Below are positions 1 through 38,320 of a stretch of DNA of 38,320 nucleotides, piece after piece. How positions within the stretch are numbered: position 1 is the stretch's first letter; every line of letters begins with the position of its first letter. The position numbers were made by a program, and so were the translations under genes. Origin of the DNA: a virus. Where the stretch lies: IMG/VR virus record IMGVR_UViG_3300029944_000028; one strand, given 5' to 3'. Below the pieces are notes generated by a model. The model saw nothing but the letters and a program-made list of their open reading frames with translations, ran no database searches and was not told where the DNA came from.

Positions 1-127
1 GAACCAGTGGGTAAATCCGAAATAGAAGTACGCGAACTGCTTGCACGGCACCCGAACGAGGAAGCGGATTACGACCACTGGTTCAAGGTGCTCGCAGCCG
101 TCCACCACGAGCTCGGCGACGCCGGTG
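1..127. repeat. Terminal overlap copy 1 (identical to 38194..38320); circular-contig closure rather than a biological repeat
   Basis: Read directly: bases 1-127 match 38194-38320 base for base, and both lie in the same open reading frame. Confidence 0.95.
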
Positions 128-1317
128 AGGATATCGCTCGGACGTGGAGCACTGAAGCGCACAAGCACACCGACGAGAAGTTCGACCTGACCTGGAATTC
201 GCTCGGGCGCTACACCGGTCGTCAACTCACGCTTCGCAGTTTGCTGAAAGGCGAGAAACCGTCCGCGCCTGAGAAGTCGCTTGAAGGCAACGAGTTCGTG
301 CAGGCGGCGCAGTTCGCATCCGAGCAGCGCATCGAGTGGCTTGTTAAGAAGGTGCTGCCGAAGAGTGGTTTGACGATCATCTACGGCGAACCAGGTTCGG
401 GTAAGTCGTTCTTTGCGCTGGATTTAGTTGCCCACGTGGCGCGTGGCTTGCCTTGGCGGGGCCTACGAACGAAGCAGTGCTCGGTAGCGTACGTCGCGGC
501 GGAAGGCGTTGCAGGCTTCGGCAATCGCCTCAAAGCCTATGGCGAAGGCCACGGCGTTGATCTGTCGGTGTTGCCTGTGTACGTACGCGGCGGGCAGCTG
601 GCAATCAAAGAACAGGCGGTCGCGATCGTAGACGCCGTGCTTGGCTTGCCGCACGTCGGGGTTATCGTTATCGACACGCTCGCTGCCGTGACCCCTGGCG
701 CGAACGAGAACGTATCCGAAGACATGGGCGTCGCTATCGAACGCGCAAACTTCATCATCCAATCGACCGGCGCGGCGGTCATCCTCATCCACCACTCGAC
801 GAAAGACGGCGGCACCCTGCGCGGCTGGAGCGGTTTGCTCGGTGCCGCCGACTCGACCATCAAGATCGAGCGCAGGGATGATAAACGCACGGCGCACATC
901 GAGAAGATGAAGGAAGGTGAGGATTCGGGTAAATACGGCTTCAAGCTGCGGATTGTGGATCTCGGGCAGGATGATGATGGCGATCCGGTCACAAGTTGCG
1001 TTGTCGATGAGTCAAAGGATATTGCTGAAAAAGGCAATAAGAAGGAACGCAAGCCGCGCTCAGGTGACTTCGAAACTTCCGACAACTACATCAAAGCGCG
1101 AGACTTCCTCGCGATTATTGAGCGCGCGATGGGCGTCGGTGTTGACGCATCGATGACCGAAGATGAGATTGTGGAAGCTATCCAAGCGGACCCTAAAACT
1201 AACGAGATGGGCCAGGACGACTACCCGCCACGGCGTTATATCACTCCCACGTTGCGGACCCTAGTGCAAAAAGGCAAGATTTGCAGGGAGGGCCGCGCCA
1301 TAAAGCTTTGCGCGTGA
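1..1317 (+). CDS. Primase-polymerase/helicase, C-terminal part (RecA/DnaB-like AAA ATPase); continues from 37525..38320 across the junction
   Basis: ORF track 7..1317. The frame is open from base 1 and in phase with the open frame starting at ATG 37525. Walker A GEPGSGKS; hydrophobic strand VIVIDTL (Walker B-like); HHSTKDG. Confidence 0.85.
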   Translation, partial: EPVGKSEIEVRELLARHPNEEADYDHWFKVLAAVHHELGDAGEDIARTWSTEAHKHTDEKFDLTWNSLGRYTGRQLTLRSLLKGEKPSAPEKSLEGNEFVQAAQFASEQRIEWLVKKVLPKSGLTIIYGEPGSGKSFFALDLVAHVARGLPWRGLRTKQCSVAYVAAEGVAGFGNRLKAYGEGHGVDLSVLPVYVRGGQLAIKEQAVAIVDAVLGLPHVGVIVIDTLAAVTPGANENVSEDMGVAIERANFIIQSTGAAVILIHHSTKDGGTLRGWSGLLGAADSTIKIERRDDKRTAHIEKMKEGEDSGKYGFKLRIVDLGQDDDGDPVTSCVVDESKDIAEKGNKKERKPRSGDFETSDNYIKARDFLAIIERAMGVGVDASMTEDEIVEAIQADPKTNEMGQDDYPPRRYITPTLRTLVQKGKICREGRAIKLCA

Positions 1318-1321
1318 TTTG

Positions 1322-1430
1322 TCGTACCCTAGCGGACCCTAGCGGGCCCTAGCGGACGTTACCTACTTACCCTAGCGGACCCTACGGACCCTACACCCCT
1401 GTCTTTAGACAGGGTAGGGTAGGGTCCGAA
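1322..1430. repeat. Iteron array (CCCTAGCGG and variants) plus long imperfect hairpin; candidate replication origin
   Basis: CCCTAGCGG at 1327, 1337, 1347 (exact 10-bp phasing) and 1370. Degenerate CCCTACGG at 1380 and CCCTACAC at 1390. Inverted GGTAGGGTAGGGTCC at 1413-1427 pairs with 1386-1403. Confidence 0.6.
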
Positions 1431-1448
1431 ATTACTTACGGAGTCGTA

Positions 1449-1625
1449 ATGTTTCTAAGATTGCGTATTTCTGAGACAGGCGGAGCGTATTACGTGAACT
1501 CAGACTTGATTCTGTATTTCGGCAAGCGCCACGAAGCAACCGAGATTCACCTGGTCGGAGGCGAGGTCCGCCGAGTGCGTGAAACGCCTGCCGAAATTCT
1601 CAAACAACTGGCGGAGGCGAAGTGA
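1449..1625 (+). CDS. Hypothetical protein, 58 aa
   Basis: ATG 1449 to TGA 1623 (below the ORF-track size cutoff). Translation MFLRLRISETGGAYYVNSDL...LKQLAEAK. The stop overlaps the next start (GTGA). Confidence 0.5.
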   Translation: MFLRLRISETGGAYYVNSDLILYFGKRHEATEIHLVGGEVRRVRETPAEILKQLAEAK

Positions 1626-1801
1626 AACGCGATTCGGTTTTGTGCGTGGCGTGCGGCAAGCCGTTCGATGTTGGTTTGCTCCAGCTAGTCCGCTGGTCGG
1701 GGCCGCTCTGGTGCGGGCCATGCGTCGCGAAGGCTGATGCGGAGCTAGTACAGGCCGCGCAGCGGGCCGCAAGGGTCGGGGAGGTACTAGGAGAACGGTA
1801 G
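1622..1801 (+). CDS. Small 4-Cys zinc-ribbon-like protein, 59 aa
   Basis: GTG 1622 to TAG 1799. CVAC...CGPC pairs 20 residues apart. Followed directly by a terminator. Confidence 0.5.
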   Translation: MKRDSVLCVACGKPFDVGLLQLVRWSGPLWCGPCVAKADAELVQAAQRAARVGEVLGER

Positions 1802-1807
1802 GAAGAG

Positions 1808-1831
1808 AAACGGCCCTTAGCGGGCCGTTTT
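1808..1831. terminator. Bidirectional rho-independent terminator
   Basis: AAACGGCCC-ttagc-GGGCCGTTTT: a 9-bp stem with an A-run on one side and a T-run on the other, lying between convergent genes. Confidence 0.8.
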
Positions 1832-1833
1832 GC

Positions 1834-2013
1834 TTAGTGCAGTTGGGCGTAGCCGAGGATCAAGCCGGGGTTGGCGTCCAGTAGCGCATCGCGGTCAGTG
1901 AAGGCGCGGTCCACTGCCAGCTTGTCGGCCATGGCTTCGAGGCTTGGGGCTTTGTCCGAGCGGATGTAGCCGACAGCGACATCACCAGGCGTGAGGATGA
2001 CGTAGGTGATCAT
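1834..2013 (-). CDS. Hypothetical protein, 59 aa (distal gene of a leftward two-gene cassette)
   Basis: Internal ATG of track ORF 1834..2151 (MITYVILTPGDVAVGY...). The longer version is R/H/P-rich upstream and looks out of frame. ATGA overlap with the upstream gene. Confidence 0.55.
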   Translation of the reverse strand: MITYVILTPGDVAVGYIRSDKAPSLEAMADKLAVDRAFTDRDALLDANPGLILGYAQLH

Positions 2014-2162
2014 TGCAGCGTGATCCGGGAGTAATCGACGGTGCGCCGCAGGGCCCAGTGGCGAAGCGCCTCGGGCAGCCACATGTCGAAGCAGGCGGAT
2101 TCGAGGTAGGCGTTGGCGAGCGGGGTGATGACTGTGTGCAGTCTGCTGCAAGTAGGGGTCAC
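2010..2162 (-). CDS. Hypothetical protein, 50 aa (proximal gene of the leftward cassette)
   Basis: GTG 2162 preceded by GGAGATCACA. Translation VTPTCSRLHTVITPLANAYLESACFDMWLPEALRHW.... The stop overlaps the next ATG. Confidence 0.45.
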   Translation of the reverse strand: MTPTCSRLHTVITPLANAYLESACFDMWLPEALRHWALRRTVDYSRITLQ

Positions 2163-2186
2163 TGTGATCTCCTTGAAAGAGATTTG

Positions 2187-2214
2187 ACTATAGCAGTTGC
2201 AAAACGAAAAGCAA
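2187..2214 (-). promoter_or_regulatory. Conserved-family sigma70-type promoter, copy 1 (TTGCTT-16-TGcTATAGT)
   Basis: Minus strand reads AATTGCTTTTCGTTTTGCAACTGCTATAGTCA. It shares the core GTTTTGCAACTGCTATAGT with copies at 23871 and 30059. Confidence 0.65.
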
Positions 2215-2294
2215 TTAGCGCGCTAACTAATCGCGCGCACGCTATTCGCGGAACGCCTTGTCACGCAAGCGTGACTTAGGGTTTGCGATTTGAT

Positions 2295-2495
2295 TTATAG
2301 GGCGAAGCGAGCACCGATGCGCGCCTCGAAAACATCGATTGTGAACGGTCGTTCGTCAGCAGATTGAAAGCTAAACTGTAATGATAACGTCAGCTTGCGA
2401 ACAGGTATGAGCGCGCATAATTTGCGCATTCGGTTCACTACCTGCCTTTGAGCCTTACCCAGTAAGGCTTTGCGGGTTAGGGTAGTAGTTGACAT
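2295..2495 (-). CDS. Doubtful small basic ORF, 66 aa
   Basis: Track ORF 2295..2510, taken from the internal ATG. No clear SD, third-position GC only about half, and it sits inside a structured AT-richer region. Confidence 0.25.
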   Translation of the reverse strand: MSTTTLTRKALLGKAQRQVVNRMRKLCALIPVRKLTLSLQFSFQSADERPFTIDVFEARIGARFAL

Positions 2496-2621
2496 AATGG
2501 AGATTATCAATCTAATTGCGCAGTCAACGATTGATTATCAGCCCGGATGAGAATGATTCTTAACTCTGGGCCCCGGCGAGGCGGGACGGCGGACGGTGGG
2601 AATTTTCGTACCCCCCATTCC

Positions 2622-2635
2622 CGATTCGCGAATCG
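2622..2635. promoter_or_regulatory. Perfect 14-bp palindrome CGATTCGCGAATCG upstream of terminase (operator or packaging-site candidate)
   Basis: Read directly. Flanked by GGGAAT (2598) and ATTCCC (2617) inverted repeats. Confidence 0.4.
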
Positions 2636-2681
2636 AAAAAACACGCATGAGTTAAACTCGCGAAAAACCACGGGTTTGAAA

Positions 2682-4685
2682 ATGGCATCACTGACCAGCG
2701 CAGGCAATCTGCGCATCATCTCGGAAGACCGCGCGCTGGCAAGCGCCATGGTGTTCCCGCATCGCCACCCGCAAGCCTCACCCCCGGCGCACGTGGAGGT
2801 GATGGACTTGTGGCGCAGCCAGGACGAGTTCGTTCTGATCGAGATGTTCCGCGAAGGCGGCAAGTCCACCCTGTCCGAGGAATTCCTGCTGCTCGAAGCG
2901 TGCTTCCAGAATTTCGGTTATTGCATCATCCTGGGTGAGACGTACACGAAAGCCTGCCAGCGCCTGGAAGCGATCAAGTTCGAGGCGTTGAAGAACATGA
3001 AGCTGCTCGCGCTTTTCGGCAAGTTGCGCGTGGCGGGCAACGTGTGGAACGAGAATCAGATCGAGCTAGCGAATGGCGTCATGATCGAGGCGCACGGCTG
3101 GGAAGAGGAAATTCGCGGCTTCAAGTGGCACGACTTGCGTCCGGACCGTTGCTACCTGGACGACGTGGAGAACAAGGAGCGCGTGAAGGACAAGACGGCA
3201 GTGGACGCCTCGATGCGCAAGATTTATCTTGAGCTCATGCCCGCCATGGACAAGGAGAAGGGGAAGATCCGCGTGACGGGAACCCCCCTGGCCGAAGACT
3301 GCATGATTGTGCGCATGAGGGAAAACCCGGATTGGACCTCACGCAAGTACCCGATCTGCAATGGCGATATCGATGACCCGAAGACGGCGGCGACCTGGCC
3401 CGAGCGCTACCCGATGGAGTGGATTCGCAAGAAGCGGGATCAAGCCGAGCGCGCGGGGCAGTTGCGCGGGTTTTTGCAGGAGTACATGCTGATGGCGATC
3501 GGCAGCACCGACAAACCGTTTGAAGAGAGGCACATCCATGAAACAGCGGTTGACCCTGCGCCGTGGCTTCCTAAGACTCTGGTGGTGGACCCTGCCCGTA
3601 CTGCTAACGTGGCTAGTTCTGACCGGACGGGCAGAGTGGTTCTTTCTCGGCTCGCCACACGCATATTCGTGCACGCCAGTTCCGGCGAGTTCTGGAAGCC
3701 CGACCAGATAATCGCGGATGCGTTCGATACGTCGGAACGGTTTGAGGGGGCGACGGTCGCCATCGAGAAGAACAGCCTGGACGAGTGGTTGCTCCAGCCG
3801 ATGCGCGCGGAGATGTTGCGACGCGGAGAGAGTTTGCCGCTCAAGGCGCTTCAGGCACCGCAAGACCGGAGCAAGGAGCAGTTCATCATGGGGCTGCAAC
3901 CTTTTTTCGAAGCGGGCGATATTGTGCTGGTGGGCGGACGCGGCGCGCATGCGCAGCTCGTCGCCGAGATCCAGAACTTCCCAAGCGGAAAGAGGGATAT
4001 CTTGAACGCCTTGGCCTATGCGCAGCGAGTGTTTTCCGGGACGGTGGTCTATGAAGACTTCGGCGAAAAGAATCTCACAAGCGAGTACGAACCGAGTGCG
4101 CGAGACGCGCTTGCGATTTGCTTTAACGCCACTGGAAACGAAACTACTGCTGTGCTCCTGGCTGTGGAAGGCGAGCGCCTTGTGGCTGTCGCCGACTGGA
4201 TTTCGCCTGTTTCCCCGGCGCAGGCTGTTCCAGACGTTATGCAACTTGTCCGCGCAGCGTTCCCGCGCGCTCGCGTCACAGCGTGGCTTCCGGCAGACGT
4301 GATGGACCAGCAGGACCGCCTGCCGTTGATGGCGGCGTTGCGCGCGGCGGGGTTGGCACCCATGCGCGGCGCGTACGCCACGATGGCGCGCGGCACGCTT
4401 TCCCCGCTCATCCGCACCGAGATGAAGAACCGCCGGCTGTTCCTGGTCGATAGCAACGCCCGGCACACCATGAACGCGATGGCCGGAGGCTATAACTTTC
4501 CAATCATGAAGAACGGCCAGCAGAACACGGAACCTGAGCGCGGGCCGCACCGCACCCTGGTCGAAGGGCTAGAGTGCGCCGCGTATGTGATTTGCTCCAA
4601 CGCTGGCAATTCCTTGCCGGATGACTTACATTCTGGTACTAACGCCCAAGGGCAACCCTATTTCACCTCTCTCCCACGGAGATAA
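2682..4685 (+). CDS. terL: Terminase large subunit
   Basis: Track ORF 2547..4685 trimmed to ATG 2682. Walker A-like REGGKST, Walker B-like CYLDDVE, nuclease-domain VVDPA. Sits upstream of the portal gene, separated from it only by four tiny ORFs. Confidence 0.85.
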   Translation: MASLTSAGNLRIISEDRALASAMVFPHRHPQASPPAHVEVMDLWRSQDEFVLIEMFREGGKSTLSEEFLLLEACFQNFGYCIILGETYTKACQRLEAIKFEALKNMKLLALFGKLRVAGNVWNENQIELANGVMIEAHGWEEEIRGFKWHDLRPDRCYLDDVENKERVKDKTAVDASMRKIYLELMPAMDKEKGKIRVTGTPLAEDCMIVRMRENPDWTSRKYPICNGDIDDPKTAATWPERYPMEWIRKKRDQAERAGQLRGFLQEYMLMAIGSTDKPFEERHIHETAVDPAPWLPKTLVVDPARTANVASSDRTGRVVLSRLATRIFVHASSGEFWKPDQIIADAFDTSERFEGATVAIEKNSLDEWLLQPMRAEMLRRGESLPLKALQAPQDRSKEQFIMGLQPFFEAGDIVLVGGRGAHAQLVAEIQNFPSGKRDILNALAYAQRVFSGTVVYEDFGEKNLTSEYEPSARDALAICFNATGNETTAVLLAVEGERLVAVADWISPVSPAQAVPDVMQLVRAAFPRARVTAWLPADVMDQQDRLPLMAALRAAGLAPMRGAYATMARGTLSPLIRTEMKNRRLFLVDSNARHTMNAMAGGYNFPIMKNGQQNTEPERGPHRTLVEGLECAAYVICSNAGNSLPDDLHSGTNAQGQPYFTSLPRR

Positions 4686-4688
4686 GTC

Positions 4689-4850
4689 ATGGCCGTCTCG
4701 CGCACGATTCACCCGAAAGCCCCTTCGCAAAAACCGACCGACTTCTACAAAGGCGTGCAGCAGGGCGGCGCGTACGGCAAGCCGCAAAGCGTGCCTGAGA
4801 AGTTGCCTTCCGGCCCGATGCGCGAAGTGATGCGCAAGAAAGGTTTGTAA
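4689..4850 (+). CDS. Small basic protein, 53 aa
   Basis: ATG 4689 to TAA 4848, MAVSRTIHPKAPSQKPTDFYKG.... GC-rich third positions; packed 3 nt after terL. Confidence 0.5.
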   Translation: MAVSRTIHPKAPSQKPTDFYKGVQQGGAYGKPQSVPEKLPSGPMREVMRKKGL

Positions 4851-4852
4851 TC

Positions 4853-4999
4853 ATGGAAGGCAAGAAAGGCCGGATGAACCGGGTTTATACGGCCCCCGGT
4901 AAGAAAGCCCCGGAAGCTGCGATCAAGAATGGCGGTAAGTCGAAAGACCCCGCCATGAAGGGTAGCAAGCCCCCGAAGACTCCACGCATGGGCGGTTGA
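4853..4999 (+). CDS. Small Lys/Gly/Pro-rich basic protein, 48 aa
   Basis: ATG 4853 to TGA 4997, MEGKKGRMNRVYTAPGKKAPEAAIKNGGKSKDPAMKGSKPPKTPRMGG. Confidence 0.5.
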   Translation: MEGKKGRMNRVYTAPGKKAPEAAIKNGGKSKDPAMKGSKPPKTPRMGG

Positions 5000-5000
5000 G

Positions 5001-5219
5001 ATGGCGACGAAGAAAGACAAAAAGGGCGAGAACGGGCGCAATTGGTCGGAATCTGTTGATCTGCGCTCGGGCAACCCGTGGGGCGGCAAGAAGACGGATA
5101 CCACCTACGGTCGCACGTCCAAGAAGCCGGAAGAGGACGACCGACCGGCACGCGTCGGTAAGGACCGGAACACCGGCACGACTGTCGCGAAGCGCCTGGC
5201 CGGTAAGGTTATCGGCTGA
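5001..5219 (+). CDS. Small basic low-complexity protein, 72 aa
   Basis: ORF track 5001..5219, MATKKDKKGENGRNW.... The stop overlaps the next ATG. Confidence 0.55.
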   Translation: MATKKDKKGENGRNWSESVDLRSGNPWGGKKTDTTYGRTSKKPEEDDRPARVGKDRNTGTTVAKRLAGKVIG

Positions 5220-5395
5220 TGGAAGCTAAAAAGGTCTGGCCAATCGCAGAACTTCGGGATAAGAGCGTCTTGGGGAGCGCGTTGCAGGACGAGCTGTACG
5301 ATGTGATAACTAGTGAGAAGTTTGACAACATGTCAGTCTCGCAGACTATCGGCGTGCTTGAATTCCTGAAGTGGAACCTGATCAATGGCGCGTAA
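5219..5395 (+). CDS. Small acidic protein, 58 aa
   Basis: ATG 5219 to TAA 5393, MEAKKVWPIAELRDKSVLGSALQDELYDV.... Overlaps the portal start by 11 nt. Confidence 0.5.
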   Translation: MEAKKVWPIAELRDKSVLGSALQDELYDVITSEKFDNMSVSQTIGVLEFLKWNLINGA

Positions 5396-7565
5396 GAAAA
5401 AAGAAGACAAGAAACCCGACGAGCCCGTAATCGAGATAGTCGATTCACGGGCTATCGACGCTGAGAAGACAGGCGAAGAGCTAGAAAATTGGGCTGAAGA
5501 TCAGACTTCGGACGCCTACCTTGAGGCAGCAAAGCTGTATCCCAAGATCCAGAAGTGCTACGAGAATAAGCAGCAGCAATCGGATTGGGTGGAAGAGTAC
5601 TGGAACATCTACAATGCCCGACCCGACGAAAACCAGCAGTACACCGGCAACAGCCAGTGTTACATCCCCGCCGTGCGAGACGCCATCAACGCTCGCTGTA
5701 AGCGAACCCTCGCCACCCTCTTCCCCGCCAACTATAAGCACGTTGACGCCGTTGGCCCTGCGTCGGTTACGCCATTCCCTACGCTTGCACTCCTTGAGCA
5801 TTACATCCGGAAGACGAATCTGAAGGATATCGTCCGCGCCGATTTGCTCTCGGGCGACGTGACGGGCCAGTGGTGCTTGTACGTGGACTGGATGCGTACG
5901 ACGCGCCGGATCACCGAGCTGGTCAAGAAACCGCCGATCTTGTCTGACGATGAGGCAGGCGTGGAGGCGGAAGACGTAACGGTTGACGAAGAGTGGGACA
6001 CGGAAGAGAAAGAGATTGTCGATGAGATGCCCGACATCTCACCGATGGCGGTTGACGATATCGCCGTCTACCCGCCGACCGTGAACGATATCGAACGCGC
6101 AACAGCCACCGCCGTGCGCTTGCGCTTGTCCAAGGAGTCCGTTCAGCAGTTCATCGACGAGGGTGTTTTCGTCGGTTGGAGCGCGAAGGAAGTCATGGAC
6201 AATCTGAACGAGCCAGACGGCGGGCGTCAGAAACGCGTGCCGCAAAAACGCCGCACCGCTGATGCGGGCGTGCGCACCGAAGGCACCTATAAATACGCAC
6301 TGGTCTACGAAGTACATGCAAATATCGAACTGGAAGAAGACAAAGGCAAAGAGCCTGTCTTCATCTACTACGCCGGTCCTGAAACGATTCTTGGCATTAT
6401 CCGCAACCCATTTTGGACTAAGAAGCGCCCACTTATTTGCGCGCCAGTCGAACGCATCCAGGGGTCGTTTTACGGAATCTCGCGGGTAGAGCCGGTCAAG
6501 TACCTGCAATGGAATTTAAACGACTACTGGAACATGGGTCAGGACAGTGCGCAGTACGCGCTTCTGCCTATCGTCATGACTGATCCGCTCGCGAACCCCA
6601 ATTACCAGAGCATGGTGATGGGGCTTGCCGCCGTGTGGCTGACGAATCCGCAGACCACGCAGTTCGCGCAGTTCCCGGCAATCTACAAAGACGCCGTAGG
6701 CTTGTGCAACGCGATCAAGTCGCAGATCCAGGAATCGATGGACGTGAACGATGCGATGCTCGGCAAGGCACCGCCGGGGCGTAAGAACCAGGCGCAAGCC
6801 GCCGCGCAAGCCCAGTCGCAAGAATCGAACATCATCGACCACGCCAAGCGGTACGAGGGCGTGATGCTCAATCCGCTACTTGAGCGCATGTTTGAGCTTG
6901 ACCGCCAGTTCCGTACGAAAGAACTGACGGTCGTCACCATGGGTGAAGTCGGCGCACGCGCCAAGCAGGAAGAGATTCCCGTGCAGGCGTTCAGCGAACG
7001 TTATTTCTTCCGGTGGTGCGGTACGGCCTACCAGACTGGCATGCAACGCATGCAGCAAATGATCTCGTGGATGAACGTGTTGCGCGGCATTCCTCCGCAG
7101 CAGCTTGACGGACGCCGGCTTAACGTCGGCCCGATCCTGGAAATGGGCACCGAACAGATTTTCGGGCCTGAAGTCGCGCCGCGCATCCTGATTGACGAAC
7201 GCAACCTGTTCCACGTCGATCCGGAAGACGAGAACCTGATGATGCATAACGGCATGCCTGCCGAGGTGCACCCGGCGGATGATGACCAGCGCCACTTGAA
7301 GACGCACATGCACGGCGCGCAAATGACGGGCGACCCGATCGGATTGTTTCGCGCGCACATTCAGGCGCACCAGCAAGCCATGCAGCAGAAGATGCAAAAG
7401 GCGCAAGGCGCGCAACCGGGTCAGCCCGGCGTACCGGGCGGCGGGCAACCCGGCGTAGCAGGAACACCGCGCCCCGGCGCACAACCCGGCCAGCCGCGTC
7501 CGCAGCAACCCCCCGGCGCAATACATCCTGACGCCATGGCCGACCCAGCGGCGGGGCCGCGATGA
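5385..7565 (+). CDS. Portal protein with Q/P/G-rich C-terminal tail
   Basis: 726-aa ORF just downstream of terminase in the packaging module. The call rests on size and position. Confidence 0.7.
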   Translation: MARKKKEDKKPDEPVIEIVDSRAIDAEKTGEELENWAEDQTSDAYLEAAKLYPKIQKCYENKQQQSDWVEEYWNIYNARPDENQQYTGNSQCYIPAVRDAINARCKRTLATLFPANYKHVDAVGPASVTPFPTLALLEHYIRKTNLKDIVRADLLSGDVTGQWCLYVDWMRTTRRITELVKKPPILSDDEAGVEAEDVTVDEEWDTEEKEIVDEMPDISPMAVDDIAVYPPTVNDIERATATAVRLRLSKESVQQFIDEGVFVGWSAKEVMDNLNEPDGGRQKRVPQKRRTADAGVRTEGTYKYALVYEVHANIELEEDKGKEPVFIYYAGPETILGIIRNPFWTKKRPLICAPVERIQGSFYGISRVEPVKYLQWNLNDYWNMGQDSAQYALLPIVMTDPLANPNYQSMVMGLAAVWLTNPQTTQFAQFPAIYKDAVGLCNAIKSQIQESMDVNDAMLGKAPPGRKNQAQAAAQAQSQESNIIDHAKRYEGVMLNPLLERMFELDRQFRTKELTVVTMGEVGARAKQEEIPVQAFSERYFFRWCGTAYQTGMQRMQQMISWMNVLRGIPPQQLDGRRLNVGPILEMGTEQIFGPEVAPRILIDERNLFHVDPEDENLMMHNGMPAEVHPADDDQRHLKTHMHGAQMTGDPIGLFRAHIQAHQQAMQQKMQKAQGAQPGQPGVPGGGQPGVAGTPRPGAQPGQPRPQQPPGAIHPDAMADPAAGPR

Positions 7566-7909
7566 AGCCTTTCGTTGCGCGCTCCACCCCGTGGGGGACG
7601 ATCCAGACCGGCGCACTGTTCGACCGCCTGACGCCGCTTGAGCAGCAAGCGGTAATCGCGCACGAAGAAGGGCACATCAGGTTTCACCATGCGCGCACCC
7701 GCTTTCGGTGGATACTGACCGGGAAAGCGTTCTTCCAGGCAGAAAGGTTTTACGCGCTGTGCGAAGAGCAGGAGATGGAAGCTGACCGGTACGCCGCTTG
7801 GCAAGGTCACGCAGCCGGCCTGATCACTTTCTTGTTTCGACAGGGCTTGCATGTAAAATCCGATGGGTACCCGACGCACAAACAGCGCATAGAGGCTATC
7901 CATGGCTGA
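7562..7909 (+). CDS. Minimal M48-like zinc metallopeptidase, 115 aa
   Basis: AHEEGH (HExxH), downstream EMEAD, C-terminal THKQRIEAI, resembling the HtpX/Ste24-type motif order. ATGA overlap with the portal stop. Confidence 0.6.
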   Translation: MKPFVARSTPWGTIQTGALFDRLTPLEQQAVIAHEEGHIRFHHARTRFRWILTGKAFFQAERFYALCEEQEMEADRYAAWQGHAAGLITFLFRQGLHVKSDGYPTHKQRIEAIHG

Positions 7910-9008
7910 TGAGTTTCAGATTATTCCGCGCCAGGTGCGCTCCGCCGGCACAGATGTTCCGCCCGAAGAAATTCAGGCAGCGCTTAACTCGCTCGCGCAG
8001 CAAGTGCAAATCGCACTGAACATTCTCGCTACGCAATCGGAAACACCAACCGGCCCCGCCGGCGGCGATCTGTCCGGCACCTATCCGAATCCGACGGTCG
8101 CGGCAGTGCATGCGACGAGCGGCACTGCATCGGGCGTCGCGATTATTGCAAGCACGGTGAACAGCACCCCCGTAGGTGCGACCACGCCGAGCACGGGCGC
8201 TTTCACGACGCTATCCGCGACGACCCCCTTACCGATTGCGTCGGGGGGAACCGGAGCCAATACCGCAGCGACTGCGCGCACGGCTCTTGGGCTCGGCACG
8301 ATCGCCACACAGAACGCGAACAGCATAGCGGTCACCGGCGGCACAATCGACAACACGCCTATCGGGCAGACGACCCCGGCGGCGGTGACCGCAACCACGC
8401 TCAACTCGACGGGCGGCGCGCTCAACGGCACCGTGGGTGCGGCTACGCCGAATACGGGCGCTTTCACTGCTTTGAGCAGCACTAGCGGCGCGCTCAACGG
8501 CACCGTGGGTGCGACTACGCCGAATACCGTTGCGGCGACGACGATCGTGGCTTCGAGCACGATCACGCCTTCGCAAACAGCGGGTATCGTCGGCACGACT
8601 ACGGGTAACAACGCGAACGCGGGCAGCGTGGGCGAATTTATTTCAAGCAGTGTTTTGATCGGCGCCGCGGTACCGCTAACTTCGGGGACGCCTGCCAATA
8701 TAACCAGTATTTCGCTTACAGCGGGCGATTGGGACGTGAGCGGAACGGTGGGGTCGACGTTAGGCGTCGCCACCAACACGACAGCTTACGTAGGGAGTGT
8801 GAGCACTACTTCAGCAACGCAAGCCGCTAATCAATCGCAATTTCTTTTATCAGCCGCTTTCAACGTCGGCGCAGGGCAGAACATCCCCACGGGGACTGCG
8901 CGCTTATCGCTTGCTACGACCACAACCGTATATCTCGTAACTACTGCCTTTTTCACCGGAGGTACGCTTTCGGCGTACGGTTACATATCGGGGCGCCGTC
9001 GCCGTTAA
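7902..9008 (+). CDS. Fibre/spike-like repeat protein, 368 aa
   Basis: Four repeats of the type xGxTTPxxGAFTxLSxT, a T/G/A-rich composition, and an internal 72-bp duplication. Confidence 0.55.
   Translation: MADEFQIIPRQVRSAGTDVPPEEIQAALNSLAQQVQIALNILATQSETPTGPAGGDLSGTYPNPTVAAVHATSGTASGVAIIASTVNSTPVGATTPSTGAFTTLSATTPLPIASGGTGANTAATARTALGLGTIATQNANSIAVTGGTIDNTPIGQTTPAAVTATTLNSTGGALNGTVGAATPNTGAFTALSSTSGALNGTVGATTPNTVAATTIVASSTITPSQTAGIVGTTTGNNANAGSVGEFISSSVLIGAAVPLTSGTPANITSISLTAGDWDVSGTVGSTLGVATNTTAYVGSVSTTSATQAANQSQFLLSAAFNVGAGQNIPTGTARLSLATTTTVYLVTTAFFTGGTLSAYGYISGRRRR
8413..8527 (+). repeat. Near-perfect 43-bp direct repeat with 72-bp period inside the fibre gene
   Basis: 8413-8455 versus 8485-8527 differ at one base (gcggctac versus gcgactac). 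Encodes GALNGTVGA(A/T)TPNT twice. Confidence 0.9.
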
Positions 9009-9025
9009 TCATCAAGGAGAAAGTC

Positions 9026-9292
9026 ATGACCGTAACTGTCACCGGTAATCTTGTTAAAGCTACCCTCATCGGGGGCACTGCGAGCGGTCCTGTCAGTGTT
9101 CCGGGGCTCGAAGTGGGCGACGTAGTCTTTACAGGAGTGTTCACCGTCGGCACGACGACTACGCCGACCGACTGGCAGCCTTTCATCTCGTCCTACGAGA
9201 AGGTTATTTCCGTAGCAGATGAGTTCCAGCAGATCAACCCAGGCGATTTAAGCGTCCTCTCACTTACCCTTTACCTGTTACGCGGGCTGTAA
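9026..9292 (+). CDS. Hypothetical structural-module protein, 88 aa
   Basis: ORF track; strong SD AAGGAGAAAGTC before the ATG. Confidence 0.6.
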   Translation: MTVTVTGNLVKATLIGGTASGPVSVPGLEVGDVVFTGVFTVGTTTTPTDWQPFISSYEKVISVADEFQQINPGDLSVLSLTLYLLRGL

Positions 9293-9304
9293 AAAGCGAT
9301 TGCG

Positions 9305-9333
9305 TTGACAACTAGTAATAAACAGCATATAAC
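9305..9333 (+). promoter_or_regulatory. Near-consensus sigma70 promoter TTGACA-17-TATAAC for the head-gene block
   Basis: Read directly in the 68-bp gap before GTG 9361. AGGAG SD follows at 9350. Confidence 0.7.
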
Positions 9334-9360
9334 CGGCGAAAGCCTTTCTAGGAGCGTATC

Positions 9361-9879
9361 GTGCGCAAAAACCGTTTGGCCGAACTGATCGGCTCGTTGT
9401 TCCCGGCGATTCAGGGCCAAACCCCGACACTCGCAGATAACGGCTCGATGCCGGATCAAATCAGCCTTATCAACGCCCTCATTTCAGTGAACCCCTGGCC
9501 GGCGACTTCCTATAATGCCGCGACCAACACGACCGGATTCACCGCAACGCAACAACAAGTTATGGCAGCGGAGCAGTCGTACTTGAACTTAACCGGTACG
9601 CTCGGCGCAGGCGCAGCGCTTACCCTTCCGACTGTCGCAGCCTTGCTCGCTACCCTCACCCCGCAACAGGCGCAAGTCGGCTCGACTGTTGTGCTTCGCG
9701 TCATCAATAGTTCGGGCGGCGCATTCGCGTGGACCGTCACCACGAATACCGGTTGGACGCTTAGCGGCACGCAAAGCATCGCGCAGAACACATGGCGCGA
9801 CTTTATCGTTCAATTGACAAACGTCGGCACGACGCCTACCGCAACGATTCAGTCGGTCGGCACCGGCACCCAATCGTAA
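9361..9879 (+). CDS. Head-module protein, 172 aa, with LFP leader
   Basis: ORF track (GTG start). The N-terminus RKNRLAELIGSLFPAIQGQ is shared with scaffold and capsid. Confidence 0.65.
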   Translation: MRKNRLAELIGSLFPAIQGQTPTLADNGSMPDQISLINALISVNPWPATSYNAATNTTGFTATQQQVMAAEQSYLNLTGTLGAGAALTLPTVAALLATLTPQQAQVGSTVVLRVINSSGGAFAWTVTTNTGWTLSGTQSIAQNTWRDFIVQLTNVGTTPTATIQSVGTGTQS

Positions 9880-9889
9880 AGGCAAGACA

Positions 9890-10609
9890 ATGAATAAGCT
9901 GCTTAAAAAGCTGCTAGGCCTTCTCTTTCCGGGGATTGACGGCGATGCTGATGACCTTCCTGACGACATTGACCCACCTGATTCCGTCGATGATGGTATT
10001 GACGATCTTCCTGACGATGAGTTGCCTGACGATCCTCCTGCACGGCAGACAGCATCGCGCCGTGATGATACTGCTGACCGTTTGGCTCGGGTGGAGGCTG
10101 AAGTCGAACGCAGAGGCCGCGCAGCGGAAGAGCGGGAACGTTCGACACGCGCACCAGCGGTAGACGCGGAGTTCCAGCGCGAAGAAGAGCGCTTGCGCGC
10201 CGCCGACGTGTCGGAAATGGAACGCTGGCAGATCCAGGCAAACCGCACGTTGCGGGCTACGCAAGCCGAAGCACGGCAAGCGATGTTCCAGGCACAAGAC
10301 ATGTCGGATCGCACGCGCTTCGAATCGAAGATCGCAAGCGAACCGCGCCGCGCGAAGTACACCGAGCGCGTGGAAGAGGAAGTCAGGAAGGCGCAATCGC
10401 GCGGTCAGATGGCTTCCCGTGAAGACGTGTATTACTGGATGCTCGGCAAGGATATTGCGGACGGCAAGCTGAAGCCCAAAGCGAAAGCCTCGCCGACAGC
10501 CGGCGTACCGCGCGGCCGGACGCCCGGAGTGCGCAGCGACGTTCAGCGAGGAGGGGCGAAGTCGGATCACGAAAAGCGCGCCGCTCGTCTCGCGAACATG
10601 AATATTTAA
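9890..10609 (+). CDS. Scaffolding protein (candidate)
   Basis: 239 aa directly upstream of the capsid gene. Acidic DD-rich N-terminal region, then a highly charged R/E-rich helical region. N-terminus MNKLLKKLLGLLFPGIDGD. Confidence 0.6.
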   Translation: MNKLLKKLLGLLFPGIDGDADDLPDDIDPPDSVDDGIDDLPDDELPDDPPARQTASRRDDTADRLARVEAEVERRGRAAEERERSTRAPAVDAEFQREEERLRAADVSEMERWQIQANRTLRATQAEARQAMFQAQDMSDRTRFESKIASEPRRAKYTERVEEEVRKAQSRGQMASREDVYYWMLGKDIADGKLKPKAKASPTAGVPRGRTPGVRSDVQRGGAKSDHEKRAARLANMNI

Positions 10610-10624
10610 CCCTGAGAGGAAACC

Positions 10625-12043
10625 ATGTCCTTCCGTAAATTGGCCCTCCTTTGGGCTTCGCTGTTCCCCGGCGTAACGAATCAATCGACCAGCTTTACTG
10701 CTGACGTTGAAGCGTACATTCAAGAAGAAGTCGAACCGCTTGCGCGCCGCCAACTGGTCGCGTACCAGTTCGGCAAGCCGCTCAAGCTCGATACGAATCG
10801 CGGCACGACGTACACGGCTTCGCGCTACCAGCGCTTGCCGCTCCCGTTCGCGCCCTTGCAAGAAGGCGTGGCACCCCCCGGCGAAGCGATGACTTTGCAA
10901 CAAGTCTCGGCCACCGCGCAACAGTGGGGCGATCGCGTCATCATCACTGACGTGGCGAACCTGACCATCAAGCACCCGCTGTTTCAACAGGCGTGCGAAC
11001 TGGTCGCGTTGCAACTGCCGGAAACGCTGGAACGCAATACGTTCAACACGCTGATGGCAGCTACCCAGGTGAACTTCGCCAACGCGAAGACGAGCCGCGC
11101 GAACTTGCTGGCTACCGACGTGATGACGCCGCACGAGAACAACCGCATTGTCGGTTCGTTTCTCACCTACGGCGTACCCCGCTTCCTAGGCGACGAGCGC
11201 GAAGACATGATGATCGAGGCCGGCGCATACCGCGACCCTTCGAAGTCGCCCGCCGTCATGCAGCACTACATCGGGCTGATCCATCCGCTGTCCGCGCAAG
11301 ACATGCGCGAAAACACGACGGTCGCCACCGCCTGGTCCTACAGCGATGTGAACCGCCTGTATAACAATGAACTCGGACCCTTCGGCGGCACGCGTTTCGT
11401 TGAGTCGAACATGATGCCCTACTGGACCGGCGCGGCTCAGATCAACGGCACGGCATCGGCCTCGGGCGGCACGCTCGCGACCAACGCGGGATACCAGATC
11501 ATCGTGACCGCAGCGCCCGCGCAAACGTCCGTTGAGCAGGTGATTTATCAGGTGTCGAACGCGATCAGCGTCACCGGCCCCACGGGTTCGATCAGCGTCA
11601 CGCTGCCGCAACTGGCCGGGTACATCTTCAACGTGTACATCGGTACGTCCGCCACGCCGGGTAACCTCGCTACGGCTATCGGCCTGGGCGTACCGGTTAC
11701 CGGCCCACTCGCCGGACAAGCCACACAGTTGCAGCCGAACCAGACCGTCACCCTGACGGGCATCGGCGTAGCGCAAACGCCGCCTGCCGCCCCCGCTACG
11801 GGCGTGAGCGTGTTCCCGACGATCTTCATCGGTAACCACTCGTACGGCCAAGTGCTGCTCGAAAATCCCGAGTTCCACTACCTGACGGGCGCCGACAAGT
11901 CGGATCCGCTGAACCAAACGCGCGTCGTGTCGTGGAAGGTGTTCTACGGCTCGATCATCCTGAACCAAGCGTTTCTCGCGCGCGTTGAAGCCGGTTCGGG
12001 CTTCGCTCCGGGCTATACTGCTGGCACCGTAACCACCCCGTAA
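10625..12043 (+). CDS. Major capsid protein (HK97-fold, N4-gp56-like by recollection)
   Basis: 472 aa after the scaffold gene; strong SD GAGAGGAAACC. The family assignment is from memory, not from a search. Confidence 0.7.
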   Translation: MSFRKLALLWASLFPGVTNQSTSFTADVEAYIQEEVEPLARRQLVAYQFGKPLKLDTNRGTTYTASRYQRLPLPFAPLQEGVAPPGEAMTLQQVSATAQQWGDRVIITDVANLTIKHPLFQQACELVALQLPETLERNTFNTLMAATQVNFANAKTSRANLLATDVMTPHENNRIVGSFLTYGVPRFLGDEREDMMIEAGAYRDPSKSPAVMQHYIGLIHPLSAQDMRENTTVATAWSYSDVNRLYNNELGPFGGTRFVESNMMPYWTGAAQINGTASASGGTLATNAGYQIIVTAAPAQTSVEQVIYQVSNAISVTGPTGSISVTLPQLAGYIFNVYIGTSATPGNLATAIGLGVPVTGPLAGQATQLQPNQTVTLTGIGVAQTPPAAPATGVSVFPTIFIGNHSYGQVLLENPEFHYLTGADKSDPLNQTRVVSWKVFYGSIILNQAFLARVEAGSGFAPGYTAGTVTTP

Positions 12044-12054
12044 TCGAGGAACAG

Positions 12055-12537
12055 ATGCCACCGCGCACGCCCCACGACCCGTCGAAAGACGGGGAAGAAG
12101 ATGAGTTGAACGCAAGCGCTTCGACGGAAACGCCGGAGCAGCTTAAAGCCCGGATCGCGGACCTTGAAGCGCAATTGCGCTTGTCGGTCGGCGCGCGCTT
12201 GATCGCGGAGGAAGAGAGTTCGCGCTTGTCGGCGCAAGCTCAGTCTTCGATGTTCACGACCAACGTCACGGAGCGTTTCTCCCGCGTCGCGGAGGACGGA
12301 TCGGACGTGTACTGGTATCGTATCGATCTCGCGCCGTGCGGCGGGACCGAGATCCGGATCAACGGCGTTCCGTACTATCACGGGTCAACCTACGAGTTCC
12401 GTACCGACTTGCTGCGCACGGTGAAAGAGATTGTGTCGCGCACGTGGGATCACGAGAACAACATCATGGGCTCCAACGAGAACGTGTATAAAGTTGCGCA
12501 AGACCGCGTTCTGCGCGGCGGCGAACGTAGACACTAA
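12055..12537 (+). CDS. Hypothetical head-associated protein, 160 aa
   Basis: ORF track; SD GAGGAA; acidic N-terminus plus coiled segment. Confidence 0.6.
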   Translation: MPPRTPHDPSKDGEEDELNASASTETPEQLKARIADLEAQLRLSVGARLIAEEESSRLSAQAQSSMFTTNVTERFSRVAEDGSDVYWYRIDLAPCGGTEIRINGVPYYHGSTYEFRTDLLRTVKEIVSRTWDHENNIMGSNENVYKVAQDRVLRGGERRH

Positions 12538-12545
12538 GAGGAATC

Positions 12546-12929
12546 ATGGAAGAAAAAGTCGCAGTTTTGGGTAACTTCCAAATCAATATGCCGGGGCCGA
12601 ACGGCGCTTCGCTGTCGATCAGTGGCTATCTGTACGCCGACGAGTCGCAAGACTCGTTGAACGAGCGGATGGACCTGTGCCGCGATTCGCTCGCGCGCCA
12701 GCAGCAAGCGCTTGAAATCCCCGTACTGGAAGAGCGGCTCGGCCAGCTGGAGCGTACGAAGATCCAGATCATGGAAGCGTATGCCGACTTGATGGAAAAG
12801 CAAAAGCGCAAGCAATTGCCGTCCGCTGAAGCGTCGCACCTCAAGAACTACCCGACGCAGATCAAACACATCGACGAAGAAATCGCCAAGGGCAAGGCGA
12901 AGATTGGCCTGGTCAAGAAGGCGGCGTAA
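12546..12929 (+). CDS. Hypothetical coiled-coil protein, 127 aa
   Basis: ORF track; SD GAGGAA. Confidence 0.6.
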   Translation: MEEKVAVLGNFQINMPGPNGASLSISGYLYADESQDSLNERMDLCRDSLARQQQALEIPVLEERLGQLERTKIQIMEAYADLMEKQKRKQLPSAEASHLKNYPTQIKHIDEEIAKGKAKIGLVKKAA

Positions 12930-13639
12930 TGGCGTATCTGACGTCACAGCAAATTGTCTCTCTCGCGTGCTCGATCGCGAAGTGCCCCGGCTTCCTCGCG
13001 CAGGGCGGGCAGTTTCTGAACATGACGTTGGAAGACTTGTGGTTGCACCGTGACCTGAAGATTAACCGGGTCACGGAATTTATCACGGTGCAAGCTAATA
13101 ATTACGGCCCTTTCACGCTGCCGCAGAACTACCAGCGGACCTACGATCTGTTCTTTCAGCAGAACAACTTGCCGTACTTCCTGAATCCGATCAGTACGGA
13201 AGAGTACGATCAGGAATTTAAAGACCCGTCGATTGCGAACTACCCCTACGAGTTCATGACGACGCTGTTTGACGAGACGACAGCGCTTCAGCAAGTGCCG
13301 CCGTCCGCCGGTAACCTGTACATCTACCCGCAGTCGTCGGGCGCGATCACGCTTACGCACCGGTACATGGTGAAGCAGCCGGATATCTCCGCGCCTGAGT
13401 CGTCGCAGATCATCCCGTGGTTCCCCGATCAGGATTACTTGATCACGGCCACCGCTGCGCGATTGATGCAGATTACGGACGATTCGCGCCGCGACAAGTT
13501 TCTTGCCGATATGGACAAAATGTTGCGCATCCAACTGATTATGCAGGGGGATGAGCAAAAGGTGGTGAACAGTGTCCGCCTAGATCCTAGACGTTTCCAT
13601 TCGAACCGCAGTCTAAAGCCGACGAAGATTACGAATTGA
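12929..13639 (+). CDS. Putative head-tail adaptor / tail tubular A-like protein, 236 aa
   Basis: Position between head and tail genes; TAATG coupling. The function is positional inference only. Confidence 0.45.
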   Translation: MAYLTSQQIVSLACSIAKCPGFLAQGGQFLNMTLEDLWLHRDLKINRVTEFITVQANNYGPFTLPQNYQRTYDLFFQQNNLPYFLNPISTEEYDQEFKDPSIANYPYEFMTTLFDETTALQQVPPSAGNLYIYPQSSGAITLTHRYMVKQPDISAPESSQIIPWFPDQDYLITATAARLMQITDDSRRDKFLADMDKMLRIQLIMQGDEQKVVNSVRLDPRRFHSNRSLKPTKITN

Positions 13640-14098
13640 TTACAGCCACCCTTCTCCTCGCTTAATGCGAGTAATGGTCGAATGAACAACGCCTAACTCC
13701 TTCGCGATGCTATTACATGACTGCCCGGATTGGATCAGCAAACGAATCTGGGCTACCTGCTCAGCGGTGAATTTCGCCCTTACGTTTGTCTCGCCAGCAA
13801 AACCGCGTGCTCGACGTTTAGCTTTCATATCAGCCATGTTGACCAAATGCGAGCCCAAGAACAGGTGGTCAGGGTTGACGCAGCAAGTAACGTCGCAGCG
13901 ATGCAATACGTGCCATTGCCCGGGGTCGTTTTTGTGGATTAACCACGAGAAGCGATGGGCTTTCACTGGGCGACCGTCGATACCTAATGCGCCGTACCCG
14001 TACGCGTCAAGGCCTGCCGTCCACACCCAGCATCCGGCTTCCGGGATGCGCTCGATTTTTTCAAAGAACCGTATTACGGGGTCGCGCTTAGCAGGCAT
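13640..14098 (-). CDS. HNH homing endonuclease with C-terminal HTH
   Basis: AHRFSW...HVLHRCD...CCVNPDHLFLGSHLVNMADM (HNH_3-type) and a C-terminal SCNSIAKELGVVHSTITRIKRG helix-turn-helix. Antisense within the late operon. Confidence 0.85.
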   Translation of the reverse strand: MPAKRDPVIRFFEKIERIPEAGCWVWTAGLDAYGYGALGIDGRPVKAHRFSWLIHKNDPGQWHVLHRCDVTCCVNPDHLFLGSHLVNMADMKAKRRARGFAGETNVRAKFTAEQVAQIRLLIQSGQSCNSIAKELGVVHSTITRIKRGEGWL

Positions 14099-14124
14099 TG
14101 TCTTTCTCCTTGTTTGTCTGTTTC

Positions 14125-14153
14125 ACTATAACAAGGAATTTTCAAAATGCCAA
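14125..14153 (-). promoter_or_regulatory. Putative promoter of the HNH gene (TTGGCA-17-TGtTATAGT)
   Basis: Minus strand reads TTGGCATTTTGAAAATTCCTTGTTATAGTG. The -35 overlaps the ATG of the rightward gene at 14147. Confidence 0.45.
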
Positions 14154-15769
14154 TAGCAAGATCCTACCCGGTTCAGCTCACGCCGAAAGGTTTGTGTGAT
14201 GCTTACGACTCGTCACAAGCATTTCCCGGCGCATGCCGCGCGCTCACGAACCTGATATTCGACCGGGGAAACCCTGAACTAGTCGTGTCACGCCCCGGCG
14301 TCGGCGCGGCGGTAACCACGTTTGCGGGCTTCACGACGCCGACGTTCGTTTCGGTGTTCATTACGATTGGCGCCATGGTTTACGGCATGGTTTCGACCGG
14401 GCGTAACCCAGGCTTTGACGAGCCCTTCGCTTATAACCTGCTTACGAACTTATTCGTCACGATCTCCGGGGTGAACTCCGCTAACGTGCCCGCGTCTCCC
14501 GCGACTTCGGGCGCGTGGACACCGCCCACGATGGCGGTAATCAGCACGAAGATTATCGTAACGCATCCGGGGTTTAGCGGCGTCGGCGCAGGTTTTTTCG
14601 GCGTCATTGACATATCGACGCCTGCTACACCCGCATGGTCTGCGGCAAACACCGCGACGAACGCCTTGCCGGGAGTGCCGACTTCGGTCGCGAACTTCAA
14701 TAACCGGGCGTGGTTCTCGGTCGCCAACATCGACTATTTCAGCGATGTGCTTGCGCCGACTACCCGCACAAACGCTACACAGTCCGTCACCCTGGGCGAC
14801 ACGACGCCGATCACCGCGCAGTCGGGTTTGCCTGTCACGACCACTTCTTCGGGGGTGCTCGGCGCGCTGATCGTGTTTAAAGGCACACAGATTTGGCAGA
14901 TCACGGGCGATATAACCACGAACAACTTGGCGCTGAACTTCATCTCGCTCACGACGGGCTGCATTGCACCTCGAAGTATTTCGCAAGTCCCGTTCGGTAT
15001 CGTGTTCGCGGGCTTGGACGCGCCTTACGTGCTCAGTTTCTTGGGCGCACTCTCAGCGCTCACGCACCAGCTCGGCAGTCAGACGGACGCCGACTTGCAA
15101 GTGCCTTTCCAGAATGCCACCGTGCCTTCGCGCATGGCGGCGTCGTTTGCCGGGAACATCTATCGGGTTTGCGTGCCGACAAGCATTTCGGGTGTTGCGC
15201 AAACGAATGACTACTGGTTCGATATCCGGCGCATGCGCTGGAACGGCCCGCACACGTTCGCTTATGACTGTGCAGCGGAGCAGGGGAACGGCTTCATCTT
15301 GTCGGGGGCGTCGCAAGGCGCAGCACTCTTCAGCAGCGCCTCGGCCCCCGCTCAAAACAGCGTGTATAACGACGCCGGTACGCAGTTGAACGTATCGCTC
15401 GCGTCGTCTACGTTCCCGAAGACCAACCACATGGCGCAGTTGCAAGTGATCGAGTCAACGCAGGAGTTGACTTCGACGGGTACGCCAGTCAACTACAACA
15501 TCACGGCAGTGGATGAGAAAGGCAATACGCTGAACAGCACCTACGTGATGACGCAGGCGGTCGGCGGCGTGTGGGGGACCGGTACGTGGGGTTCAGGCCT
15601 GCTGTGGAGTTCGACGGTGAACGTGCCCCAGGTGTACACGGTCCCGTGGTCCGCGCCCTTGGTGTTTCAGAAGATGGCTCTAAGCATCACGGCCACGTCT
15701 TCGAGCAGCCTTTCGATAGGCACTTTCTACGCACGCTATCAGGACACCGGTTATACCGGCCAGGGATAA
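14147..15769 (+). CDS. Tail structural protein, 540 aa (tail tubular B / nozzle candidate)
   Basis: Large ORF in the tail region of the late operon. Function inferred from position only. Confidence 0.5.
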   Translation: MPIARSYPVQLTPKGLCDAYDSSQAFPGACRALTNLIFDRGNPELVVSRPGVGAAVTTFAGFTTPTFVSVFITIGAMVYGMVSTGRNPGFDEPFAYNLLTNLFVTISGVNSANVPASPATSGAWTPPTMAVISTKIIVTHPGFSGVGAGFFGVIDISTPATPAWSAANTATNALPGVPTSVANFNNRAWFSVANIDYFSDVLAPTTRTNATQSVTLGDTTPITAQSGLPVTTTSSGVLGALIVFKGTQIWQITGDITTNNLALNFISLTTGCIAPRSISQVPFGIVFAGLDAPYVLSFLGALSALTHQLGSQTDADLQVPFQNATVPSRMAASFAGNIYRVCVPTSISGVAQTNDYWFDIRRMRWNGPHTFAYDCAAEQGNGFILSGASQGAALFSSASAPAQNSVYNDAGTQLNVSLASSTFPKTNHMAQLQVIESTQELTSTGTPVNYNITAVDEKGNTLNSTYVMTQAVGGVWGTGTWGSGLLWSSTVNVPQVYTVPWSAPLVFQKMALSITATSSSSLSIGTFYARYQDTGYTGQG

Positions 15770-15772
15770 ATC

Positions 15773-16507
15773 ATGCCAATCATCGGTACGCTTCCGAACA
15801 ACATTCAAGACGGGCAGATTATCGACGCTGTTCCTGTCATGGCGGATTTCAACTTCATCGTCAATCAGGTGAACGCGAACGCGCAGCAAAACACCGTACC
15901 TTCTACCGGCGCGCTGATTGCGGTTCGCCAATTCATTACCAGCACTACGTACACGCCGACACTCGGCACGAACAGCATCATCGCTGAGATGGTCGGCGGC
16001 GGCGGCGGCGGCGGCGGTGCGCCGGCAACAGGCGCTTCTCAGGTATCGGCAGGTGGCCCCGGCGGCGCCGGCGGTTACTTGCGGCAATACGCGATTACCG
16101 GGTTCAGTGGCGTCACCCTGACTGTCGGCACGGGCGGGGCAGGCGGCACGGGCGCCGCTGGCTCGAACGGTACGGCGTCGGCTCTTGCGCTAAACGGAGG
16201 CACCGTCCAGGCGAACGGGGGTTTCGGCGGCACACTGGCCGGCCCCGGAACACTTGCTTTGGGCCCTCCGGGTGCAGGTGGCATCACCACACCGGGAAAC
16301 ATCGTCAGCAGTACAGGCGCTCAGGCAGGGTTCAGTTCGCTTGCTTCACAAACCCTTGGGCTATTAGCCGCAGCCGGAGGCCCGCCGTCCGTACTTGGGC
16401 CTAGTTTCGGCGCAGGCGGTGCGGGGAGTGCCGCCGGCGGAAGTTCAGGAGGAGCAACGGGCGGCGCGGGAGCCCAAGGTGTCGTAATCATCTACGAATA
16501 CGCCTAA
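15773..16507 (+). CDS. Glycine-rich tail fibre / receptor-binding candidate, 244 aa
   Basis: N-terminus ...DGQIIDAVPVMADFNFIVNQVN typical of fibre N-termini by recollection. Gly-rich body including GGGGGGG encoded by (CGG)8 at 15994-16017. Confidence 0.55.
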   Translation: MPIIGTLPNNIQDGQIIDAVPVMADFNFIVNQVNANAQQNTVPSTGALIAVRQFITSTTYTPTLGTNSIIAEMVGGGGGGGGAPATGASQVSAGGPGGAGGYLRQYAITGFSGVTLTVGTGGAGGTGAAGSNGTASALALNGGTVQANGGFGGTLAGPGTLALGPPGAGGITTPGNIVSSTGAQAGFSSLASQTLGLLAAAGGPPSVLGPSFGAGGAGSAAGGSSGGATGGAGAQGVVIIYEYA

Positions 16508-16529
16508 AATACGCTAAACGGGGAAACTG

Positions 16530-16721
16530 ATGGATGATAGAACGCTCAGCGAAGGCGATGTTAGGGCCATAGTGGACGAACTTGAAAAACGGGCCACGCA
16601 GCGCTTCCAGCTGAACATAGGCCGGGGCGTGATCGGCCTGGCGTGGAAGACGGGGATTTACCTAGTCATCTGGCTAGCGGCGTATGGCGCTGGCGGCGGT
16701 TTTAAACGGTTTTTCCAATAG
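16530..16721 (+). CDS. Small membrane protein, 63 aa (holin/antiholin candidate)
   Basis: One C-terminal hydrophobic span VIGLAWKTGIYLVIWLAAYGAGGGF. First gene of the lysis cluster. Confidence 0.5.
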   Translation: MDDRTLSEGDVRAIVDELEKRATQRFQLNIGRGVIGLAWKTGIYLVIWLAAYGAGGGFKRFFQ

Positions 16722-16731
16722 GAGCAACACC

Positions 16732-16938
16732 ATGTTTGCAGCACTCGAAGCGGAATTCAACACCATCATTAACGACGCCAAATCGATCGGCGAAAAGCTC
16801 GAAGCCCTGGTCGGCCTGCACGCGAAGGTGTCCGCAGTTGAAGCGCTTGCCGCGCCGATGACCGCGATCATCGAGGACGCGAGTAAGACGACCGAACAGA
16901 AGGTCACGGAAATCCTGACCGCAGTAGGCAAGCTGTGA
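16732..16938 (+). CDS. Hypothetical helical protein, 68 aa
   Basis: Internal ATG of track ORF 16684..16938, preceded by GGAG. Confidence 0.5.
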   Translation: MFAALEAEFNTIINDAKSIGEKLEALVGLHAKVSAVEALAAPMTAIIEDASKTTEQKVTEILTAVGKL

Positions 16939-17363
16939 ACTACTCCGCGGCAGGCTTAGCGCTTACCCAAGCGTCGGAAGGCTGCGAACTGACCGCGTAT
17001 CAGGACTCGGCAGGCGTTTGGACGATCGGCTACGGGCACACCGCCGACGTGCAGCCGGGGGATAGCTGTACGCAGCAGCAGGCTACGGCGTGGCTTGCCG
17101 AGGATATCCAGTGGGCGGCGCACGCGGTGAATCAGTACGTTACCGTACCGCTTACGCAGGGGCAATTCGATGCCTTGACCGACTTCACGTTCAACTTGGG
17201 CGTGGGCAGTCTCGTGCACTCGACACTTCTGCGCTTGCTGAACGCGTCGGACTACGCGGGCGCGGGTGCGGAGTTCCCGAAGTGGAATATGGCAGGCGGT
17301 CACGTTCTCGCGGGCCTGGTTGCGCGCCGCGCCGCCGAACAGGCGATGTTTCTAGGAAATTGA
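16935..17363 (+). CDS. Endolysin, GH24 lysozyme
   Basis: EGCELTAYQDSAGVWTIGYGHT fits the E-x8-D-x5-T catalytic triad of T4/lambda-type lysozymes. Confidence 0.9.
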   Translation: MNYSAAGLALTQASEGCELTAYQDSAGVWTIGYGHTADVQPGDSCTQQQATAWLAEDIQWAAHAVNQYVTVPLTQGQFDALTDFTFNLGVGSLVHSTLLRLLNASDYAGAGAEFPKWNMAGGHVLAGLVARRAAEQAMFLGN

Positions 17364-17364
17364 T

Positions 17365-17562
17365 GTGCGCTTACCGAATACGACGAAACTGTGGTCTAAC
17401 GTCGCCTACGCAGCGGCCACGGTGTGTTTCGTCAAAGCGAACTGGGCCGCAATCGCACCCGGTGACATATGGGCCGTTTATCTCGCGGTGGTCGGGCTTC
17501 ACGCGACAGCCGACACATTGATTCAATTGCGATACGGCCCCCGAAAGGATGATCCAGCATGA
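17365..17562 (+). CDS. Holin candidate, 65 aa, two hydrophobic spans
   Basis: GTG start 2 nt after the endolysin stop. Hydrophobic spans VAYAAATVCFV and IWAVYLAVVGL; charged C-terminus. Confidence 0.55.
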   Translation: MRLPNTTKLWSNVAYAAATVCFVKANWAAIAPGDIWAVYLAVVGLHATADTLIQLRYGPRKDDPA

Positions 17563-18062
17563 ATCCTTATGTACTGCTCGGCGCACTGGTAGCGGCAATT
17601 GGCCTTGCCGCAGGGGGCTACTCCTACGGGCACCACCAGGAGGCGCTAGCCTTCAACGCTTTCAAGGCAGAGCAGGCTGCTGTCGCGGAGAAAGCCGCCG
17701 CCGACTCGGAAGCCCGCGCCCGCGCCGCTGAACAAGCGGCTTCGATCAACTTGGCGCAAGTTGCGTCAACCTATCAGGAGCAGGTCAATGCGCTCACTAA
17801 AACTCGCGATTCCCTTATCGCTTCTGCCGGTACTGTTCATCGGGTGTACGTCCGTGTCGCCAGTCCCGGTGCAGTTGTCGTGCCCCAAACTGCCGCCGGT
17901 GGATCCGGCGATAACGCAACAGGTATCGCCGCATTGGATAGCCGATCTGCAAGCTTTTTCTACAACGAATTCGCAGCCGCTGATCAGCTCGCCTACCAAC
18001 TCGCTGCCGCCCAAAAAGTGATTGCCGCTGACCGAGTGACTTGCAACGGAGCCGCGCCTTGA
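17559..18062 (+). CDS. Rz: i-spanin (Rz-like)
   Basis: N-terminal TM LLGALVAAIGLAAGGY, then an Ala/Glu-rich coiled region. ATGA coupling to the holin gene. Contains an embedded +1 lipoprotein ORF. Confidence 0.75.
   Translation: MNPYVLLGALVAAIGLAAGGYSYGHHQEALAFNAFKAEQAAVAEKAAADSEARARAAEQAASINLAQVASTYQEQVNALTKTRDSLIASAGTVHRVYVRVASPGAVVVPQTAAGGSGDNATGIAALDSRSASFFYNEFAAADQLAYQLAAAQKVIAADRVTCNGAAP
17788..18021 (+). CDS. Rz1: o-spanin (Rz1-like lipoprotein) embedded in Rz
   Basis: MRSLKLAIPLSLLPVLFIGC lipobox-like signal, Pro-rich mature part, lying wholly inside the Rz gene in another frame. Confidence 0.7.
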   Translation: MRSLKLAIPLSLLPVLFIGCTSVSPVPVQLSCPKLPPVDPAITQQVSPHWIADLQAFSTTNSQPLISSPTNSLPPKK

Positions 18063-18622
18063 ACAACCTGGTTAAAATCGCGCAGGGAATCGATACCGCG
18101 CCCTTGCTACTTGAGATTGCGCGTCAGCCCAACCTCTGGAACCGGCACGGCGTGCGCAAAACTGCGCCTGACACGCCGCATGCCGCGATGGACGATATCT
18201 GGCTTCGGTATAACGACGAGAAGCCGTTCAAGGAGTCAGGCGACTACTCGACGTTTAACGACGAACACGATGCCAAGTTCTATCCCGAATGGTTTGCGCT
18301 TCCGAGCGCGCGGCCCCTCGTCTACGGCATGATGGCGCGCGTCCAGGCGGTGCGCCTGGGTGGCGTGATGATCACGCGCATCCCCGCAGGCGGGAAGATC
18401 GAACCGCATTCGGACAAGGGCTGGCACGCAACGTATTACAATACGAAATTGTATGTCGTCTTGCAGTCCAATCCGCAGTGCGTGAACCGCGTGGAAGAAG
18501 AGCGCGTCGCGATGGCTCCGGGCGAAGTCTGGTACTTCGACAACACGATCGAGCACGAAGTCACGAATGACGGCCCGGATGACCGGATTACTTTGATTAT
18601 TTGCTTACGGTGCGAACGCTAA
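18059..18622 (+). CDS. Asp/Asn(Arg) beta-hydroxylase-family Fe(II)/2OG oxygenase
   Basis: IEPHSDKGWH...GEVWYFDNTIEHEVTN...DRITLI matches the HxD...H facial triad layout of the family. TTG start after GGAG, overlapping the Rz stop (the alternative TTG at 18041 gives the longer track ORF). Confidence 0.7.
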   Translation: MNNLVKIAQGIDTAPLLLEIARQPNLWNRHGVRKTAPDTPHAAMDDIWLRYNDEKPFKESGDYSTFNDEHDAKFYPEWFALPSARPLVYGMMARVQAVRLGGVMITRIPAGGKIEPHSDKGWHATYYNTKLYVVLQSNPQCVNRVEEERVAMAPGEVWYFDNTIEHEVTNDGPDDRITLIICLRCER

Positions 18623-18954
18623 TGCCTGCACACGCCGCTTGGGAGATCGGATACGCCTTAGGTCACGCGAATGACCACATAAAGCACCACTCGGTTGGCG
18701 GAGTGTACGCCCGCGAACAGGCGCTCAAGGCCGGTAAGAAGGTCGAAAAACACGAGCACACCTACGACCACCTGTCGTTTTTGTGCTCCGGTTCGGCTGT
18801 TCTCGAAGTGGACGGGGACATGCAAGTTATTCACGCGCCTCATGCAATTGAAGTCAAGGCCGGCAAGAAACATCAGATTCTCGCAATCACCGATATCGTC
18901 TGGCTTTGCATCCACGCGGAAAGCGTCGCAGATCCAGAAATAGCTAAGGAGTAA
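18622..18954 (+). CDS. Small cupin-fold protein, 110 aa
   Basis: KHEHTYDH...H pattern with beta-rich spacing. TAATG coupling to the oxygenase gene. Confidence 0.5.
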   Translation: MPAHAAWEIGYALGHANDHIKHHSVGGVYAREQALKAGKKVEKHEHTYDHLSFLCSGSAVLEVDGDMQVIHAPHAIEVKAGKKHQILAITDIVWLCIHAESVADPEIAKE

Positions 18955-18958
18955 GACC

Positions 18959-20029
18959 ATGCCGTGGGGAGCCGCCGCCGCCGTAGCGGGAACAGCGATA
19001 TCGAGCGCCATGGCGCCAAGCGCCGGCAGTGCGGGCGCGAACTATTTCATGCAAGGCACTGCGGACCAAGCGAACAGCCAGTACCAGACGCTTGGGTACG
19101 ACGCATACAACACGCTCGCCAGCAACTACGGCACGACCGTTAATAACGCTTGGAACAACTACGCCGGAGCGCAACAGAACGCGCAGCAATACGGCGGAGC
19201 GTATCAAAATGCGGCGAACGCGGCAGGATCGCAGTACGGCAACCTCTCTGCTACGCAGCAGGGCTACGGGGCGCAGATGGGGCAGCAAGCGGCCCAGCTA
19301 GGGCAGCAAGCGACGCAAAATTACGGAACGCAGCAAGCCTTGCTGAATGCGGGTCAAAACGTCTACAACACGGCGATGGACCCGCAAGGGGCGCTATACG
19401 CCCGCACAAGCCAGCAATTGCAAGATCAGACAGGGGCCACGAATTCGATGTACGGGCTCGGGTCTTCGGCTGCGGGGGCAGGAGTCGCGAATAACGCGAT
19501 GTCGAATTTCAATATCGACTGGAACGCGCAACAGCTCCAAAATCAGGTGACAGGGCTAAATGCTTATACCGGTGCGGCTAATGCCGCCGGCAGCTACGGC
19601 TCGCTGGGTAATGCGGACTTATCGGGCGCTCAGGGCGCATACGGAAACTCGTCAACCATGTACGGCAACGCCGCGAACAGCATGCTTCAAAGCGGCTCCG
19701 CGGGGTACGGTGCGGCGACTCAGATTAACGGTCAGAACACGACGGATTTGAACGCGTACAACAATTCCATGAACCAAGGCGTTTATTCGCCTATGAGCGC
19801 GATGCAGTCAACAGATCTCGGCTACATCTCGCAGGGGTCGAGTGCGGCGAATAGCGCAGCGCAGAACCAGTACTCGGCGGCGTCGGCTCAGGCTAACCAG
19901 TGGGGGAACGCCGCGAGCGGAGCGATCAGCAGTATAGGTAGCGGGTTCGGTAACGGGTATAGCGGGTACGGAAGCGCCACGAGTTCGCCATACTATAGCG
20001 GCAGTAACTCCTACGGCTTTACGATGTGA
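18959..20029 (+). CDS. N/Q/G/A/S/Y-rich low-complexity virion (internal/ejection?) protein, 356 aa
   Basis: ORF track; strong SD AAGGAG. No Lys and very few charged residues. Confidence 0.6.
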   Translation: MPWGAAAAVAGTAISSAMAPSAGSAGANYFMQGTADQANSQYQTLGYDAYNTLASNYGTTVNNAWNNYAGAQQNAQQYGGAYQNAANAAGSQYGNLSATQQGYGAQMGQQAAQLGQQATQNYGTQQALLNAGQNVYNTAMDPQGALYARTSQQLQDQTGATNSMYGLGSSAAGAGVANNAMSNFNIDWNAQQLQNQVTGLNAYTGAANAAGSYGSLGNADLSGAQGAYGNSSTMYGNAANSMLQSGSAGYGAATQINGQNTTDLNAYNNSMNQGVYSPMSAMQSTDLGYISQGSSAANSAAQNQYSAASAQANQWGNAASGAISSIGSGFGNGYSGYGSATSSPYYSGSNSYGFTM

Positions 20030-20039
20030 GGCCCCCGCG

Positions 20040-21629
20040 ATGACAACCCCTTACGTCCCCCTCGTAAACGGCGCTCAACAGTACGCGGATCTACGCGATC
20101 AGCGCGCGCGATACCAGATCGGCATGGCGCAGTTCCAGCAGCAGCAGCAAGACCGCCAACGCCAGCAAGCCGCGATGCAGGCGGCGGGGAATGCGTTGCC
20201 GCAACTTCTGCCGAGCGGGCAGGTTGCTGCGCAACCCGGTCAAGGGCAAATGCCGCCCCCGCCTCAAGCCCCGGCGCCCGGTCAGCCCTCGCAGCCGATG
20301 CAGCAACCCGGCCAGGGGCAACCACCGCAAGGTATGCCGATGCCCGGTCAGGGCATGCCTCCGGGGCAGCAGCAAGTCAACCAACCGCCGTTACCCCCTG
20401 GCGGCGCGCAAGGTCAGCCCCAACAGCCTCCGCCGTTCCGACCTATGCCGACTAGCCCGCCGACTAGCCCGCCGCCTCAGCAACAGGCTGCGCCGGCTGC
20501 TATCGCTCCGCCGCCCCAATCGCCTCAGCAACAGCCGCAAGCACCTCAGCAATCGGGGCCGCTCACCCTAGAAAGCGCGGTCAAGGTGCTGCAAGGTCAA
20601 GGGCTGTCGGGGGCCGACCTAATGGCAGGCTTGCAGCAACTTACGCCTTTGCTCGATAGCCAAGCCAAGCAGCAGGCGAACCAGTTGCAAACGCAGTTCA
20701 ACAATGAGTTGAAGCTGCAAGCGGTTTCGGATCGGCACGACCAAATGGCTGAGCGTGTGCGCGAAGCGGATCAACGCGCACAAGATCGACAAGCGTCCCT
20801 CGCGGATCGGCAGCAGGCGCGCGCTGAGTCGAACGCGTTGCGCGGTGAAACCATCCAATTGCGCAAGCAGCAAATCGCGATGAGTAACGGGGATGACGCT
20901 AAGTTCTCGCCGGACGACCTGAAGTTCCTCGCGCAACAGGCACGCGCAGGCGATACGTCCGTCTACCAAAACCTCGGTCGCGGCGCGCAGGGCGCAAAGA
21001 ACATCATCGCCTTGCGTCGCGAAGTGATGAAACAGACCCAGGAGGCGGGCGGCACGGGAGCGGACGTGGCTGCGTCGAATGCCGGGTTCCAGGGCGAGAA
21101 AGCAGCAGCGCGCACGGGCGCCACCAAAGCGGCGAATGTCGGCATGGCCGTCACTGAAGCGCAGCAAACTTTCCCGCTGGTCCGGCAAGCCTCTGCCGCG
21201 CTGCCGCGTACGGAGTTTCCTGGCGTCAACCGGGCGCTGCAAGCTGCACAAACAGGTACGGGCGACCCGCGTGTTATCGCGCTCGGTACGGCGTTGAACA
21301 CATCGGTGAACGCTTACGCTCGCGCTATCAGCCCTTCGGGCACGCCTACCGTGTCCGACAAGGAACATGCGCGTGAGCTGCTGAATACGGCCAGCACCCC
21401 CGAGCAACTGAACGCTGTTCTCGGTATGATGGAAAAGGAAATGGCGGCGGCATCCAAAGCCCCGACCGAAGTCATGAACCGTCAGAAAGCGCGCATCTCA
21501 GGGCGCGACCAGCCGTCCGCGTCCGATACCGGCACGCCTGTTCGCATCTCTTCCGACTCGGAATACAACGCGCTACCGTCCGGGGCTGAGTTCACCGCTC
21601 CCGATGGCTCGCACCGGAGAAAACCGTAA
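20040..21629 (+). CDS. P/Q-rich N-terminus plus coiled-coil protein, 529 aa (internal virion protein candidate)
   Basis: ORF track. About 150 aa of QPGQG/PPP low complexity, then a charged helical region. Confidence 0.55.
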   Translation: MTTPYVPLVNGAQQYADLRDQRARYQIGMAQFQQQQQDRQRQQAAMQAAGNALPQLLPSGQVAAQPGQGQMPPPPQAPAPGQPSQPMQQPGQGQPPQGMPMPGQGMPPGQQQVNQPPLPPGGAQGQPQQPPPFRPMPTSPPTSPPPQQQAAPAAIAPPPQSPQQQPQAPQQSGPLTLESAVKVLQGQGLSGADLMAGLQQLTPLLDSQAKQQANQLQTQFNNELKLQAVSDRHDQMAERVREADQRAQDRQASLADRQQARAESNALRGETIQLRKQQIAMSNGDDAKFSPDDLKFLAQQARAGDTSVYQNLGRGAQGAKNIIALRREVMKQTQEAGGTGADVAASNAGFQGEKAAARTGATKAANVGMAVTEAQQTFPLVRQASAALPRTEFPGVNRALQAAQTGTGDPRVIALGTALNTSVNAYARAISPSGTPTVSDKEHARELLNTASTPEQLNAVLGMMEKEMAAASKAPTEVMNRQKARISGRDQPSASDTGTPVRISSDSEYNALPSGAEFTAPDGSHRRKP

Positions 21630-23566
21630 TGGCAGGCTGGCAAGACGCACCGTTAGTAAGCGCGGGCGGAGGTAAAGCCGCGTGGGAAAGTGCGCCCGTC
21701 GTCAACCCCTCCGCGCCGTCGGCGGGGAAACCGCCTGAACAGCCTCCGCAGAACATGACTGCCTTTGTCGGCGGCAACTTGTCCAAAGGCGTGGCTGATG
21801 TCGCGGGTTTACCGGTCGATCTCGCAAATTCCGCTATTGAAGGCGTGAAGGGCTTGGCAAATGCAGGCGGCGCGAAACTGAAGGCAGAACAAACCCCTGT
21901 CGGCGGTTCGGAATGGATCAAGCAACAGCTTTCGAAGATTGGATCGATAGGCCCGAGTGCGGAACCGCGCACCCCCGGTCAGCGCATTGTTGCCGCTGGC
22001 TTAGAAGCCGCGCCTTCGGCTGTCCTGCCGGGGGGCGGTGCGAAGGCACTTCCGCGTATCGGTGCAGCAGCAGGTAGCGGCGCAGGAGGCGAAGTCGGCC
22101 GGCAAATCGGTGGCGTGCCGGGACAGATCGCCGGATCGCTGGTTGGTGGCGGCCTCGGCGGTATGGCAGGTGCAGAGAAGGGTATTCCGAAGCCGCCTTC
22201 CGAAGCCGCGCGCGCGTCCGATTCTTCGGGGATTCCGCTGACGATCGGGCAAGAAAGCGGAAGCAAGGTGCTGACCGGCGTAGAGAATAAACTCCGCGAG
22301 TTGTTCACTTCGTCGGGCGTAGCACATCGCGACGCGTTGAATCAGGCGGTAGCAGGCGCGAACAGCGTGGAGAAGCTCGCGGGCCAGGTGGCGGGCGCGA
22401 CAGCTAACCCGGAGCAAATCGGTAACCAGCTGCGCTCCGCCTATAAGACTACCGTTTCACGACTGGCTGACGTGCGCAGCAAGCAAGCGACGGCAGATTA
22501 TGGCGACGTGCGTAAGGTAGCGGGCGATGCGCCCGTGATCAAGTACCAAAATACGCTCGACGCCCTCGACAAGATAATCGCGGAAAATAAGAACGTGCCC
22601 GCTGGGGATTCGGTCAAGGTCGCGAAACAGGCGCAATCAATGCGCGATCTTCTAGCGGAGCAAGGTACCGCAACCGTCAACGATGCGATGAAGACGCGCA
22701 GTGCGTGGGGGAAGGCGGCGGCGCGTAGCGGCAACATTTTTTCCGACATTGACCCGAACGCAAATCAGCTTCTCGCCAAGCGCCTGTTCGGCGCGGTCAA
22801 TGCGGACTTCGATGCTGCGAGCACGGCTCAAACTCCTATCGCCCAGGCGTTGAAGAAGGCGAATACGAACTACGCCAAAGCGTCGCAGTCGATAGACTTC
22901 GTTGCGAAGTCCGCGCTCGGCAAGCTCCTGGGCGAAGACGTAACCGATGCTATGGGTAGTGGGCAGACAGCAAGCACCAAAGCGCCGGAGTTGATCGCAA
23001 AACGCTACCTCGACATGACGCCAAGTCAATCGCGGTCTGTGACTTCTATTCTGAAGCGTAATGCGCCCGACGTGCTTCAACAGGCGAAAGCTTTCGTCTT
23101 GAAAAACGGCCTTGAGCAGGCGAAAAACGATACTCCCGGCGCGCTGCCAATTTCGTTTGCCAAGTTCCGAAGCCAGATGGACAAGGTAGAACCCAAGATG
23201 AAAGAGATGGGCTTTACGCCGAAAGAAATTCAAAGCATTAAAGATATCACGGACACAATGGCACGCGCGGGTGACCGGACAGGTAAGAATCCTTCCGGGA
23301 CGGCAGCATCCGCGCAAGCGGGCGGCATCGCCGGTGCGGCATTCGTCCACCCACTTGCGGCACTCGGCGCGGCGGCGACGCCTTTCATCTTGTCAAAAGC
23401 CTTGCTTACGGACAAGGGGCGCGACTTGCTGCGCGCCGCGATGAGCAAGACAAACGGCAAGGGGCAAGCGGCGGCACTCGGCGCGCTGCGCGGATTGATG
23501 CCCGCTGCTAGTCAGAGTGGTGCGGCGCAAGCACCAACAGGGCAGCTAGCATCACCGCCTCAATGA
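21629..23566 (+). CDS. Large virion/ejection protein candidate, 645 aa
   Basis: ORF track; TAATG coupling to the previous gene. No catalytic motif recognised. Confidence 0.5.
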   Translation: MAGWQDAPLVSAGGGKAAWESAPVVNPSAPSAGKPPEQPPQNMTAFVGGNLSKGVADVAGLPVDLANSAIEGVKGLANAGGAKLKAEQTPVGGSEWIKQQLSKIGSIGPSAEPRTPGQRIVAAGLEAAPSAVLPGGGAKALPRIGAAAGSGAGGEVGRQIGGVPGQIAGSLVGGGLGGMAGAEKGIPKPPSEAARASDSSGIPLTIGQESGSKVLTGVENKLRELFTSSGVAHRDALNQAVAGANSVEKLAGQVAGATANPEQIGNQLRSAYKTTVSRLADVRSKQATADYGDVRKVAGDAPVIKYQNTLDALDKIIAENKNVPAGDSVKVAKQAQSMRDLLAEQGTATVNDAMKTRSAWGKAAARSGNIFSDIDPNANQLLAKRLFGAVNADFDAASTAQTPIAQALKKANTNYAKASQSIDFVAKSALGKLLGEDVTDAMGSGQTASTKAPELIAKRYLDMTPSQSRSVTSILKRNAPDVLQQAKAFVLKNGLEQAKNDTPGALPISFAKFRSQMDKVEPKMKEMGFTPKEIQSIKDITDTMARAGDRTGKNPSGTAASAQAGGIAGAAFVHPLAALGAAATPFILSKALLTDKGRDLLRAAMSKTNGKGQAAALGALRGLMPAASQSGAAQAPTGQLASPPQ

Positions 23567-23595
23567 AGTTGAACGCCATATCAGGAGTTACCATT

Positions 23596-23847
23596 TCAGT
23601 ACCTCGGCACAGGACCGTAAGGCCCGTACTGACGGTTTTGCAGTTGGGCGTTCAGGTTCATTTGCTCCATCGCCTGCGCTTGGCGTTGCAAGGCTTCGGT
23701 TTGCTGATAGGCCTGTTGTTGTGCTTTAAGTTGCTGCATTTCATACGATCGACATCGCATGTCGCGCATGGGGTCGTTAGTCGAGGGGCAGAAAGCATTA
23801 GCGACGATGGGCGACGCGGCGAGCAGCAAGGCGAGAATGAGTTTCAT
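23596..23847 (-). CDS. Secreted small Q-rich protein, 83 aa (moron)
   Basis: Signal peptide MKLILALLLAASPIVANA with an AxA site. Has its own conserved promoter and the GGAGATCACC SD. Antisense to the flanking genes. Confidence 0.7.
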   Translation of the reverse strand: MKLILALLLAASPIVANAFCPSTNDPMRDMRCRSYEMQQLKAQQQAYQQTEALQRQAQAMEQMNLNAQLQNRQYGPYGPVPRY

Positions 23848-23870
23848 GGTGATCTCCAGTTGTTACGGCC

Positions 23871-23899
23871 ACTATAGCAGTTGCAAAACGAGAATACAA
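23871..23899 (-). promoter_or_regulatory. Conserved-family promoter, copy 2 (TTGTAT-17-TGcTATAGT)
   Basis: Minus strand reads GCATTGTATTCTCGTTTTGCAACTGCTATAGTGG. The -35 overlaps ATG 23899 of the PurD-like gene. Confidence 0.65.
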
Positions 23900-25245
23900 T
23901 GCGAATTTTGGTGATCGATGTTGGTTCTAACGCTCTCGACTTGTGCATGCGCTGGCAGCAGCAAGGCCACGAGGTGCGCTGGTACGACAAGCCGCGCCCG
24001 GACGGCACGGACCGGCACGCAGGCGAAGGCATCGTCACCAAGATCACGGACTTCGGCGATTTGCGCAAGAAGTGGATCGGCTGGGCCGATATGATCTACA
24101 CCCCTGACAACGTGTGCTATCTCGATTTGCTTGAACCGTACCGCAAGATCGGCTACCCGGTTTTCGGCTGCAATCTCGACGCCGTAGAGTGGGAATTGGA
24201 CCGTGAAGTCGGGCAGAAAGTCATGGAAGAGTGCGGACTGAAGACGATTCCCGGCAAGACGTTTCACGATTACGACACCGCCACGGCGTACGTGAAAAAG
24301 CACGGCAAGGCCTTCGTTTCGAAGCCCTCGGGCGATGGTGAGCGCGCCATGTCCTATGTCGCAAACAACGCCGCCGATCTGGTCTACATGTTGCAGCGCT
24401 GGAAGGGCGTCGATAAATACCGTAAAGCCGCGAAGGAAATGGGTTTTATCCTCCAGGAGAAGGTGAACGGCGTTGCCGAGATGGCGGTCGGCGGATGGTT
24501 CATCCCAGGCGTTGGCTGGTCGAAAGCCGGATGGGTTGAAAACTTCGAGCACAAGTCCCTCTTCGCTGGCGACCTGGGCGTAGCCACGGGGGAGATGGGT
24601 ACGATCGTGCGCGTCGTGAAGAAGTCAAAACTCGCTGACATGATGCTTAAACCGATCACCGATCACCTTCACGCGGTTGGTTATGTCGGCTATGTTGACG
24701 TGGCCACAATTATCGACGAAGACGGTACGCCTTGGCCTCTTGAATTCACCATGCGCGACGGATGGCCTATCCGCCACAACCTGACATCGCTCATTGAAGG
24801 CGACCAAGCGCAGTGGATGCTCGATGCGCTCAATGGGCGCGATACGCTGAAGATCAAGACCGATTTGGTGAGCGCGAGTGTCGTTATGGCGCTGCCGGAC
24901 TTCCCATACTCCCGCATCACGAACCGCGAACTGTGTGGCATTCCGGTCTATGGTGCCGAAGACTTAGCGCACCTCCACTGGTCGGAAATGATGATCGGTG
25001 ATGCGCCGCGCGAGGTGAACGGGAAAGTTGTCGACCTGCCGGGGCCGGTTACGGCGGGTGATTACACCCTGGTCGCGACCGGCGAAGGCGCGACCGTTTC
25101 CGGCGCTCGGCGAAGCGTGTACAGTGCGATCAAGAAAGTTAAAGTACCGAACAGCCCCTTCTATCGCGTCGATATCGGTTCGAAGATGCGAAAGCAGTTA
25201 CCGGTTCTTCAGGCTCTCGGATTTGCAATAGGAATGGAGTATTGA
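23899..25245 (+). CDS. PurD-like ATP-grasp ligase (phosphoribosylamine-glycine ligase homologue)
   Basis: Collinear with E. coli PurD as I recall it: MRILVID, FVSKPSGDG, ILQEKVNGVE, FEHKSLFAGDLGVATGEMG, PLEFTMRDG, and C-terminal VATGEGATVSGARRSVYSAIKKV...YRVDIG. Confidence 0.75.
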   Translation: MRILVIDVGSNALDLCMRWQQQGHEVRWYDKPRPDGTDRHAGEGIVTKITDFGDLRKKWIGWADMIYTPDNVCYLDLLEPYRKIGYPVFGCNLDAVEWELDREVGQKVMEECGLKTIPGKTFHDYDTATAYVKKHGKAFVSKPSGDGERAMSYVANNAADLVYMLQRWKGVDKYRKAAKEMGFILQEKVNGVAEMAVGGWFIPGVGWSKAGWVENFEHKSLFAGDLGVATGEMGTIVRVVKKSKLADMMLKPITDHLHAVGYVGYVDVATIIDEDGTPWPLEFTMRDGWPIRHNLTSLIEGDQAQWMLDALNGRDTLKIKTDLVSASVVMALPDFPYSRITNRELCGIPVYGAEDLAHLHWSEMMIGDAPREVNGKVVDLPGPVTAGDYTLVATGEGATVSGARRSVYSAIKKVKVPNSPFYRVDIGSKMRKQLPVLQALGFAIGMEY

Positions 25246-25247
25246 TT

Positions 25248-25400
25248 ATGCCTGCTAAAAGTAAGGTTCAGTCCAGAGCTATGCACGCCGCTGCCGAAGG
25301 CAAATCTTCCAAAGTGCCAGCGAAAGTCGGCAAGAAGTTTGTCGAAGAGCAGCACGGCAAAAACCTGAAGCGGCTTCCTGAACGGCGGACCCGGAAATGA
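25248..25400 (+). CDS. Small conserved KSKxQxRAM...LPER protein, 50 aa (DUF3008-like by recollection)
   Basis: ATG 25248 to TGA 25398, MPAKSKVQSRAMHAAAEGKSSKVP...LKRLPERRTRK. ATGA coupling to the next gene. Confidence 0.55.
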   Translation: MPAKSKVQSRAMHAAAEGKSSKVPAKVGKKFVEEQHGKNLKRLPERRTRK

Positions 25401-25930
25401 CCAGTGAAGCGCGAAAAGCCGGTCTGATTTCCGAGTCGTCGATCAAATCAGCTTTGACCGAGGCGAAAGGGGACCTGTTCCTTGCCGCCTGCGCGCTCAG
25501 CTGCACCGCTCGCGAGCTCGACCAGTACATCCGACGCTCCGCTACGCTCCAAGCCTTCGCGGGGGCCGTAGAGCAAGTGAAGATCGACCCGGCGTACTCG
25601 CGACTGAGCACCGAACAGTTCGAAAACCAAGTGGCGGACCTTGCTCGATCCTTCCGGGTAGACGGAATAAAGGAAGTCCATAAACTCGCGACCATGGAGT
25701 TCGGCGATAGCGCCGCCCTCGCCAAAGTCAAACTCGATGCTGCACTCGCGCTTAGCGCTGGTGCTCGTTCGCACGCCGGTAATAGCGAGACTGAGACGGC
25801 CCTCGCTGAATTGAACGCTCTTTATCATGCCAATGCTCCTCGAATCAAAGAGATTCGTCAGACGGTGATAACGCTTCGAGATGATCGGGAAGCGACTCCA
25901 CTAACAATCGAACAGCGGACAAATCCTTAA
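25397..25930 (+). CDS. Helical protein with possible N-terminal HTH, 177 aa (DNA-binding; weak small-terminase candidate)
   Basis: ORF track with balanced composition. The antisense ORF 25279..25731 is S/R/A-rich and rejected. Confidence 0.5.
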   Translation: MTSEARKAGLISESSIKSALTEAKGDLFLAACALSCTARELDQYIRRSATLQAFAGAVEQVKIDPAYSRLSTEQFENQVADLARSFRVDGIKEVHKLATMEFGDSAALAKVKLDAALALSAGARSHAGNSETETALAELNALYHANAPRIKEIRQTVITLRDDREATPLTIEQRTNP

Positions 25931-26675
25931 GCGCGGCTTCCCGGTCCTTTTGTAACTGGCGCCAGTTCGGCGTCTCAGACGGGAAGTGCTGCAAGCGCTT
26001 CATGCTGATATATCCGAATCGCGCTAACTGCCACACAGCCGGTTTGAAGCCCGACTTCGTTATCTCGCGCCGAGGCACGGCACCCCCTTCCAGCCAGGCG
26101 TAAGCCGGAATCAACTCTGAGCGCTCAGGCTTCAAGCGCTTCTCGATGTACCAATACTCGACCGGCTTCAACACGTGCATCATGGCCCCGACTTGCGCGA
26201 CCGGCCAACCGCTTGCTTGCGATAACTCGTCAAGCGACATGTTTCGTCCGCCGCAGTGGAACCAGATGTCTTGCAGGAAGCTGACCGGCGGGTTGCGCAG
26301 GTCTACTTCCTCGTCATAAGCGGTCCAGCTAACCGGGTTTGGGATCACACCGTACTCGGCGTTATCGACGTTCACCGCGGCCAGGCGCTGCATCGTGTAA
26401 GGGCACTCAACCATTACCGTCACATCCTGGCCGCCGGGGGTGAAGTGCGTATCCATCACGAACAGCACCCCGCCGTGCTTCTTCCACTCGCGTACTTGCT
26501 GCTCGGACTGGGGAAGCGCCTTACTGCTCAGGAACGCCGGCAAGTCCACGACGGTGCGCGAGTCGAAGATGATGGGCTTGTGCAGCCACATGGCGCGGTT
26601 CAGCACCACGTGGGTGAAGTCGGCAAGCGCGCGGCGCGTAGACGCCGCTACGTCGGTGGTTGAGTACAGTTTCAT
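25845..26675 (-). CDS. Hypothetical protein, 276 aa (last gene of the leftward operon)
   Basis: ORF track; ATGA coupling with the upstream gene. Confidence 0.65.
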   Translation of the reverse strand: MKLYSTTDVAASTRRALADFTHVVLNRAMWLHKPIIFDSRTVVDLPAFLSSKALPQSEQQVREWKKHGGVLFVMDTHFTPGGQDVTVMVECPYTMQRLAAVNVDNAEYGVIPNPVSWTAYDEEVDLRNPPVSFLQDIWFHCGGRNMSLDELSQASGWPVAQVGAMMHVLKPVEYWYIEKRLKPERSELIPAYAWLEGGAVPRREITKSGFKPAVWQLARFGYISMKRLQHFPSETPNWRQLQKDREAALKDLSAVRLLVESLPDHLEALSPSDESL

Positions 26676-26884
26676 ACCGGCGCGATGTAGTTTCGATAAT
26701 CCGCGTCAAGATCACGCTGATCCTGAAGGCGGCGTTCAGCGTTGACGGCGCGCAGGTTGGCGATGGCTTCTTCAGTATCTTTGCCGTGCTGCATGGCGTC
26801 GAGCGAAGCGCGCTGGTACCACTTCTCGATCTCATCCTTAGCGGCACGGCCGTGCGCCTCGCGGTGTTTATGAACGATGCTCAT
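26672..26884 (-). CDS. Hypothetical protein, 70 aa
   Basis: ORF track; ATGA coupling at both ends. Confidence 0.6.
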   Translation of the reverse strand: MSIVHKHREAHGRAAKDEIEKWYQRASLDAMQHGKDTEEAIANLRAVNAERRLQDQRDLDADYRNYIAPV

Positions 26885-27231
26885 AAATCATACTCCTTGA
26901 CTTCAGGTAGCCCGAGCGCGCGGCGCGCTTCGTTGCGCACTTCCGCCGTCACCGCGTAGCCCAAGTCTTCCGGGTTCAGCAAGCGGCGAGCGAAGGCCCC
27001 GAGATCGCGAATTGCTCTCACGTCATTGGTGAGAGGCTGGTTAGCTTGCGCGCGGACGGCAGCCTCCTTAATAGCGGTATCGAAGGCGGCTCCTGGCGCC
27101 ACAGCGCTGGTCATGTTTTGCTGACTTTGCGGGTACTCAACGATCTTTTCGAGTTGTTTGACGCGTTCTTTTAACGCGGCAAATTCAGCGAAAAACCCTT
27201 CGTACTGAAGACTTGCTATACCGTTCGTCAT
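26881..27231 (-). CDS. Hypothetical protein, 116 aa
   Basis: Track ORF 26881..27297 trimmed to the ATG preceded by AAGGAG. The 22-codon extension has weak third-position GC (the alternative start at 27297 overlaps the SNF2 stop). Confidence 0.55.
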   Translation of the reverse strand: MTNGIASLQYEGFFAEFAALKERVKQLEKIVEYPQSQQNMTSAVAPGAAFDTAIKEAAVRAQANQPLTNDVRAIRDLGAFARRLLNPEDLGYAVTAEVRNEARRALGLPEVKEYDL

Positions 27232-27293
27232 TACTTTCTCCTTCGCAAAATTGCCGGATAAAAACCCCAAAGCAAGCCTTGGGTTTCTGAGAG

Positions 27294-28664
27294 TCATTTT
27301 CGCCTCTTCATCGCTTGCATCAAGATGTCCTGGACCGAACGCTTGCTTTCAAGCCGTTCCATCACATCTAAGTCAAGCGTGCCGTGCGTTAGTATGTAGT
27401 GGATGAAAACCGGACGGTCGTAACCTGACTGGGCTTGTCGCACAGGGCCGATTCGCTCAATGATTTGCATATGCTCTTCGAGGTTCCAATTCACTGAGAA
27501 AAAGACAATGATGTTCCCCCCGTCTTGAAGACTGAGGCCGTGCCCAGCGCTAGCAGGATGAGCAAACAAAACAGGAATTTTCCCGTTGTTCCACTGGCGT
27601 ATAGTTTCTGGATCGGCATCAAGCACGCGGCCGCGAGGAAAAGCGGCAACAAGACGAGCCAAATCATGCTTGAAATGATAAGCAACAAGCACCGGTGCGC
27701 CGCCTGCCTCTTCGATGACATCATCAAGAGCTTGGATCTTGACATCGTGAACCTCCGTCCAATTGCGTTGCTCATCGGTATAGATCGCGCCGTTCGCGAG
27801 CTGGAGACACTTCTGCGTTTTGCTTGCTGTGTTCAGCGCTTCCACTTCGGTCGGTCCGAGATGTCCCTCCAGTTCGAGGAACATCTTCTTTTCCATGTCG
27901 CGATACTGCTGGCGCGCCTTGTGCGGCATCTCGACCGTGATCTTGTTCACGATCGGCACCTTCAAATCGAAGTAGTCCTTCGCATCTAGCGACAAGCACA
28001 CATCGGATATCAAACCCTGGATCTCTGCTTGTGCTGAATCGAGCGGGTCCAGGCCAAACCCGTCGTAGCTCTTCCTGAACCATCGTTGCGAGAAAGCCGT
28101 GAAGGAGGAGCCAAGTCTCTTTCCGCCATCTACAAACCACATCGGCCCCCACAAGTCTTTCAGTCCGTTGGGCGCTGGTGTGCCCGTAAGTCCGATCCAC
28201 CTGTCTACTTTCTTGTGCGCGACTTCCGCGAGTGCCTTGGCGCGCTTCGTGCCTTGTCTCGTGCGGAAGCCCTTCAGCTTCGTCACTTCGTCCGCAACGA
28301 TGGTCCTGAAGGGCCATGGGCGCGGATTATACTTAAACCAGTCTACAAGCCACGGTACGTTTTCATAGTTGATCGTGAATATGGCCGAGTCTTCGCGAAG
28401 AGCTTGTGCGCGCTGCGCAGCATTGCCGACAATCGGTGTGATTGGTAAGTCAAGCTTCCACTTCTTAACCTCGTCAGGCCACGTGCTTTGAGCAACCCGC
28501 AACGGGGCGATTACAAGCGTCGGTGAATCATCCGCGAGTGCAAATGCCTCGATCGCTTTAAGCGTCGATACAGTTTTACCGAGGCCCATGGGGACAAAAG
28601 CATTACAACGCTCCTTATCGAGAATGTGATCAATGATCAGCTTTTGGTAAGGGCGAAGTTGCAT
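27294..28664 (-). CDS. SNF2-family DEAD/H helicase
   Basis: LRPYQ, PMGLGKT (motif I), ADEVTKLK (motif II), and C-terminal helicase motifs (SAGHGLSLQ). Start taken at MQLRPYQ. Confidence 0.85.
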   Translation of the reverse strand: MQLRPYQKLIIDHILDKERCNAFVPMGLGKTVSTLKAIEAFALADDSPTLVIAPLRVAQSTWPDEVKKWKLDLPITPIVGNAAQRAQALREDSAIFTINYENVPWLVDWFKYNPRPWPFRTIVADEVTKLKGFRTRQGTKRAKALAEVAHKKVDRWIGLTGTPAPNGLKDLWGPMWFVDGGKRLGSSFTAFSQRWFRKSYDGFGLDPLDSAQAEIQGLISDVCLSLDAKDYFDLKVPIVNKITVEMPHKARQQYRDMEKKMFLELEGHLGPTEVEALNTASKTQKCLQLANGAIYTDEQRNWTEVHDVKIQALDDVIEEAGGAPVLVAYHFKHDLARLVAAFPRGRVLDADPETIRQWNNGKIPVLFAHPASAGHGLSLQDGGNIIVFFSVNWNLEEHMQIIERIGPVRQAQSGYDRPVFIHYILTHGTLDLDVMERLESKRSVQDILMQAMKRRK

Positions 28665-28744
28665 CAGCAGTGCTCGGCCCCGTACACGATACCCATAGCG
28701 GCACCGGCAAGCGCCGAGAGCAAAATAATGATGAAGATCAGCAT
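28664..28744 (-). CDS. Possible 26-aa hydrophobic peptide
   Basis: ATG 28744 to TGA 28664, MLIFIIILLSALAGAAMGIVYGAEHC. Its start overlaps the VRR-NUC stop and its stop overlaps the SNF2 ATG. Confidence 0.3.
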   Translation of the reverse strand: MLIFIIILLSALAGAAMGIVYGAEHC

Positions 28745-29022
28745 GGCTCACTCCTTAGCGATTGGATGAAGCGATCGACGCCTTCTTTACTGTCGATCAC
28801 GAACACGTTACAACCCGCCGCGAACAACTTCTCATGCTCGCGCGCCTGATCATCTCGCAGCACCTTGCCGGGGGCCTTCAACTCTACGAAGTACACCCAG
28901 CCGAAGTACACCACGATCCGATCCGGCACACCCTTGTGGCCGGGACTTGTGAACTTGCGTTGCAGTCCGCCGACTTCCCGCACGCGGCGAATGAAGTACT
29001 GCTCAATATCCCGTTCCCGCAT
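28738..29022 (-). CDS. VRR-NUC nuclease, 94 aa
   Basis: GVPDRIV...VELK signature of the PD-(D/E)XK VRR-NUC domain. Start at MRERDIEQYF. Confidence 0.75.
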   Translation of the reverse strand: MRERDIEQYFIRRVREVGGLQRKFTSPGHKGVPDRIVVYFGWVYFVELKAPGKVLRDDQAREHEKLFAAGCNVFVIDSKEGVDRFIQSLRSEPC

Positions 29023-29209
29023 GATATTCAATCGCCTTTTCGAGATCAGCTTCGCAAATCGAGATGTCGCGCGCAGCGCGGCGGAAGTCCACGTCGAGCT
29101 TTGCCCGCTGGACAAGATCAAGCCCGCTGGTGTTTTGCATCGCAAACGCGTTAAAGCGCATGCCGGCAAGGCCTAGTGTTTCAGCTATTTTGTAGACATC
29201 GTCGCTCAT
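29003..29209 (-). CDS. Hypothetical protein, 68 aa
   Basis: MSDDVYKIAETLGL.... This is the C-terminal part of track ORF 29003..29410. ATGA coupling upstream. Confidence 0.5.
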   Translation of the reverse strand: MSDDVYKIAETLGLAGMRFNAFAMQNTSGLDLVQRAKLDVDFRRAARDISICEADLEKAIEYHAGTGY

Positions 29210-29379
29210 CCGCGCCACCCAATCAGCAGGCCGATAAGAGCCATCACGATAATGGCGGCGACAAGGCACAGACGTTCGTGCTTGCGGCAAACCGCGATAT
29301 CGTAACGATGATACGGGCCAAACGCCTGCTGTACGCTGCGAGGCGTCGGGCGGTAATGCCGGTTGTCTTTTGAGAACAT
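29206..29379 (-). CDS. Small membrane protein, 57 aa
   Basis: AAGGAG SD, MFSKDNRHYRPTPRS..., C-terminal TM LCLVAAIIVMALIGLLIGW. Confidence 0.5.
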   Translation of the reverse strand: MFSKDNRHYRPTPRSVQQAFGPYHRYDIAVCRKHERLCLVAAIIVMALIGLLIGWRG

Positions 29380-29381
29380 GC

Positions 29382-30027
29382 TTACTCCTTAACAAATTCA
29401 ATGAACTCAATGAACTCGCCCTTCGTGTTCAGGACGTACCACGTGTCAGCTTTGATACCGTTCTCGCCGACATAGGCGACAGCGATGCGCGGTCGGTTAT
29501 CGTCATCCCAGCGTAGTGCGAAGCAGCAACCTTCCGCCCCCCTTGGCGCGCGCCCCTACGCCGGCTGCCATCGCCACACCGTGCTTCCCATTTATTTCCT
29601 GCGTGCTGGAGTAGCCGCTCGCTGCCTGCGTGCTGTGGTCGCCGCTCGCTGCCTGCGTGCTGTAGTAGCTTTCCGTTTCGGTATCCTTGACATCCTTCAC
29701 CAGATCCACCACGAACTCGATTGCGTTGGTTACGATCTGCGGGATGCCGATCTCGGCTTTAACCGTGATTCGGCCAGACGCGATCTTGGAGTCCTGACCT
29801 TCACGGTTCAGTTCACCAGACAACTCGACGACACAGAAACGCGAGTCCGTAACCGGGTAGTACGTCCACATGTCCAACGGGTTCTCGCACGCATGAAAGC
29901 CAGATTCGCACGCAAGCACCTTGCCAGCGTGCTCATAGGTCTTGCCAATCTCATATTGGAAGCCGCGGCATTTCAAGTCCTTATCGAACGCCTTATACGC
30001 CAAGACTACCTTCGTTTCTTGTGTCAT
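29382..30027 (-). pseudogene. DUF7666-like gene split by a frameshift at a G6 run (pseudogene, sequencing error or programmed +1 shift)
   Basis: Frame A (30027 to stop 29503) gives MTQETKVVLAYKAFDKDLKCRGFQYEIGKTYE...GFHACENPLD plus STQAASG repeats. Frame B from the run 29537-29542 to TAA 29382 gives ...RWDDDNRPRIAVAYVGENGIKADTWYVLNTKGEF.... The span is 646 nt, which is 3n+1. Confidence 0.6.
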
Positions 30028-30058
30028 TTTCGTTTCCTTCGGTTGTGTTTGTGATTCC

Positions 30059-30087
30059 ACTATAGCAGTTGCAAAACAGAAAAACAA
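30059..30087 (-). promoter_or_regulatory. Conserved-family promoter, copy 3 (TTGTTT-17-TGcTATAGT), internal to the leftward operon
   Basis: Minus strand reads TGATTGTTTTTCTGTTTTGCAACTGCTATAGTGG, abutting the polymerase stop. Confidence 0.65.
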
Positions 30088-32160
30088 TCACTCTTTTCTA
30101 TAGCGGAAACCCTCGAATCCAGCAGCGGCAAGCGGCAAACCTGGGGCCCAATCGTGCGGCGCTGCCATGAAGTACGAAAGAGTCTTCGCGTCGCGCAGAT
30201 TGTTGTCCGGCGTGTACGTAATCAGTTCATCGTGCACCCGCATACGGATGCTGTAGCCTTGCTTCACGATTCGCGGCATGTGATAGAACATCACGTCGCG
30301 CGCGATCGCCTGACAGAGATTTTCGAACAGCTTGCCGCCATAAGTTGTCAGGCGTTGCCACTTACGCGAATACTGATTCATACCCATGTACGAAATTGAA
30401 TTGCCCGCACGCGGTGCGGCGTAGGACAAATCTCGCCCGCTAGGCAACTTTACGCGCAGCCAATTGTCTTCTCGCCGGAACACGATCATATTCACGCGAA
30501 AGTCAGTGTGCGGTTCATTGATCGCGGCTCCCGCTGCGTCTTCGAGTTTCGCCCAAATCCCGGATATCTTCGGGTTTGCCGCCCGCCACAGGCGTTTGAT
30601 CGAGTCGCAAACACAAAACGTGTCGTGCTCCAGGCCGTACGTGTTTCGCTTCGTGTCAATCGACCAGTTCCAGAAGTTCTCTGCCTCCGCCCATACGTGA
30701 CCAGGAATTGCCTCGCGCCCCACGCGTGCCAGCTCGTCCAAGTCAATGCCGTAAGTCGCGGCTCCGGTCAGGAAGGCCCCTACGCCGCCCGCGTAGGCAA
30801 GCATGAGCTCCATTACCTTCCCGATCTGACGAAGTTTCTTGGTGACCGATCCGGGGCTCACGCGAAACGCTTCCGAGTAAGCCTTGATGTAAAGGTCTGG
30901 CCCGGTCCCCGCGTCGTAATCCCGAAAGGCCTGGAGTTTCCACTCTTCGCCCGCAATCCAGGCCGCGACACGCCCTTCGATGTTCGCCAAGTCCGAGACA
31001 ACAATCTTCCGACCCGGCGGCGCGATAATGACGCCGCGCATCGTGTTCGCGCACAGTTCCATCACGTTGTCGGTCACTAGATCGGCGCAGCCCGCCTTGA
31101 TCGCTTCGATACCGGTTTCGATCTCTTCCGCTTCGAGCGTCGGGCGCATCATATTGCCCATTTGCACCAGGCGGTGAGCGTCGCGACCGGTGCGACCGGC
31201 GCCGTTGAACTGGATGCCGCCCTTCAGGAACCCATCTGAGCTAGTAGACCGGATAATCCGTTTAAACTTTGACACTGAACTTGTGCTGGCCATGAGTCTT
31301 ATAGACAACAGCTCTCGTACACCGTCCGGTAAGGATGAGTCTGCCAGTCGGCGTTCAAGAGTTGCGGATTGCATGTCGGGTAAAGAGACGCCGTGTTCTG
31401 CAAGTATGAATTTGAGAAGGGCGTCTCTTTGAGTGGCTGAAGATACCACTCCGCTCGTGGCGTCGTGAGTTCTTCCCGCGAGCGAAGTTTGCTCCGCGCC
31501 CACTGCTTCAATTGCAGCCTTTGCAAGTTCGAGATCGACATATACACCCTCGTTATTAATTCGTTGGTCGAGTTGCCAAAGTTCCATCTCCTTGGCGTTA
31601 TTCGGGTAATTCCACTTCGGCATCTTCTGATGCAGGATACGCATCGAAGTAATGTCCGACTTCGCGTACTCAACAAACCGCGTCCACTCTTCAGGATGCG
31701 TCTTGCGAGTCTTGCGCCGCAACTTCTGGTTAGCGGGTTGCGGCATGCAAAACATGCGCATGAGTTTGCGGCCTTCCTTGCTCTTCGCGACATCAGCGTC
31801 CAGCTTGAAGATCTCGCAAAGCGTACCGAGTGAGCCGGGCAGCCCGTGGCTGAAGGCTTGCACCATGGTGTCGCGGTGTTGACTTTCGTTTTGCATACGC
31901 GTCTGAAGCGGCGAGATTGCGCGCTTCAGCACAATACGATCAAACATGCCCGAATTATGGCCCCAGTATTCAGTGCAGTTAATCAGTGCCAAGTCCAGAG
32001 TAGTCGGCATTGCTCCCGGCGCTGTCAGGTCCCAACACTGAACCGGACCGTCATCTATCGCCCACGCGAACAGCAGCACTTCAGCCTTTTCCGCGTATCG
32101 GTGCGCGCCGTCGTTAATCGGCGTTTCGGAATAGGTTTCGAGATCCCACCAGAGCTTCAT
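30088..32160 (-). CDS. Family A DNA polymerase with 3'-5' exonuclease domain
   Basis: N-terminal WWDLETYS (Exo I DxE), RVHDELI (motif C HDE). 690 aa, sitting in the DUF2800/DUF2815 replication module. Confidence 0.85.
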   Translation of the reverse strand: MKLWWDLETYSETPINDGAHRYAEKAEVLLFAWAIDDGPVQCWDLTAPGAMPTTLDLALINCTEYWGHNSGMFDRIVLKRAISPLQTRMQNESQHRDTMVQAFSHGLPGSLGTLCEIFKLDADVAKSKEGRKLMRMFCMPQPANQKLRRKTRKTHPEEWTRFVEYAKSDITSMRILHQKMPKWNYPNNAKEMELWQLDQRINNEGVYVDLELAKAAIEAVGAEQTSLAGRTHDATSGVVSSATQRDALLKFILAEHGVSLPDMQSATLERRLADSSLPDGVRELLSIRLMASTSSVSKFKRIIRSTSSDGFLKGGIQFNGAGRTGRDAHRLVQMGNMMRPTLEAEEIETGIEAIKAGCADLVTDNVMELCANTMRGVIIAPPGRKIVVSDLANIEGRVAAWIAGEEWKLQAFRDYDAGTGPDLYIKAYSEAFRVSPGSVTKKLRQIGKVMELMLAYAGGVGAFLTGAATYGIDLDELARVGREAIPGHVWAEAENFWNWSIDTKRNTYGLEHDTFCVCDSIKRLWRAANPKISGIWAKLEDAAGAAINEPHTDFRVNMIVFRREDNWLRVKLPSGRDLSYAAPRAGNSISYMGMNQYSRKWQRLTTYGGKLFENLCQAIARDVMFYHMPRIVKQGYSIRMRVHDELITYTPDNNLRDAKTLSYFMAAPHDWAPGLPLAAAGFEGFRYRKE

Positions 32161-32378
32161 ACGAGGTCCGAATATTGATCTTCAGGTTCGACGGAAAATT
32201 CCGCATGTACTTCGTCTTTTTCGCGCTTCATTTCTGAACCGCGAATTTCGTAAGCGGCCTTTAACGCCACGCCTGCTTTTTCAAACTTCAGTAGGTATTT
32301 CACGCACGACAGAAAAGAACCTTCGTGCACGGCTTTTTTTGTCCCGCAACGATTACGTAATAGGCCATATTTCACCAA
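32157..32378 (-). CDS. Hypothetical protein, 73 aa (AT-richer)
   Basis: ORF track (TTG/GTG start). The stop overlaps the polymerase ATG (ATGA). Confidence 0.45.
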   Translation of the reverse strand: MVKYGLLRNRCGTKKAVHEGSFLSCVKYLLKFEKAGVALKAAYEIRGSEMKREKDEVHAEFSVEPEDQYSDLV

Positions 32379-32490
32379 GTGTAATTAGCAGTTAGCATAT
32401 GCGCACCCTTAACACCGCTCGGTATGGTGCTGCCGCTATTAGTGTTTTCATTTTTGATCTCCTTCAGCAAGCCCCGAAGGGCTTACCGGG

Positions 32491-33093
32491 TTACGCGAGG
32501 TCGTCTTCCGCGTCGATGGCATCGAAACCTTCATCGGAAGGTCGCGATGCGCCGCCGAAGCTGTCGCCCGGACCGTCGAACTGCACGCCCAGGAGCCCGC
32601 AACGCATACCGCTATACGTGCCTGACTGTGCCCACATCTCTACCTTCGCGTTCACATAGCAGCCGGCGTAGATTACGCCTTCGGAACCCGTCAGGCGAAG
32701 CGCTTTACCGAAATGCTTGGAGTCAGGATCGCCATCCTTGATGTTGTGGAGAAAGAGCGGCGCACCGTCCTTCTGCTTGCGAATCGCGGACAGCGCGAAC
32801 ATGTTCTCGAAGCCGTCGTAGATTTCGCCGACTTTGTCTTTCTTGTTTTTGATGTACGAAAACTTGTTTTTGTTCGTGCGCATGTCTTCAAGGAAGGCTT
32901 CAGCCTTTTTGCCCCATGCGGCGGTCGCTTCACCGTTGATCGCGGCCTGAATCGCCTTATCGTTAGCGCTACCCGGCTCAACGATCAGCGTGCACGAGTG
33001 GCGGAAGTCGCCTTGGCCTTCGTACTGCGCCGGCGTGAACAGGTCGTCGATAAACGCGATGCGCACGTGCTTGAGTTGAACAATGGTTCCCAT
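32491..33093 (-). CDS. DUF2815-type phage ssDNA-binding protein
   Basis: VRIAFIDDLFTP start typical of the family by recollection. Acidic C-terminal tail DAIDAEDDLA. Position between nuclease and polymerase. Confidence 0.65.
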   Translation of the reverse strand: MGTIVQLKHVRIAFIDDLFTPAQYEGQGDFRHSCTLIVEPGSANDKAIQAAINGEATAAWGKKAEAFLEDMRTNKNKFSYIKNKKDKVGEIYDGFENMFALSAIRKQKDGAPLFLHNIKDGDPDSKHFGKALRLTGSEGVIYAGCYVNAKVEMWAQSGTYSGMRCGLLGVQFDGPGDSFGGASRPSDEGFDAIDAEDDLA

Positions 33094-33103
33094 GATTTAT
33101 TCC

Positions 33104-34348
33104 TTAACAGAGTGAGTCAATATCTTCAGAGTCGTCAACGGTTTCAAAACCGTCTTCAACCGGTTTGATTTCAATAGCCGGACGTTTGTCCGAATCGAGT
33201 ACGACATGCGGCTTGCCTTCCGGCTGGACGATCAGCGCTTCGATCTTCTTCAGACGTCGCGGTTGATCCTTCAGCGCTTCGAGAATCGGCTTGGGGCCAA
33301 GCAGCTTGAACGAATACATCTGCTCAAGCTTCAGTCGGAAGCCCTTCATCATCGTTTCGGCTTCCTCGTCGTTCGCCCACGAGCGATTACCGCGCTTGCC
33401 CGCGACGACCTTCACGCCTGGCACTTTGCGGCCCGCGAACATCTCTAACTCGATGCGAGCGCGCACGGCTTTGATCCAGTCCTCGACCAGTTCCAGTTCA
33501 GCGAACTTAGGGCCGAGTTTTTCAATCGGGATCAGATCAACCGGGATCGGTTCCAGCGTTTCGAAATCCGATTCAGTGATCGCCTCCACTCTCGCGAGGA
33601 GTGCCGGGCAAACCGCTTTTGCTTTGCACCACATGCAAGTCTTCTCGGAAGGCGCGAAGTCCTCTTCCTTCAAAGCACGCTCGCCAACCAGCTTGTGGAT
33701 CAGGATGGCCTTCTCAAACTTTGGACGCGCGTCCGATACCCAGGCTTCCAAATCCTCGACCGTGAGCGTCCATTCGTTGCCGGTCCTGAGCGGCTGCTCA
33801 ATGACAATCGTGATTTCCTTGAAGTCTTCGACCAAGCCGAACTTCTGCAATGCCCCGTGGCCGTACATCATGCCTTGGGGATTGTTCTCGGCATCGACTT
33901 CCTGATAACCGAACTTCGCGTCAATCACGTCCGTTGTCGCGTGTCCGTCAGGCCACGAGATGATCAACACGATATCCGCACGACCGGTCGCGCCTTCTTC
34001 GCCGGTAATCTGGCTAACAGGCACATCCTGCTCGATCTCGACAGTAACGGCGCAGCCTTGCGCTTCGTAATTCGCGATGCGATCGCGCACGTTGCTGACC
34101 ACGGTTTGCACGTCGGCGGCGAACGACTTGTCAACCGCATGACCTTTCTTCAGTACGTGACCGAGATATGTTTCGGCATCCTTGCTGAACGCAAGGCACA
34201 TACTCAGCAGTTCATGCTTGTCGGTTCCGAGATCCGCAGCCTTCGAGCTGCCGTCCGGTTGTCCCTTCTCCATCGCCAAAGCGTTCGCGCAGTTCAACAC
34301 GCGATGCGCCGATGACGGGCTCGCTAGCGCGTGGTAGTCGTCAGGCAT
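33104..34348 (-). CDS. DUF2800-type PD-(D/E)XK (Cas4/RecB-like) nuclease
   Basis: ALASPSSAHRVLNC N-terminal motif, DVIDAKFGY core, C-terminal Cys cluster CMWCKAKAVC. Start trimmed to MPDDYH. Confidence 0.7.
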   Translation of the reverse strand: MPDDYHALASPSSAHRVLNCANALAMEKGQPDGSSKAADLGTDKHELLSMCLAFSKDAETYLGHVLKKGHAVDKSFAADVQTVVSNVRDRIANYEAQGCAVTVEIEQDVPVSQITGEEGATGRADIVLIISWPDGHATTDVIDAKFGYQEVDAENNPQGMMYGHGALQKFGLVEDFKEITIVIEQPLRTGNEWTLTVEDLEAWVSDARPKFEKAILIHKLVGERALKEEDFAPSEKTCMWCKAKAVCPALLARVEAITESDFETLEPIPVDLIPIEKLGPKFAELELVEDWIKAVRARIELEMFAGRKVPGVKVVAGKRGNRSWANDEEAETMMKGFRLKLEQMYSFKLLGPKPILEALKDQPRRLKKIEALIVQPEGKPHVVLDSDKRPAIEIKPVEDGFETVDDSEDIDSLC

Positions 34349-34772
34349 GGGATTCTTCCGGGTTGACTTCGCCGGCCGCGACACGCGTTAGGTAGGCAAC
34401 GGCTTCGGGCCACTGTGCTTCCTTCAATTCCTTGCCATTCGCGACGCCGAGACGGGAAAGCGCTGCAACCGCCTTGTCTTTGGACTCCTTGCCAATCGCG
34501 ATGATCAGCTTCCTTACGTCGTCATAAATTACCGGCGCGGATTCGGGCTCGGAAGGCGGCGAAGTGTCGGTAGTGGGCTTCGACTTTTTTGAGTCGGCGA
34601 TTTCCTCTTTGATGATTTCCTGCTCGCGCTCCTTGATCTTCTCGGTTACGTCTGGCGTAAAGGTTGGCTCGCGAACGACTACCCGGCTGCTTGTAACCAA
34701 GTGCTGATTCAGGGCGTAAGTAAGCGCAAGAACCGCTTTCGTCAGTTCTTGAATGTCATTCTCTAACGGCAT
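34341..34772 (-). CDS. Hypothetical protein, 143 aa, first gene of the leftward operon
   Basis: ORF track; acidic/Lys-rich linker; SD GGAGAAAGACA before the ATG. Confidence 0.6.
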   Translation of the reverse strand: MPLENDIQELTKAVLALTYALNQHLVTSSRVVVREPTFTPDVTEKIKEREQEIIKEEIADSKKSKPTTDTSPPSEPESAPVIYDDVRKLIIAIGKESKDKAVAALSRLGVANGKELKEAQWPEAVAYLTRVAAGEVNPEESHA

Positions 34773-34811
34773 ATGTCTTTCTCCAATCGGTTGATGGGTA
34801 ACGCAAGAAGG

Positions 34812-34840
34812 AATTTAGGCGCGAAAAACTGCGCTGTCAA
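34812..34840 (-). promoter_or_regulatory. Leftward early promoter TTGACA-17-TAAATT
   Basis: Minus strand reads CTTGACAGCGCAGTTTTTCGCGCCTAAATTCC, in the 139-bp divergent gap. Confidence 0.6.
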
Positions 34841-34853
34841 GGTAAATTCGCAC

Positions 34854-34882
34854 TTGCGCAACCATTTTGCAATTGCTATAGT
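34854..34882 (+). promoter_or_regulatory. Conserved-family promoter, copy 4, rightward (TTGCGC-17-TGcTATAGT)
   Basis: Plus strand reads ACTTGCGCAACCATTTTGCAATTGCTATAGTGC. The core TTTTGCAAtTGCTATAGT differs at one base from the leftward copies. Confidence 0.65.
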
Positions 34883-34911
34883 GCAGTCACATAAACCCGA
34901 AGGAGAAAAGT

Positions 34912-35658
34912 ATGAAAGCATTTCGTGGTGACCCGGCAGTAAAAGAGAAGTACCTGGCGCGTCTAAAAGCCCATCACGCGGCTGATGAAATCATTCAAGG
35001 AACCGGTTACGACGGTTCGCACGGCTGCGCAGTAGGATGCACGCTCAACAAGTACGATCATCTCGCTTACGAACACGAACTCGGCTTGCCGCAGTGGCTT
35101 GCCCGACTTGAAGACAGGATTTTCGAAGGGCTTCCGGCTGTTGAAGCTCAGCGATTTGCGGTTGACTTCCTGGAAGCCGTACCCGTTGGCGCGAACGTCG
35201 ACAAAGTACGTTGGCATCTCGCTATTCAACGGCACACACAGGCGCGCGATAGCCTGCTCAAGAATAAAGAACCATATGCGGTTCAGTGCGTTGCCGCTAT
35301 CGAGCAGGTAATAGCGTATTGCGAGCTTGAAATCCTCGGCTCGGCGGCGGAGTCGGCGGCGGCGGCGCGGTCGGCGGCGGAGTCGGCGGCGGAGTCGGCG
35401 GCGTGGTCGGCGGAGTCGGCGGCGGAGTCGGCGGAGTCGGCGGAGTCGGCGGCGTGGTCGGCGCGGTCGGCGGCGCGGTCGGCGGCGCGGTCGGCGTGGT
35501 CGGCGTGGTCGGCGGAGTCGGCGGCGTCGGCGGCGTGGTCGGCGTGGTCGGCGGAGTCGGCGGCGGAGTCGGCGGCGGAGTCGGCGGCGGCGCATTTTCA
35601 GTGGGAAGCCAAAACGCTTCTCGAATTGCTCCGCGCAGCTCCGCAGGCCGCAGAATGA
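34912..35658 (+). CDS. Early protein: globular N-domain plus SA(A)X tandem-repeat C-region, 248 aa
   Basis: ORF track; strong SD AAGGAGAAAAGT. The N-domain carries GSHGCAVGC. The repeat region reads SAAESAAWSAESAAESAESAESAAWSARSAARSAARSAWSAWSAE... Confidence 0.7.
   Translation: MKAFRGDPAVKEKYLARLKAHHAADEIIQGTGYDGSHGCAVGCTLNKYDHLAYEHELGLPQWLARLEDRIFEGLPAVEAQRFAVDFLEAVPVGANVDKVRWHLAIQRHTQARDSLLKNKEPYAVQCVAAIEQVIAYCELEILGSAAESAAAARSAAESAAESAAWSAESAAESAESAESAAWSARSAARSAARSAWSAWSAESAASAAWSAWSAESAAESAAESAAAHFQWEAKTLLELLRAAPQAAE
35336..35592 (+). repeat. Irregular tandem repeat of TCGGCG(GCG)(GAG/CGG/TGG) units
   Basis: Read directly. About 257 bp with no stop codons in five of six frames, which explains the stacked overlapping track ORFs. 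Confidence 0.9.
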
Positions 35659-35924
35659 CAATCGCGAAATACAAAGACTGGATGGCGAAATCCGCTATCG
35701 ATGAGAAGCGAGAACTTGCCATCAAGGCTCGCACGTCGCTGTCCCTGCTCTACCAATTGGGGTACGGAACGCGGACGGCGAGCCCCGAGTTGGCGGCGCG
35801 CCTTACGCGCGGTATCGCTTCGATCAACAAGCGCAAGCGCCACGCCCCCTTGCCGGAAGTGGCGCAAGGTGATTTGTCGCCTGTATGTGCCAAATGCCGT
35901 TTCTACAAGGAGTGCGAACAATGA
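35655..35924 (+). CDS. Cro/Ner-like HTH DNA-binding protein, 89 aa
   Basis: ATGA coupling to the repeat gene. ELAIKARTSLSLLYQLGYGTRTASPELAARL resembles an HTH. C-terminal CAKC...C. Confidence 0.55.
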   Translation: MTIAKYKDWMAKSAIDEKRELAIKARTSLSLLYQLGYGTRTASPELAARLTRGIASINKRKRHAPLPEVAQGDLSPVCAKCRFYKECEQ

Positions 35925-36024
35925 CATCTCCCGCCCGCTCACCGATCTCGCAACCGACGCCTCGCGCATCGACGCATAACGCCCCGTAGTCCGCGCACCT
36001 ACTGCGACAAATCGAGAGGAAGTG

Positions 36025-36210
36025 ATGAAACGCCATTACATCCGCTGTACGTTCCTCGACACAGATGGAGACACATCGTGGAAATTTCTGACGTTGCCTA
36101 ACAAACCCGAAGTTGAGTTTATGACGACAAATTACGACCTTGCCTGTGATATTGCAAATGCATTGCAGGAACAGGACGAAACACAAACCTACGATATATG
36201 GACGGTATGA
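36025..36210 (+). CDS. Hypothetical protein, 61 aa
   Basis: Track ORF 36022..36210. ATG 36025 after GAGAGGAAG. Confidence 0.5.
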   Translation: MKRHYIRCTFLDTDGDTSWKFLTLPNKPEVEFMTTNYDLACDIANALQEQDETQTYDIWTV

Positions 36211-36213
36211 GAA

Positions 36214-36381
36214 ATGAGGCAATGGATGCTTGTTTTGCCTGCCTTCGTCTACATACGTCTTGTACGTCGCTATGGCGAGCGCTTCTGGATTGAGCCGAGA
36301 ACAGCGTGGCGATCTGGGATTGAGGCGGCTTATGACGGGCACACGGTGTTGGTAAAGCTAAAGGGGAATAGTGATGATTGA
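36214..36381 (+). CDS. Possible small protein, 55 aa
   Basis: ATG 36214 to TGA 36379, MRQWMLVLPAFVYIRLVRRYGERFW.... Below the track cutoff. Confidence 0.3.
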   Translation: MRQWMLVLPAFVYIRLVRRYGERFWIEPRTAWRSGIEAAYDGHTVLVKLKGNSDD

Positions 36382-36604
36382 ATTCGATTACTACGTCGTA
36401 GAGAAAAATACATTGCTCGTGGTCGCAGGATTCAACGATTACATATCAGCCGTGTGCTTTAGGGATGCCGAATGCGATACAGATCGATTCAGCGTTTTCT
36501 CTTCGCGCGCCCTGAAGAAGCGAAATGCACGCGTTATTCCGGAAACAGTGGGGATAACGATCACGTCGGTAGACCCGACGATTCTCAGCAGAAACAGTGC
36601 ATAA
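36374..36604 (+). CDS. Hypothetical protein, 76 aa
   Basis: Track ORF 36371..36604, MIEFDYYVVEKN... Confidence 0.5.
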   Translation: MIEFDYYVVEKNTLLVVAGFNDYISAVCFRDAECDTDRFSVFSSRALKKRNARVIPETVGITITSVDPTILSRNSA

Positions 36605-36675
36605 CCCCGCAAACGCTCGCAGAGGCGAAGCGGAAAAAAGTGATAGACTAGCCCCGATCTCCTTCGGTTGTTCTT

Positions 36676-36699
36676 AGCCCGCCTCGCGCGGGCTTTTTC
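36676..36699 (+). terminator. Rho-independent terminator
   Basis: AGCCCGC-ctcgc-GCGGGCT followed by TTTTTCT. Confidence 0.75.
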
Positions 36700-36728
36700 T
36701 TGCGCGCTGCGTTTTAGAGGCGTATGCT
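36700..36728 (+). promoter_or_regulatory. Putative sigma70 promoter TTGCGC-17-TATGCT for the AlpA-primase block
   Basis: Read directly, immediately after the terminator. Confidence 0.4.
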
Positions 36729-36761
36729 TCCCGGACACCGTTGGACAACAGGAGATCACCC

Positions 36762-36938
36762 GTGCTTATCCCCATCGCCGATGTTCTGGCGCTCATACCC
36801 ATCGCCCGCTCCACCCTCTATCTCCGCATGGCGGAACCCGACTTCCCGAAACCCGTTCGCGTCGGCGGACGCGTGTTTTGGAAGCAGGAAGAGATTCTTG
36901 CCTATATCGATTTCAAGAAAGATTCTGCGGAGGCGTAA
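36762..36938 (+). CDS. AlpA-family (MerR-like) HTH regulator / excisionase-like protein, 58 aa
   Basis: GTG after AGGAGATCACC. LIPIARSTLYLRMAEPDFPKPVRVGGRVFWKQEEILAYI matches the AlpA pattern. Confidence 0.65.
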   Translation: MLIPIADVLALIPIARSTLYLRMAEPDFPKPVRVGGRVFWKQEEILAYIDFKKDSAEA

Positions 36939-37525
36939 TGGTCGCAGTTCTTTTCGCCCGAAGAGACAGCGTTTATAAGACATTTCCTGATTGCGATGTC
37001 TTCGACGCCGACAGGGATGCGCTGAACTACTCCGGGGGGCAGTCGATAGTCGCGCACCCTCCCTGCCGTGCTTGGGGCCAATTGGCGCATATGGCTAACC
37101 CGCGCCCTGGTGAACGTGAATTAGCTTTATGGGCGGTTGACATGATCCGCCTTCACGGGGGTGTCCTCGAACATCCGCGCGCATCTCGTTTGTGGAAAGA
37201 AAAGCCGTTGCCGCCGGTCGGGGAGCTTGACGCTTGGGGCGGCTTTACGCTTCAAGTGCGCCAGTTCGATTGGGGCCACAAAGCCGAGAAAGCCACTAAG
37301 CTCTATGTGTGTGGTTGCGACCCCGCAGACGTGCCGCCGCACCCTGTTCGCGTAGGCGAACCGCGATTTGTTGTCGGAACTAGTGGTCGGCGTAAAGATG
37401 GTACGCGTTTGGGCGGTCGGCCCGAAATACCGAAAAGTGAACGAGAAGCGACCCCTCTTGCATTCGCTGAATGGCTGGTCGAGCTGGCTGGATTGTGTCG
37501 CGCACCTATCGGGGATCTCTGCTAA
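36938..37525 (+). CDS. C5-cytosine-methyltransferase-like mini protein, 195 aa, with degenerate SAM loop
   Basis: Track ORF 36668..37525 trimmed to the TAATG start. Motif-like strings in MTase order: VLFARRDS (I, lacks GxG), VFDADRDALNY (II/III), HPPCRAWG (IV), VLEHP (VI), LQVRQ (VIII), ATPLAFAEWL (X). Confidence 0.35.
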   Translation: MVAVLFARRDSVYKTFPDCDVFDADRDALNYSGGQSIVAHPPCRAWGQLAHMANPRPGERELALWAVDMIRLHGGVLEHPRASRLWKEKPLPPVGELDAWGGFTLQVRQFDWGHKAEKATKLYVCGCDPADVPPHPVRVGEPRFVVGTSGRRKDGTRLGGRPEIPKSEREATPLAFAEWLVELAGLCRAPIGDLC

Positions 37526-38320
37526 TGCCGCAATACTTCAAAGACCTGGGCGAGCAGCTGCTCGATCACGGGTACCTGATCGTGCCCCTGCCGCCAGGTA
37601 GTAAGGGGCCGCGCATCAAAGGCTGGCCGTCTCTCGCGCTCGACAAGCCCGCATTTCACCGGATGGCGGCTAACGGGTCGGCGGACGCTGGCATCGGCGT
37701 ACTGGCCCGTTACACGCCCGCCATCGACGTGGATATCCTGGACAAGAGCGCCGCCGACGAGATGTCCTTGATCATCGATGAGATCTTCGCCGGCCAGGCT
37801 CTCATGACGCGCACGGGGCGGGCACCCAAGTTCCTGATTCCATTTCGTTCTGACGACCCTTTCAAGAAACTTACCTCCAACGTCTACACGGATGGAACCC
37901 ATGACCACAAAATCGAAATCCTGGGCGATGGCCAGCAGTGGGTCGCCTACCACGTGCACCCTGAAACCGGAAAGCCTTACGAGTGGTGGGATGGATTGGG
38001 AGACGCTGGAATCATGGGTTCGGCTCAGTCAGAGCTGCCTGCACTTTCCCGATCAGACGCTCAACGCGTTATTGACGCATTCGAAGTACTTGCGGCGACG
38101 CGTGTAGCTTCAGGTGCTTGGCGAGCGAAGGATGTGGGGCAGCGCCCGGACATTCGCGAACGAGGCGGAGATGATCCGTTCTCTGTTTATTCGGAACCAG
38201 TGGGTAAATCCGAAATAGAAGTACGCGAACTGCTTGCACGGCACCCGAACGAGGAAGCGGATTACGACCACTGGTTCAAGGTGCTCGCAGCCGTCCACCA
38301 CGAGCTCGGCGACGCCGGTG
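37525..38320 (+). CDS. Primase-polymerase/helicase, N-terminal Prim-Pol part (open to the window end, continues at base 128 of the circle)
   Basis: ATG 37525 (TAATG). My own translation, MPQYFKDLGEQLLDHGYLIVPLPPGSKGPRIKGWP...IDVDILD...HVHPETGKPYEW, is typical of bifunctional Prim-Pol N-termini. No stop before the window end, hence absent from the ORF track. Confidence 0.8.
   Translation, partial: MPQYFKDLGEQLLDHGYLIVPLPPGSKGPRIKGWPSLALDKPAFHRMAANGSADAGIGVLARYTPAIDVDILDKSAADEMSLIIDEIFAGQALMTRTGRAPKFLIPFRSDDPFKKLTSNVYTDGTHDHKIEILGDGQQWVAYHVHPETGKPYEWWDGLGDAGIMGSAQSELPALSRSDAQRVIDAFEVLAATRVASGAWRAKDVGQRPDIRERGGDDPFSVYSEPVGKSEIEVRELLARHPNEEADYDHWFKVLAAVHHELGDAG
38194..38320. repeat. Terminal overlap copy 2 (identical to 1..127)
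   Basis: Same as copy 1. A length of 127 is typical of a k-mer overlap left on a circular assembly. Confidence 0.95.

Follow-up and report, generated by a model that had tools for sequence, protein, structure and literature searches.

A shared N-terminal leader on consecutive virion proteins of a phage, and a minimal M48-type metallopeptidase proposed to remove it

Three consecutive virion genes in a stretch of viral DNA (IMG/VR record IMGVR_UViG_3300029944_000028; the whole 38,320 nucleotides analysed are called the window) encode proteins that begin with the same kind of short leader. Computation shows that this leader is conserved across relatives, that its terminal motif co-varies within each genome, that it is detachable at a defined junction, and that it co-occurs with a phage-encoded peptidase whose catalytic site is conserved. 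Our best reading, to which we give a probability of roughly 55%, is that the leader is a virion propeptide removed by this small M48-type enzyme (mini-M48).

Three consecutive genes share a leader

The leaders are 15–16 residues long, basic and Leu-rich, and end in LFP(G/A) followed by Ile or Val (the arrow below marks the proposed junction):

9361–9408, plus strand: leader of the 172-residue protein, residues 1–16, (M)RKNRLAELIGSLFPA, proposed junction A16↓I17
9890–9934, plus strand: leader of the scaffold candidate, residues 1–15, MNKLLKKLLGLLFPG, proposed junction G15↓I16
10625–10672, plus strand: leader of the major capsid protein (MCP), residues 1–16, MSFRKLALLWASLFPG, proposed junction G16↓V17

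The genes that carry them are as follows:

9361–9879, plus strand: 172-residue virion protein, candidate external capsid spike or decoration protein (Foldseek, weak PHROG match)
9890–10609, plus strand: candidate scaffolding protein, 239 residues (position directly upstream of the MCP gene, composition)
10625–12043, plus strand: major capsid protein, N4-gp56 family (TIGR04387, 2.4e-39; phrog_1357, 2.3e-40)

The 172-residue protein opens (M)RKNRLAELIGSLFPA↓IQGQ from a GTG start with AGGAG 8 nt upstream, the scaffold candidate opens MNKLLKKLLGLLFPG↓IDGD, and the MCP (472 residues) opens MSFRKLALLWASLFPG↓VTNQ, with GAGAGGAAA upstream of its start. The junctions read LFPG↓V in the MCP, LFPG↓I in the scaffold candidate and LFPA↓I in the 172-residue protein, and LFP occupies residues 13–15, 12–14 and 13–15 of the MCP, the scaffold candidate and the 172-residue protein, respectively. 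A sequence-only reading had pointed out this leader, and pattern search, weight matrix and homologues agree that it is real. Across all six frames of the 38 kb window, the pattern L[FLIM]P[GA][IVL] has only five matches, three of which are these N-termini. A weight matrix trained on MCP-homologue leaders only gives the scaffold candidate 20.5 bits and the 172-residue protein 11.2 bits, and these are the top-scoring non-MCP N-termini in the window. The chance that a random 32-residue segment scores at least 11.2 bits is ~4e-4, and for at least 20.5 bits it is <5e-6.

Might the resemblance be fortuitous, or the start codons miscalled? The GTG start of the 172-residue gene could be taken that way, but these probabilities, the Shine-Dalgarno sequences preceding the starts of 9361–9879, 9890–10609 and 10625–12043, the lack of a start codon near the leader junctions of the three genes, and the retention of the leader in hundreds of homologues leave such an artefact a probability close to negligible.

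Past the leader the three proteins are unrelated, as had been stated: with the first 17 residues removed, BLASTP finds no significant mutual match among them. The L-F-P-G/A-I/V stretch is encoded by TTG TTC CCG GCG ATT, CTC TTT CCG GGG ATT and CTG TTC CCC GGC GTA in gene order. Because the LFP codons differ across the three genes, at third positions, the similarity is kept at the protein level and the DNA is not repeated, again in line with the sequence-only reading.

The MCP scores 135.5 bits against TIGR04387 (NCBIfam cut-off 60), which places it in the N4-gp56 family, and it has more than 2000 homologues. The scaffold candidate consists of the leader, a very acidic region, a charged middle and a basic C-terminus; profile searches gave no family match, and we call it a scaffold candidate because of its position and acidic composition only. 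For the 172-residue protein, the top Foldseek match of the model is the Pa223 capsid spike (9ny6_C; E 5.8e-4, probability 1.0, TMq only 0.35), accompanied by a weak match to phrog_673; none of its 424 homologues has a name, and longer paralogues in relatives (265–300 residues) also carry the leader. It is not obviously head-internal, and its predicted fold makes it a candidate external spike. Sequence searches of the PDB with the MCP and the 172-residue protein returned nothing useful.

In the AF2 model of the 172-residue protein the leader is a separate helix (residues 2–13), and pLDDT is below 50 over residues 15–22, which span the junction. We dropped a description of the leader as an amphipathic helix, since shuffled sequences reach the observed hydrophobic moment in a fraction of 0.10–0.35 for the three leaders.

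With its basic N-terminus, the hydrophobic residues after it and a small residue at P1, the leader also recalls a Sec or membrane-targeting signal peptide that a host signal peptidase would cut, and some relatives encode large fibre-like proteins with classic-looking signal peptides (MKKILALLLFVSTVALAQ↓N). The leaders, however, are short, and inspection shows that charges interrupt two of the three (E8 in the 172-residue protein; K6 and K7 in the scaffold candidate); Phe at P3 (position -3) and Pro or Leu at P2 run against the AxA rule; and the cytoplasm is where capsid and scaffold proteins assemble. A Sec signal is expected to have an unbroken hydrophobic core of ~10 residues or more and small residues at -1 and -3. 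We regard secretion as a very improbable explanation.

The leader is conserved across relatives and detachable

The leader is conserved, with varying length, across ~200 related loci. Alignment of homologues bears it out for all three window genes, whose orthologues retain it: 119 of the 120 closest MCP homologues carry it, and orthologues of the scaffold candidate supply 83 distinct leaders. Length ranges from 8 to 29 residues in relatives and the upstream part is variable, with a basic start and a Leu-rich helix preceding the end consensus L-(L/I)-(G/A)-(F/L)-L-(F/T)-(P/L)-(G/A)↓(V/I/A). Conservation is strongest in the last five leader residues and P1', and the VTNxS that follows the junction in the MCP is strongly conserved. 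In relatives the leader is also found on tail fibres (PF07484 and PHROG tail-fibre matches) and on other virion proteins. The known hosts are Burkholderia and Paraburkholderia, as prophage carriers, among them Paraburkholderia phenoliruptrix LMG 22037, P. tropica LMG 22274, Burkholderia semiarida CCRMBC74 and B. pyrrocinia; among phage records, no near relative of the window was found at the DNA level.

Leaderless homologues mark the junction. MCPs at 50–59% identity, and most representatives at 30–57%, start M↓A/T/V-x-N, right at V17, and distant homologues open M↓ATN or M↓AVN, corresponding exactly to V17-T18-N19 (MATN in Bacillus phage Pony). Leaderless fibres, in alignment, open M-x-I-I where leader-bearing fibres read P↓VII. 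The window itself encodes leaderless forms of two proteins:

15773–16507, plus strand: tail-fibre protein, leaderless here (tail-fibre matches phrog_863, phrog_6202 and phrog_454)
18959–20029, plus strand: 356-residue virion protein, leaderless here (homologue in locus L204, BLASTP 1e-18)

The fibre starts MPIIGTLPNN, at the junction point of leader-bearing orthologues (for example MILRRLLSFFFAP↓VIIGTLPNV in L195), and the L204 homologue of the 356-residue protein has the leader (MRKPAFLLLLLAYFCPG↓ILGT). Since leaderless MCP and fibre homologues begin at the proposed junction, the leader is a detachable module. The sequence-only reading had left its common signal between targeting, portal or scaffold docking, and protease recognition; the start of leaderless homologues at the junction probably favours a protease-recognition propeptide. 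Capsid targeting, and portal or scaffold docking into the capsid interior, are not supported.

Two further candidates were rejected. An 88-residue window protein was considered as the leaderless form of a leader-bearing 122-residue protein in L088 and L106 (BLAST E = 0.11), and the P0173 lineage (L212–L214) as a second instance of the system; its MCPs have long hydrophobic N-extensions, with no HExxH peptidase and no shared leader. A scan for P0295 found no locus.

Alternatively, the leader might stay uncut and serve, lastingly or for a time, as a binding tag. It could be a helix by which the proteins dock on a shared partner (portal, scaffold, a chaperone, or the M48-like protein in a chaperone role), or else a capsid-targeting sequence (CTS) like that of T4. 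A predicted helix of conserved character on several assembly proteins would suit such a role, and the scaffold leader of phage 80alpha is needed for assembly whether or not it is cleaved. Against it, leaderless orthologues of the MCP, the fibre and the 356-residue protein work in related phages, some of them within leader-bearing genomes, so the leader is not a structural part of virion interfaces, and conservation peaks at the last five residues and P1', as at a cleavage site. A T4-like targeting of proteins to the capsid interior, suggested by the sequence-only reading, is not supported, given the presence of the leader on tail fibres, the spike-like protein and other virion proteins: because it sits on external proteins, it cannot be an encapsidation signal. 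We consider a retained tag unlikely.

The last leader residues co-vary within each genome, among the variants LFPG, LTLG, FRPA, LFPR/Q and FLPL. In L088, FLTLG is found on both MCP and scaffold, with FLSLG and YLSLG on two more proteins; L190 has LFRPA and FIRPA, L097 has LFPR, LFPQ and VWPR, and L136 has FLPL and LFPL. The motif of the scaffold candidate co-varies with that of the MCP of the same genome, and in a permutation test the mean score was 12.7 within and 8.3 across genomes (p ~5e-5, not corrected for phylogeny). Such co-variation suits any common co-evolving partner, including one that binds a retained tag.

A minimal M48-type peptidase accompanies the leader

Upstream of the three genes lie the portal gene and the gene of the proposed leader peptidase:

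5385–7565, plus strand: portal protein (phrog_1216, phrog_332)
7562–7909, plus strand: 115-residue minimal M48-type zinc metallopeptidase, proposed leader peptidase (PF01435; H34-E35-x-x-H38 and E71-x-x-A-D75)

The peptidase start codon and the portal stop codon overlap in the sequence ATGA, and the last 8 nt of the peptidase gene also belong to the next gene. The product scores 24.5 bits against PF01435 (Pfam gathering cut-off 20.3). It contains HExxH as H34-E35-E-G-H38, also invariant in 22 closer homologues, and the Glu expected as third zinc ligand lies in a downstream ExxAD helix (E71-M-E-A-D75). None of H34, E35, H38, E71 and D75 varies among 21 diverse homologues (mean identity 29%), which also speaks against a leader that merely docks on this candidate partner. 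The model (AF2 pLDDT 93) is a compact helical domain of 115 residues without membrane architecture, and matches the ZMPSTE24/Ste24 catalytic domain (TMq 0.77, probability 1.0, with a weak Foldseek E of 0.055); a long hydrophobic insert occurs only in some relatives (L120, L096).

The phage protein shares with the M48 enzymes Ste24/ZMPSTE24 and HtpX the HExxH motif, the Glu of a later ExxAD, the conserved HP...R tail and the catalytic-domain fold. Unlike Ste24 and HtpX, it and its relatives have only 108–160 residues and no transmembrane chamber, and are located in a phage structural operon. Its predicted structure makes "minimal M48-like catalytic core" the most fitting name for the 7562–7909 product; at only 115 residues, and without the membrane chamber found in characterised M48 enzymes, it is a putative peptidase. 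A tblastn search with three peptidase variants found no match among 50,697 GenBank phage records, and literature searches turned up no relevant account of a metalloprotease prohead protease or of M48 in phage head modules.

All 132 leader-bearing loci that extend to the portal end contain the peptidase (74 distinct MCP/peptidase pairs), and none of six leaderless relatives does; two GenBank phages with MCP identity of 24–27% have neither leader nor peptidase. MCPs of the leader/peptidase clade are at least 73% identical and outgroups at most 59%. Because the split follows one clade boundary, it counts as only one evolutionary event, and coincidence could explain it. No peptidase residue, when mapped on the MCP tree, tracks motif type beyond phylogeny, and L097 has the LFPR motif yet a peptidase typical of its LTLG clade. 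A link between leader and mini metallopeptidase had been suggested from the sequence alone, and the perfect co-occurrence, the invariant catalytic residues and a Prp in the same slot of a distant phage (below) argue for it at the level of sequence. The portal's internal TLATLFPAN was considered as a docking copy of the leader motif and rejected: LFPxN is also kept in leaderless and LTLG-type relatives.

Comparison with known processing systems

Maturation proteolysis in tailed phages is, in the textbook form, serine-protease chemistry confined to the prohead: HK97 gp4, T4 gp21, lambda C and P2 gpO are serine proteases that act there on head proteins, and the T4 CTS, cleaved at (L/I)xE, brings proteins to the scaffolding core. 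As in these systems, a phage-encoded protease adjoins portal and scaffold genes in the window, and the removal of N-terminal segments from several head proteins, which the classical enzymes perform, is what we propose here. The present system differs in its candidate enzyme, a metallopeptidase, and in a leader that tail fibres and an external spike-like protein carry as well. With no LxE or IxE at the junction, no gp21-like protease found in the window and the leader on fibres and the spike-like protein, it does not have the character of a T4-type CTS. Profile searches detected no classical prohead protease family among the window proteins.

In staphylococcal phage 80alpha, the capsid (CP) and scaffolding (SP) proteins have at their N-termini a motif also found in ribosomal protein L27, and host Prp cleaves them there (PMC5744158; PMC9405229). 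A leader shared by capsid protein and scaffold, of which the sequence-only reading knew no description, is therefore not unprecedented (PMC5744158). Phage 80alpha can do without cleavage of its capsid protein, and although it needs the scaffold leader, that leader does not have to be cut off (PMC5744158), so the essential role of the window leader may be something besides removal. Both systems have a short N-terminal leader (~13–14 residues in 80alpha) common to MCP and scaffold, a motif that also occurs on non-homologous virion proteins (there including a tail protein of another phage), a conserved hydrophobic motif immediately before the cut, and otherwise unrelated mature proteins. They differ in motif, LNLQFF↓A there and L-x-L-F-P-G↓V here, and in enzyme, a host cysteine protease whose ribosomal L27 processing is mimicked there and a candidate phage-encoded zinc metallopeptidase here; the hosts here are Proteobacteria, and cleavage is proven there and proposed here.

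The likeness to Prp/L27 processing is functional only: MCP, scaffold candidate and other non-homologous virion proteins share a leader, and the window leaders do not match the L27 motif (K)LNLQFF↓A(S). Motifs like that of L27 are confined to distant relatives (P0265, P0293, P0309, L216), the scanned window proteins include no match to PF04327 (Prp), and according to the literature Prp and long L27 belong to bacteria other than Proteobacteria such as E. coli. L216, a phage only distantly related but within the same capsid superfamily (Phage_capsid_4), has L27-type leaders on scaffold and capsid, in the gene order portal, phage-encoded Prp (PF04327, 2e-16), scaffold (MEETKIRLNLALFD↓) and MCP (MNTNICLDLQLFA↓). 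For Cp-1, a capsid-processing cysteine protease is mentioned (PMC9405229). Phage-encoded Prp (L216, Cp-1) resembles the window enzyme in its slot, directly after the portal and before scaffold and MCP, and in being a protease with matching scaffold and MCP leaders; it differs in its non-homologous fold and catalytic type (Cys/His in PF04327, Zn in M48) and in the leader motif.

The 80alpha precedent raises another possibility, that a host protease removes the propeptide, with virion proteins mimicking a host substrate and the mini-M48 doing another job. The only experimentally characterised shared capsid/scaffold leader, that of 80alpha, works in this way; within-genome co-variation would be equally expected if the motif followed a host enzyme; and no co-evolution of peptidase with motif was detected. 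Set against this are the known Burkholderia and Paraburkholderia hosts and a window motif unlike LNLQFF↓A. Moreover, every leader-bearing genome, and no leaderless one, has in its structural operon a conserved protease gene that looks catalytically intact from its sequence, and where members of the capsid superfamily use Prp-type leaders, that slot can hold a Prp of the phage's own. On balance, we find a host enzyme distinctly unlikely.

Discussion

Removal of the leader by the mini-M48 is the explanation we prefer. The three N-termini would be copies of one functional module, an N-terminal propeptide of 12–25 residues. This phage lineage appears to put it on a number of virion proteins, which in the window are the MCP, the scaffold candidate and the spike-like 172-residue protein. 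Proteins bearing it would be made as precursors. The mini-M48 (7562–7909), predicted to be co-transcribed and translationally coupled with the portal, would recognise the conserved leader end and cut at or next to the G/A↓V/I junction, exposing native N-termini (VTNQS in the MCP) that leaderless relatives make directly. Until processing, the leader plausibly masks N-terminal assembly interfaces or keeps the proteins soluble. We infer cleavage itself, the exact scissile bond, the cutting enzyme and the purpose of the leader; together they would make a system resembling the Prp/L27-motif system of Firmicute phages, with a non-homologous, phage-encoded enzyme.

More tentatively, at slightly less than even odds, phage M48 proteins of ~115 residues may form an unrecognised class of virion maturation protease that removes a co-evolving propeptide from head and tail proteins. 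In the same genomic slot, and inside one capsid superfamily, it would have been exchanged with Prp, a cysteine protease, in either direction, by non-orthologous displacement, and the propeptide would be a portable "assemble-after-cleavage" tag, gained and lost gene by gene.

The leader rule, by which the mature MCP starts VTN, corrects predicted N-termini for reading structural and proteomic capsid data, and the leader and protease would serve as a compact, testable tag/protease pair. The mini-M48 would be a new enzyme type for an already known kind of virion maturation. If our reading is true, a mini metalloprotease encoded by the phage, working on a portable propeptide that capsid, scaffold, decoration and fibre proteins carry, adds a third enzymatic solution, and propeptide control reaches tail components. 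It would also account for the portal-adjacent "Zn-dependent protease" gene in hundreds of soil and Burkholderia prophage genomes.

Results

The 38,320-bp window (GC 58%) has the appearance of an almost complete phage genome of podovirus-like type, in which three consecutive genes, each with a Shine-Dalgarno sequence at its start (9361, 9890 and 10625), encode proteins that open with the same basic, Leu-rich leader ending in LFP(G/A). The principal features are as follows, with a caret marking the proposed junction.

7-1317, primase/helicase
2547-4685, TerL
5385-7565, portal
7562-7909, 115-aa peptidase
between the peptidase and the leader genes, a fibre-like protein of 368 aa followed by one of 88 aa
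9361-9879, 172-aa spike-like protein, (M)RKNRLAELIGSLFPA^IQGQ
9890-10609, 239-aa scaffold candidate, MNKLLKKLLGLLFPG^IDGD
10625-12043, 472-aa major capsid protein (MCP), N4-gp56 family, MSFRKLALLWASLFPG^VTNQ
after the leader genes, further structural, lysis and replication genes
13640-14098, - strand, HNH homing-endonuclease-like gene (PF13392 and HTH domains)
23881-25245, + strand, 454-aa ATP-grasp protein related to phosphoribosylglycinamide synthetase (GARS_A, GARS_C)

The 239-aa protein has no family match and is called a scaffold because of where its gene lies and because it is acidic and charged in composition. For the 172-aa protein there are 424 homologues, all unnamed; in its AF2 model (pLDDT 82) the leader is a separate helix (residues 2-13), residues 15-22, exactly spanning the junction, are disordered (pLDDT<50), and the rest is a beta domain modelled with confidence. 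This domain has a single good PDB match, to the external spike on the capsid of Pseudomonas phage Pa223; because the TMq is 0.35, identification as a spike of this kind is only tentative. The family forms a paralogue cluster with 265-300 aa proteins encoded directly upstream in relatives (L088 4873-5739, L195 7743-8540), and both share [DN]G-x-[IVM]-P-D soon after the leader (window 9409-9480), which may be a capsid-attachment segment.

Elsewhere, the HNH gene lies opposite in strand to the flanking + strand structural genes and is probably a mobile gene that has intruded into the virion operon. The ATP-grasp gene, unusual in a 38 kb phage, closes the structural/lysis block, and the portal ends (7380-7565) in a low-complexity tail rich in Gln, Pro and Gly (..QPGQPGVPGGGQPGVAGTPRPGAQPGQPRPQQPPG..).

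A shared, co-varying leader

The pattern L[FLIM]P[GA][IVL] has five matches in the six frames of the window, three of them the leader N-termini. By a weight matrix trained solely on leaders of MCP homologues, the best non-MCP N-termini in the window are those of the scaffold (20.5 bits, chance rate <5e-6) and the 172-aa protein (11.2 bits, ~4e-4). BLASTP found no significant similarity among the three proteins minus their first 17 residues, and the codons for the motif show synonymous differences; the sequence-only reading, which had proposed a common leader without repeated DNA, is thus confirmed on both points.

MCP homologues number >2000, many of which come from contigs of 38-41 kb or from genomes of Burkholderia, Paraburkholderia and Rhodanobacter; no close cultured phage was found. 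Alignment of homologues from ~200 fetched related loci, a check suggested earlier, places the leader on orthologues of all three genes. Its length is 8-29 residues, with a variable upstream part and a conserved end, L-(L/I)-(G/A)-(F/L)-L-(F/T)-(P/L)-(G/A)^(V/I/A), past which the conserved sequence differs family by family. In divergent relatives the motif is altered jointly in unrelated proteins of the same genome.

Leader motifs in divergent related loci
L088, four proteins: FLTLG / FLTLG / FLSLG / YLSLG
L190, L189: LFRPA / FIRPA / IFRPA
L097: LFPR / LFPQ / VWPR
L136: FLPL / LFPL
L089, L106: LTLA or LTLP variants

In a permutation test of MCP and scaffold motifs, the mean best-match score was 12.7 within genomes vs 8.3 across genomes (p ~5e-5; 87 distinct pairs, phylogeny uncorrected). 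That the three leaders of the window resemble one another by chance is a negligible prospect.

A weight-matrix census across relatives found the leader on the scaffold and MCP, the spike-like family including the 265-300 aa paralogues, tail fibres of five loci (L082, L094, L102, L104 and L195; Collar domain and PHROG tail-fibre matches), a 122-aa protein of L088 and L106, and a 374-aa protein of L204; in the window it is absent from the fibre (15773-16507) and a 356-aa protein (18959-20029). The leader is therefore not head-specific, which argues against the T4-like capsid-targeting signal to which it had been likened.

Several other N-termini and motifs were noted. An internal LFPxN motif in the portal (residues ~105-118, TLATLFPANYKH) was rejected as leader-related: relatives without a leader conserve it, as do genomes with LTLG leaders, so it is a portal feature. 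In L214, a distant phage (GC 41%) without the leader system, a 195-aa protein after a nozzle-like gene (14599-15186) starts MADLTQLFPGIQQPEP, resembling the LFPA^IQGQ junction of the 172-aa protein; this may be chance or a remnant. The distant MCPs P0173, P0188 and P0219 have a 30-40 residue hydrophobic, transmembrane-like extension ahead of the conserved N-terminus, and the loci with P0173-type MCPs (L212-L214) have neither an HExxH peptidase nor the shared leader. Some relatives (L001 3666-5687, also L043, L047 and L049) have, between the peptidase and spike-like genes, where the window has its 368-aa gene, a large fibre-like protein whose N-terminus looks like a classic Sec signal peptide, MKKILALLLFVSTVALAQ^NYPSPTY. 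This is odd in a virion protein; the N-terminus may be a further type of leader, or the protein may be secreted or associated with lipid.

The junction and the peptidase

Leaderless homologues start exactly at the proposed junction. They include six MCPs of 50-59% identity (e.g. MAVNSASAF.., MASVNKSASF..), most of the MCP representatives at 30-57% identity (e.g. M^ATNNAATF, M^AVNQSSSF), the MCP of Bacillus phage Pony (MATN..), and fibres (leaderless M-x-I-I-G/S-x-L-P vs leader-bearing ..AP^VIIGTLP). The leader is thus an add-on, gained or lost gene by gene and, judging from these alignments, the native N-terminus is the sequence that follows it. The leader could also be an uncleaved docking or chaperone tag, which we consider unlikely; a Sec-type signal is very improbable.

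The protein encoded at 7562-7909 (115 aa) is a minimal zinc peptidase of the M48 family, scoring above threshold for PF01435, with HExxH, E71 and D75 invariant among homologues of 29% mean identity and an AF2 model (pLDDT 93) that matches the catalytic domain of ZMPSTE24/Ste24. The start codon of the gene and the stop codon of the portal share bases (ATGA), and the gene always lies in the structural operon downstream of the portal, with inserted genes in some relatives. Of the loci in which the portal gene is covered in its 3' part, 132 have the peptidase and all 132 bear leaders (74 distinct MCP/peptidase pairs), and the six that lack it are exactly the six leaderless genomes; this split follows one clade boundary and amounts to only one evolutionary event. 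Neither leader nor peptidase is present in two GenBank phages that are more distant. We found no peptidase residue tracking motif type beyond phylogeny, no detectable classical prohead protease in the window, and no match to the M48 peptidase among cultured phages (tblastn, three variants against 50,697 phage records).

The L120 (1427-1954) and L096 peptidase homologues have a ~25-residue hydrophobic insert that separates the HExxH helix from the ExxAD helix and corresponds in position to the transmembrane helices of HtpX-type M48 enzymes, a sequence feature that hints that part of the family is membrane-associated.

Discussion

The sequence-only reading knew of no leader shared by a capsid protein and its scaffold, yet there is a precedent, studied by experiment: in phage 80alpha, host Prp trims 13-14 residues off capsid and scaffolding proteins with a common L27 motif, and a tail protein from a different phage bears this motif too (PMC5744158). 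Cleavage of the 80alpha capsid protein is dispensable (PMC5744158), which cautions against taking removal as the essential step. A host enzyme could likewise cut the leaders described here; with a peptidase encoded in every leader-bearing locus scored, we regard this as improbable. Prp and long L27 are typical of Firmicutes and of a small number of further phyla; Prp is missing from E. coli (PMC9405229).

Within the window's own capsid superfamily, some distant members have L27/Prp-type leaders (e.g. ..NLRLFD^, ..LNLRLFE^). One of them, L216 (IMGVR_UViG_3300045988_034795), has the order P22-like portal, Prp, scaffold, MCP, with a phage-encoded Prp cysteine protease (6551-6888; PF04327, 2e-16) and L27-like leaders on scaffold (MEETKIRLNLALFD^) and MCP (MNTNICLDLQLFA^). 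Slot and logic are identical to those of the window's peptidase, with enzymes that are non-homologous.

Three features appear to be undescribed: the leader motif itself, its extension to fibres and spike-like proteins, and its link with a minimal M48 metalloprotease encoded by the phage; we found nothing on them in the literature. We favor, at a probability of roughly 0.55, the interpretation that several virion proteins bear the leaders as propeptides, which are cut at G/A^V/I by the phage's own minimal M48 peptidase, whose action would unmask native N-termini for assembly.

Follow-up and report, generated by a model that had tools for sequence, protein, structure and literature searches.

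A probable PurD-derived ATP-grasp ligase beside putative ejection-protein genes in an uncultured podovirus-like phage

The DNA analysed here, referred to as the window, is a 38,320-nucleotide virus sequence (IMG/VR record IMGVR_UViG_3300029944_000028). Its gene at 23899-25245 on the plus strand encodes a protein that is homologous to PurD (GAR synthetase) from end to end, far above chance. Judged from its active-site residues, the protein is not a GAR synthetase. We give an even chance to the explanation that it is a catalytically competent ATP-grasp ligase of the carboxylate-amine type, descended from the PurD lineage and provided with new substrates, which is encoded by a core late gene, forms the terminal enzyme of an ejection-protein cassette, and is probably packaged and delivered. 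A narrower version is put forward tentatively, in which the ligase is packed in the capsid, co-injected with the genome and, right at the onset of infection, attaches a small carboxylic acid to a metabolite or macromolecule of the host, as standard ejection equipment of many uncultured podovirus-like phages; its chemistry would be that of a widespread orphan PurD paralogue of archaea and bacteria.

The open reading frame and its homology to PurD

The 448-aa open reading frame was present exactly as a preliminary description of the window had claimed, with an ATG at 23899 and a TGA stop at 25243-25245. An in-frame TTG at 23881, upstream of this ATG, is an unlikely start because the homologues open with MRIL.ID. 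The gene and its motifs are located as follows.

23899-25245, plus strand: PurD-paralogue ATP-grasp ligase of the viral clade (profile searches, AF2 model, tree)
23917-23940, plus strand: N-domain loop D7-V-G-S-N-A-L-D14, in place of the PurD phosphate-binding G-x-G-G-R-E-H-A
24313-24354, plus strand: FVSK142PSGDGERAMS, ATP-binding Lys kept (Lys in 128/129 viral sequences)
24547-24603, plus strand: E217-H-K219-S ... T-G-E-M-G-T235, where PurD has DHKR ... NTGGMGA; E217, K219 and G234 near-invariant
24736-24771, plus strand: P-L-E282-F-T284-M-R286-D-G-W289-P-I291, where PurD has EFNxRFGDPE; Mg-binding Glu and acyl-phosphate Arg kept
25156-25242, plus strand: C-domain YR423-x-D425-IG motif, common to PurD, then a conserved helix (LP.L...G)

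Similarity to PurD over the whole length, which had been seen by eye, was borne out by profile and structure searches. NCBIfam TIGR00877 matched the ligase with an E value of 1.3e-26, residues 1-430 aligning with profile positions 1-423 of 425, and the ligase family profile matched PurD structures at 1e-57. The AF2 model (pLDDT 95.2) returned PurD for all of the best 15 PDB matches in Foldseek (E 1e-30 to 1e-23, TM 0.73/0.77), and the ligase has the same four-domain N-B-A-C fold as PurD (EC 6.3.4.13; TIGR00877; 1GSO, 2YW2, 2XCL, 2QK4), at an identity of about 21-24%. It differs from PurD by a hairpin insertion in the C domain, by an extra C-terminal helix that runs ~15 residues past the PurD end, and by the lack of a purine-pathway context. 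On TIGR00877 the ligase scores 93.5 bits, about one third of the curated cut-off of 288, and its relatives score 41-137 bits. With Pfam, GARS_A and GARS_C were matched, the latter under its cut-off, and GARS_N was not detected.

A second tier of structural neighbours (E ~1e-18) was formed by the L-amino-acid ligases BacD/YwfE and by biotin carboxylase, which share the same general chemistry, but are far more distant than PurD and have other N and C domains. RimK/TTL enzymes are not the closest relatives, the nearest structures in Foldseek being PurD. No close structure to the ligase was found in BFVD.

Kept and replaced residues of the active site

Residue roles were assigned from PMC2978367 and PMC8880213, and residues were counted in a 79-member family alignment and in a larger set of 129 viral and 100 cellular sequences. 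Within the 79 members, E99 and R423 were invariant (79/79), followed by K142 and R286 (78/79 each), E217 (77/79), E194 and E282 (76/79 each) and K219 (75/79). The ATP-grasp set K142, Q186/E194 (hinge), E282 (Mg) and R286 (acyl-phosphate) is kept in 70-79 of 79 members, and at the second Mg ligand the PurD Asn (N288) has given way to Thr in 72/79. The ATP-binding Lys, the hinge, the Mg-binding Glu, the acyl-phosphate Arg and the C-terminal R-x-D-I-G are therefore common to PurD and the ligase, and from these conserved residues we infer that ligation would proceed by the same acyl-phosphate chemistry. In addition, inteins were observed in relatives at four sites, all within catalytic motifs, including just before T230, just before T235 and after T284 (window numbering). 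Their confinement to these motifs indicates strong constraint on catalysis, and together with the core-gene status of the ligase it argues that the activity is important for the phage.

The divergence in substrate-loop regions noted in the preliminary description is correct and was quantified by the residue counts. In the N-domain loop the PRA-binding Arg and Glu are gone, and acidic residues are retained at D7 and D14 throughout the family. In the 79-member alignment, PurD R11 is replaced by variable residues, with Arg absent from the six commonest at that column, and E12 by G/A/S; in the larger set, nearly all sequences have a gap in the PurD-Arg column (122/129 viral, 100/100 cellular). PurD D293 has become Y/W/F in 73/79 members and E295 has become A/T/I/L, while among the viral sequences of the larger set the general-base Asp is Trp in 114/129 and the glycine-binding Glu is Ile/Ala/Leu. 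The PurD B-loop GLAAGK, which contacts the ATP gamma-phosphate, is not kept (SGDGERA in the window, family consensus G-D-x-x-D-K), and the window reads R-D-G-W-P-I where PROSITE PS00184 has R-[LF]-G-D-P-E. Set beside PurD, the ligase has thus lost GGREHA and GLAAGK, carries EHKS for DHKR, and carries EFTMRDGWPI for EFNxRFGDPE. Since both substrate pockets are rebuilt, no glycinamide ribonucleotide would be made.

These replacements weigh against an auxiliary gene for purine supply, one of the roles suggested earlier. An ordinary auxiliary PurD that raises host purine synthesis in infection would agree with the full-length homology and with the automatic label 'phosphoribosylamine--glycine ligase', but it appears extremely improbable. 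The PRA- and glycine-binding residues, namely GGREHA and the Asp/Glu of RFGDPE, are lost family-wide together with GLAAGK, the profile score is far below the cut-off, and the cellular relatives occur alongside true PurD and have been curated as non-functional in that role, so that the purine-supply reading is unsupported. As had been stated, none of the window ORFs compared with Pfam or PHROGs was another purine-pathway gene, and neither PurF nor another pur gene is thereby at hand to supply PRA, a very unstable compound with a half-life of about 5 s (PMC2978367).

The conserved catalytic machinery and the family-conserved manner in which the substrate pockets are rebuilt support a retargeted ligase instead. 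The preliminary description had proposed such an enzyme, attaching glycine or another amine to a nucleotide, a DNA base or a protein carboxylate. The proposal holds in its general form, and a protein carboxylate is a possible target; glycine attachment, whether to a nucleotide or to a DNA base, is not favoured, as the glycine-binding residues are gone, modification partners are missing, the genes around the ligase are ejection genes and stand-alone genes of cells have nearly the same active site. Hypermodification in the wider sense, by which glycine, another amine or an acid would be attached to a nucleotide or DNA base, is very unlikely. ATP-grasp amidoligases are chemically suitable for it, and stacking of a base on the conserved aromatic pocket residue Trp289 is conceivable, but phosphoribosyl-binding as well as glycine-binding residues are lost, the window ORFs scanned include no DNA-modification partner (hydroxymethylase, base kinase, transferase, transglycosylase), the ligase belongs to the late virion operon and not to the replication module, and in the cellular sister clade the gene stands alone on the chromosome.

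For the preferred explanation, a PurD-derived ligase with new substrates, the pocket residues suggest that a carboxylate other than glycine would be activated as acyl phosphate, and that the acyl group would be joined to a non-phosphorylated, possibly cationic nucleophile. Such a nucleophile is suggested because the acidic D7/D14 replace the phosphate-binding loop and an aromatic Trp replaces the general-base Asp.

The viral clade and its cellular sister clade

Viral and cellular members together, the ligase family comprises 142 clusters at 50% identity (E<1e-30), and two scans of IMG/VR returned >594 and >556 relatives. Whether the gene clusters with host PurD or in a phage clade, a question raised in the preliminary description, was addressed with an NJ tree without bootstrap values. 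In this tree 89 viral loci and the window formed one clade, all 62 cellular sequences formed its sister clade, and canonical PurD lay beyond a branch of 0.97, which places the ligase in a viral clade with PurD across a long branch, at 23% identity. Identity between the viral and cellular clades is ~31%. The cellular clade is slow-evolving (~59% mean identity), and it spans archaea, CPR, Bdellovibrionota, Acidobacteriota and others. The pockets of the two clades differ in Trp (viral) vs Tyr (cellular), Asp vs Ser in the N-loop, and Ala/Leu vs Thr.

The haloarchaeal 'extra' PurD-like proteins rrnAC0307 and Hlac_1553 were judged "not actual" PurD (Brown et al. 2011, PMC3261824). The ligase is like this type in lacking GARS_N/P-loop and the RFGDPE Asp, and in the signatures E-H-K (followed by K/R in cellular members) and E-x-T-x-R-x-G-aromatic-P, whereas the genes of that clade are stand-alone and the window ligase is placed in the viral clade. 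In the cellular-clade neighbourhoods, no gene family occurred at >7 of 62 loci, and no phage or ejection-protein neighbours were found. The NCBI names of the named cellular relatives are mostly domain-level, and three carry phosphoribosylamine--glycine ligase. When the literature was searched for a PurD-like paralogue of known function, or for an ATP-grasp enzyme in virions, the 2011 remark alone came up.

The phage lineage of the ligase is uncultured, partly temperate and podovirus-like. No cultured phage with the ligase was found, and the sole GenBank phage match was an unannotated metagenomic sequence, MW202796.1 (42% identity); the remaining GenBank 'phage' matches were rejected as host purD in unverified or contaminated records. 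TerL and MCP have <=27% identity to those of any deposited phage.

If this placement is correct, the PurD family has three branches, namely genuine PurD, the orphan paralogue of cells and the viral branch, to which at least several hundred phage sequences belong. Members of the viral branch are regularly given the wrong label 'phosphoribosylamine--glycine ligase', so that too many purine auxiliary metabolic genes are counted in viromes. The gene is carried by prophages of B. anthina (GCA_003857525.1, contig QTST01000012), B. ubonensis (GCA_001533965.1) and Paraburkholderia sp. C35. Such prophages of Burkholderia and Paraburkholderia would then offer a genetic handle on the reaction, and the phage substrate would probably also explain the cellular paralogue of haloarchaea, Thaumarchaeota, DPANN, CPR and many bacteria.

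The ejection-protein cassette and probable delivery

The ligase had been described as standing at the end of the virion operon. It does lie near the end of the late virion operon of the window, with the replication module on the opposite strand, but it is not the last gene, as genes for 50-aa and 177-aa proteins follow on the same strand. The features around it are as follows.

18041-18954, plus strand: Asp/Arg beta-hydroxylase-like cupin (PF05118, 193 aa) and Cupin_2 protein (117 aa), upstream in the cassette
18959-20029, plus strand: low-complexity Q/N/G/A/S/Y-rich 356-aa protein in the 'u3' position
20040-21629, plus strand: 529-aa 'u2' protein (hmmsearch against the u2 family, E 1e-77)
21629-23566, plus strand: lineage-variable Ala/Gly-rich 645-aa protein in the 'u1' position, with one hydrophobic segment (residues 570-594)
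23596-23847, minus strand: ORF of 83 aa that separates u1 from the ligase and has a Sec-type signal peptide (homologues in 4 loci), probably a moron
25248-25930, plus strand: two genes co-transcribed downstream of the ligase, for a 50-aa basic protein and a conserved 177-aa protein

The gene of the 50-aa protein (25248-25400) has a GGAG RBS and starts 2 nt past the ligase stop, and the gene of the 177-aa protein (25397-25930) is joined to it by an ATGA overlap.

A u3-u2-u1-ligase ladder was observed in most of 74 non-redundant loci. The ligase sits after 2-3 large fast-evolving proteins, a position held across lineages at ~30% ligase identity, and the u2 family precedes it across distant phage lineages, including 35/46 loci of one relative set (A3). 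The ligase start overlaps the upstream large gene in 57/84 non-redundant loci and lies within 30 nt of it in 10 more (67/84, ~80%); in the window this typical overlap is broken by 332 nt that include the opposite-strand ORF. N-terminally extended ligase ORFs at several loci were set aside as ORF-calling artefacts. Among relatives sampled via a tail gene, the ligase was present in 43/44 (33/34 + 10/10) and is thus a core gene.

The link to ejection comes from the u3 members of relatives, 12/18 of which matched phrog_598 'DNA ejection' (best E 2.5e-28). The 356-aa protein in the u3 slot of the window has no detectable homology to the phrog_598-like family that fills this slot in many relatives, and the 'ejection' label in the window therefore rests on u2 homology and synteny. 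For u1 and u2, no match to Pfam, PHROG or solved ejection proteins (PDB) was found; the 645-aa u1 protein of the window is presumably an ejection protein or another internal protein of the virion.

The same neighbourhood could also be read as that of an assembly-stage protein modifier, itself undelivered, that ligates an amino acid or amine onto ejection or virion proteins, or cross-links them. We consider this unlikely. In its favour, the ligase is translationally coupled with the large gene before it in the 67/84 loci. The same holds for the loss of the residues for the free amine of glycine, which is compatible with a larger carboxylate substrate. The Asp/Asn-hydroxylase-like cupin, found in a fixed cassette slot in some lineages, would fit a set of post-translational modifiers. 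A cupin (PF05118-like) accompanied the ligase in 50/51 close relatives, and cupin genes, when present, were always in the same slot; since co-occurrence drops to 15/46 and 1/35 in two distant sets, the cupin is optional and an obligatory ligase-cupin partnership was rejected. Against an assembly-stage modifier, the active site of the ligase stays fixed while u1, u2 and u3 diverge very rapidly and have even been exchanged among close relatives, the cellular paralogues with nearly the same pocket have no such neighbours, and the structural neighbours are small-molecule ligases (PurD, BacD/YwfE, biotin carboxylase) and not RimK/TTL. A RimK/TTL-like modification of the u1 C-terminus was likewise rejected, as u1 has no conserved C-terminal motif, and the Q/E bias of u1 C-termini arises from the ATGA overlap with the ligase start.

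Another unlikely explanation is a late small-molecule enzyme that acts in the cytoplasm, unpackaged, and catalyses the same reaction as the cellular paralogue, its adjacency to ejection genes reflecting shared late timing only. This agrees with an active-site signature common to a widespread stand-alone cellular gene. It fits poorly with the position conserved across such divergent lineages, with the usual start-stop overlap with u1, and with the core status of the gene, typical auxiliary metabolic genes being patchy; the clade-specific pocket differences also speak against a plain borrowing of host function. One relative, P0260, represented by 3 contigs, furthermore has the ligase domain inserted between the portal and MuF domains, directly after TerL. 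This insertion is unique, as 65 portal-MuF relatives are without the ligase. A low-complexity-ligase fusion in P0153 was found on a single, probably frameshifted contig and was not counted as evidence.

Under the preferred explanation, the delivered ligase would be synthesised in step with the ejection proteins, would probably be encapsidated alongside them, and would probably accompany the DNA into the cytoplasm of the host. With the ATP available there, it may modify a host metabolite or macromolecule as infection starts. The nearly identical active site of the cellular sister clade, which has no ejection neighbours, points rather to a general metabolite or target, and makes action on the ejection proteins less likely. 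If this is true, an amidoligase joins the short list of enzymes that phages send in with their DNA, as a new class of delivered enzyme.

Like injected enzymes and MuF-portal effectors (T4 Alt, N4 virion RNA polymerase, 'polyvalent proteins'; PMC5512222), the ligase gene lies among virion/ejection genes, and P0260 has exactly the portal-X-MuF layout given for delivered effectors (Iyer et al. 2017, PMC5512222). No PurD-type ATP-grasp amidoligase is among the effectors listed there. Unlike the portal/MuF-fused effectors, the window ligase is a free-standing polypeptide.

The cassette was also compared with those of podoviruses (T7 gp14/15/16; P22 gp7/16/20). To our knowledge, no classical podovirus ejection cassette ends with an ATP-grasp enzyme, and u1 and u2 are without sequence match to solved ejection proteins. 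The cassettes are alike in their small, medium and very large fast-evolving proteins and in their place in the late virion operon.

Relation of the ligase to GAR synthetase

The ligase was present as a complete PurD-like ATP-grasp ORF, as the preliminary description had reported, and the ATG is supported as its probable start, rather than an upstream TTG, by homologues opening with MRIL.ID.

23899-25245 (+), ligase ORF; start ATG 23899, stop TGA 25243-25245; 448 aa

The likeness to PurD (GAR synthetase) along the whole product was confirmed by a match of residues 1-430 to positions 1-423 of the 425 in NCBIfam TIGR00877 (E 1.3e-26), far beyond chance. In the Pfam search, GARS_A and GARS_C were found, the latter under its cut-off, and GARS_N was undetected. 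A sequence search matched 11 PurD structures, and a 45-member family profile matched PurD structures at E 1e-57, against 5e-6 for the next ATP-grasp family. For the AlphaFold2 model (pLDDT 95.2, pTM 0.92), the best 15 PDB matches were all PurD (E 2.5e-30 to 1e-23, TM 0.73/0.77), followed by L-amino-acid ligases and biotin carboxylases at ~1e-18, and the viral structure library (BFVD) contained no close structure. The fold is common to both, but the ligase lacks five of the six testable PurD-defining features, and it scored 93.5 bits on TIGR00877, for which the curated cut-off is 288.

In human and Geobacillus PurD, PRA is bound by R13 and E14 of the GGREHA loop and glycine by D217, R292, D295 and E297, the B-loop is GLAAGK, and the ATP ligands are K103, K143, E185, E192 and K214 (PMC2978367, PMC8880213). 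When 79 diverse family members were aligned with E. coli PurD, the catalytic residues were kept: E99 (79), R102 (74), K142 (78), Q186 (70), E194 (76), E217 (77, Asp to Glu), K219 (75), E282 (76) and R286 (78), together with G288 (75), P290 (75), R423 (79) and D425 (76). In the same alignment, the PurD R11 column was variable, with Arg absent from its six commonest residues, E12 was replaced by G/A/S, the Mg-binding N288 by Thr (72/79), the general base D293 by Tyr/Trp/Phe (73/79) and E295 by Ala/Thr/Ile/Leu, and the B-loop was lost, bearing out the earlier remark that the substrate loops diverge. The corresponding ligase motifs are:

D7-V-G-S-N-A-L-D14, N-loop
E217-H-K-S and T-G-E-M-G-T235
E282-F-T-M-R-D-G-W-P-I291

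The alignment shows an ATP-grasp catalytic core that is intact and substrate pockets that are rebuilt; with the substrate-set replacements conserved family-wide, this is the pattern expected of a neofunctionalised active enzyme, not a decaying one. Judged from its sequence, the ligase is not a GAR synthetase. Of the window ORFs that were scanned, none proved to be a further purine gene, in agreement with the preliminary description, but its suggestion of an auxiliary purine-supply gene is not supported, given the low TIGR00877 score and the replaced PRA- and glycine-binding set, and a genuine PurD auxiliary gene is extremely improbable.

Viral family and cellular paralogue

When 1.84 billion representative proteins were searched exhaustively, 1362 matched at E<1e-3, 142 of them at E<1e-30. 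A word-indexed search yielded 2131 matches, many from 36-41 kb contigs, and IMG/VR scans with two sub-alignments confirmed at least 594 and at least 556 relatives. Among GenBank phages, one true relative was found at 42% identity, in the metagenomic genome MW202796.1, where the gene carries no annotation. The window terminase and capsid proteins had at most 27% identity to any deposited phage, and near relatives are prophages of Burkholderia anthina and B. ubonensis.

The remaining GenBank phage matches were rejected as genuine host purD within unverified or contaminated records. Canonical GGREHA-type purD was found in OR846843.1, OR848135.1, OQ572412.1 and CAKLQH020000004.1; purD-bearing deposits include Listeria phage LM 4-11-1, Pseudomonas phage Y11 and Acinetobacter phage MD-2021a, and some are flagged UNVERIFIED or are 230-300 kb contigs. 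The purD in these records is probably host DNA, which would inflate phage purD counts.

The genome scan also revealed, unexpectedly, ~76 related chromosomal sequences in haloarchaea, Nitrosopumilales, Methanosarcinales, DPANN, CPR, Omnitrophota, Bdellovibrio, Acidobacteriota and others (for example L279, Haloferax namakaokahaiae 10001-11269; L299, Bdellovibrio sp. HCB288; L329, L330 and L332). All 24 examined carry the family signature rather than that of PurD. This cellular branch (L253-L332), spread over many bacterial phyla as well as archaea, is strongly conserved (~60% identity between Haloferax and Acidobacteriota), scores 92-137 bits against TIGR00877 and mostly has domain-level NCBI names only. 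Its gene stands alone in ordinary chromosomal surroundings, with no neighbouring family in more than 7 of 62 loci. Two members, rrnAC0307 and Hlac_1553, coexist with a real PurD and were flagged as non-PurD (Brown et al. 2011, PMC3261824); no later characterisation was found in the literature.

The phylogeny proposed in the preliminary description was computed by neighbour joining without bootstrap (234 sequences, 413 columns), and placed the ligase in a viral clade apart from PurD. Four canonical PurDs were separated from the family by a branch of 0.97, and the family split in two, with the window and all 89 viral loci on one side and all 62 cellular sequences on the other. Members of the viral clade were on average 43% identical to each other and members of the cellular clade 59%; mean identity was 31% from one clade to the other and 23% from either clade to PurD. 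The pockets also differ consistently, with viral Trp against cellular Tyr at the former general base, Asp against Ser in the N-loop and Ala/Leu against Thr elsewhere. The ligase and the cellular paralogue have the diagnostic signature in common, but the ligase falls in the separate viral clade. An unpackaged late metabolic enzyme performing the reaction of the cellular paralogue is an unlikely reading. Recognition of the family corrects a widespread mis-annotation, and working out what the ligase does would probably explain an orphan enzyme that is widely distributed in archaea and bacteria as well.

Inteins were found in 18 family members at four sites, all inside catalytic motifs (slash, insertion point; equivalent window positions):

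~24586, before T230, GVN/TGEMG
~24601, before T235, TGEMG/T
~24703, in the D-x-N motif, D.N/C
~24751, after T284, ExT/xR

Intein-bearing homologues are P0023, P0122, P0128-P0134, P0141, P0148, P0167, P0188, P0189, P0203, P0224, P0240, P0244, P0246 and P0257. Most contain a LAGLIDADG endonuclease, and one is a mini-intein of ~140 aa. One intein lies in a B. ubonensis prophage.

Genomic setting and the ejection cassette

The window is a podovirus-like genome. Upstream of the ligase, two cupins are followed by proteins of 356, 529 and 645 aa without Pfam domains, in slots u3, u2 and u1 (u1 nearest the ligase), and then a 332-nt gap that contains a minus-strand 83-aa ORF.

(+), primase-helicase, terminase, portal, capsid and tail-fibre genes
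18041-18622 (+), Asp/Arg beta-hydroxylase-like cupin (PF05118, E 1e-16)
18601-18954 (+), small Cupin_2 protein
18959-20029 (+), prion-like 356-aa protein, u3 slot (A 19%, G 14%, S 12%, Q 12%, N 12%, Y 8%)
21629-23566 (+), 645-aa protein, u1 slot, just upstream of the ligase apart from the next ORF
23596-23847 (-), 83-aa ORF between u1 and the ligase; Sec-type signal peptide (MKLILALLLAASPIVANA), then a Gln-rich body resembling a coiled coil
(-), replication module polA/SNF2/VRR-NUC/exonuclease/SSB
29503-30087 (-) and 32491-33093 (-), DUF7666 protein (E 3e-38) and Enc34-type ssDNA-binding protein of the replication module

The module's exonuclease is of PD-(D/E)XK type. A role of the ligase in DNA or nucleotide hypermodification is very unlikely.

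Among 99 non-redundant ligase clusters, 74 had at least 6 kb of upstream DNA, and most of these showed a same-strand ladder of u3 (~185-300 aa), u2 (350-560) and u1 (500-1721) followed by the ligase. In the BLAST clustering, a single u3 family covered 53/74 loci and a single u2 family 39, with two u1 families covering 30 and 19, and phrog_598 'DNA ejection' was matched by 12 of 18 sampled u3 members (best E 2.5e-28). The window 529-aa protein clearly belongs to the u2 family (E 1e-77), and the window proteins in the u3 and u1 slots are variants particular to their lineage; homology of the 356-aa protein to the phrog_598 protein occupying this slot in many relatives was undetectable. The 645-aa protein has homologues in only 16 of 51 close loci, the others having a different ~500-aa family. 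The cassette around the stable ligase evolves very fast, with u1 swapped even among close relatives.

The ligase start is overlapped by the upstream large gene in 57 of 84 loci (52 by ATGA), and the gap is at most 30 nt in 10 more. Co-location with the ejection-cassette proteins is shown, co-translation with them is probable, and there is good confidence in membership of the cassette. Since the ligase lay 6.5-8.1 kb downstream of an unrelated tail gene, used to sample relatives at 37-75% identity, in 33/34 loci whose sequence reached far enough and in all 10 of the shorter loci, it is a core gene.

The cupins are present in 50/51 close relatives, and in 15/46 and 1/35 of two distant sets. Both directly precede the ejection-type genes, and in distant lineages, if present, occupy the same slot, ~5.3 and ~4.7 kb ahead of the ligase. 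The 83-aa ORF, with homologues in four related loci, looks like a moron (a lysogenic-conversion or exclusion gene); it breaks the u1-ligase overlap typical of most relatives. In the B. anthina prophage (L001), 11346-14997 corresponds to window ~25.4-27.3 kb, and host-like genes (histone deacetylase, MFS transporter, porin) start ~2.5 kb downstream of the ligase, indicating an integration junction that separates the ligase operon from the replication module. No integrase was recognised in the window.

Predicted reaction and delivery

The ligase is predicted to work like an ATP-grasp carboxylate-amine ligase. It would convert a carboxylate without the free ammonium group of glycine into an acyl phosphate, because the family has lost the ammonium-binding acidic residues and has an aromatic residue where PurD has the general base. 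The acyl group would then pass to a nucleophile other than a phosphoribosyl compound, since the phosphate-binding loop is replaced by a loop with two conserved acidic residues, which makes a cationic amine plausible. This enzymology is considered highly probable.

ATP is available in the cytoplasm only. Because of this, and because the ligase gene is linked to those for proteins that exit the capsid along with the DNA, the simplest model has the ligase packaged together with the ejection proteins, delivered alongside them and active on a host molecule at an early stage of infection. As a whole, this model has an even chance of being correct, and packaging itself is put slightly short of even. 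A ligase that modifies virion or ejection proteins while particles are assembled is rather unlikely. Under the delivery model, the ligase could represent a new type of enzyme delivered by virions, and culturable Burkholderia lysogens make this testable. In its context, the ligase is similar to injected phage enzymes and MuF-fused effectors, among which no PurD-type ligase was described by Iyer et al. 2017 (PMC5512222). The fold and chemistry are known; the biological setting is new, and the substrates are predicted to differ from those of PurD.

One relative, P0260 (L087 2818-6528; 1236 aa), combines SPP1-type portal, PurD-like and Mu-F domains, directly follows TerL and occurs on three contigs. 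Its ligase domain reflects a single insertion event, since 65 relatives (P0390-P0454) are portal-MuF fusions without it. In this lineage, portal and MuF (SPP1 gp7-like) normally form one protein of 680-960 aa, and P0260 carries the ligase in the portal-MuF linker along with an HExxH motif. Length variation suggests that this linker is a hot spot for cargo-domain insertion.
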